Shown: piece after piece, positions 1 through 64,000 of the stretch | How the letters are laid out: each line of letters opens with the position of its first letter | Numbering within the stretch: position 1 is the stretch's first letter | Assembly (NCBI GenBank): GCA_036785375.1 | Contig: JAWMAR010000351.1 | Location: 372,001-436,000 of the forward strand | DNA length: 64,000 bases | Reading direction: 5' to 3' | Origin: Leucoraja ocellata | Taxonomy: Eukaryota | Position numbers and translations under genes: made by a program | Notes under the pieces: generated by a model | Databases searched by the model: none | Told to the model about the DNA's origin: nothing | What the model saw: only the letters and a program-made list of their open reading frames with translations

Positions 1-1521
1 GGTAGCATCTATGGACAGGTGGTCAATGTTTTAAGTAAAAAACATCCTTTGTCTGTCGACTTACTGCCTGACCTGCTCAGTGTATAGAATCTTTTCTGTT
101 TTTATTTTGGATTTCTAGCATATACAATTGTATATACAATATACAATAGCATATACACTTTGTTTTGTTTTATATCCTGCTCGTCATAATTCAGCTTTAA
201 GTATTCTACTTCTTCCATATTATACAATTATCTTTGATATATCTACTTTATGTCATGAAAACCCTTTGCAAGGGGTCATCTTGTTTTTATAACTTTTTCA
301 AAGAGGGATTGGATTGCTGACCTAAGGTGAATATGATGCAGTCAGTCTGGCATGTCAAATTGTTTAAATAGCCTGAATCTGGAAATGGGACACAAGGATG
401 CTTCCAAATTTTCTGGCATCAATGTGCAATTGTATCCTTTAAAGCCTTCAATTAGGAGCTCAGTATTGAAGTTGGGATTGTGTTTGGCAAATCATTAGCA
501 GGAAGATTGTTGCTTTCATGACTAACACATGCTGTGCTTAATTAGAAAATATGATATTTAGGTTGTAATTCAGTATTAACGAACAAATTTGTAATGTAGT
601 CAAACATTGGCTTTTTGCTCATAATTTCTGTGATCAGTTACAGTAAAGATATTCATGAAAGTTATTTACCAAATACTGGAAAAAATGCATTTAAATTGTA
701 AGTTTAGAATCATCAATTAGTGGCTCCCAAGCCATGGATACAGCATGTGCACTACTGCATGGCAGTAAATATGACAAAGCATATGTATATCATGTTAAAT
801 GTTTTTAATTTTTTAATTTCTATGCCGCTTCTTGCAATTTAGAATTATCCTAAATGACTTTGCTGCTCATGTACTTAATGAAATGTAGAAGTCATGGTGG
901 TCAATTTGTATATGATATTGTACCATAAATGACTAGGATTTAATACCAATTAAGTTGACATTTTGCCAAATATCTTATTTGAAAACTTGTTGCTCTTTCA
1001 ATTATGAATTGGGGCATGTCTCATCTGAAAAGTAGGACCTAACAATACTGAAATAAAGTATCAGCTGAGATTTTGTTTTCTGTTTTTGAGCATGAGATAG
1101 AATCCCCTACTCTTCATGCTCAGAGACATGACTACTATCCGCTGAGTATGTGCTCATTCCAATTCTAATAATTTCATGTTTTAGTTTGGAGTCTCCCATC
1201 CATTTTAACACTAGATGCACCAGATATATTCTATTCTCTGACTTGTTGCCAGTTGAATTGGCCGCTAATAAGTGGAAAAGACTGGCCAATAAAAAGGTCA
1301 TTGTACCATTTCAACAGTTTGGTGATCTTCAGTTCTCTTATTCCTTTGTATGATCTCCCCTTCCTCAAGCAACCATAATCGAAACAAGAAAAGAAAAATT
1401 AAGCTAGGTTCTTTCATTTATTTGTTTCTCTCTAGCAGTCGATGATCAGTTGGTGAATCATTATCATTACTTCTACCTTAAATTCAATAGACAAAAGGTA
1501 ATATTTTGTTGTCCTCCACAG

Positions 1522-1731
1522 GAAACATTTGATGCTGGACTGCAAGCTTTCCAACAGGAGGGGATTACTAACATTACAGCTCTGAAGGATCAGTTACTGG
1601 CAGCTAAACACATTCAGTCCAAAGCCATTGAAGCACGTCATGCTTCATTAATGAAAAGATGGAATCAGCTGTTGGCCAATTCAGGTGAAAGAAAGAAGAA
1701 ACTACTTGAAGCCCAGGAACATTTCAGAAAA
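1522..1731 (+). CDS. SPTAN1: SPTAN1 exon (ETFDAGL...QEHFRK)
   Basis: ccacag|GAA ... AAA|gtaaat; 210 nt. Confidence 0.95.
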
Positions 1732-4700
1732 GTAAATAATTTTAAAATTCTTGTCTCCATGTATACCATTTATGAAGGGCTTTAGTAGAGCAAATGGGAA
1801 GGGATCTGTTTGCCCTAGCTGAAGGACTTAAAAAGTAACGGGTATAGATTTACAGTAATTGATGGAAAGTGAGAGACGTGATGAGGAAACAGTTCATCAT
1901 GAGAGAATGGTGGAGGTGGAAAACTACCGGATGGGTGGTTGTAGCAGAATCGCCTGCAACTTTTTAAGTGCCTAGATATGTATTTGAAGAACTGTTACTC
2001 AGAGCTACAGACAGAGCAGTGCTGGAAGGAAAAGAGATTGGGTTGGATAACTCTCTTTCAACTGGCACAGACACACTATCCTTGTGCCATAAGGTTCCAG
2101 TGATTTTAAGTATGCATTTTTGTATGGTTTAAAATTGGAGCAATTTATACATGTAACCTCAAAGGCTTGTTTACTGACTATCTTTTCCACAGCTTGAAGA
2201 TCTCTTCTTGACCTTTGCTAAGAAAGCTTCAGCCTTTAACAGTTGGTTTGAGAATGCCGAGGAGGACCTCACAGATCCTGTGCGATGCAACTCACTGGAG
2301 GAGATAAAGGCCCTGCGTGAGGCTCACGAGGCTTTCCGCTCGTCTTTGAGCTCAGCCCAGACCGATTTCAACCAGCTGGCTGAGCTTGATCGTCAGATCA
2401 AGAGTTACCGGATGTTTTCTAATCCCTACACCTGGTTCACTATGGAAGCCCTGGAGGAGACTTGGAGAAACTTGCAGAAAATCATAAAGGTATGTGTACA
2501 TTGTCTTTAAATGTAAAGGGTGGGGGGTGAAATAAGATCAAGAATTAGCAGATGTGTCGGCCATTTGGAATTTTAACCCATATTACAATTCCATAATAAC
2601 AGCAGATTTTCTCTACCCTGTTTCTTTCCCTAAAAAAATAAACAAATAAAATGATGTGTTTCGAATGTACTTACTGACTTGGGGAATTGCGGTGCACCAA
2701 CAGTTCTGGAGATCAATAACCAACCTTTTATGAGAGAAAGCCCTAGTTCTAGATTCCTCACATATCCTTGCCACATGTATCCAAATGTGATTATATATAT
2801 ATTTTTTAATTCTTTCAATAAATTACTTGTCAATCTGGAAAGCTATGGATCTTTCCAAGTGGCATTCGCAACATTTTATGAGATGGCAAACTCAAAACTA
2901 TTGGGGTACTACAAATGTCCCTCATGCAAACATTGCAACTATCACCAACTTGGGTAAGGGAGTAAGTTTAATGCATCCAGGTTAAACTAATCATACAAAG
3001 CTAGCTGAGGAAATAAACTGTGCCAAGGATGCAAATGCTCTTTAGGGATAAAGGATGAGTAATTGTGGCAGAGGTGTGGCAGAACAAGACAGCCTTACAG
3101 TAGGACAACCAATATGCTGAGCTTATCTTTTGTGAACTTTCCAAGTTGATTACCTCAATGTTGTTATAGCCCATTGGTGCACCCGGGTTGGGAACACTGG
3201 TACAGGTTACTGTAAAGGTAAACCATTGCTGTGATATAATGCTATCCCACAAATCTGTGTAGAATTATTTTTCATAAATGAAATTTAAAATCCTGTTGCT
3301 AGTTTCAGTAGTAATGCATTATTTTCCTCCAAACAGACCCACCTCATCTGAGCCTTTGCTGGCCTTCTAATCTGTTCTTATTCCTTCCAGAGTGTTGCTA
3401 TTTATCAAAGTAATTTTCTGCAGGTGGTAATATCCATTCTTTTTTTACTGGATGGGAGAATTAGAGTCGTTTTTTTCACCTGCTTTACTCTCAGTGTAGT
3501 ATTCTTCAGAGCTGTTGATCATCTTGTTTTTTTAATAATTATTATTCATTAAGTTTAATGAATAATAATTCATTTTGCCCTTGCTCTGTCACACTAAGTG
3601 AATTTTATTGGTCACTTAACAGGAACGAGAGATGGAATTGCAGAAGGAACAGAGACGCCAAGAAGAGAATGATAAATTACGTCAGGAGTTTGCCCAACAT
3701 GCAAATACATTCCACCAGTGGCTGCAGGAAACAAGGTGAGGTGTCCCTCTAGTTACTTCTCACTGTTCTGCAATGTTAAAATTTGAACAGACAAAATATT
3801 TGTAATGTTGGGGATTGTTTCATATATAAAACACGTGACCAAGCTGTGCGAAAAGGGCCCATTTATAATATGTTGGTATCCAGACCAACATATCATTACT
3901 TTCACATTAGAGCTGGATATTATCAATTAGAAAATGGGAATTTGGTACTCTCTCCTTCCAAAATGCTGTTATGGCTACAAATTATACAAAAATGTTAAAA
4001 CAACTAAATAGATTTGGGTAATTATATTGAGGTAAGATGTTCTAATAAAGATCACCCACTATGAACTGCATGCTGCAGGGCTTTGCGAAGATTAACCTCT
4101 CTTCCTGTGTGGCTTTTAGCCCTTCGCAGTGGATAAAGGACAGCAGGACACAAGTGGAATCTGATCCATCTTTGTATAAGACCATAAAGCAGTTGTCACT
4201 GGCCAGAAGAAACCTTGGCTGAATTTCTCCCAGTTACACTTGATGAAGCCAATATAATTGGTGGAATCTGGTTCATCTTAATTCAGAAGGGCGGCACCAT
4301 GGTGCAGCAGGTAGAGCAGCTGCCTCGCAGCGCCAAAGACCCAGGTTCATTCCTGACCTTGGATGCTGTCAGTGTGGAATTTGCATTCTCCCTGTGACCG
4401 TGTGTGTTTCCTCCGGGTGCTCTGGTTCACCCTCATTCCAAAGATGTGCTGGTTTGTTGGTTGTAAATTGCTCCCAGTGTGCAGGGAGTGGACGAGAAGC
4501 GGGATAATATAGAACTAGTGTGCTGGGGTAAGGGTTGGTCATCATGGACTCAGTGGGCTGAAGGCCCTGTTTCCATGCTGCACGACAAAAACAAAAAGTA
4601 AACTGGCTGGTTTTCCGACATAAATGCATTATTCATGTGATTTAATTAATCTGGTGTAAGTTGTGATTATTAAACTTTTTTCTTTAAAATATTGCTGAAG

Positions 4701-7700
4701 AAATAATTGCTACATTTCCTTGGTTATGAAGAATCATGAAGACGTTTCATGCAGAATACCATGCAGTCTTTGGATCTTTATGGCTGTGCTTGCTCCACAT
4801 GGGGCTGTCTGCTAGAAACCCTCCACTTTGTCTCAGCTTTTTAAGCATTTCTTTAATTCTGTCGTAAATGCCGTGGTCAACCCTTTGAAATGTCTTCCAG
4901 CCTCTGAAATATTGAGCACTTGTCAAACGTTTCTATGATGTTGTGTAACTCTGCCGTTGCTTTAAATGGTGTTAACTAATGTTTATTACATGATGATGAA
5001 TTTGCAATTTAATGTTGATTAATGAATTTTGTTGTTCTCTCCTTGTAAAATCCTGGAATTTCTGCTTCTTCTCCTGCTGCCTGATGTTTGGATGCTGTCT
5101 ACAGGACATACCTACTGGATGGGTTAATATTGCTTTTTGTTTTGTACTTTGCTGTGATATTGTCTGCCTCTTGCCTGTTGCTTTCTTTTGACTTGTGGTG
5201 GGAGAAGGTGATGAGAATGTTAACAAACTGACAATCAAGGCCAAAACCCATTGATGTAAATCATTTTATTCAATCAGTAGAAAAAAAGTCAGATCTGAAA
5301 ATGGAGATTTGCACCTGGGTCTTTCCCACCATTTACGGTTCTTGTTAATAATAGAATTAAAGGAAGGGGCATTTTCTCGTTGAGACAATGATTTCCACCC
5401 ATAATTAAAAATAAAATGCAGTTTTTCAACGATATTGATCCAAAATTAATATTCTGTGGATTCCGGAAATTTTATATTTAAAAAAAATAAAAAATACTAC
5501 AGCAAGTCTGAAAGAGAAACTAAGTTAATTTTTCAGGTTAATCTTTAATTGGCATTGTTATTTATCAGAATTATTGACTCTTTTATTGTGTTTTGCATAT
5601 ATGTGTCAATTACTGTCAGTCTTGGGCATTAATTGACAGACATAATGAAATATCAGTAGCGTCCCAGTTTGTAAAGTTCTGTTAAAAGTGTAAAGATTGG
5701 AGTCTGATGCCTACTGAAGATAGTGTGTTTGAGGTTGAGGATTAGCTAACATTGCCTGGACATTGGGAGTCATGCTGACCCTTTTGAAACTGCACATGTC
5801 ATGTTTAGAGTGAAATCCCAGAATTTGCTGTTCAATGGGTGATTTACATTTTGAGTGAGGGGTCGACATGGATTTTTTAAAGGTGCAGCAGATTTAAACA
5901 TTGTTTCTGTAGAGAGAAGCAGGAAATTGTGTAGATCAGTGAATAATTCATTTCAACCTTTTGGCATAAGTAAAAAAATACGAATACTGCAGATTCTTAG
6001 TAATTTCATAATTTTGAGAGGGCACGTGAAATGTTTTCATTTTAAAATTTTAATGTAATGAAAAGACTGAACTATCTATTAAAGTGGAGGGGAGGTGGGC
6101 TTCCTAAAAGCTCAGGTCAAAAGATGAGTTTTGTGGAGACTTTTAAAGATAGAAAAGATTAGTAGGAGAGATGCAAATGTGAGTGGGTTTTACATTTTCA
6201 GACTGGAGTGTGTTGGTTGCATCAGTTGGATAAATCAAATACAGAAGCAGTTTGTTAGCAAGGATATTTAAATCACTGAATTGTGAGCAGAGCCAGAATG
6301 ATGAATGAAAGTTGCCCCTACATAAGACAGGTTTGGGTAACTGCAAAAATGCTGCTTTTCGTAAACACGATAGTTAAAGCAGTTGAACTATGTAGCCCTA
6401 CTATCCTTGTTTGAGATTACAATTCTAACTCTGAAACCCTCTGACTTTTCACATGAGCATGGAGGAAATTGTATTTCAACATGACTTTCCGTTCTGAACT
6501 CATTTTTATATTTGTGTTCTTTCTTTTCCAATCTTGTCGTCTTTTTCCTATTAGCATAGCGTACCGTCGTGTCATTCATGTCTATCAGTATGAAGTTGGG
6601 GATGATCTGGCTGGAAGGTTTTTCTTTCTTCCTCATTTTTGTGTTGTTTGTAACGCACTTGCTTACTTGCCAACTGAATGGCTTTTTCCTCCGGTACTAA
6701 TGTCACTGCTATAAGCTCACAGCTTTTGTTCATTTTCCAAAGGACAGGGCTTTTTGGGTAAATATTTGTGTGGCTTTATGATGCTGCTGCTGGCATCCTG
6801 ATTTGGTCTGACATTGCGTGGAGTAACTGTGATGGTGGATCCCAGTTGCCTTTTTGCCTGAGGCATAAATGACCGTGGGATCTGTGTCATGGAGATTTAA
6901 TGTGGACATCTTTTTGTTTGTAAAACTTCTTGTCTGAAACTGACATCCTGGACGCCCGCAAATAGTCAGCACAATCTTGTTGACACATTATTTTGGGTGC
7001 AATCTATTCAGAAACCCTTTTTAATGTTCATTTAGTGGCAGTTATGTCACCATTGCTTCCAAATTCTAGTTATTCTTGAAGGTGGTGTTTTTTTTTGATA
7101 AACGTGCAGATCTAAACTGCAGTCAGGAGCGTGAAGCCTGTCTGATTAGTTTTCAGATCGTACCACCCATGACGTGGTACCTTGCATGCAGCCGTTCCAA
7201 GTGCCAAGCTACTTTCTGCTACCATATCTGAGGTTACATAGTGCAGCCCAATTGAACTTGGAATCTTGCTGTTTATAGATTTTAAGTTGTTCAAATAATA
7301 ATTTGGGGGAATGCTTGCAAACCCAAGCCCAGATGGCATGTGTGTAGCCATCTTGTCTTGCACATGGCCCATGAGACTTAATTTGATTCAAGGTTTTTTT
7401 CATCCTAGATTGTTTATACATTGGTTAAGACCTGAGGGCCAATTTTGAAACGGATAATTAAAACATTAAGGTGGCTCCTCTATTTACGCAATCAAGTTAA
7501 TTCTCTGAGCTCCCAAATTGTTTTATCCAGTTGCTCTGAATGCACGACTATGAGTGTCTGCATCTCCACTCACAGATAATCCTCATTGGATAACTTATCG
7601 CAGCGACTCTAGCTCACTTTCAGCTTGGCCGTTTCAAGGGTTGTGATCTTATACTTTGATAACTGGGTGATTCCTTTGCTTGCATAGGACATAAGAGATG

Positions 7701-10700
7701 GAACTTGTGGATCTTGACTGCATAATGAAAGAATCAAAGTTTTGAAGGATGGCTTCCATTGTGGGTGGATGTCACGGTAGTGACATTATGCTTTTGGATT
7801 CATTGATGGCTCTTAAATAACATTTTTTTTTTTACTACCATTGTCCTTAGTTTTGTTGGGACTGATTGCACCCTGTTTTGTACAGCTCATTTAAGAGGGA
7901 ATATTAATTTAAATAAATATATTCACCTAGAATGGAGATTCTCTTGTGATATCATCAATGTATATATACAGTGCCTTCCATAATGTTTGGGACAAAGACC
8001 CACCATTTATTTATTTGCCTCTGTACTCCACAATTTGTGATTTGTAATAGAAAAAAAAATCACATGTGGTTAAAGTGCACATTTGTTATATAGGCCATTT
8101 TTATACATTTTGGTTTCACCATGTAGAAATTACAGCAGTGTTTATGAAAGTAATCATGTTTAGTATTTTGTTGCATATCCTTTGCATGCAATGACTTTGA
8201 AGTCTGCGATTCATGGACATCACCAGTTGCTGAGTGTCTTCTCTGGTGATGCTCTGCCAGGCCTATATTGCAGCCATCTTTAGCTTGTGCTTGTTTTGGG
8301 GGCAAGTCCCCTTCAGTTTTCTCTTCAGCATACAAAAGGCATGCTCAATTGGGTTCAGATTGGGTGATTGACTTGGCCACTCAAGAATTGCCATCACACT
8401 GATATGTTAATCTTCGTCTCATTTGTCCACAAGACCTTTTTCCAGTACTGTGGTTGTTCTTTTAAGAACTTCTTGGCAAACTAACCTGGCCATCCTATTT
8501 TTGCGGCTAACCAGTGGTTTGCATCTTGCAGTGTAGTCTCTGTATTTCTGTTCATGAAGTCTTTTTCAGACAGTGGTCATTGACAAATCCACACCCGACT
8601 CCTGAAAAATGTTTCTGATCTGTCGGACAGGTGTTTGGGGATTTTTCTTTATTATAGAGAGAATTCTTCTGTCATCAGCTGTGGAGGTCTTCCTTGGCCT
8701 GCCAGTCCCTTTGCGATTAGTAAGCTCACCAGTGCTCCCTTTCTTCTTAATGATGTCCCAAACAGTTGACTTTGGTAAGCCTAAGGTTTGGTGGATGTCT
8801 CTAACAGTTTTATTCTTGTTTCTCAGTCTCATAATGGCCTCTTTGACATTCACTGGCACAACTTTGGTCCTCATGTTGATAAACAGCAATAAAGGTTTCC
8901 ATAGGTGATGGAAAGACGGAAGGAAAGCCTAGGTGCTGAGAGCTCTCTTATACCTGTATTGATGAAGCAAACACACCTGAGCAATTACAAACACCTGTGA
9001 AGCCATATGTCCCAAACATTATGGTGCCCTGAAATGGGGGGACAATATATAAACACAGCTGTAATTTCTACATGGTGAAACCAAAAAGTAATAAAATCTG
9101 ACAATGTGCACTTTAACCACATGTGATTTATTTTCTATCACAAATCTCAAATTGTGGAGTACAGAGGCAAATAAATAAATGATGGGTCTTTGTCCCAAAC
9201 ATTATGGAGGGCACTGTAGCTAAAGCAGCATGTACACTTGAAACCAAACTGCTACATGGAATCAGATTTTTTTAAACAACATACACAAGGGTTTTGCTTT
9301 AGCCAAACTTAATTTTCCGTTGGTTTATATGGGCTTTACTTCCAGGAAGGAACATTTCATCTGGAACTTAATTAAATTTGTTAAATAAACAAATGGTGAA
9401 GCTGGTTTAGAGTCGCAGCCGTAAAAGTCTATTTGCCTACTTCAAAATTAATTCACATATCTAGATGCCACACTTACTGACATACAATTTTTTAATGATT
9501 ATTTGCACTTTATTTTATGTCGCACCTTCTGTGATTTGGAACAATAATCTTCTCGGCTCCTACCTTTGTTCTGCATGGTCCAGTTATTAGGAATTTATGA
9601 CCAAGGCCTTGTGACACTTGCCCTTTTATTACTGATTGCCTGAGATAACTGGGAACTACAAAATGTAGAAGGGCTTCTATCCTAACACTTCCTTTAAAAA
9701 AGCTTGTCTGCAATATTCTTTATAACTGGATCATTCCAATAATATTGGTATATCTCAGTTGATTCTACCATTGATCATCAGGAATGAATATAAAATTTAC
9801 TTTATTAGTTTGGAGAAAGAACATTGAGTTGCAAACGTCACATTGGTGCAGATTGAAGAGTATGACTTCAAACAAAGTCCTTCTCTTTCTTTCTCCCACA
9901 TCATTCCATCTATCTGTAGATTTGCCCTTTACCGCAACTATCTCTTCCTGGGTCTTAGGATTTAGCTCTACTCGAGCACCTTTGGTGGTGCAGCCACCTC
10001 AGCTCCAGGGACACAAGTTTGATCCTTATCTCCTATCTGCGTGGAGTTTGCACGTTTTCTGTGTCAATGTAATGGTTCTTGTTGGATGCTCTGGTTTCCA
10101 CTCTCATCCCAGGACATGCTAGTAGTTTATAATAGGCTACTGTAAAATACCCCCTAGTTGTGGGTAAATGGCTTAAAAATCAAAAGGATTTTGATTTTCC
10201 CTGTAGCCGTCTGTCATGTTCTGGGTATGAGAGAATAAGTTGCACAGCTGCAGAGGAAAATAGGAAGCAGGGATGCATCTGATGAGAATGCTCTGCTGGT
10301 AGTTGGTGCTGACATGGTAAGCTGGATGGCCTTGCATGTTTTAATAAATATGTTAATGAATTTAGGTTCTCCAACTTTCATTTCTAAAAGCCTGAGTATT
10401 GTTGGAAAACTTGGCTTACCCTGACTGACATATAACCTTTGTGGAACAGGAGCAGATTTATATTAGAAACTAAATGGCAGCCAAGTCTTTGTAGTCAACT
10501 TTGCTACAGCACATGCTGCACATTAAAACAGAGAATGGCGAAAATCAGATTAATGAAGGGAACAGATCATTTACATGCAGAGAAGCAGAGCACTTCCTGT
10601 CAGATTACAGAATTGTGAATCAAGTTGAGTTTTCTAGCGTTGCCTTTACAAATAAAAGCATTTTCTAAAACTGTAGGTTTGCAGCCTTATGAGTGACAGT

Positions 10701-13700
10701 TGTGAATATTGAATATGACCACCTTTTCTTGATTTTTGGAAAGAAGCAATGCCGGAGTAACTCAGCGGGTCAGGCAGCATTCCTGGAGAACATGGATAGG
10801 CGACTTTTTGAGTTGGGACCCTTCATCAGACCAATAGTCTGAAAAAGGATCCAGACTCAAAACATCCACCTATACATGTTCTCCAGGGATGCTGCCTGAC
10901 CCGCTGAGTTACTTCAGCATTTTGTCTCATCCTGTGATAAGCCAGCATCTGTAGTTCCATGTTTCTACTTTCTTTGATAATTAGGTTAGTTCTTTTGAAT
11001 AAATGTAATCTTTTTCAAAGTAGAAGAGGCCACTAACCTTGTTAAATTAAATCATGAAAGTTCAATGAACTTGTGCCTTATATTAGAGAGTTTACAATGT
11101 TAATTTTCAGGAGAATTAGATTTAGCTCTTAGGACTAAGAGAATTGAGGGATATGGGGAAAAAGCTAGAACTGATTTTGGATGATCATATTGAATGGCAG
11201 TGCTGGCTCGAAGGGCCGAATGGCCTACTCCTGCACCTATTTTCTATGTTTCTAGAGCTTGTGTAATTGTTTTAAAATAATTAATTTAAACTGAGAAACC
11301 AATCAGTGACCTGCCTTTTAGTTCTAGAATTGAAATTGCTATTTATCCGAGCATGACATTTCCTAGAATTTATTTTTAAAGGTGAATTATCTTAATAATG
11401 GCACACCTTCATTAGCTCATTTTATAATTGTGTTCAACCTGCACATCAGGTCTTGCATGGTGGAGGAATCGGGAACACTGGAGTCACAGCTGGAGGCAAC
11501 CAAGGTATGGCAAGTTTCATTCTCTAAATATTGAATTATATAGATAAGGGAGGGATACTGAATACTCAGAACTGAAAGGAGATGTTTTGAAAGATTTATG
11601 AATCAGTACTACAAGGAGAAAGATTTTTGGATTTGGAAATTACTATTTGTCTTAGTAATGAGGACAAATTGGGAAATGTTTTGTTTGCATGGAATCATTA
11701 TAACATGGGATGTTTTTCAAGTTATTAAATGAATTGAATAACAATTTTGAGAGTTAAGGTGAGCTGAAATTACGTCAAACTGCTGTCTCTTTTGTTCTTG
11801 TTTCAGCGGTTTTTCAAAAAATCTCGAATCATTTGAGAGATAATTTCTTTACCTGTTACTATTCGTTTTACTTTTTACCCCAATCCCAAAAAGGAACCCA
11901 TCGAATCTGTCCGATTTCACACTTAAAATCGGTTTGATTGTTATTTTCTATTAAAATGGTGCCTTTCAGAAATTATAAACTTGTGGTATGCAATTTCTCA
12001 TTTCCCATTGAGTTGTTTTGTCAACAATTGGTTACTCGTCAGAAGCTTTTCTCCTTCCTTGCACCCATTATAAAATAAATGGGTAAACTTGGTAGTGTAA
12101 CCACTGCAAAAAGTTGTGAACAGTGCCCAGTCCATCATCATTGGCTCTGACCTCCCCACCATCAAAGGGATTTATCCGAGTTGCTGCCTCAAAAAGGCAG
12201 CCGGCATAGTCAGAGACCCACACCATCCTGGCCACACACTCATTTCACCCCTGCCATCGAGAAGAAGGTACAGAAGCCTGAAAACTAACGTCCAGGTTCA
12301 GGAACAACTTCTTCCCTACAGCCATCAGGCTATTAAACATTACAACCTCAAATAAGCTCTGAACTACAATACTTATTATTATTATTATTACACTGCTATT
12401 GTCTGTTTTTTGAGTATGTTGTGTGTGTATATATTTGCATGTGTATATAATATATCTAATATATATAGAAAATATACACACACACGTGGGTATGGATATA
12501 TATGTGTACTTGTGGGGATGTGTGTATATATGCACACAACTTTTTTTCCGTCTCGTTTATCATATTGTTTACAGTACTATGTTTACATATTCTGTTGTGC
12601 TGCAACAAGTAAGAATGTCATTGTTCTATCTGGGACACATGACAATAAAACACTCTTGACTTATGCATCCTTGGTGTTGTTTGCATTCGGAATGTCATGA
12701 ATAATGTGGTTGCCCATTTACATTTGTGGTACCAATAAACTGTAATGACTCTTCCTTGCCTATAATGTCTTCATTCACAGAGAAAGCATCAGGAGATTCG
12801 AGCAATGAGAAGTCAATTGAAAAAGATTGAGGACCTAGGAGCAGCAATGGAGGAAGCATTGATCTTAGATAATAAGTACACGGAGCACAGCACTGTGGGG
12901 TTGGCACAGCAATGGGACCAATTGGATCAACTGGGCATGAGAATGCAACATAACCTGGAACAACAAATACAGGCCAGGTAAACAATTACAGTTTAAACTG
13001 TGAAGATCTTAAGTGGGTAGAGGAGGGCTGCAGGGAAGATTTTTTTTCCCACTACTTTTAGGTTGAGGAAGCTGGGTTGTTTTCCCATGGAGCAATAAAA
13101 GATTTGATAGATTGTGGTTTGGGAAAGGAGGCAAAGAAAAGCAGTTTCCATTACCTTGTTATACAAAGCCACATGTAGGGTTCTGAGTAGGGGATACGGG
13201 GTGGGGCTGAAGAATCTGAAAGCATTTAACCTCTCTGAATAATACGACTGATTTTAAAGGGAAATGAACAAGAGAAGTAAACTTGAAAGGTGCAAAGCAG
13301 GTGAAATAGTTTGTTTCAGCGCTGACAAGTTTTGATATGAAACTTGGCTAAGAACATGGCATTCGAAACCAAGCAGTTGGCTCCCTTGAAGTGTATCTTG
13401 AAGTAGGAAAACAGAAAAACACATCACCATTCCTTGACCATTTTCAATTTGCACTCAGCTGGTGTGGAAGTTGTATATATTTCAGAAAATTTAGATTGAT
13501 TTTTATATGTTATAGGAACACTACCGGTGTAACAGAGGAAGCTCTTAAAGAATTCAGCATGATGTTCAAGTAAGTGTGGGTTTCTTTTGGCCAATTTTGT
13601 TTTGTGAATTGTCACCGTGCTGACATGTTAACATTTTAATTTTTCTCCCAGGCATTTTGACAAGGACAAATCTGGACGACTGAATCATCAGGAATTTAAA

Positions 13701-15208
13701 TCATGCTTGCGCTCTCTGGGTTATGATTTGCCGATGGTAGAGGAAGGAGAACCAGACTCTGAGTTTGAAGCTATATTGAATGCCGTTGATCCCAACCGGT
13801 GAGACTAATACATTTTGGTTTCATCACAGAGGGGGTGAAATAAGAGGGGGAAGGAAACGTGTATATGTACTTCAGAAGGGAGTGGGGAGCTTGCAAAGTA
13901 AACCACTTAAAATTAGTTATTGTAGTATACTATGTGATAATACAGTAACAGTTTCTCTAACTATTTTCAATGCCAGTAAAACTAGATTTATTTAAAAAAT
14001 ATATTCATATTTTAATCCTTGCATTGATGATTACTTTGTGTTATTTGCAGAGATGGATACGTTTCACTACAGGAATACATGGCCTTTATGATCAGCAGAG
14101 AAACGGAGAACGTTAAGTCTAGTGAAGAAATTGAGAGTGCTTTCCGTGCCCTCAGCTCAGAAGGAAAACAATTTGTCACACGTGAAGAATTGTATCAGGT
14201 ACTGCAACACATATACAAGATGTTTGTGATCAATAATAGAATCGTACAGCACAGAAATTTCTCCTCACATCCGCTAATACTTTACGTAATGGACCCATAT
14301 CCCTTTGTACTTTTAAAATACTTGTCCAAACATCTTATAAATTTTGTAATTTTATCTGCCTCCGTCACCTCTTATCGTAGCTTGTTCCAGAGAGCCACCA
14401 ACATCTGAAAACCTACACCTCAGACACACCATGCTCGCTAGGTTTAGACTCCTCAGTGCTGGGCAATGGACTGTCCTATCTATGCCTCTCATCATTTTAT
14501 GAACTTCCATAAGGGCACCCATCTAATCTCGTATTACTACAGCTTTCCATTCCAGGCAATATTTTGGTAAATTACTTTTGCACTCTCTATTGCAAGCACA
14601 TCTTTCCTGTAAATTGGCAATCAAAACTCTTAAGTGCAGTCTACAGCTGATTTGGACAATTGCAATATGACATCCCAGCCCGTGCTCAATGCCTTGGCCT
14701 ACGAAGCCAGGCTTGACTCTCCTGTCCTTTTTGGAAAAAGTGGAGAACTCCAGTCGTCTGGTGCCTCTCAAATGGCAAATGAAGCAAAAATCTGTCAGAA
14801 CCCCAACACTGTCCTCTATCTAAAACAAAACAATTAGACCATTAGAGCATGGAAGTTGTAATTCTAATAGGAACAAGTTGGTAGTGATTGATGGCACTCA
14901 TGATTCCAATAATGTCACTTTGATTCTACTACTGAACTTTGCTGTACTCAACCAGATTGTTTTAATATTGAATCCAGACTATTTGTAGGAGAAGCTCATT
15001 GTTCACTGAATCTAGTAAAACTCTATGATGAACATATTACAATTTTGTCTAGATCGAGTCAATGATTCTTTTTTCTTTCTAGAACCTGTCCAGGGAGCAG
15101 GCCGATTATTGCCTCTCGCACATGAAGCCGTATACAGATAGCAAAGGCAGAGAGATTCCTTCGGCCTTCGACTATGTGGAATTCACACGATCGCTGTTTG
15201 TGAACTAA
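1522..15208 (+). CDS. SPTAN1: SPTAN1 (alphaII-spectrin) 3' part: last spectrin repeats plus EF hands; gene begins upstream of the window
   Basis: Phase-consistent GT-AG exons translate to [14 protein letters not shown]...[14 protein letters not shown], near-identical to the recalled vertebrate alphaII-spectrin C-terminus. Confidence 0.98.
2193..2489 (+). CDS. SPTAN1: SPTAN1 exon ([11 protein letters not shown]...LQKIIK)
   Basis: ttccacag|CTT ... AAG|gtatgt; 297 nt. Confidence 0.95.
3623..3735 (+). CDS. SPTAN1: SPTAN1 exon ([10 protein letters not shown]...WLQETR)
   Basis: taacag|GAA ... ACA AG|gtgagg; 113 nt. Confidence 0.95.
4289..4582 (+). mobile_element. tRNA-derived V-SINE (HE1-like)
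   Basis: A/B-box-like head, V-domain GTGTGGAATTTGCATTCTCCC..., 3' GGGCTGAAGGCCCTGTTTCC. Confidence 0.8.
5105..5122 (+). CDS. SPTAN1: SPTAN1 18-nt microexon (TYLLDG)
   Basis: tctacag|G ACA TAC CTA CTG GAT GG|gttaat supplies the residues between QETR and SCMVEE; phase 2-2. Confidence 0.9.
6555..6617 (+). CDS. SPTAN1: SPTAN1 63-nt alternative cassette exon ([21 protein letters not shown]), cardiac-type insert
   Basis: ttttcctattag|C ATA GCG ... GGA AG|gttttt; phase 2-2; matches the recalled 21-aa mammalian alphaII cardi+ insert. Confidence 0.85.
7969..9216 (-). mobile_element. Tc1-family DNA transposon, internally deleted, in a SPTAN1 intron
   Basis: TA|CAGTGCC...GGCACTG|TA; long TIRs with an inner direct repeat; transposase remnant with paired-like HTH and GRPRK (8566-8874) and [12 protein letters not shown] (about 8345-8385). 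Confidence 0.95.
9975..10165 (+). mobile_element. Degenerate V-SINE (HE1-like)
   Basis: GCGTGGAGTTTGCACGTT...CTGGTTTCCACTCTCATCCC. Confidence 0.6.
10745..10970. repeat. Inverted pair of Penelope-like terminal repeats
   Basis: GGAGTAACTCAGCGGGTCAGGCAGCAT...ATGCTGCCTGACCCGCTGAGTTACT arms around decayed hammerhead cores. Confidence 0.75.
11110..11253 (+). mobile_element. CR1 LINE 3' end
   Basis: GGCTCGAAGGGCCGAATGGCCTACTCCTGCACCTATTTTCTATG tail, shared with the copy at 30300. Confidence 0.75.
11450..11504 (+). CDS. SPTAN1: SPTAN1 exon ([18 protein letters not shown])
   Basis: catcag|G TCT ... AAG|gtatgg; 55 nt. Confidence 0.93.
12110..12660 (+). mobile_element. Rex1/Babar-like LINE 3' end with TA/CA microsatellite
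   Basis: [30 protein letters not shown] motif, shared with the ORF at 50656-50934. Confidence 0.7.
12781..12977 (+). CDS. SPTAN1: SPTAN1 exon (RKHQEIRAM...QQIQAR)
   Basis: ttcacag|AGA ... GCC AG|gtaaac; 197 nt. Confidence 0.95.
13516..13569 (+). CDS. SPTAN1: SPTAN1 exon ([18 protein letters not shown])
   Basis: tatag|G AAC ... TTC AA|gtaagt; 54 nt. Confidence 0.95.
13652..13798 (+). CDS. SPTAN1: SPTAN1 exon, EF-hand ([18 protein letters not shown]...VDPNR)
   Basis: ctcccag|G CAT ... AAC CG|gtgaga; 147 nt. Confidence 0.95.
14051..14198 (+). CDS. SPTAN1: SPTAN1 exon ([13 protein letters not shown]...EELYQ)
   Basis: ttgcag|A GAT ... CAG|gtactg; 148 nt. Confidence 0.95.
15083..15208 (+). CDS. 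SPTAN1: SPTAN1 terminal coding exon ([10 protein letters not shown]...RSLFVN*)
   Basis: tttctag|AAC ... AAC TAA. Confidence 0.96.
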   Translation, partial: NLSREQADYCLSHMKPYTDSKGREIPSAFDYVEFTRSLFVN

Positions 15209-15479
15209 GCTTCCAAAATCTAGACTTACCTGCTACCAGTTATTCTGCATGACCCTGCCTAACTTCCATGCACCTATAAACTGTGCAGCAAGACTACAAT
15301 TAATCGGTTTGCTTGTGCTTTGCCTGAAAACTTTTTTTTACTCTGTACTCTTTACTGTAGTGTGCTGAAAACATTAAATACTTACTGATTCAAACTGAGA
15401 AATGGTGATATTATTCAATGACTGGGGAAACACTGCATTGGAGTTCCTTCCTAAGTCGAGCCTTTTTTCAGATTTTCAC

Positions 15480-15485
15480 AATAAA
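15480..15485 (+). terminator. Candidate SPTAN1 polyadenylation signal AATAAA
   Basis: First AATAAA, about 270 nt after the stop; a variant ATTAAA also occurs at 15373. Confidence 0.6.
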
Positions 15486-15681
15486 ACAATTGAATATACA
15501 TTGCCACCCATCAACTTGCAGCTGCCCAGAGGTGAGATGGTGGTGGGTGGGGGAGAAATAATGTGGTGGTATGCTGCAAGAGGAAAATAGTAGCTAGCAA
15601 GAGCAAGGGAAATGAGTTAATGCACAAGACACTTTGTATAAAATATAATATTTTTAGGGGTTCATTTGCAATAAGTTTTGA

Positions 15682-15939
15682 CATACAGCATGGAAACTGG
15701 CCCTTTGGCCCACCGAATCAGCCCTGATCTGCGACACACTAACACTATTCTACACACACTAGGGACAATCCGCAATTTTACCATGCCAGTGTGGGACGAA
15801 ACTGGACTTCTCGGAGAAAACCCACACAGGTCAAGGAAAGAAAGCACAAAATCCGTATAGACAGCACCCGTAATCAGGATCGAACCCGGCTCTCTGGCGC
15901 TGTAAGGCAGCAACTCTACCGCTGCGCCATCATACCGCC
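15682..15939 (-). mobile_element. V-SINE (HE1-like) between SPTAN1 and DYNC2I2
   Basis: Reverse-complement tRNA head (GGTAGAGTTGCTGCCTTACAGCGCCAGAGAGCCGGGTTCGATCC), V-domain and 3' tail. Confidence 0.8.
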
Positions 15940-16159
15940 TACTTTGGATACTTGTACTAATACTTAGCTTAACAGTTCTGGAATGCAAACAGTGGTATTA
16001 CATTGAAACTAATAGGAAACAGGTGTTTTAAGAGTTTGCTTAGCACAGGTACAATAGAGTCGTTATCTTCTATGCATAGTTCTTATAACTTTGTTGCACA
16101 TGTGTGAGGATGCCATTGCATTTGTTTTGCTAACCAGATGGGGAGAAGACCCTCTGAGC

Positions 16160-16540
16160 ATTTGACAGCTCTGGGCCTGTACTCACTGGAGTTTAGAACG
16201 ATGATGGGGAATCTCATTGAAAATGACCAAATAATGAAAGGTCTGGATAAAGTAGATATGAGGAGGATATTTCCGCTACTGGGAGTCTAGAGCTTCATAA
16301 TAAAAAGACATGCCTTTAGAAAGGAGATGAGGAATTTCTTCAGCCAGAGGGCGGTGAAACGGAAATTCATTGTTAGACTGTGTGTAGGCATCGTAAAGGC
16401 TCTTGAATAGTAAAGGTTGAAGGTTATGGGGAGAAAGGAGGACAATGGGGTTGAGAAGGCAATATAGATCAGCCATGATTGAATAGTGGAGTAGACTCAA
16501 TGGGTTGAATAGCCTAATTATGTTCCTACAACTTATGAGT
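16160..16540 (+). mobile_element. Old CR1 LINE 3' fragment
   Basis: Decayed LGLYSLEFR-type coding sequence and CR1-type 3' UTR. Confidence 0.65.
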
Positions 16541-17270
16541 ATTGCAATAGCAAAGCAGATTCTGGATCAAAATGCAAGCCAAAAAAAAGATTCATAAAAT
16601 GGACTCCTACTAAGGTAATATTGGTCAAAACCATCTAGTAGCACTTGCTCACCAATTTAGCCAGTTTGGGTTTTGCCACGAGCTGCAAAATGTGGACCAG
16701 GAGCTAAATACTAGAGCTGAGGGAAAACGCAAGTGCTCACGTTGTATCTAGACACAAGATGATTGAGTGTCAACAAGGAGCCCTGCTAAATACCGACCTC
16801 AGTAGATATCAAGCAAAGGCCACTTAGCCAAGTCATACCTCGCACAAAGAACGATGGTTATGGTAGGTGGCGACGATTCAACCAGTTCCAGAATATCAAT
16901 AATAGTTCCAGCCATTGACCTTCTGTCATAAAATCAGTGCAATTGTTTCCATGTCTCCAAAATAACTGAACAAAACTATTACATTCAAATCAGTACAAGT
17001 CAGGATACTTGAATGGGCAAGAGGTGGTTGTAGTCTGCCCTGCAAAGCCATGGTGACCAGTCTAATCCTGAAACTGGCCAGAGAATGGATTTGTCCAAAA
17101 GCTACTAACCAAAATCTAGCAGTCATTGTAATAAGAACTTTCTTTTTTAAACTTTGCTACTGCTAGGCAGTGCCGTATGGCCAATTGAATCCAACAGTCA
17201 ATGTCATGAGATTGAATAAACAGCCAGTTTCATAAGCTTCAAAAAACACAATTTTAGCTAATATTAAATT

Positions 17271-17314
17271 AAATACACAGACAACACATAAATTGAACAT
17301 TTGATATTTTTAAT
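17271..17314 (-). terminator. Candidate DYNC2I2 poly(A) signal ATTAAA plus GU-rich downstream element
   Basis: Minus-strand ATTAAA at 17314-17309, followed by TTTATGTGTTGTCTGTGTATTT. Confidence 0.5.
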
Positions 17315-18109
17315 AAAAATTATTACATCTTGAAATGCAAGGATGTTACAGCTCAGATCATTTTGTTCTTCACTTATTACAGCACTGAAATTATTTAGAC
17401 CTCATCCAAAGAGAAATCTTGAAGTGTATTTAGTGCAAGGTCAGTTTATAAATCCATTAGATTTTTACCCATTCCACCAATTTCTCTTGATTGGGTCAAC
17501 TCTGAAAAGCAGCACAGCACGAAGCCTTGAAAATTAGAATAAACGTGCTACAATGTTAGGGTGGAAATTCCAAACTGCTTTCAGTTTTGTAATGAATTGA
17601 CAGGAAATGCTAACAGCATTGTCATTATGCCAGCGAGTATTTTTCTCACCCAGTGATTGAGTGGTTTTCAATGAGAGGACGTTGTAATTTTGAACTGAAT
17701 TCCACTTCTCTCATGAAATACATGTAGATATTTAGGGATCTTGACCGTCCTGATCCAGTTCTGCAAGGCCCTGCAAATCTCCTTTTCTTACCAGACATGC
17801 GTGCAAAAGTAAAAATCAATCAAATGGTAATAAGAGGATTCTCCATAATGCTGGATGGGAACACCCAATTTAAAAAGGCTGGATGAGTTGCTGCTCATGT
17901 ATGCTTGACCCAAGGAATTACAATTCTTGTTCATAAATACTTTGTATCTGCCGTAAAAAAATATTACGAATAAGTGTTAAGCTGTAAATAAATCAATATT
18001 AACATTTTAAATAATAAGAAAATATGCTAAATCAGTTGATGATGTATAATCTCACAATCCTAGAGATGGGGTAAATTTCCCCAAAGCATCTCACTCGGTC
18101 TTTAGTCAA

Positions 18110-18348
18110 TCAATCTGCTACTTCATTAGCAAGCTGCTCGAGTAGATTCATCTCTCTTGGTCCTTGCTTCATCAGTTCAGCACTCAGCTGCCAGATTTTG
18201 ACACTTCCTTCCGCATTACCAGCTGCAAGAAGCTGTGGTTGTTTTGGATTAAAAGCCAGGCAGTAAACTGGTTGGTTCTCTGCACACTGCTCAATAGAAA
18301 CCGAGGGACATAGAGAGCTCTGCCCCAGGTCAAAAATCAACACCGTTC
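18110..18348 (-). CDS. DYNC2I2: DYNC2I2 terminal exon (TVLIFDL...NEVAD*)
   Basis: ccaacag|GA ACG ... GAT TGA; 239 nt. Confidence 0.93.
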
Positions 18349-21300
18349 CTGTTGGAATAAGAAACAAAATTTCCACTCAATCTTTAAAGGTAAAATATCT
18401 GTCAACATAATAATGCATTTCTGCTGACCCACTTTAGTAGCATGTTCTCACCTTCTTCCCATGGCCCTGGTTCCCTTTGGCAACAATAAATATACCTGCT
18501 GGCTGCAGCATATATTTATTGACTTCATTTAATGACTATTGTTTTCTATGGGAGAAATTGCCACAAGTTCATCACCCTCTCATGAAGCAGTTTTTCCTAA
18601 TTTCAAGTCTCTTATCCTGAGGCTAGTTCTGAACACTGTCACCATAAGGAACATTCTTTCTAGTTCTGTTGGAGTTTTATAGGGGTTTCCAAAGGTCTTA
18701 TTGTCACGTGTACAAATTAAGGTACAGTGATATCCATTCTCTCATTCTTTTATACTCCAGTGAATTTAGGCTCAACTATACCAATCACTTCTAATGGAGT
18801 AGGTGCTGCCATCCTGGAAATCAGTAAAGGAAGCATTCGTTGCACACCCTCCATGACAAGTGTCCTTCTTTTGATGTGGCGACCAAAACTACACACTAAG
18901 CTCCAGATGGGGTCTCACCAAGCCCATTACATCTGCAGCAACACATCTTCGCTCCAGTTCTCAAATCTTGCAATGGAGACCAATGCTGCCTTTGATGCCA
19001 AACGTTGAGGTGCAGCAAGAAGATTGCCTTGTTAACTATTTCCTGCACTTAAACTTTTGTTTTCATTGACTGCTGTATTATGAAACAGAGATCTTGCGCA
19101 TTCTCTTTTTCACAATTATCACCATACAAATAATAGCATCCTATTTGTACAACCAAATTGGATAATCTCAGTTATCCACATTAAACTGGATATGCCATGC
19201 ATTTACCCACTCATCCAACTTGTATAAATCACATAGGTATCTCTTTGCTTCCTCTTCAAACCTCACTTTTCCTCCCAGCACACTAACCTTTGGTACAGGA
19301 CCGTATCAAAAGCCTTTTGATAAATTCAAATGCACCACATCCACTAGTTCTACCTTATCTATTTGACTAGCTACATCGTGAAAAATTACAACTCCAGTAA
19401 TTTGTTCATTTCCTTTTCTTTACTCACGCACACTCTATAATGCCTTTCCTAGCGATCAAGTTGGATGTAAGATAAATTTCGACTGACATGAGACAACAAT
19501 CACAAAAGCCCAGGCTCATAGCAAAGTTTATGGAGGCAATCTCCCATAATCTGCAAAAAGGTTATCCTTTATTGAATACATTAAACAGTAAATACCAGAA
19601 AAGATCCAACCTACTGTTAACCGGTGATCAAAAACTTGATAAAAGTTATAGATTTCAAAGGATATCTTAAAAGAGGGAGAAAGGAGAGGAATGGAAATTC
19701 AGAGGCTAGAAGCTTTAAGCAATTTAAAGCACAGTTGTTGATAAATAAAAGTTCACAAAAGACCAAAACTGGATGAAGAGATTTGAGAGGGAGGAAGTTG
19801 CTGTGATAGGGAAGGTGAAGGCATAAAGGGATTTGACAACTTAGATAAAATCTCAAGTCAGTGTACATCTCGCAGCACAGGAGTGACCTGAAAGCCTTTG
19901 TGAAAAATATAACTTGGATTTATATATAGCATTTCTTACCAATTAGTTGCAGTGGGAGGAATCCAGAGCTAACATGCTTCAGGTTCTGTTTCTTGATCCA
20001 GAATGTATGTCACAGGAATGTGGTAACTGAATGGTTAAATTACTGACTCAGCATCAAGAACCTGGACCATTATTCTAGGGACAGGAGTTTAAATCCCACC
20101 CATGGCAACTGAGGAATTAAACTCAAGTAACCTATAACCAAGCATCGATCATGAATCTACAGGTTATCATTTAATAAAAAGTCAGTTCAAGAAATGAAAT
20201 CCACTTTTTCGAACCCAATCTGCCCTATAGCCCAACTCATTAACGTAATTGACTCTTGACAGCTTCCTCACTTCGGGATAGTACCTCTGCACCTAATGAA
20301 TGAATAAACAAAAAATTCACCACCAAAGTTAAACCCAAACTTTTAAAGGATCACAGCACTTACCCTCTCCTGTGGCTGCAGCAAATACAAGAGGCCGGAC
20401 TGAAGACCAGCAAACACTGAAGAGATAAGTTTGAGATAGCTGAAGAGAAAGAATGGGCTTGGCTTGCAACATGGAGTACAGATGAACGTGTCCATCAGTG
20501 CCAGCAGTGAGAAAGAGGTTTCTGCGAGAAGAACAACATTGAAAATATATGCATTGGATAAATACCCAATTTTACAGATAATGTATAGGACTAATTCAAT
20601 TTACCAGAAATCTGTATTCTTATTTTCACATCGTATCTTAAAATGCCTTAAAATTGTTCCAATGATAGAAATATAATAGCCATCTTGTGTATGCACAATG
20701 ATCAGATGATCCATTCATTGGACATCGAGGTTACAATCAGATCACCCAGGTTTTTATTTAATGGCAGAGCAAGCTTGAGGAATCAAGTGACCCATTTGCT
20801 CCTAAATTGTATTATCTCATGGAATAATTTCAATCGCCTGAGGGGAGGCTTCAAAGTGGGATTTTCCCAATTTTTATATCCCTTCTGGTAATCTACCATT
20901 CATTGTTCATAAACAGACCTGTGAAATGGTGAGCAAGCAACAGCATGTACAGGACCACAGTGCGGGGAGAAGGTGAACAGGGCTGGCGCCTTCAATGGAA
21001 TGGAACCAGAGCTCAGCGATGCAAGAGTCAGAACCTCTGTTGAACACTTCAGCACATAGCCGCCCTCCACACCAGCAATGAACACAGTCTTGTCCAGATG
21101 AGAGAAAGAGAGAGCAGTCACACCAAAAGAAGTGCTCCCACGTACCTGGGGATGAGTTAAAAGATACAAAAAGGCTATAAGAAAAAGGTTTACTTTGTAT
21201 AACTGGTCAACTCAAGCTTCTATAATTAGACTCCAGGTATAGCATTCCTATACACAAAATGTTGGAAACACTCATCAGGTCAAACGACACATGTAGAGCA

Positions 21301-24300
21301 TAAAACAGGTTTTAAATTTCAGGTCAATTTCTGGTGCTCTCATCAGTTTCCCCCGTCACAGATGTGTTGGTGAATCTAATGAGCATTTCCAAATTTTGTT
21401 TTTTTAATCTCAAATTTTACACAACTGCAGCATTTCTCTTTTAGTTTTCAGAATGGCTGATTTCCTGAAAGTGTGATGTTTTGCTTTTCTTTTCAAACTT
21501 GGTTATAAACTGCCATGTTGAAAAATAATTGATAAAAAAGGAAATAATATTCACCTATCACCAAGTCTTTTCCAGTCATATCTACCCTGTAGGGTTATCT
21601 CAAGTCAAATGAATAATGTCTCGGCTCATAATTATCAGATCCCTAAATTTGAGTCCAAATACTAGTGTAGATCTACAAATGCAGATCTGAGCACACGAGG
21701 TAAAAAAGCAATGCAATGATTTTCTAGACGACAGGTATCAGCAAGCATCTGATTATGAACAAGTAAACGTGTCTCCATTGGAATAACTGAAAAGCTTGCA
21801 GCCAGGTTGTTGAGGTAAAATTCTGATGATATTCTGCTTCTGTGGTTGCCAAATTTCAGACGTGGAAGCAACAATCTGCCAGCTTTGGGAGAACGTCAAA
21901 CTCAATTTCAACATCGAATAACATTACAAAGACTGCTCGCCTTAAGTTTGACATTGCGTGGCATCTGCTGAACGACAAGAGCAAATCCATCCTGCAGTAC
22001 TAATTGACCTTTGCCATCCATCGCCCAGTTGAGAATCTTTCCATCCGTACTCGCACTCAGAAGATTAATTCTGTTGCTGCGACTCAAACTCTGGTTCCAC
22101 TGCACCTGTTTTGGGAGGGAACAGACATGTTTTATACTTAAAACTCACCACAGGTTAAACATTAGTGAAAGAAAATAATGTGACTCTTCCTCCTCCTCCT
22201 CTCAATGGTGTCTAGTGGATAATATTATTCCAATAAAAAACAGATGTCCATCACCATCATCTTGCGCTCATCCAATTCTAACTGCAATCAATTTGCACCA
22301 AGACCCTTTCACCCATTACCCCTATAATCACCGACTTTCTAGGTTCCAGGTACAGACCTCAAGCAACCTACTGCTTCCACCATAGCATTACACTCTCCAT
22401 GCCTGCTCTCAACTATTCCCTTCTCGAAGGTACACAAAAATGCTGGAGAAACTCAACGGGTGCAGCAGCATCTATGGAGCAAAGGAGATAGGCAACGTTT
22501 CTGGCCGAAGCGTTGCCCATCTCATTTGCTCCATAGATGCTGCTGCACCCGTTGAGTTTCTCCAGCATTTTTGTGTACCTTCGATTTTCCAGCATCTGCA
22601 GTTCCTTCTTAAACACTATTCCCTTCTCCACAATTACAGCAGCCATGCCTTCAGTTGCCTCAGCCCCAAGGTGAGCAACTCACTCTGCCTATGTTGTTGT
22701 CTTGTTTTAAATCCCTCCTAAAATAATTTCATGGGCTTGAAAAAACGGAATTTCCATCACACTAAAAATATTCTAGCAATGGTGATGTCAACATAAATGC
22801 TGGTGTGGAAAGTGTGAGGCACTGAATTTATATTCGATTCAATCACATTGAAGATCTGGAATATAGTTAAAGCAATATTAAAGCAGCAAAGGGAAAGCCA
22901 AGATGTTGAAAATGGCCCAGACTAAACATTTTACCTGATAAACAGGCTCACGGTGAGTATCTTCAGATATTCCTGATCTAGCAATTAATGGATCATCAGT
23001 TTTACTGCAGTTCCACACTAACACCTCTCCATTGTAAAGCCCACCTGAAGAAAACATATACATTTAGATTACAATCTTTTCCTAACCTTAGTTGATTAAT
23101 ACTGATATACAAAATGTCATGAAATACCAATGTATTGGCCAGTAAGTTGAATGCTAGGTCAGACCTAGGCTGGACATATAGGATACAGCCCAGTTTAAGT
23201 TGAGTGCAACAAACTACAGAACTGGATAATCTTGCTGTAAGATATTGCATCTTTGGAATGTGGGAGTCTTTTTATAAAGTCAGCACTCAATTCATGCCAC
23301 CTGTCTTCTTGAATCTCTGCAATCCATGTGCAGGAGTTTCCACTGTACACTTTATCTATGGGGTGTCAGGATTTTGATCCAGTGGAGATGAAGTAACATA
23401 ACAAAAACAGGAGCTGGAATAGGCTATCGAACTCTTGAAGCTGTTCCAACACTCAAGAATCGAATCTTGGCTTTAATGCCACATTTATGCATTGTCACCA
23501 TGCCTCCTTTCCTGTAGGGTTCAAATCCCTACTAATTGAATATGCTCGGTGATTGTATCGTCATGCTCTCTGGGGTATGGAATCCCAAAGAGACAACTCT
23601 CAGAGCCCTCAGAGAAATATCTCATCTCCATCGTAAATTGGTATACAGACCTCATTCTGAAACAATGCTCACTCATTCCAGATAACTACACTAGGGGATC
23701 CTCTGCACCATTCTGTTAGAACCTCTCAAATATACATTTAAATAAAATTCCCATTCTTCCACACTTATATTGTAGGGGCACCCTCTTCATGTCACCAGCA
23801 TCATCCCAGGTTCAACTCAACAAACCGTCACTGTACTGTCTGCAATGCAAGTGTATCGCTCTTTAAATATGGAAACCAAAATTGTAAGTAATACTTCAGG
23901 TGCTGTCTCACCAACGCTCTGTAAATTTCAATTAAAGGTTCCCTACTTTTACACTCCATACCACTAGCAATAAAGGGCAACATTCAATAATCCATGCTAA
24001 GTACTTTTCACAAACACATACCAACTCTTGATTTTCATGCACCAATACACAAGAATCACTGCTCCTCCATAATGAACAACTTGGAAGTAGTGAAAGTATG
24101 GAATGGAATACTTTATTGTCACATGTGGCTAGGCACAATGAAAGTCTTTGTTTGCATACCCAACGTATACAAATAGCAGCCACCTACAGCACTGACAAAG
24201 TTACAGAGCACGCCGGCTCCTCCTTTTGTTCTTCCCCCCTCCCCCACAGTGGCCCCCCCCACGTCGGGTCCCCATTGTCCTTTGTTCTCCCCCCCTCCCC

Positions 24301-27300
24301 CACAGCGGTCCCCCCCACACCGGGTCCTCCATTGTTCTTCACCTCCCTCCTTCCCGGTGGTCCTCCACGCTCTCATTGACCTTTGTAGCAAGTACTATGG
24401 ATGGGGAATGTGAATGGCTTGGCAGCATCCAGAGATGAAGGTAGCAGAATCCTGAAGGAATAACAGCCAAGGTGCTTCAGCAGCTGGTAGTGAATGAATT
24501 TAAATGAACGATGAACCTACCTGACCTTCACAAAAGCACTGTAGATGTGACCACAGTGCTCTTAAAAGAGACAAAGCCCCATCTTCACATTGAACGAACA
24601 TGTTGAATGGAATAGACTAGGAATTTATTTGGCAACTTAGAACTAAGTATTCACAAGGAATTGTGGAAAGGTCTATCGTCATCTATAGATTTATCCTATC
24701 ACTACAATCTAGCCCAGGAGATGAACGTAGCTTTAAAGAGCAGTGCAGAAGGGCTTGCCAGGAATACTTAAAAATGAGGTGCCAATTTTGTGAAGTTGCA
24801 AAACTGGGACTACATGTTAGTTCACTACCAACATATAACATCAAAGCACTACAGTGCTGCTGCTATGCTGAGAAATTGGATGGTGTTGATGTTCAAAGAG
24901 AACTGGGTTCATGCAATGAAAGCTAATAATCGTCTAATAGCCTGTCTCTCCCCTTTGTTGACCATCAGTGACTTGTGAATGCATGTTGCTTTTACTGCTG
25001 CAAGAAATAATTTCTTTGTTCCATTTTCACTACTTATGACAATTAAACACTCTTAACTCCTCCAGTGGTAGTAATGATGTACTGCGTGAACTACAACTTA
25101 AATTATTATATTGCATAAGAGCATTTTGAAATATTATGTTGTCTCTTTGAGCTCTTCAAGTACCTAATATTTCAATAATGTTATATTAAATTTCAATAAT
25201 TACTGTGTATGCTTTGGGGAATTTTCAAAAAGTGTTGACCAAGACACCATCGATTCTCAATGTATTTGTTAAAAAAGATATGCAGTAACGGGATGGAATG
25301 TACAAATGATAAAGCTCACAGCAATCACTGACAAAATGAGGAAAATCTGATATAAGGTCATGTGCAGTAAAGCATAAAATTCCAGACACAGCTTTCAGTG
25401 ATTGCCTGCTCCTCCATTAGGGGCAGGCTGTAGCTTTGGTGTATTTAGCATAAATCAATACATTCAAGATGGCATCAATTATATATTATATTTTGTTTAA
25501 AAAAACACCTCGATAATGATTTTATTGAACTACATTGCCAGGTAGCCATATTTCCAACGTGAACAATACAGATTATGAATAGTTCTCAGGAACAAAATCC
25601 TGTCGTAATCGGGGAGAACCTGTAGTGACGCGACTGGGCCTTTCACGGTGCTGTGATGTTTTAGTGATGCAACACCTCGTACCGAGGACACTTCTCTGGA
25701 GGATATGCCATTAGGAGTGAGAGACGTCACATCCAGAGTATAAATATTGGTTCAGACCAGTTAGATCTGCATTCGTGCTGCAAATATTTTCCAGTACTTC
25801 GAACAACTTACCCACCCAGTCTCTATTCCTCATGATCGAGTGCACATACAATACAGAAGACACAAGAAATAAATAAAATTGGACATGCAGCACAGACCTC
25901 TTCCATCATTAGTAAGATATGACCCTTGGCCTTGATGCTTTTCTGCCTGATTCTCATAACCCTAGTAGCACCAAAAATCTACCCAACACAGTCCTGAAAG
26001 TACTTACTGATTGTCTAGGAATGAGAATTCCAAAGAAACATTTCAGAAAATAAATTCCTCCTCATCTCAGCTTCAGTGGCCAACTCTTACCTTGATACGA
26101 CGCACCTAATTCAGGGTTGTCCCATAGGGAAATAGCCTCATGGCTTCCAGTCAATAAACTCCCTCGGAATGTTACGTTTCGTCTCCCAAACCGCAAAATC
26201 TCCCAAACCATAATATTATACCTTTTCAAAGCTTCATCATGATCTGTCCTGGTGAATTTCTTATGTTCCAATACAAACTTTCAAAAGCATTAAAGTACTT
26301 TCTGGAAATTGTTCAACATTTCAAATCTAGTTTGATTAGGGCATGGAAACCTCAGCATAATCTCTGTAGGTTAACCCAGTATGAAACAAAAGCAAATGTT
26401 AGCTCAGTTCAATTCAAAATTTAACTTGCAAGAAAAACATTGAACAATTTCTTCACTAGTAAGAACTGGACCATAATTTTAGTCTCTAATTCATTTGCAT
26501 CATCAACCTAAATCCAATTCACGTTCTAGAAAATATTTTGATCAACAAGCAATTGACTAAATGAGATTCAATAATGAGCCAATGTAAACAAATGGTTCAT
26601 ATTGGCTATTGACCTCCCCAGCATTGAAGACATCTCGACAGGAAGTGCTGCCTCAAAACACAGCTAAAATCAAAGATCTATGCTACGCTGGTCACAGCTG
26701 GTACCCTAGTACCTTAGCTGCTACCAAGGGAAAAGTGGCACAGGAGCCAGAGAACCATAGCTCTTCTTCCTATCAACTATCAGGCTCTTGAACAATTATG
26801 CACAACTCTAACCACAACCCTCAGCACCAAAGAACTAGGGACCAAGCATATGTATGTACTACATATGTTGGCTTGCACTATTATGGCCTGGTTACCTAAT
26901 GCAACTGATAATTTATTGTATTATTGTTTGGTGTATATTTATTTATTTATTGCACAAATATGTCTATAAAGCTGCAGCAAATAAGAATGTCATTGTTTTG
27001 GACCCACTGATAATTACACACTCTAGACTCTTAACTCTTTTGTATTGATTTACTCTACTGTATTTCAGTTTTAAACCCCATGCCACTAAAATCTTTGGGA
27101 ACAGGCGAGTTCAACCCAAACACCTCAACTAAATAAACTCCAACCAACATCAAAACAGAGACTATTTGCAGGAATTTGATTTGTTAAATAGTAGGTCTAC
27201 CCACTTGGTTGCAATGTGCACCCTACAATTTTGTATATGTGCAAGTCTTTAGTTCATCGAATTCCTTCAAAATCTGAGATTAGTTCAATGGTCCAATTAT

Positions 27301-30300
27301 AGTTCCCCTTCGATGGAGAGATACAATCTTCAAAAATCAAAACCAAAATACATACCAGCAATCAAAGAAGGTTCTGTTGGGTGAAATGCCAGGCTCATGA
27401 CAGCACTGGAAACATAAATCACAACATTTGGTCGGTTTGGGTTCAATCCTCTGCGATCCAGATTCCAAGTACACACGTAAGATTTCTCTGTGCTCCAGTC
27501 ACCATCTTGTAACCTGTAATTATTAAATATTGTTCTGGGCAACTCTAAAAGCATGTTACAAACATATATAGGTACATTTACTAGCGGTCTCCAAATTAAT
27601 AAATACTAATAAAAATAAGTAATTTTACCAATTGTGAAAATCATTCATTTTTGAAGAAAGATAGTGACGAAGAACTAATTTGGGCATTTTTCCACCATGA
27701 ACCGGAAGCTGCCAGCCAATATTAATTCATTAACAAAGATCATGTAGCATTAAGACTTACAAAAACTTATATTAGAAGTTCCTTCGAACATTTTAAAAAA
27801 AAAGCACAATTATGGGCAGCACAACAGTAGTGTTGCTGCTGTTCACGGGTGCTGTCTGTACGGCGTTTGTACGTTCTCCCCGTGACCGCGTGGGTTTTCT
27901 CCGAGATCTTTGGTTTCCTCTCACACTCCAAAGACGTACAGGTATGTAGGTTAATTGACTTGGTATATGTGTAAATTGTCCCTAGTGTGTGTAGGATAGT
28001 GCTAATGTGTGCAGGGATCGCAGGTCGGCACGGACTTGGTGGGCCGAAGGGCCTGTTTCCGCGCTGCATATCTCTAAAATTTAAACTAAAATGAGATTCC
28101 ACGATCAGAAAAGAATGAATAGCTTGCATCCCAAAACTCGTAAAAAGAGATGGCTAAGAATGACCCAATTTTACTAACCCAATGAGCAGAGAGAACTGGT
28201 ACTCATTATAACAGATGTTGAGGCAAATAAGATGGATCTATTTAAGGGGAAGCTAGACAAGCAAATAACACAAGGTAAATGACGATCTTTTAAAACTATT
28301 CTACTGCTCCTGACAGCAGTCAACATAGTGAGTCTTTTCAATAACAATTCAAAATAGACTACAATACAGTTCCACTCAGGATAATCCTGGCATGCAATTC
28401 CATTAATTGTTTCATTTGTCTGTCTTCCATCAGATCTCCAAGAAGACAGGCTTAAATGATTTGCTAGCCTTTCAGCAACTTTGAGTGATTTAACATTTCC
28501 CTTGTAGTTCTAATTGATAGTATGCATTGATCACAGTATCCAAACAAACATTTTCCTAATTTAGTTTAAATGAACATTATATGCCAGATGTGCTAGATCC
28601 AAGCAGACATCTGATATTCTTCCATTTCCTAAATGTTAAGAGCATAAGTAGCATAGTAAAAGCATAAGTAGCATAGTAAATTCATATTTTTATACATTAA
28701 GTGTATCTGTCTCCATCTTTCCATCAAGAAACAATACACGGCATTTGCCAAAGGAGTTCCACAGTGAACTGAATTTCCAGTATCAATGGTCTAAACAATG
28801 GTACCAATAGCTGCCTATGCATTCCACATATCATTCCTGAGAGCATTTCCTACACAGAAATTGATCGAAGAATCTTGATGGAAGTGAATAATTGGCTTGT
28901 TTGATTTGTGAGATCTTATTGTTGTGCTTCCCGACTCACTGACACATTCAGCAATAAGATCACCCAAACCAGGCCAGCAAGTATTCATCTCAGTCAAGAA
29001 CACCAACAATGAACAGATGGACGATCTTGGTTATTTGTCACAATACCTGCCATATGAACAAGCAATAACAGAGCCGGTTGCATTCCACGACACGCCAGTG
29101 ACATGCAGCAGTCGCTCGCAGGCTTCTGGATAATGCAGGGTATATAAACAAGAAACCTACAGCAGGAATTAAACAAAAAAGAATTGTTAAACTTCCTCCG
29201 TCAATAAAAGGAAAGTATATCCTCATACTTGAGGATCTTACTGTATTTAGTCATTAATCAGTCAAATGGTAAGATGTCTATCATTGTCAACAAAGAAAGT
29301 AGAACAGAGAAGACCTAGTGAAGGGAAGGGACATTCCAATCCATTGAAAACCATTCTTACGGCCAAATTCGCAAACAGTGGAAAGGGATTACAAATTCTA
29401 TTGCTCCATGCTAGACAGTCACAGCACTGGAGTTCCAAGAACTAATGTTCATGAGCAAGGGTGCCACAATTTCCATTAGTCCAAGAACTTGTGCAAGGGC
29501 ATTGCAAATTTTTGTTGCTGAATACTTTGTTTTTAACATCTTATGGAAGTGCCATTTGTAAGAGTAGGGATGGTGGTGTCCCAATCCAGCAACATGTTCT
29601 AAACATTTTGTGTCTACCTTCCATTATCTGAATGGTGTCAGATTAGGAAAAGGGGAGATGCAACGAGACCTGGGTGTGCTTGTACATCAGTCACTGAAAG
29701 TAAGCAGGCAGTGAAGAAAGCTAATGGCAGGTGGGCGTTCATTGCGAGAGGATTTGAGTTTAGAAGCAAGGAGGTCCTACTGCAGTTGTACAGGGCCCTG
29801 GTGACACCACACCTGGAGTATCGTGTGCAATTTTGGTCTCCTAATTTGAAGGAGGACATTATTGCTATTGAGGGAGTGCAGCGTAGGCTCACCAAGCTAA
29901 TTCCCAAGATGGCAGGACTGACATATGATGAAAGAATGGGTCGACTGGGCTTGTATTCACTGGAATTTAGAAGGATGAGAGGGCATCTTATAGAAACATA
30001 TAAAATTCTTCAGGGATTGGACAGGTTAAACGCAGGAAAAATATCTCCGAATTTGGGGGAGTCCAGAACCAGGGGTCACAGTTTAAAAATAAGGGGTCGG
30101 CCATATAGGACTGAGATGAGGAAAAACATTTTCACTCAGAGAGCTGTGAATCTGTGGACTTCTCTGCCACAGAGGCCATTCCATTGCATGTTTTCAAGAG
30201 AGAGTTAGATTTAGCTCTTAGGGCTAAGGGAATCAATGGATATGCGGAAAAAGCGGAACAGGGTACTGATTTTGGATGATCAGCCATGATCATATTGAAT

Positions 30301-33300
30301 AGCGGTGCTGACTCGAAGGGCCAAAAGGCCTTCCCCTGCACCTATTTTTCTGTTTTTCTATGTTCTATGATTTCTATGCTTGACTGACAGTTCTCAGCTC
30401 GACTGAATGTGCTCAGCTGCATTTTCCATGTCACTGTAAAGTCGTATTTTAATCATGTAACACTGTAAGCAACAACTAATATACAGCTTATACTTATTTT
30501 TTATTGATGAAATGGTTCTTTAAATTTTTATTAATTTATGCCAAGAACAAGCTATCACAATTATAAAGTTGCACACCTCAGGCAAAAAAATCCACATACT
30601 CCAGCATGTCACTCCAATAGTTTTAAAGTTTTGGTGATGCTCATTAAATGCAAAAGGATAGGAGTAGGGTATTTGTTCCTCTTGAGCCTACTCTGCTCCA
30701 GTTACATCACAGCTAACCACTTGTACAGGCTAAAGAAATATCACCAATAATGTCCCTCAAAAACTATCCCTATAAAGTAGGCACATAGCCAACATCTGTA
30801 TTCTCAACATAGGCAGCAATAAAGAACATTATTTTCCTGCATCCACCCATTGCATTGTACATTGCATGCAGATTCAACTGTCAACACCCCAACAAGATCA
30901 CCCCTCCCAGGACAATCATGCCAGAAATCTTCTGGTAGTCAAAAGAAAATGCAACAAAAACACATGAAAGAAAAAAAACATCACAAGTTGGAAAGAACCA
31001 CAGCATCTACTGAGCAAGAACCTGCTTCAAAGAAATGCCTCGCCTTTGAACCTGGAAAGGGAGGTGGAATAGGAAGAGGAAAAAGATTTCCCAAAGTTCA
31101 GGAAAACGTGTGCAATTTCTACAGGTAGAAATTAATCCCGAACACAGATCTACGTCACCTCGGGATCCAATGAAGCACAAATTCAAATCAAGAGACAATC
31201 ATGACGGATATACATAGAAACATAGAAAATAGGTGCAGGAGGCCAATCGGCCCTTCGAGCCAGCACCGCCATTCATTGTGATCATGGTTGATTTTCCCCA
31301 ATCAATAACCCGTGCCTGCCTTCTCCCCATATCCCTTGATTCCACTAGCCCCTAGAGCTCTATCGAACTCTCTCTTAAATCCATCCAGTGACTTGGCCTC
31401 CACTGCCCTCTGTGGCAGGAAATTCCACAAATTCACAACCCTCTGAGTGAAAACGTTTTTTCTTACCTCAGTCTTAAATGGCTTCCCCTTTATTCTAAGA
31501 CTGTGGCCCCTGGTTCTGGACTCGCCCAACATTGGGAACATTTTTCCTGCATCTAGCTTGTCCAGTCCTTTAATAATTGTATATGTTTCTAGAAGATCCC
31601 CCTCATCCTTCTAAACTCCAGTGAATACAAGCCTAGTTTTTTCAATCTACGCTGCACTGCCTCATTCTCCTCAGATTAGGATGAGAAGAAAATTACTTTG
31701 TGGATACTTGACTGATTAGTCACTTATTTTACATCAAAGCAGACCTCAATGGTCTCAAGGACTACATCTTTTAAAACTCATCAGAAATCTCATCAAAAGA
31801 CCCAAACTAATAAACTTTTATGACATCAGCAATTTAAAACCAAAATACTGTAAACGCCACAAATCTGATCTGAATTTTACAAAACATTTGAAACACTCAG
31901 CAATTCAGCAATGGACAGATTAAACATAACAGAAACATGGAAAAGTCATAAATAAATGTCAAGGATGCAGACGAGTGTGGAGTGGACATGAAAGAACAAA
32001 AAGGAAAGTATCAGATTAAGTGGAACACAAGGGGATTAAATTACAAAAAGATGGTACTGCATCCTAAAATTTAAATATGGTCGTAAAATAATTCTCTTGA
32101 AAAACACCGGGGCTTGATGAGAATGTCAAGGTCTCCAAGAGCTAATTAGTTCCACCTATTTCTCCCCTCCACTCATCCCCTTCCCTCCTGCATTGCAATT
32201 TTGTCTCTCTAGCTTTACAACCTGCAAACTCTTCAAACCCGTCTCAAAATTGGTGTCATATCAGCATTAAAACTAAATTTTTGTGGGCCTGACAGGGCTG
32301 TGAACATTTTCAAATTTTAACCTCTCAATTAATTCAAAACCACACTTTCCTTGTGGTTAAAATTACACTACATATATAAGGTTCAACGTATTGCCATTTA
32401 CGTTGCCATTCAACATGGCAACGTAAATGATCTTGTTAAGCAGACAAAATCACTAGTTTCGATTCCCTATATTTTAAACAAGGAGATTGTTACTGCACAA
32501 TAGCAGTCCAATAACAATCTTGTCAGAAACTAGTCTGGTAAATGCGAGCAAATTAATTTCTGTGGCTAAAGTTCAGTATCTGTTTTCGTATAATTTACAT
32601 TGTACATATTTAATCCGACTAGTCCTCCGAGGTAATTCAGACAATTTTGCCCTCCCCACAAAAGATTTATCCACCTATGTTCTAAGATATCAAAGGCTTG
32701 TGCAGCATTTTATGCCAAATCTATAAAAGCAACCTTGTCACGGTGTTTGGTTTTGCAGTTTGTTTCCATGAACTGTTTTTATTTTTGGCGCAGTCCCAAA
32801 GAAAGCTCAGACCAATTTCAAATTTATTTGAACGCCCTGCCAGATGTCTGAACTTGCCTCTTCATCGCAATACAGTGCAATTTAGTTAGTGCCCAAGTTA
32901 ATTTGCGGTTAAATAAAATTAATATCTGCATGGTGTCATCATATCTCCTTTGTTCATCCAAAAAAAGGATCTGGAAGTTTACATTTCTGCTTCCCAATAA
33001 TTATTTGACTAACTTGATTTGAAAGCAAAGACTGGCACATGCATAGCACTTTTCCAAAGCATTTGGTCAATTGAGAAGCTTTGAGTTATTCTTATAATGG
33101 AGCACTGATATGCTGAAAGGTTGTGGAATGTATTGTGTTTGATCTCACAAACTTATTCTTCTCCCTATTAATGTTGGAAATACATACTTGGTGTTATAAA
33201 AAACAAACCTCTTCCCATTTCTCTATGATGAATTTTATATTTGCACATTTATTCCCAAATTCAGACTCAACTCAAAATCTTCATCTATGACTTCTAAACT

Positions 33301-35829
33301 TGACTGTTCCAATACATTCTTCCCTTGTATAAATTTGCAGGCATATGAATTAGGAGCTGACTACCCACTGTAATTTAAAAACATCTTGTTTTGTGTGATT
33401 GATTGAAAGATACAGCATGGAAACGGGTCCTTTGACCCACCGTTTTGCAGGCACCTTTGGAATTTCTACCCTGCAGGTGGAACAGTGTGTATGCAGGTCT
33501 GAAGAAGGGTTTCGACCCGAAATGACACCCATTCCTTCTCTCCAGAGATGCTGCCTGTCCCACTGTTCAACTTTTTGTGTCCATCTTTAGTGCATACGCA
33601 GGTTTGTGATGAGAGAGTCTGGCACCTTGTCATGAATAACAACAATGTCAGACTGTTGCCCGACCAGTTTGTTGCAAAACACTCCTAATTTTGACACCAT
33701 TCCCCAGATGTTTAAGGAACTCCACAGGTCAAGCGAGCTGGAAGCAACTTTGTTGTATCTTAATTTGATACCTAGGTCAATATCAGGTAGTCTATCTGCA
33801 AAACGCTCTCTCTTAATGTAGCAGTAACAGTGCAAAAAAGGTTTGTCCAGTTATTTTAGTGTCAAACATTCATAATGGAAATGGAAACAAGGGACTGCAA
33901 TGCTGGAATCACGAGCAAAACGCTGGAGAAACTCAGCAGGTCAGGCAACATCTGTGGAGGGAATGGACAGATGATGTTTTGGGTCACGATCCTTGTTCAG
34001 TTCAGTGTTGGATTAGGGAGGGAAAAGCTGGAAAAGAGAAGTGGGAGCAGGACAAAGGCTGGCAAGTGTGAAGTGGATATCAGTGAAATGGGGGTGCAGT
34101 GGGGGTGATTGTCAGACGGGTGAAATAGAGATAGAAATAGAGACAAAGACTGGAGGTGAAAAGAAGATAAAAGGTGTCAGCTAAGGAAAGAAGAGAAGGT
34201 GTGGAATATAATGGCAGAGGGAGAAATAAGGGGCTATGAGAAACAGGAAAGAGGGAAGATAAAATTAAAAATTGAGATGGAGATGGGAGAAGCATATGGA
34301 GAAAGGGAAGGATCAGGGTGGTAGTGGAGGGGGGGGGGGGGGGGAGAGGGGTTGATACTTGCAATTTTTGTTCAAACACTCTTAATGATAATTTGGAGTC
34401 ACACGGAAGTTATACCATACAAGGCTGGCAGATTCCCTATCTGAACGACACAAGTGAATCAGATTGTTTCTACCATCGATTTGATCATATTTGTGGTCTA
34501 AGATGTTATTATTTTTCCAAATTGATTGATATTAATTGAACTTAAATTTCACAGCAGCATTGTGTGATTTAAGTCGGGTCTCTCAATATTATTTCAGGTC
34601 TTTGGATTGCTAATCCATGAATTTAACTCCCGTATCACTGTACATTTGTTCAACTTCATTATTGAAGACCTTTTTTGTAAACTACCTTCAGGCTTTACAA
34701 CCAATAAAATCTAACTGAAGTTGGATCAGAATCATTATATAGAAAATGCCAATGCCAAAGATTCTGACAAGATTATGCAATAAATTTGCTTAGATTATCT
34801 GCTTTCGTATTGCTAACGGAGAGACAAATATTGACCACGACATCGGTGTTGAGAACTAGCTTCTTTTACATTAATCATAGAAAACAATGCAGATTTTTGT
34901 ATAATGTTGCAAACATGTACATATCTGCCATTCAACAAATGTATGCAGAAGAGGAATAAGTGCAAATAGAAATTTGTCACTTAAAGAAGGTGTGTATGTC
35001 TCTGTGATATTCTGAAGCCGTTAAGTATATAAATACATCATTTATATCCTACACATTACGCACAAATTCGCATTAAAACACAGGAACAAATCATTTTCCA
35101 CCACGATCAAAATACCACAATCAATCATAGTTCCTCATCTATTTAAAAACATATAGGAAATAATTAAAGTTTGCAAATATAAATTAACTGGATGAAAGAT
35201 ACGCGTCATGCAGTTTCGGAAGGGTCTCAACCCGAAACGTCACCCATTCCTTTTCTCCAGTCACTCCAGCATTTTGTGTCTATCTTCGGTGTAAACAAAC
35301 ATCTACAGTTCCTTCCTCCACATGCAGTGTTTGTTTATGTACATGCAAGGACAGGTTCATGTCAAGAATATCCTAACTAACATATGAACATTTAGTTGTC
35401 TACATACATGTTGATATAATTGAATTCACAATTATATTGTACGTGTTGTGAAACTACACAGATCTTGAAATATCCTAATTCCCACTAACTCACTGTCTGT
35501 GGCTGGTCTACCCAGTTAACTTCAAAACCATCAAACGCGTGGCTCTGGATATTCTTCCTTAACTCCTTGATCACCATCGGCTCCACTTGCCGCAGGAAGC
35601 GGGCTAGGCGTGGGAAATCAACCGATGGTTCGATGCTGCGATCCGCGACAGAGAGGTCTCGGCGGTCGGAAAGCTCTGTCTGCGTACTGATCTCCGCGCT
35701 GCGTCGTATCTGCACTGAGGCTTCGGCGCGCCGAACCTCCACTGTTTGACAAACTGCGTCACAGAACTCGGGAGTTTTTCTCCAGCGCGACTCCACCGTC
35801 ACGGCCTCTTGCGCCTCGTCGGTGAACAT
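18110..35829 (-). CDS. DYNC2I2: DYNC2I2 (WDR34), dynein-2 intermediate chain; 8 coding exons, 1503 nt, 500 aa
   Basis: Spliced translation MFTDEAQ...[11 protein letters not shown]...WD40 repeats...[18 protein letters not shown]; exon phases add up in frame; QT motifs near the N-terminus. Confidence 0.95.
20364..20521 (-). CDS. DYNC2I2: DYNC2I2 exon 7 ([19 protein letters not shown]...AAATGEG)
   Basis: ctcgcag|A AAC ... GAG G|gtaagt; 158 nt. Confidence 0.93.
20919..21145 (-). CDS. DYNC2I2: DYNC2I2 exon 6 ([12 protein letters not shown]...CSPFHR)
   Basis: ccccag|GTA ... CAC AG|gtctgt; 227 nt. Confidence 0.9.
21941..22105 (-). CDS. DYNC2I2: DYNC2I2 exon 5 (VQWNQ...PRNVKLK), GC donor
   Basis: aacag|GTG ... 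AAG|gcgagc; 165 nt. Confidence 0.85.
22426..22614. repeat. Fold-back Penelope-like repeat insertion with 14-bp TSD
   Basis: Palindrome 22424-22584; ACTATTCCCTTCTC at 22412-22425 and 22615-22628. Confidence 0.85.
22935..23044 (-). CDS. DYNC2I2: DYNC2I2 exon 4 ([10 protein letters not shown]...EPVYQ)
   Basis: cttcag|GT GGG ... CAG|gtaaaa; 110 nt. Confidence 0.93.
27356..27513 (-). CDS. DYNC2I2: DYNC2I2 exon 3 ([21 protein letters not shown]...PSLIAG)
   Basis: tacag|G TTA ... GCT G|gtatgt; 158 nt. Confidence 0.93.
27845..28091 (+). mobile_element. 5'-truncated V-SINE (HE1-like)
   Basis: V-domain plus GGGCCGAAGGGCCTGTTTCC and a (CTAAA)n tail. Confidence 0.8.
29047..29156 (-). CDS. DYNC2I2: DYNC2I2 exon 2 ([10 protein letters not shown]...CSYGR)
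   Basis: gtag|GTT ... GGC AG|gtattg; 110 nt. Confidence 0.92.
29620..30378 (+). mobile_element. CR1 LINE 3' fragment
   Basis: ORF with [19 protein letters not shown] and RTRGHSLK; (TTTCTATG)n tail. Confidence 0.9.
31214..31646 (-). mobile_element. CR1 LINE 3' fragment
   Basis: [13 protein letters not shown]...[10 protein letters not shown]; (CATAGAAA)n tail. Confidence 0.9.
35494..35829 (-). CDS. DYNC2I2: DYNC2I2 exon 1
   Basis: ATG at 35829; ...CAG ACA|gtgagt; 336 nt. Confidence 0.92.
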
Positions 35830-36377
35830 GGCCCGTCGAGTTACAAAATCAAACGAAATCTCAACCGATTTTCATTTATTTCTCGACAGAAATGCCCCCA
35901 AGCCTAGAACTCATCCGCCTCCCCCACACACACAAAAAAAACCCTCATCCACCGAGCATGAGCTAATATTCGACACGATCCAATCAGTGCGCCCTGTCAC
36001 CATGACGACCTGGTCCAATTGGTGCCCGCTGCTTCGTGACGTCACCGCCGCCCTCGCGCCGCCGCCGAGATGGGCCAATGGAAGGCGACGCTGAAGGGTA
36101 TGTCGGAGCAAGGGCGGCGCGACGCGCCTGCGTGGTGGCGGCGGCTCGGAGTGCTGTGCTGTGGTGTGTGTGTGTGTGTCTGCGCGCGCGTGCGTGTGGA
36201 GCTGCTGGGCTCGAGCGTTTTTTTTCCACTGTGATAGAGGCGCGAGACCCACTCTGAGCCTTCGAGAGGGGGAAAGAGAACGAGTGAAGGGAAGATTAAA
36301 CTAAATAAAAGCGCATCTAGAGCTTTTCATCTTTTTTCCCCTCTTTTTTTATTTCCCCCCTCTTTCCTCCTTCCAAG
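35830..36377. promoter_or_regulatory. CpG-island bidirectional promoter of DYNC2I2 and SET
   Basis: CpG-rich; CCAAT at 35980, 36015 (CCAATTGG) and 36075; CRE TGACGTCA at 36037-36044; GC boxes; X-box-like GTCACCATGACGAC at 35996-36009. Confidence 0.85.
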
Positions 36378-43858
<7,481 letters not shown>

Positions 43859-44621
43859 TTTGTTTGCTGTTGACATTCACCTCTTCCCCCTACTTTTTTT
43901 CTCTTTAGTCCCTGGGAGCAAGTTGCTGTCTCTTTGTGCTCAGTTTCCTTGTTCTCCTGAGGTCCTTAAACCATTATACACAATTGGGATGAGTTACATG
44001 CGCAAACTACAGTGGCAATCTCTTTCTGCCATTTTCCACGAACTGATATGAATTGTCCTCCAACCAGCTGATCAGCAGGCAGATATCCATAGTAATGTGA
44101 TTTTTTTTTTACTTTTTATTTTAACCCCATCACCACCAACAAACGCAAATTCCCTCTGCTGGAAGCCCAGAACTTCTCTCTACCTTTTGTGCTGTGACCA
44201 TAGATGATTTGAATAGGCTTTTTTCTTACCTGTTCTGGCCCAGAGATTACACTGTTTCCATGTATTGTGGACAAATAGCAGTTACCATCAAGTCCTTGTT
44301 TCCTTCTCTCTTGTAACAAATCGGGGTGTGATTGACGCACCTGAGGTAGATGCAGCTGGTTGGGTTCTACTGGGTGGGTTTGTTGGGTATTTTGAGGACG
44401 TGGCTGTACTTAGCACGTTGATGCATTGTATATTTTTACAACATCCCGTGCAACTAAAGCCAATACTTTTAAATATTAATCGATTTGAGCCCCACAGCAG
44501 ACGGTGACAACCTGTAGAATCTTATTGGAATCTACATTCTCTAATGTAATTTTTTTTTGTTTCACTGGAAAGGAAAATTGCTCAGTTTTAAACGTTAAAA
44601 GTGTACAAGTTGCTTTGTTAC

Positions 44622-44627
44622 AATAAA
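44622..44627 (+). terminator. SET proximal poly(A) signal
   Basis: AATAAA flanked by UGUA motifs, with GU-rich sequence downstream. Confidence 0.7.
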
Positions 44628-44763
44628 ACTAAATGTGTACACAAAAAGTGTGTGGTGAGTTTACTTTTCACCTGGAATGTTCTGAGAGCTTGTTATCAGA
44701 CATCTTGAATAATAATTTTATAACGTTTAGAGGAAATTCTATGGATCTGAAGTAATATCTGAC

Positions 44764-44856
44764 GTCTGAAGAAGGGTCTTGACCCGAAACATCACCCATT
44801 CCGTCTCCAGAGATGCTGCCTGTCCCACTGAGTTACTCCAGCATATTGTGTCTACC
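44764..44856 (+). repeat. Penelope-like short repeat with hammerhead-like core and 11-bp TSD
   Basis: CTGAAGA-AGGGT-CTTG-ACCC-GAAA-CA-TC; TAATATCTGAC at 44753-63 and 44857-67. Confidence 0.8.
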
Positions 44857-46650
44857 TAATATCTGACAATGACCGTCCAAATTGTTGTTTCAAAGTGGCC
44901 ATTCCAAATTTTTTTTTTTTTTTGCATTCAATATTCTTTATAACCAAATAAGTTACAAAAGTTGAAAACCAGTCATGTCATCTGCTGAATGTGATTTTAT
45001 TTTTGGTATTGCAATTTAATATGCAATTTATTTAAATGCAGTATAGGCATAAGAGCAATTAATGTATTTGGTCCTACTATTGTACACTAAGTGTTTCTAG
45101 CCTGGTCTGTGTTCAAATATATGTAAACAGCCCAAATGTGTGTAATTAGATTCCTTTTCTGTATTTAATAGCTATTAGATTGTAACTAAAACAGAATAAG
45201 ATTGCAACTTGGCATTCCCTTTACTCAAATGGGTCCAGTGCTGCATTGCAAGTTTGATAACCATATTCTGCATTGGACAGTTGGTTAATTAATGGTGTCT
45301 CTTAAATTCCAAGATTTGTTTTGACTTCTAGTTAAGTTTAAGTTGTGTGTTGTCTTGGCAATAGCTATATATCTGATGGCTTGTTTTGTTGATCTAAAAT
45401 GCGCCATGGGTACCATGCCAACTGCGATTAGCCCCATTTTACAGATTGTGTATAGATAATTATCTGAACCTCCGTTGGGCTTGATTATTGAATTTGAATT
45501 AATGGTACAATACATATACTGGATTTGATGTGTTCTTGAATACATTTATTTCTGGTTATGTTATTCGTTGTTTTTTTCATTTGGGATTCAATTATCCGAT
45601 CAGTAATGTGACACCACTGGGAGCTTAGTTTTCAAAATCCTAAATGCAAGTATTTTAAGCTCATTTAGCTTAATTTTCTTGTTGCTATTTCATGAATTTA
45701 TTTTTTTCGTACTAAATAATAACCATTTTGAATTGTTAATGTGCAGTGAAAAGGTTGGTCTCCGAATACCAAACTGCTTTGTGGGTTGAACTTGTCCCAA
45801 TTCCATTAATCCTGATTCATGCAGTTTTTTTTTTTTGCGTTGACCTTTTCTCACTTGTTTGACTTTTCAATTGCTGAGTGGGAAATTCTATCACTTGCAT
45901 TAACGGTTATAAAATAGGCCATTATGTATCGCTATACATGCCTTGTTCCTAAACCTTGCCAGAATGGTGCCCTAATTTGGCTTTGTATATTTGTCCTGAT
46001 CTACATTTCAATGAAATTGCAACAGTATTATGAGAATATCTGCTTAACACCTGCCCAATACCCCCTTAGACAGTAATATAACTGGAGCAACAAATGACAG
46101 TTTCACGGGTGCAAATTAAATTTCTGCTGGTGTGTAGTATATCTTCAGGAGTATTGTACATTAGCATTTTTTTTCCCCCACTGGGGATATACATTTTTTT
46201 AAAGAATCCTTCAGTTGAGGCTGTCTTTGCCACTTTCTTGAAGGATAATTGTGGTCAAGCTCCTCAGCAAGCTTTACCAGCCATTTACCATTTGTCTTCA
46301 TTCGGCAACTTAATGGAACAAAATAATAATTCGACCACCAGCTAGCAGAAGGGATATGTTCCTATAATTTATGGTTCTGGAGGTATTTTAATAAAAGATG
46401 GTATAAAATTTACTGATAACCAGAGCTATCTAGATTTTTGGAATTTGTTTACATGTCTGTCCTGGCATGTAACATCTTTTTGCTTGATGTTCTGGAGAGG
46501 AAGGTGTATAAACAATATTTTAGGATATTCCACTGGTTTGTAGACACCCATGTACTGGGGTTTGTTTCACATGGCAGCCTGAGGTGTCGTGACTTCATCT
46601 TTAAAACTTTGTTTTTTAAACAAATGGTTCTCATCTGTCCTGTTATCAAC

Positions 46651-46656
46651 AATAAA
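46651..46656 (+). terminator. Candidate SET distal poly(A) signal
   Basis: AATAAA followed by GU/U-rich sequence at the end of an AT-rich, UTR-like tract. Confidence 0.45.
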
Positions 46657-49601
46657 GTTTGTATACATGTTTTGCCACAGTGCTGTACATTGTCTTTACT
46701 GCTCTGAATGTACAATGCCAATAGCATTATCCAATATGTTAGCTGGACACTAGTTGTTTAATATTTGACATAACTGTCATTTAGCTATCGAGAATACTTT
46801 GCTGTTGATAGCTCCGGATAGCGGCAATCAGTGACCAAAATTGCTTTTTAACTGCATTTTGAGAATTGACCAATGGCTTTGATAGAACTATAGTTGAGAC
46901 TTATCTACATTAGGTCAGAAAAGAAATCCATCCTAAGAAATCAAGCACTGTTTCTCAAACTATGCTTTGGAACGATGTGTGTAATGTACTTTGTTTAAAT
47001 CTAAAGTACAATTCATTTCTGTCACTAGAAATGGTGCTCAATTGCAGAGAACTATAAAATCCAATGAAAGGCAAACACCAGGAACTATTCTTGAAGGGGA
47101 TTCTGCAAATTGATTGAAGATTTGTTATTGTCATGTTCTTAATTTTGCCTGTGGAATTGATGCTCTCCTAACTTGAATATATATGAAAATAGATGATAAT
47201 TGCCTTAGAAACCCCGATCAGCCTACAACCAAATCTTTGTTCTCTAGTGTTGATCATGTGTCCAAAGTACTATGTTTTTGTTATTGATTTGTCAACTTCC
47301 TAAATTATTTTGAATGTGATGGCCCACGTCAGAATAAAGCTGGCAACAAAGTGATGCTGAAACCATATTTGTTGAAAGTAATGTATAATTCCTAACATGT
47401 AGTTTGTGCTAGAGTTCTGTTTTCTTTCAAATTAGTGGGAGAAGAGGAAGAAAAATACTTTCTCTCACTGAGCCCAACCACTGACTACATCCAAAGAGTA
47501 GTGGTAGGGCTACTCTTTGGATGTAAAACACCTTCATCTTGTCTAAACACTTCCTGTATTAAAAAGGGTCTGTTTTTGTCAAATATGACCACAGCTAAAA
47601 ACTAGTTTTATCCTTGTGCCGTCGCCAGTGGTGGTGGCAAGAGTAAAATCTAGTTTCATAGAGGTCCACAATAGGATCATTTTTTATTATTCCCCTTTTT
47701 AATTCATGACAGACCTTTCAGTTAAGAGGAACATTAAAAGTTGTCATACAACATTTAAATGTGTAAGAACTGCACGTGCTGGTTTAAACCGAAGATAGAT
47801 ACAAAAAGCTGGAGTAACTCAGTGGGACAGGCAGCATCTCTGGAGATAAATCTTCATCTTGTGGAAGGCATAGTCAATTATTCACCAAACAAAATATTTA
47901 TTTTTAATTATAAAAATTAAACATGGATTTTATTGTTGGTATGACTTGGGCACCATAAGAAGTGTAGCAGCAAAGTTCTCTTGCAGAAGTCTGTCTATAA
48001 TCAGGGCAACAAATGTCTCTTCAGATTCTTCAAATTCTTTATCTGTAACGTGTTGAGGCCAAATATTGGGCTGAAATGACCACCCTGGTGAAACGAACAA
48101 TCAACAAACATGAAACAAAAAGTGAAGAAAGCAAACAGCATTAACCCCTCTTCCAGACCATTATACAATAGCAACAGTGATGAGCTTTGCATATTCGTGA
48201 ACAAAAGTTGAGACCAGGCCAAAGGAAGAGATCTGAGAAGTTGAAGAAAGAGGTATAATTTAGAATCGAAGAATGAGGGGAAGGGGTTCCAGAACTTGAA
48301 ATGTGGACAGGTATATGGATGACTAAACCCGATAGGATTAACAAAAAGTGTTGTACCAGAGCCTAGCCTTGGGCAAATCTACATGGAGGGTTGTATCTTG
48401 GATCGTTTCAAGAGAGAGTTAGATAGCTCTTAAGTCAGGGGATATGGGGAGAAGGCAGGAACAGGGTGCTGATTGTGGATGATCATAATGAATGGTGGTG
48501 CTGGCTCGTAGGGCCAAATGGCCTACTCCTGCACCTATTGTCTATAAGCAAAATTTGGAATGCCTGAGAATTTTCAATCCATGCACCATGAACACAAAGC
48601 AGCCAGCACTGGGAAAGCACAGAATTTCCATGTTTCCCTACCACATAGGACATACCACACCAGTTGCCAAGTAACTTACTAAGTCACACTTGGGCACGTG
48701 GGAGAACATGCAAATTCCACACATACAGCACTGGAGCTCAAGATTGAACCTAGTTCCCTACTGGGTTTCTTCCATTATGAAGCCATAAGACCACCCACTT
48801 GTCCCTTCAGGCACCTCCTGTCCTTTCTATGGAAGAGTCCGTGGTTCCAACATTGGTATTTCAGCTACCTCTAAACCCATAAAATTGGAGTGCAACCATG
48901 TCCTCCATCCTGAAAGGATGCTCAAGAAGAAGACACCAACTTGATGCAAGTTATATTAGAAAACACGAAAATAGGAGCAGAGTAGATTACTCAAGCCTGC
49001 CCTTCCATTCAATATGATCAAGATTGATCTGTCCCATTCCTCAGCTCTTGTCTGCCATGTCCCCTTAGCCCCCAATTCCACTATCTTTAAAAAGAAAGCC
49101 CCAATGATCGTGTTTCTATAACTTTCCAGGGCATCACCATTTTAAATGGCAATTGAATTTGTCACAACTATCAGTTTGAGACTTCCACCCATGATAATTT
49201 CTCAACATTACCCTGTATTGCTCATCTCAGAATGTTAAACTCCAAAAGAATACAGATGCAACTCTTTAGCCACTTGCAAAAGGACAACCTATAGCCAAGG
49301 GAATCTTCTTAGGATTGCTTCCAAAACTAATATATCCTTTGTCGAATATGTTAAGGGGACAAAACTATGCGGTACTTCAGGTTGGCCTCACTAACACCCT
49401 GTACAATTGTAACTCATTAAACGAGCCTGATAACATTTTGAGATTTATGTACAAGAACACCTAGATCTTCCTGTAAAAAAGGACACAAAGTGCTGGAGTA
49501 ACTGGGGTGACCTGTTACTTCAGCATTCAGTGTCATTTTTTTGTAAACCAACATCTGCAGTTTCATTTTTCTAGATCTCCCTGTCTTTCACTCATTTATA
49601 A

Positions 49602-50241
49602 TCTATCTATTATTATATTACTAAAAGTCCCGTCTTGTTTCTATCTATCTGCGTACGTGATCTGGGACCTACGGCAAAACGGTACACTAGCTCAAACATT
49701 TATGCATCACCTTACTCAGTTTTGTCCCGCGGTCGTTCCTATAAAGTTTCGTTCAGATTGATATATTTCGCGAGAAATGTTACATTTTTAAACTTAAAAA
49801 GTCAAGATTTGAGAATAAATTATTAATTCTGCAGCTATATCTTCAGCTATGACTTCACAATGCTACATTATTGCAATCTCAGCACACTCAGGCCTGCCAG
49901 GTGAGGGAGGGATTGGGGGGAAGGGGGGGTGAGGAGGAGAGGGGAAAGAAGAGGGAGGGTGAAGAGGAGTGGGAGAGGTGGGAAGAGATAGTGGGGGGGG
50001 GGGGGGGGGGGGGGTAGGGAGTGACTGAAGGTAGGGGAGAGGTGAGGGAGAGATTGGCAAGGAGAGGGGAAAGAAGAGGGATGTGGGGAAATGAGCCGCA
50101 CCTACGCAATTGGCAATGGATGAGTGGTGGAATATTGCGTTGGGGGAACGGGTGTGGTGGAATATTGCATTAGGGAACGGGTTGCGTTGGGGGACCAGGC
50201 CTTCTGTGTGACAGGGACCCAACGTGTCCCACTTAGTCTAG
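49602..50241 (+). mobile_element. Non-autonomous Helitron-like element
   Basis: A|TC 5' end; subterminal hairpin GGGACCC-AAC-GTGTCCC; CTAG|T 3' end; no TSD. Confidence 0.75.
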
Positions 50242-50354
50242 TTCTTTCTATTTAGAGGTCTGCCTTTTGATTCCTCTTAACAAAGTTCAAAACTTTTCCA
50301 TAATAAACTAATTTGTCAGGTTTTTACTCTTTGAATCTATATGCTGTTGCATCA

Positions 50355-52070
50355 GTTTAGTTTGTCACATGTACCGTGGTACAGTGAAAGGCTTTTTGTT
50401 GCCTGCTAACCAGTCAGCAGAAAGACAATACATGATTACAATCAATCCATTTACAGTGTATAGATATATGATAAGGGAATAACGTTTAGTGCAAGATAAA
50501 GCCAGCAAAGTCCAGTCAATGGTAGTCCGAGGGACATCAAAGAGGTAGATAGTAGTTCGGCACTGCTCTTTGGTTGTGGTAGGATGATTAAGTTGCCTGA
50601 TAACAGCTTGGAAGAAACTGTCCCTAAATCTGGTGGTGTGCACTTTCACACTTCTTTACCTTTTGCCTGATGGGAGAGGGAAGAAGATGGAGTGGCCAGG
50701 GTGCGACTCGTCCTTGATTATACTGCTGGCCTTGCCGAGGCAGCGTGAGGTATAAATGGAATCAAGAGACAGGAGGTTGGTTTGTGTGATGGCCTGGGCT
50801 GCATCCACAATTAGCTGCAATTTTTTTACAGTCCTTGATGGAGCTGTTCCCAAACCAAGCTGTGATGCATCCTGATAAAATGCTTTATATGGTGCATCTG
50901 TTGAAGTCGGTGAGAGTTGTAGGGGACATGCCAAACTTCCTAAGCCTTCAAAGGAAGCAGAGGCGTAGGTGTACCTTCTTGGTCATTGCTTCAATATGGG
51001 TGATCCAGGGGAAGTTGTTGGTGATATTGACCAAGGAATTTGAAGTTTTCGACCATCTCTAATTCGGCGCCATCAACGTAAACTCAGGTTAGCTTCTTGA
51101 ATTCGATCACTATCTCCTATGTCTTGCTGACATTGAGAGAAAGGTTGTTGTCTCGACACCAGGACACGAGGTTCTCAATCTCCTTCCTGTACTCTGTCTC
51201 ATCATTATTTGATAACAGGCCCACAATGGTGGTGTTGTCAGCGAATTTGAAAATTGAATTAGATTTGTACATGGCTGCACAGTCGTGGGTGTACAAGGAG
51301 TAAAGAACACATCGTCCCGGAGCCCCCGTGTAGAGGATGATTTGTCCCCTATCCTCACGGATTGTGGTCTGTTGGTCAGGAAGTCGAGGATCCAGTTGCA
51401 GAGATGAGTGCTGATCCCAAGTCCTGCGAGTTTGATGATAAGCTTGGATGGTATAATGGTATTGAAGGCAGAGCTGTAGTCTATGGGGTCTGACATAGGT
51501 CTCTCTCTTCTCTCGGTGTTCTAGTGATGAGTGTAGGGCTAGGGCGATGGCATCATCCGTACACCTTTTGTGGTGGTAGGCGAACTACAGTGGGTCAAGG
51601 CCGCAGGGTAGCCTCTCAAAGCATTTCATGATGGTGGATGTCAAGACCACTGGACGGTAGTTGTTTAGGCATGAGGTCTTGCTTTTCTTCGCCACTGGGA
51701 TGATGGAGGTCTTCTTCAAGCAGGTGGGTACTTCAGAACGGAGTAGGGGGAGATTAAAGATGTCTGTGAATACTCCCTCTAGCTAGTCCGTGCAGCTACT
51801 AAGGACACGGCTAGGAACTCCGTATGGTTCAGTTGCTTTCCGTGGGTTTATCCTCAGGAAGGCCAATCTAACCTCTGTTACAGTCACCCTGGGGGGAACA
51901 CATCGGAGTCTGACAGATCGGGTATATCCGCTCTGTTGGCCTATTGCTTGAAGCGAGCATAGAAAGCATTCAGTTCATCGGGTAGGGTTGCACTATCACC
52001 AATGATGTTGCCAGACCGTGCTTTGCAGCCAGTGATCTTCTTCAGACCGTCCCACATTCTCTGTGTGTCT
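50355..52070 (-). mobile_element. Rex1/Babar-like non-LTR retrotransposon, decayed RT
   Basis: [32 protein letters not shown]; C-terminal HPGHSIFFPLPSGKR; frameshifts present. Confidence 0.85.
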
Positions 52071-52395
52071 GAGTGTACATGTCCGTGTGTACATGTTCTC
52101 CCACTTCATTTAGTGTTAACAACAAACGGACATACCTGATGCCTGCTCCTGTCTCCAAGCAATTAATACCAGTAGTGACTAATTATGGGCCAAAAACTGA
52201 TCCTTGGCTACTCCACAAATTATATCCTTCCAGAGCCCCATGTCTTCACATTTACATTCTGTCCCCCTCTCTCTGCCATTCTCTCCCTCACATACAATCA
52301 GGGTGTTTTGAATTAGAGCAGGTTTGTGAAGGATGGAAGTTGGTCAAGTGGAAAAAGGAGTTATATTTTCCCATCACCCTTGAAGGTGGAATGTT

Positions 52396-52509
52396 CTTTG
52401 TAAAACATCACATCCGCAGACAATGTTTGGAGCTGATTTAAAAAAAATGAATTAAGGGACATGGAGAAATTGGGGAGTGTGGTTGAGACATCAAAAATAG
52501 TGGAGTAGG

Positions 52510-52548
<39 letters not shown>

Positions 52549-52715
52549 AGGTGTTTGGGGCTTTATTTATATCAAATTAATGCACCAAACACCCCCCTAG
52601 CTTACTCAACTATTTTTGACAGGTCTCAACCACACTCCTCAATTTCTCCATGACCCTTAAACAATTTTTTAAACTCAGCTCCAAATATTGTCTGCTGATG
52701 TGATGTTTTACAAAG
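52396..52715. repeat. Fold-back (MITE-like) element with long imperfect inverted arms and a poly-C tract
   Basis: CTTTGTAAAACATCACATC... mirrored by ...GATGTGATGTTTTACAAAG. Confidence 0.8.
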
Positions 52716-52873
52716 GATTATAATCTTAACATCTACCGAATGTTTCCTCTCAGAAATGGGTACATTGAGTTTGAGTTTAATTTATTGTCATGTTTACCAA
52801 TGCACAAAGACAATACGTGATTACAATCGAGCCCATCCACAGTGTACAAATACATGATAATGGGAATAATGTG

Positions 52874-53073
52874 NNNNNNNNNNNNNNNNNNNNNNNNNNN
52901 NNNNNNNNNNNNNNNNNNNNNNNNNNNNNNNNNNNNNNNNNNNNNNNNNNNNNNNNNNNNNNNNNNNNNNNNNNNNNNNNNNNNNNNNNNNNNNNNNNNN
53001 NNNNNNNNNNNNNNNNNNNNNNNNNNNNNNNNNNNNNNNNNNNNNNNNNNNNNNNNNNNNNNNNNNNNNNNNN
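52874..53073. other. Assembly gap (200 N)
   Basis: Run of N. Confidence 1.
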
Positions 53074-53632
53074 CTTCCTTCCCCTGACTGGCGTTATGTC
53101 CGCTCACGGCGGAGACCGACATCAGCAGCAACATCCACCACATCTTTCAGGCCGCTTCCCACTCCTACCCCACCTGAGAGAAAAAGTAAAATATAACGTG
53201 TTAATTTCTCCAGAATAAAATTACTTTCAAATACATATTTTTTATCGCCGTAGCCAGCAAATTATTTCAAATTTGCCCGGGACCCACGGTTCTGTAACGC
53301 ATTTTGCAGCACTTATTTTAATTCTCCGGCCTTTTTAACTATAGCTTTCCTGCAACTTACATTTAAATGTCTTAGAGAAGAAACACATAGCAATGTAAGA
53401 GCCTCGGATATTTATCTCCTCCACCCCCTACTGGCTGGAGGATTCTATACACTTTCTGCTGTTGAGATAGAATCACTTCATTTCACGGGTTCCATTAATA
53501 TCACATCTCACTTTTCAAGGTCGTTTAAAAACAATTTTCCTTTCAAACATGCAAGGGAAACTTGCATTCGCACACAGCCTAAAGCACGTTGCAGCTAATT
53601 AACTACTTTAGTAATTTAGAAAATGGAATAGC

Positions 53633-53871
53633 CATTTAGCATTCAGGATGACATAAACATAAATAGCAAGACATTTTTGCCAATTGCCAAACAACATTTC
53701 TTTCTCAGCCAAAGTTATGATACAAGATATTTTGTATATAATGATTATTTCGCATTTAGCATTCAGGATGACATAAACAATATAATCATTATATACAAAA
53801 TATCTTGTATCATAACTTTGGCTGAGAAAGAAATGTTGTTTGGCAATTGGCGAAAATGTCTTGCTATTTAT
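53633..53871. repeat. Local inverted duplication (90-bp arms) with a 27-bp direct repeat
   Basis: 53659-53748 vs 53782-53871 inverted with 1 mismatch; 53633-53659 = 53753-53779 direct. Confidence 0.9.
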
Positions 53872-54159
53872 TCTTTAATATATTGTTCCTGAATCTTACA
53901 TATCTGCCCAAAAAAGGTAGATGAGACACGAGAACAAACAAAATAGGAGCTTAGAGCCTGCTCCATCATTCACCAATATGTGTGCTGTTCTTCTACCTTA
54001 GCCCCATTTTCCGGCACTATTCACACATCAACTTGATTTCCCTAATGTTTAAATAATCTATCAATTTCTGTTTTCAAAGATTACAATGCCTGAGAATGCA
54101 CCACTATCTGAGTGAAGAAATTCCTTAATCCTAAATGGGGTCTTTCCTAAACACAATGC

Positions 54160-56316
54160 AATAGCAAGGAGAGACATTAGCTTGGATGCTGTATAATCGG
54201 TATGGGTAGAACTGCGAAATAGCCAAGGGCAGAAAACACTTGTTGGAGTGGTAAACAGACCACCAAACAGCAGTAGGGAGGATGGGGATAGCATCAAGCA
54301 GGAAATTAGGGATGTGTGTATCAAAGGTACAGCGGTTATCATGGGTGACTTTAATCTACATATAGATTGGGCCAACCAAATTGATAACAGTGCTGAGGAG
54401 GAACATATCCTGGAATGTATGCAAGGTGGGTTTTTAAACCAATATGTAAAGGAAACGACCATCCTAGACTGGATATTGTGTACTGAGGAAGGATTAGTTA
54501 GCGATCTTGTTGTGCAAGGCCCCTTGGGAAACAGTGACCATAATATGGTGGAATTCTGCATTAGGATGGAGAGTGACACGGTTAATTCAGAGACTAGGGT
54601 CCTGAACTTGAATAAAGGAAACTGTGAAGGTATGAGACAGGAATAAGATAGGATAGACTGGCAAATGATACTTAAAGGGTTGACAGTGGAGATGCAATAA
54701 TTTAAAGACCGCATGGATGAACTCCAGAAATTTTTCATGCCTGTCTGACGATAAAATAAAACTGGGAAGGTGACGCAACCGTGGCTGAGGAGGGGCGTCA
54801 AGGATAGTGTTAAAGCCAAGGAAGAGGCATATTAATTGGCCAGAAGAAGCGGTAAACCAGAGGACTGGGAGAAATGTAGAACTCAACAGAGGAGGACAAA
54901 GGGGTTAATTAAGAGGGGGGGGGGGGGGGGGGGAAGAGCATGAAAGAAAGCTTGCAGGAAATATAAAAAACTGCCGAAATGTTTCTATAGGTAAGTAAAA
55001 AGAAAAGATTAGTGAAGACAAATGCAGGTTCCTTACAGTCAGAGACAGGTAAATTCATAATGGCAAACAAGGAAATGGCAGAACAGTTAAACGAGTACTT
55101 TGGTTTTGTCTTCACTAAGGAAGACACAAACAATCTCCCGGAAATGTTATGGGACCGAGGATCTAGTGGGAGGGAGGAACTGAAGGGAATCCTCATTAGT
55201 CAGAAAATGGTGTTAGGTAAATTGATGGGACTGAAGGCAGATAAATCACCAGGACCAGATGGTCTGCATCCCAGAGTACTCAAGGAGGTGACCCTCGAAA
55301 TCGTGGATGCATTGGTGATAATTTTCCAATGTTCTCTCGACCCTAGATCAGTTATATATCAGTTATAGACGTGAGGGTAGCCAATGTAACTCCACTTTTT
55401 AAGAAAGGAGAGAGAAAACAGGGAATTATAGATCAGTTAGCCTTACATAGGTAGTGGGGAAGATGCTGGTCAATTATTAAAGATGTTGGAGCAGCACATT
55501 TGGAAAACAGTGACGGGTTTGGTAAAAGTCAGCAAGGATTTATGATGGGGAAATCATGCTTGACAAATCTTTTGGAATTTTTTGAGGATGTAACAAGTAG
55601 AATGGATAAGGATGTGGATGTGGTGTATCTGGGCTTTCAAAAAGCCTTTGACAAGGTCCCACACAAGAGATTAGTGTGCAAAATCAGAGCACATGGTATT
55701 GGGGGTAGGCTATTGACATGGATGGCGAACTCGTTGGCAGACAGGAAAGCAAAGAGTAGGATCTAACAGGTCCTTTTCAGAATGGCAGGCAGTGACTAGC
55801 GGGGTGCCACAAGGCTCAGTGCTGGAACCCCAGTTGTTTACAATATATATTAACGATTTAGACGAGATAATTAAATGTAACATCTCTAAGTTTGCAGATG
55901 ACACAAAGCTGGGTGGCATTGTGCGCTGCGAGGAGGATGCTATGAGGCTACAGGGTGACTCAGATAGGTTGGGTGAGTGGGCAAAAGCATGGCAGTTGCA
56001 GTATGATGTGGATAAATGTGAGGTTATCCACTTTGGTGGCAAGAATAGGAAGGCAGATTATTATCTGAATGGTGCCAGATTAGGAGATGGGGAGGTGCAA
56101 TGAGACCTGGGTGTGCTTGTACATCTGTCACTAAAAGTAAGCATGCAGATACAGCAGGCAGTGAAGAAAGCCAATGGCATGTTGGCCTTCATTGCTAGAG
56201 GATTTGAGTTTAGGAACAAGGAGGTCCTACTGCAATTGTACAGGGCCCTGGTGAGACTGCACGTAGAGTATTGCGTGCAATGTTGGTCTCCTAATTTGAG
56301 GAAGGACATTATTGCT
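54160..56316 (+). mobile_element. CR1 LINE ORF2 fragment (AP endonuclease plus RT), degenerate
   Basis: MGDFN and SDHN (APE); KSPGPDGLHP, KAFDKVPH, GVPQGSVL and FADDTKL (RT); stops and frameshifts. Confidence 0.95.
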
Positions 56317-56349
56317 CGGGACATGTTGGCCGGTGTGTATCACTCTGTC

Positions 56350-56650
56350 TCTAAAAGCTTTTGTTTGGTGCTAACCAGTCAGCAGAAGGACAATACATAA
56401 TTCCAATCGATCCATTTACAGTGATAAGGGAATACATGATAAGGGAATAACGTTTAGAGCATGGTAAAGCCAGCAAAGTCCGGTCATGGATAGTCCAATG
56501 GGATTCAAAAGAGATCAACAAAGTAGTCCAGCTCTGCTTTCTGGATGTGGTATGATTATTCAGTTGCCTGATAACAGCTGGGAAGAAAATGTCCCAGAAT
56601 CTGGTGCTGTGTGTGTGTTTTCACACTTCTATACTTTTTGCCTGATGGAA
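56350..56650 (-). mobile_element. Rex1-like 3' end fragment
   Basis: Clearly similar to 50390-50670. Confidence 0.75.
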
Positions 56651-56749
56651 GATAAAGTTATCCTTAGTTTTTAAAGAAAATACCTTCTAGCCATCCCAAC
56701 CAAAGATCTTATAGTGGAAGATCTTTGATCCCAACGGTGTCAATCGCAC

Positions 56750-57061
56750 CACCTGAGCCGTTGATGAACCACACCCCAGAACGACGAGCTCAATCACCCC
56801 ATCCACGCTTCGCCCCGCCCTTCGTATCCAATTGGTCGCGGCTGAGATGACTGACACCGCGTTATCCAATGGGCGCACGAAGCGAGCAGCCCGCGCTTTA
56901 AATTAAGGCGGGACTCGAGGGGGCGGTTATAGTGCACGGGGTTTAAAAATATATTTTAAAAAGCCGTTAGACGGTATGTAAATAGTAAAGGCTTGGAAGG
57001 GGGAAAAACAAAAAAACACGTAAGAAGCAGCAGGAGGATAACTGACAGTATTCGAGGCACG
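56750..57061 (+). promoter_or_regulatory. CpG-rich promoter / 5' UTR of the PKN gene
   Basis: GC boxes (cgccccgccc about 56811, gggggcgg about 56919) and CCAAT at about 56828 and 56866. Confidence 0.7.
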
Positions 57062-57082
57062 ATGGCGGGAGATAGCCAACAG
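57062..57082 (+). CDS. PKN3: PKN3 exon 1 (MAGDSQQ)
   Basis: cacgATGG Kozak; CAG|gtcagg; resembles the short PKN first exons. Confidence 0.7.
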
Positions 57083-60000
57083 GTCAGGAATGGTCGCGGT
57101 GGCGACGGTATATCTTTGGTGGTCTCGGGGACTGGCAGATAACTCTCTTGAAGTTGATGTATCCTCCCCGAAGTTAGACACAAAATGCTGGAGTAACTCA
57201 GCGGGACAGGCAGCATCTATGGAGAGAAGGAATGGGTCACGTTTCGGGTCGAGACCCTTCTTCAGACTGAGTCGGGAGAGAGGGAGACTAGTAGAGATAT
57301 GGAAGGGTACAGAGCATGTCGGGTGTGAAAAGGACAGATCAGAGCAGGGCCTGGTCGGCACTGAACCCATACAATTATGACTTGGACAGATATAGATAGG
57401 AAGGACGCAAAGTGCTGGAGTAACTCGGTGGGTCAGCCAGCATCTCGGGAGAACATTTCGGCTCCGGACCCTTCTTCAGACTGACCTCTCCAGGGATACT
57501 GCCTGGCCTGGCGAGTTGTTCCACAACGTTGCATTTTTATTTTGTAAACCGGCATCAGCAATTTCTTGTTTCTACTAGGTATAGGTGGCTATGGGGGGCA
57601 GATGGTTGAACGAAAGCCATGAATGAAAAGGAGTGAGTCACAGGATTGGAGGTAGACACAAAATGTTGGAGTAATGCCCCTGTCCCACTTAGGAACCTGA
57701 ACGGAAGCTTCAGGAGACTTTGCGCCCCACCCAAGGTTTCCGTGCGGTTCCCAGAGGTTGCAGGTTGGGAGACTGACAAAAAACCTCCGGGAACCGCACG
57801 GAAACCTTGGGTGGGGCACAAAGTCTCCAGAGGTTTCCGTTCAGGTTTCCTAAGTGGGAAAGGGGCATAACTCAGCGGGACGGGCAGCATCTCTGGAGAG
57901 AAGGAATGGGTGACGTTTCGGGTCGAGACCCTTCTGAGTCAAAGAATCGATTAGTTGTGAATTGTGAAGCTAGAGGAAGGAATGCAGGTGGGAACAATAT
58001 AGGTGCCAGTCCAGGTGGGACTTGGGGAGTGGGGGAAATAGGTTGGGGTGGAGGGATGGAACAAGGTTGGTTGGGGGGGGGGGGAGAGAGGAGGGAAGAA
58101 AGTGAGGGGTTTGGGGTGAAGGGTTGTAATCACCTAAAATTGGAGAATACAATGTTCATACTGTTGGATAGGAAGGGCAATGGCCTCAATGCAGGCAAAT
58201 GGCACCAGCCCAATCAATATGTCAATTTGGTTGGTATAAACAAGGTGGACTGAAGGGCCCGTTTCTGTATTGTGCAGCGCAATCGTCCGATGAATTTAGT
58301 CAAAATAAAACCAGACTTGGCGACTTCCTGACTTTATAAATGGAAAATGCTTAGGAGATCAGGTAGAATAAAATTGAGCTAACTGCGCTACCCTTCCCTG
58401 TGTAATTGGAAGGAACATTTTGGTCATCTGCCTTAACTCGTTTTTGTAGCTTGGAAGCAATGTATCCACTAAATCCACTAGTGGGCTCCACTAACTATCC
58501 TGGAGGTATGCCAATGGTGTCATATATAACATGTCAACCTGTGGATGTAACTTGCTGTTTTAGCAAAGTAAAACCTATTTACACTCGATATCACAAAAGA
58601 TAGCACCTTAAAAAATTACTCCATAATTACTGAACTAATGAAGATACAAGAGACTGCAGATTCTGAAATTCCAAGCAAAAAACAAAGTGCTGGAGAATCC
58701 CAACAGGTCAGGCAGCTTCTGTGAAGGGAATGGGCAGGTAATGTTTTGGATTGGGATTCTTCTTTGTACTCAGAATTTTTTGGGGGGGCTTTTTATTACG
58801 AAATTGATGTTAATCTGGTTTAGTGAGTGGTAGGTTTGCTTCTCAGTCAGAAGTTGTTATTAGCATTGTGTAAGGAGTTGATCACAATTTAGGCGTAGTA
58901 CAACAAAACGGATAATACAATGCTACTTTCAGTAGAAACCTGATATGCTATCTTCATTGAGTGGCAATTTAATTTGCAATATCACTGAAAATACACAACT
59001 GTTCGTTTTTTCATTAAAAATAAGGTGTCTCAGCTGTTGATGAGCCAAAGATTAGACCTGACACAAGGAGCTGACTTCTTAGATCCCAACATGCAGCAAA
59101 AACTGGAAGGAGTAAAAGGTCTGATTCGGCGTGAAATACAAAAGGAACTTAAAATCAAAGAAGGAACAGAGAACTTGCGCAAGGTAATGACAAATAAAAA
59201 AAATCTGGCACATGTAGAAAACATTCTAAAGAGCTCGAATCAAAAACTGGAACGCCTGCATTGGGAACTTCAGGAGCTGAATGCACAAATTGTTGTCATG
59301 GATAGGGACAATCTGAGAGGTGAGTGCAAGTCTTGGACATCCTTTTCTGGAATATCATTGTTCAAAATAGTGATTCATTTTTTAAAAATTGTAGTATTTT
59401 CCTTCATAAGCAGTTCTGTCGGTTGGATACATTTTGTTATATATGCTCTGTTGTTGATCTTGAGTTTGGCTGACTTGGTGGTTCCATGTGCCTGTCACTC
59501 TTTGTAGTGTAAGATGTAAATGTAGTTGAGTTGTGATCTTGGCTGGGTAGTTGGTGGGGTTGCAGTAGTTAGTTCCCTAATAAGGCACAAAAACATACTA
59601 TTTTATCCATAAATAATCATGGAGCTTTTATTAATAATAATGCATTATTGGAACTTTGGGATATTGTTCAGCTGAAATTGTTGTTTTCTTGATGTGTGGT
59701 AAAGTCTCACTGATCTGTTGTAATTTAAAGTCAAAGCCTCCCCTTGGACTTCTTCATTAAATCTTGTCAACCTTGTTCTTTCTCGGTGTGTATGCCCACT
59801 CCACACATGTCCTTTGTACTGAAGTGTTGTGATATTGTATTTTAGTTCTACCATCCACAGGTTAAGGCTCTACAAGTCTTGTGATGGGTAGCAGGTTTCT
59901 CTATATTGTGTACGGTTTACAAAGAGCAGGTCTCATTCATGTGGAAAGGGAACAGTTAGTAAATAGATGTAGGGGATTTTTAAGAAATGCATTTTATTTC

Positions 60001-62968
60001 ACTAAATTGATTTGTGTACAGGCACAGCATGTCCTTCGGAATTTGCGGTAGTTATTTGTAATTAGACTATCTTATGGCTGGGCCAAATAACCCATTATAA
60101 TTATGAACAATTTTAAGAGTTTTATTGTCTTAGGCATTCTGCCATAATGCAAACACTATGCAAAGTGTAAAACACAAAATGCTGAAGTAACCTAACAGGT
60201 CAGCCACCATCTATGCAGAGAGAGACGAGGAGCTGCAGATGCTGTGTAAAACAATATGAAGTGTATACTTCATGCCACCTTGTATTAATCTGCAAAGATG
60301 TGGGTGCATAACTTGTTTGATTCAACAGAGAACATGAAGGCAATCTAAATATTGGAATAATGTTGGTACAAAGGTAGCTAGACGTCTTCTATAACTGAGA
60401 AGTCTATTGCTCAGATCACTTGCTATAATACTTTGCTGCAGGACATGAAAGTAATTTATGACTGGCATTGTAATCCAAGCACAATTCAGGAACAAACTTA
60501 ATGAAGCTGTTGAGAATTTTGAAAAACTAATGTTACTGTATAGCTTAGATTTTCATTTGATTTTTCATTGTTGTGCGTTGGTGCTGTGAATTGTTAGTTG
60601 ATTTGAGTAGGATTGACAGTATAATAAACCTTCAAATGTTGCACACAACTAAAGTAAATGTGGTATATTAAATTAACTGATACACCTAACAATTTATGCT
60701 AATACTTCATTAGCTGAATGTTTTTTAACTGGGAGCAGGATGTTGCTTTGCTTCGTGTCTGAGAAGCATCCGAAAACACTTTATACAGTGTACATTTTAA
60801 ACATTTAGTGCAGTGAGCTAAAATAAACAGCATCTTTTTGTGATATTGTTCAGGAGAGTCCTTTTTTAATCTGGTGGGATCTTTATCAGGATTTGAACCT
60901 GCAGTATGCAGGCAATTTTGATGATTTAATGTCTTGTTGAAAAGTTAGTAAGATTTAAAATTGTAATGTTGCATGAAACGTTGTAATTTTAAAACAAAAA
61001 TCATTTGTTTGATGCAACGGTTTTATATTATGGATGAGAGTCTAAATTTTATGGTGACTAAATGAAGTACCTACCCCAAACTAACATTTAATTTCCACAG
61101 ATAGTGAATTATCTCCAGACTCCTGTTGCTGGGAGCAGTGTGCATCACCACTGAACAATAGAATCGCAGCTCTAAAGAGACAGCTAAATATTGAGTTGAA
61201 GGTGAAACAAGGAGCAGAAAACATGATCCTAATGTATTCAAATGGATCATCAAAGGTAAACTCACTACACACAAAGTTAACTGTCTGAGGTTTTCGAAGA
61301 AGATTCAAAATTTAGTAGAGTGCATTAGATAATGTTTCACATTGCAGCTATAGATTTGTTCATTGAGACACTCCTGGGTATTGCTTTTAATTACTTTGAG
61401 GAATCTTTAACAGGAAGGTAGATCCAGAGGGTTTGTTTGACAATGTAATTTATTCAGTTAATGTAAAAGACAGAATGATTATAAATTGAGTCTTTTGAGT
61501 GATAAAATACAAAATGGCAACGATTGGCAATGATCTCATTGCTTGAGAAATTATATTTTGAAATTATAGACCTGACTTTCGATAAACTTGATATGTTTAA
61601 GTGATAGGTACCGTGTTTTTGGTTTGGAGATGGTTTGTTAGCCAGTGGTAACTTATTTTTATGCTTCTACGCTGGGGAATTTTATCAATTCTGCACCCAC
61701 CCTCCCCACCCCCACCCTTCTTAGTGATTTAGCCATTAGACTGCAGTATTTCACACTAAGAGGTAGTCCAGTTAAATGTTTCTGAGTAAAATCAAATTCT
61801 GTGGCTCATTTTTTCACATTCATCTTCTGAGGGGAAAAAACTTTCTGTTATCTCTGGACTGCAGTAATCCATGATCTTATTGGTGTAGTAAGTGTTCCCC
61901 TACTAGGGTGCACTAGTAGTAACTTTTTTTCTTGTTCCCACTTAAATGCAACTACACCAGGCAAAACACATTTGGCAATGTGAAGTCTGGTATTTTAAAG
62001 TTAACAAGAAGTGCTTCATCTCAGCATGACGTGCTTAAGAAAATTATTCTGTGTTTGCTGTCAGGATCGTAAAATGTTAGCAACAGCACAGCAGATGTTG
62101 CAAGACAGCAAGATAAAGATTGATATAATTAGAATGCAGATCATCAAAGTAACTCGAACTAATGGAACACCTGAGGATGTCAGTGAAGGTCTAGGTATGT
62201 ACAAAAACTGGAACTGCATGTTAGAAAATGTAACTATTTCATGCAATTTCAAACATCTATTTGCAAATTTTGTGGGGATACAGAATATGTTCCATTTTGT
62301 CCCTTTGCCTTGTGCTTGTTAAAACTGCTTTGGTTGATGAGCATCTGGCTCAGAGTGCTGAAACTGCAAGTTCATGCTGTTGTGCGGAACCTTGTCACAT
62401 GTCTTGCTGAAATCCATATATGGGTCTACAGCTCTGCCCTCGTCACTCTTTTTGGTCACTCTCATTTAAACTGCCTGTGTTATCTTAAAGCTATGCCCTC
62501 TAGTCTTCAAGGGCGTATGTTTCCTCTAAAATCAAATGCCAACAAAAAGCAAGGTTGTTCCTTCATTGACACTGACTCTAAATCCTAAAAGAACCCTCTC
62601 CAGTAGTAATGTGGAAGTACCTACGCCAGAAGGACTGCAACAATTGAAGAAGGAACCTCACTGCCACTGACTAGAAGACAATAAGGACATGCACATTTTC
62701 CTGAAACGTTTTAAGTGATTTTACTGTCTGTTGACATCTTGGGCAAATATCAGTGGGATTTTTGCTTTATTAAATCGCATGTTAAACTGATATTGTATGA
62801 TTTTCTACTTGTTCTGTGTTCAATCAAGGGACCATCAGCCCTCTGGAGCTGCGCATTGAAGAACTGAGACACCACCTACGTGTTGAGTCTGCAATAGCAG
62901 ATGGTGCAAAAAATGCAGTGAAATTTCTGGATGGAAGGAAGGATCAAGACAGGAGAGTACTGGCAGAG
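57062..62968 (+). CDS. PKN3: Protein kinase N (PKN3 by synteny), N-terminal HR1a/b/c Rho-binding repeats; continues beyond the window
   Basis: HR1 motifs [38 protein letters not shown] and [24 protein letters not shown]; directly follows SET, as recalled for human. Paralog identity is by synteny only. Confidence 0.85.
57175..57270 (-). repeat. Penelope-like short repeat with hammerhead-like core (PKN3 intron 1)
   Basis: Reverse complement reads TCAGT-CTGAAGA-AGGGT-CTCG-ACCC-GAAA-CG-TG. Confidence 0.75.
57675..57867. mobile_element. PIF/Harbinger-type MITE nested in a Penelope-derived repeat
   Basis: TAA target duplication (57672-74 and 57868-70); about 85-bp TIRs TGCCCCTGTCCCACTTAGG... Confidence 0.85.
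59025..59319 (+). CDS. PKN3: PKN3 exon 2 (HR1a)
   Basis: ataag|GTG (alternative in-frame acceptor ctcag| at 59034) ... AGA G|gtgagt. Confidence 0.88.
61101..61255 (+). CDS. PKN3: PKN3 exon 3 (HR1b start)
   Basis: ccacag|AT AGT ... TCA AAG|gtaaac; 155 nt. Confidence 0.92.
62065..62194 (+). CDS. PKN3: PKN3 exon 4
   Basis: gtcag|GAT CGT ... CTA G|gtatgt; 130 nt. Confidence 0.92.
62829..62968 (+). CDS. PKN3: PKN3 exon 5 (HR1c)
   Basis: atcaag|GG ACC ... GCA GAG|gtacag; 140 nt. Confidence 0.9.
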
Positions 62969-64000
62969 GTACAGTTATATTGTACTTGAACAATTGCCCC
63001 AGTTGTGCTGAATTTATCTGTATTTATCTGAACACGTTACTTCACTTGGACGTTTACCATTTTTTGAATAAGTTTATTAAAAATGGTGGGAATTTTTAAA
63101 GTTACAATTATGTCTTGAAATTGAACACAAACCAAAAGGTTGGAAAGTATCTTTGGGAGCATGATTGCAATTAACCACGTTAATGTGAAAATGTAAGAAA
63201 ATTCCTTGGGGAAACTGCAAGTATTGCATTAACTGAGCATCCCCATGGAAGGTAATGTGGGAATGATGCATGGGAGCAACTGAAGATTGCTTCGGGGGGG
63301 GGGGGGGTGGGTTTAAAGAAGGAATTGAGTTTTTGAGTAGAGATTGGATTGTGGTAAATGTTTGCAAACCAATGTTAGACTACAGTTGAAATATGATAAT
63401 TTGGAAAGGATTTCCAGTACAGAAGGTTTCCAAAATGACTGGGGTAATAATGCAGTTATAAAGAATGAAGTAGCCTAAAGAAAACATGATTATTTCTTAA
63501 TAGGGACAAAATAGTTACGTAGAAAATTGATTCAAGAGGGGTGACTTTTGTTCATGTAATGGGTCTTGAGACAAATAGAATGTTTTGCCAGAATGCAGAA
63601 AGGCAAGAGTATTAGTGACAAAGAGAAGTTGAACAGACTTGGGTTGTTTTCCTTGGTGTGTGGAGGTTGAGGGGTGACCTGATAGAAGTATATAAAATTG
63701 AGAGGCATTAATAGACCTTTGCATAATGTATGTTTTCAGTAGTACGATACGATACAATAAACTTTATTCATCCTGGGAGGGAAATTGGTCTGCCAACAGT
63801 CACAGCACAACAGGATACTCAAAAGCTTGAAAGTGGGGGGGAAAAAAGGACAAGCGACTGTTGGCTGGTTGCCGTATGCACAGCGTCTAAACCTGAACGA
63901 AAGAACAAACAAACGTTAGTAGTAATCGGTACAAAACTCAGTTGATATGGAATTGCACTGATAAGTTTAAAGTCTTTACTATTTTTTCAATATAATAACC

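Follow-up and report, generated by a model that had tools for sequence, protein, structure and literature searches.

The insertion behind the SET gene

What is the short repeat with a hammerhead-like core that lies in sense behind the coding exons of SET in Leucoraja ocellata, and does it act on the 3' ends of its host gene? The window, the whole stretch of DNA analysed here, comprises 64,000 nucleotides of contig JAWMAR010000351.1 (assembly GCA_036785375.1, positions 372,001 to 436,000 of the forward strand). The exon at 39393-39533 matches the PDB entry 'Protein SET' with an E-value of 2e-26, and a NAP domain was found. A preliminary description of the window had reported a 93-bp copy with an 11-bp target-site duplication (TSD), starting 2 nt before the hammerhead core and lying in sense about 140 nt past the proximal AATAAA of SET. 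All these details are exact: the insertion opens with GT, 2 nt ahead of the core, and the signal at 44622 is found 142 nt upstream (Table 1). In our judgement the repeat is probably a separately inserted end-stub of a Neptune-type Penelope-like element (PLE), likely a run-off product of reverse transcription (RT) and likely an inert passenger of the SET 3' UTR.

Table 1. Features of the SET locus, of the insertion and of related copies (window coordinates).
Feature	Position	Strand	Remarks
SET gene, coding exons from start codon through stop	36379..43858	+	read by eye; stop 43856-43858
Proximal AATAAA, SET 3' UTR	44622..44627	+	candidate signal, from sequence
Distal AATAAA	46651..46656	+	RNA of relatives ends near 46676
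TSD, left, 11 bp	44753..44763	+	same letters as 44857-44867
Inserted hammerhead and short-tail module, Neptune-type PLE (subfamily A)	44764..44856	+	93 bp, sequence comparison
Minimal hammerhead core	44766..44793	+	CTGAAGA-A-GGGT-CTTG-ACCC-GAAA-CA-TC, read from sequence
Core, CUGAAGA	44766..44772	+
Core, extra A	44773	+
Core, stem II GGGU/ACCC	44774..44785	+
Core, GAAA	44786..44789	+
Core, CA	44790..44791	+	family: CG
Core, UC	44792..44793	+	predicted cut after 44793
Tail region	44794..44856	+	stops at first of two family 3' ends (~+93; second ~+128)
TSD, right	44857..44867	+	exact 11-bp match to left one
Head-to-head pair, same module, older subfamily	10749..10928	.	nhmmer match
Palindromic head-to-head pair, both arms begin within hammerhead	22428..22580	.	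profile match
Related copy, 3' part of core mutated, internal deletion	33497..33586	+	nhmmer match
Old related copy, apparently with pyrimidine-rich pLTR before it	33915..34001	-	by eye
Related copy without CTGA, internal deletion	35217..35287	+	nhmmer match
Related copy in SET intron 1, begins within stem II	37331..37415	+	
Related copy behind partial pLTR, G at position 17	57172..57267	-	
Related copy and short inverted arm, stem II broken	57385..57534	.	
Related copy without CTGA, interrupted by 190-bp inverted-repeat insertion	57650..57935	-	

Allowing up to 3 mismatches, 7 matches to the motif were found in the window, compared to 0.03 expected by chance, and nhmmer yielded 19 matches at E<0.5 with the copy at 44764-44856 counted in. 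The motif had been described as recurring at five further sites. A repeat family is indeed present, while the full motif is absent from all five, each being damaged in core or stem II: site 33499 reads GAAATGAC in its place, 35215 and 57935(-) are without CTGA, 57265(-) has the G at position 17, and stem II is broken at 57479(-).

The parent element

Several copies of the motif in the genome are preceded by a pyrimidine-rich UTR and by the end of an ORF matching GIY-YIG; in a protein search, 150 matches with identities of 98-100% were scored. In locus L061 the motif occurs twice, 3,589 bp apart, flanking an open frame of 1,021 codons with RT, ADKGG, CNRKRCNTC and GIY-YIG; this locus carries an early stop and YIDN. 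The Pfam matches for RVT_1 (E 1e-4 for L061, 7e-6 for L068) and GIY-YIG (8e-3 and 6e-3, respectively) lie below the gathering cut-offs. Among 20 long loci, CNRKRCNTC and YIGET were found in all 20, RYIDD in 17 and ADKGG, the DKG motif, in 15, most of the other five being 5'-truncated. Direct pLTRs were observed in L061 and L062, and an inverted 5' pLTR in 4 of the 20 loci (L064, L065, L069, L078). The parent is thus organised as pLTR, an ORF with RT, CX4CxxC and GIY-YIG, and pLTR; an inverted copy at the 5' side is frequent. As a CX2-5CxxC linker is the mark of Neptune and Nematis elements (PMC8557442), the parent would be an EN+ PLE of the Neptune type, a clade assignment made from motifs alone.

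The window copy matches the L022 terminus, itself joined to a PLE ORF end (CX4CxxC, LGSLHPSG), in 86 of 93 nt, and the element in L061 in 73 of 93 nt. Because of the identity with the ORF-attached terminus, the repeat represents the hammerhead and tail that terminate a protein-coding PLE. The link to PLEs supposed in the preliminary description, which had recommended a search for the parent, is hereby established. Both main types of solo copies also occur joined to pLTR and ORF. The 3' UTRs of the subfamilies are unlike, with the ORF-end motif located 116-247 nt upstream of the core. The element shares with known Neptune EN+ PLEs a single ORF with RT, DKG, CX2-5CxxC and C-terminal GIY-YIG, direct or inverted pLTRs, an optional tail of 30-40 bp, TSDs and heavy 5' truncation (PMC8557442; PMC3846280). 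It differs from these in that the bulk of the insertions consists of the hammerhead-tail module alone.

Abundance and decay of the family

Exact matches to the motif numbered 37,483 in the genome, with 0 for the reversed-pattern control, and another core type, whose stem II contains GCCC (subfamily B), gave 36,465 matches. For comparison, 2,000-9,000 motifs were reported for PLE minimal hammerheads (PMC4209133), versus >70,000 exact matches to the two patterns here. A profile search of 1.2 Mb of unselected sequence, sampled evenly as 120 stretches of 10 kb, yielded 573 fragments covering 4.4% of the bases, or ~480 per Mb. Extrapolated to the 3.44-Gb assembly, which contains duplicated regions, this corresponds to a total of about 1.6 million fragments. 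A search of the literature on sharks, skates and rays did not find the family in the papers covered; it may be named in Repbase/Dfam, subscription papers or some supplements.

Sequence changes had been described as falling mostly into the stem II loop. In 284 unselected copies the CpGs were the most changed sites instead, including the catalytic G12 (33%) and G16.2 (33%), compared to 15-27% for loop II. The mismatch outside CpGs was 0.081 in the core and 0.091-0.102 elsewhere, and no selection on the core after insertion was seen. Inserted copies decay neutrally. For the three or four oldest clusters the majority letters are unreliable owing to CpG decay. Several differences between subfamilies fit the hammerhead pattern, namely those at N7 and in loop II, the change C17>U, and the replacement of U-A by U-G both within stem II and at 2.1-1.1. 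Such pattern-keeping changes suggest a constraint acting on the parent element.

Hammerhead motif and predicted activity

The reading as a minimal hammerhead was confirmed, with the boxes CUGANGA, GAAA and UH, the extra base before stem II and G10.1-C11.1 all present. A scan with Rfam gave no match to a hammerhead family even at E<=5. A generic hammerhead descriptor matched just 7 family members; it was too strict or faulty and was left out of the results. The motif resembles the minimal hammerheads of PLEs (PMC4209133) in the boxes, the extra base, G10.1-C11.1, a palindromic 15.2-16.2 and the lack of helix III. Those are mostly single remnants of truncated PLEs or nearby pairs on opposite strands (Cervera and de la Pena, PMC4209133), and the same arrangement is found here. 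Helix II has 4 bp and helix I 2 bp, compared to 7-8 and 4-5 in Schistosoma, while helix I of D. virilis has 2 bp as well (PMC4209133). For the sharp 5' edge seen in the present family no description was found in the accessible portion of that paper.

Within the family the palindrome at 15.2-16.2 reads ACGT (L022, L065). In the window copy it reads ACAT and is non-palindromic (G16.2>A). Its helix I has only 2 bp (44764-65 with 44794-95), followed by mismatches, instead of 4-5 bp. All catalytic bases are kept, stem II is predicted with a probability of 0.01-0.05, and the UTR holds no partner copy. The fold model, which ignores tertiary contacts and protein, disfavours the hammerhead and predicts a competing hairpin as dominant. 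Single minimal hammerheads did not cleave in vitro as monomers (PMC4209133). With palindrome and partner missing and the fold predicted to be disfavoured, the copy is likely inactive, as the preliminary description had guessed. The putative hammerhead of the parent is probably a real ribozyme, weak and dependent on protein.

Ends and arrangement of the copies

Two 3' ends ~34 nt apart were observed in 72 young copies (45 short, 26 long, 1 intermediate). The tail of a PLE from anole contains two RT start sites, as shown in vitro (Frangieh et al. 2024, PMC11167929). Among 307 unselected copies extending to the beginning of the core, with sufficient flank, 149 were solo, 88 had an inverted arm, 64 continued into the pLTR and 6, mostly partial, were tandem-like, i.e. 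had a neighbour on the same strand within 60 nt. After 11 of 98 solos had been reclassified as short pLTR, TSDs of 7-19 bp were detected for 25 of the remaining 87 solos, compared to 4-6 of 87 after the flanks had been swapped, and among these 25 there are 21 that begin at -5..0.

The 5' ends were mapped for both subfamilies. For subfamily B, 67 distinct young copies were used (72 before removal of duplicates), picked by their 3' half only. A total of 21 run on into the pLTR, 26 start at -5..0 (12 of them at -2), none at -10..-6, 15 at positions of the core itself, 3 no more than 3 nt from the cut and 2 beyond. The corresponding numbers for the 47 copies of subfamily A, of which ~3 with indels are still placed downstream of their true start, were 24 at <=0, 14 inside the core, 4 near the cut and 5 beyond. 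Starts within 3 nt of the cut thus make up 7 of 114 young copies, about the local background. A hand tally of 100 listed junctions, 86 of them distinct, gave 8 at <=0, 8 at -1, 34 at -2, 10 at -3, 8 at -4, 12 at -5 and 6 longer ones. Genome-wide, a non-A precedes GT in 5,836 of the 36,465 B-type cores, the exact parent 11-mer is present in 7,151, and 3,556 cores have a non-parent base before AGT. At most 336 copies have an A ahead of the first base that follows the cut, an upper bound that includes point mutants; the control for this count (4,917 matches) is invalid, since its A occurs as a natural subfamily or CpG variant, and the ratio to the 5,836 is rough, as the patterns differ. Since the starts avoid the cleavage site, cleavage products are not a preferred template, as in the anole element. 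This element, Poseidon PAc of Anolis carolinensis (PMC11167929), likewise has two adjacent RT start sites that define a tail downstream of the hammerhead, a dispensable cleavage and no ends at the cut site. It belongs to another clade, and its ORF starts within stem II, compared to ~165 nt after the core here.

Origin of the stubs and of their 5' edge

The following course of events would account for these ends. The PLE protein would nick the target DNA and start the cDNA at one of two tail sites, for which there is precedent in vitro (PMC11167929). The full transcript would hold the tail twice, in a 5' and a 3' copy. Priming at the 3' tail copy would lead to insertions bearing pLTR and ORF, priming at the 5' tail copy to run-off products of 93-130 nt. 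The latter would end at the 5' end of the RNA, A(-3) or G(-2), and be joined singly or head-to-head, with uncleaved RNA serving as template. From the position of the 5' edge we infer run-off cDNA that reached the RNA 5' end. Against the prediction from run-off, none of the 4 loci running >1.4 kb into the ORF (among 30 reading past the tail into it) starts at -2 without pLTR. A literature search for a run-off origin of stubs, or for an overlap of hammerhead and promoter, found no report.

Why should the RNA begin there? Of 40 copies with a pLTR, 27 read TCAGTC at the 5' edge, ahead of the core. If A(-3) is counted as +1, CGACC stands at +18..22 in 20 of the 40, and CGTCA-like 5-mers at +28..32. 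The published consensus sequences are TCA+1GTY, CGANC and RGWYV for Inr, MTE and DPE (PMC5580651), and Penelope of D. virilis has an internal Inr/DPE promoter inside its pLTR (PMC2377424). The hammerhead may thus double as a putative Pol II core promoter, with TCA+1GTC as Inr, CGACC in stem II as MTE-like and CGTCA spanning the cut site as DPE-like element. This proposal is tentative, and we would sooner doubt than accept it. The DPE matches at best in 4 of 5 positions (C at +28), and the young subfamily has CGGCC, not CGACC. The internal promoters of Drosophila LINEs and of the D. virilis element resemble the putative one of the present family in a TCA+1GTY-like site and downstream motifs at matching distances, in the latter case inside the pLTR (PMC2377424; PMC5580651). 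In Penelope the start lies ~120 nt plus an intron upstream of the hammerhead (PMC2377424), while the putative motifs overlap the core here. The promoter-like bases are also under hammerhead constraint, and the most frequent start, G(-2), lies one base after the A+1 of the Inr. Two raw RNA runs of relatives contained no place within the element, including 44764, where many molecules begin. The base before GT, counted by hand in 100 listed junctions, was G in 40, C in 33 and T in 27 cases, with G in 27 of 100 of a second listing; an extra G derived from the cap is only weakly suggested.

The same edge could be set in other ways from the same PLE origin, by exonuclease trimming, by arrest of RT at the foot of the module in its folded or protein-bound state, or by fold-back at TCAG-T-CTGA, which we hold to be unlikely while giving it some weight. 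G(-2) coincides with the outermost base of helix I with its 2 bp, and the competing hairpin, predicted in young copies to form from the 5' strand of the core and the pyrimidines that follow the cut (median pairing of 0.69 for 46 B and 0.76 for 9 A copies), begins at U-1; an enzyme coming from the 3' side, on the other hand, would reach the other strand of this hairpin before the edge. Fold-back agrees with the 88 inverted arms among 307 copies, with TTCAGT, a palindromic extension absent from the parent, in 8 of 86 distinct listed junctions (hand count), and with the self-priming at palindromes proposed for PLEs (PMC3846280), but leaves 34 of 86 junctions with a non-parent base directly before GT unexplained. 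Retention of TCAGT in subfamilies with unlike 3' UTRs also speaks against an edge of purely structural origin. A very slim chance is left to the idea that the pyrimidine tract and CAG before the core are a 3' splice site and that the stubs copy spliced RNA. The pyrimidine-rich UTR does end in YCAG|T, and the intron of D. virilis Penelope ends at helix I (PMC4209133; PMC2377424). The solos share no upstream exon, however, their TSDs adjoin the start, and the subfamilies do not all retain a donor GT at the stop codon. Only 1 of 500 cores adjoins the ORF end, and it represents an insertion flanked by a separate TSD, so the splice-acceptor origin was rejected.

The preliminary description had proposed a non-autonomous, retrozyme-like family. 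The solos would then propagate themselves in the manner of SINEs or retrozymes, transcribed, perhaps self-cleaving or circular, and re-copied in trans by the PLE protein. Their very high copy number (~480 fragments per Mb) could be taken in favour, as could the presence in them of the tail and of the greater part of the putative downstream promoter, the only 171 exact tail/ORF junctions of the young subfamily, and the derivation of animal retrozymes from pLTRs (bioRxiv 10.64898/2026.07.22.740005). Retrozymes form tandem repeats of at least two complete units, with canonical type I hammerheads (helix I of ~6 bp, loop-loop contact) and circular RNA (PMC7229834; bioRxiv 10.64898/2026.07.22.740005), and those of one chondrichthyan are listed in the latter source. 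Animal non-LTR retrozymes resemble the solos in a type I hammerhead, the lack of a protein and the relation to pLTRs. They differ in being canonical, circular and tandem with units of 150-450 bp, compared to copies of 93-130 bp here that are dispersed singly or paired head-to-head and have a minimal hammerhead, being of the same kind as the end of the parent (PMC7229834; bioRxiv 10.64898/2026.07.22.740005). Tandem arrays are absent, both main types exist attached to pLTR and ORF, and bulk poly(A) reads are balanced between strands (658 vs 586 and 1717 vs 1676), as for passive copies. Self-propagation of the solos is consequently very improbable, and its retrozyme version was ruled out by the tandem test, by the size of the units, by the type of hammerhead and by the position of the ends. 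The module forms the end of a presumably autonomous element, its ends avoid the cut and its copies decay neutrally, and the proposal of a non-autonomous family was abandoned for a likely run-off stub of a PLE.

The copy in the SET 3' UTR

The position 'between SET poly(A) sites' claimed for the copy was upheld for the distal side, as the signal at 46651 is used in relatives, while the proximal AATAAA at 44622 is a candidate signal. The sense single-cell reads of run X23 are densest at 46460-46684, and by 46684 the stranded poly(A) reads of run X21 have ended. With the distal signal in use, the copy probably lies inside a long SET 3' UTR. This placement rests on one contig of run X1, whose RNA nature is a guess, spanning 44828-46676. 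The contig has 29 letters inside the insertion, under the bar of 31 letters, and the depth of raw reads is nil at 44885-45559. Continuity of the transcript and an insertion common to relative organism A are likely. Of 7,862 and 16,726 aligned reads, nearly all fell on the repeat and came from a large number of copies. Read ends did not pile up anywhere in the element, including 44793, in poly(A) and single-cell libraries of relatives, which are poorly suited to circles or uncapped fragments and whose reads come mostly from embedded copies.

Could the SET copy nevertheless be a domesticated ribozyme that cuts the long SET isoform in cis? It lies in sense between two AATAAA, has kept all catalytic bases and is probably common to relative organism A, and hammerheads are known in the 3' UTRs of rodent Clec2 genes (PMC6155905). 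On the other side, G16.2>A destroys the palindrome of the dimer, helix I and stem II are as poor as given above, a partner in the UTR is missing and single minimal hammerheads were inactive in vitro (PMC4209133). The copy shows 7 differences in 93 nt from a relative copy, two of them CpG decays, and there is no pile-up of ends at 44793. At ~480 fragments per Mb chance alone predicts insertions into UTRs, so this one needs no special explanation. We consider such a domestication close to negligible. The effect on SET 3' ends that had been envisaged was not borne out by read ends, palindrome, partner or predicted fold, and an effect of the copy on SET has no support.

Meaning for the biology of Penelope-like elements

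The family is ordinary in that dispersed minimal hammerheads from truncated PLEs have already been published. It calls for practical caution, since by extrapolation it occupies ~4% of the genome and gives rise to false calls of 'ribozymes' and hairpins. At the same time, the stubs are a natural record of PLE transposition, a poorly understood process. Their fixed 3' ends agree with the RT start sites found in vitro, and the absence of ends at the cut site fits uncleaved RNA as the template. If promoter and hammerhead did overlap, transcription would start three bases ahead of the core, too near for a full helix I, and part of the conservation of the motif would reflect promoter rather than catalytic constraint. 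About one million stubs would then map the transcription start together with both RT start sites. The fixed 5' edge provides an exact and cheap prediction of where the RNA of the parent starts.

Module structure, junctions and RNA reads

In both young subfamilies of the module (A and B), a hairpin was predicted in which the purine-rich core is paired with a pyrimidine run 3' of the predicted cleavage site. This modeled structure could represent an "off" fold, relieved on protein binding. The bases preceding the GT start of the young copies, two bases before the hammerhead core, were not random: two short fillers recurred, GGGT (9/34) and TCCGT (6/34), and there were perfect palindromic fusions centered immediately 5' of GT. 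The majority of the loci reading beyond the tail (L321-L349) were chimeric, with the 5' end of the ORF (60-300 nt) fused directly upstream of another module, as if the RT had stopped and then jumped onto a second RNA.

Single-cell reads of run X23, obtained from relatives, were 75-87% antisense on the module, and bulk poly(A) reads showed no strand bias. The antisense excess in X23 probably originates from oligo-dT that primed internally on the strand complementary to the pLTR or tail, which is rich in A.

Neighboring features and mirrored loci

In the ORF of the near-full-length PLE (L061), the N-terminus is separated from the RT domain by a long stretch rich in Pro and Gly, which contains short tandem repeats. 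Upstream of SET, a GC-rich promoter region with two CCAAT boxes was found, possibly shared with a divergent minus-strand transcript. One module copy of the window is interrupted by an element of ~190 bp whose termini form long inverted repeats and which shows a duplicated TTA. This insertion is MITE-like, and a 3-bp TWA duplication is reminiscent of PIF/Harbinger.

Pairs of loci, ~98% identical and mirrored in order, were observed on C1 of genome G000; this is a megabase-scale inverted duplication, which may be genuine or may have arisen in the assembly. Comparable pairs in mirrored order were found on C24, C130, C171, and C298.

Coordinates of module, PLE and neighboring features
Feature	Reference	Position	Loci
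Predicted hairpin	module	+0..+52	
Pro/Gly-rich ORF region	L061	3790-4120	
SET promoter region	window	35560-36140	
Inverted-repeat insertion	window	57675-57867	
Mirrored pairs	G000:C1	about 68 kb-3.1 Mb	L001/L017, L002/L016, L003/L015, L004/L014, L010/L011

Possible self-targeting of the PLE

Three stubs (L189, L172, and L173; profile matches h32, h25, and h398) occupy one common AT-rich spot close to the end of the PLE ORF, and their position suggests that the PLE endonuclease targets its own element. For the anole PLE, Poseidon PAc of Anolis carolinensis, self-targeting by the endonuclease was observed in vitro (PMC11167929). The partial tandems (pLTRs) could be formed via such PLE self-targeting.
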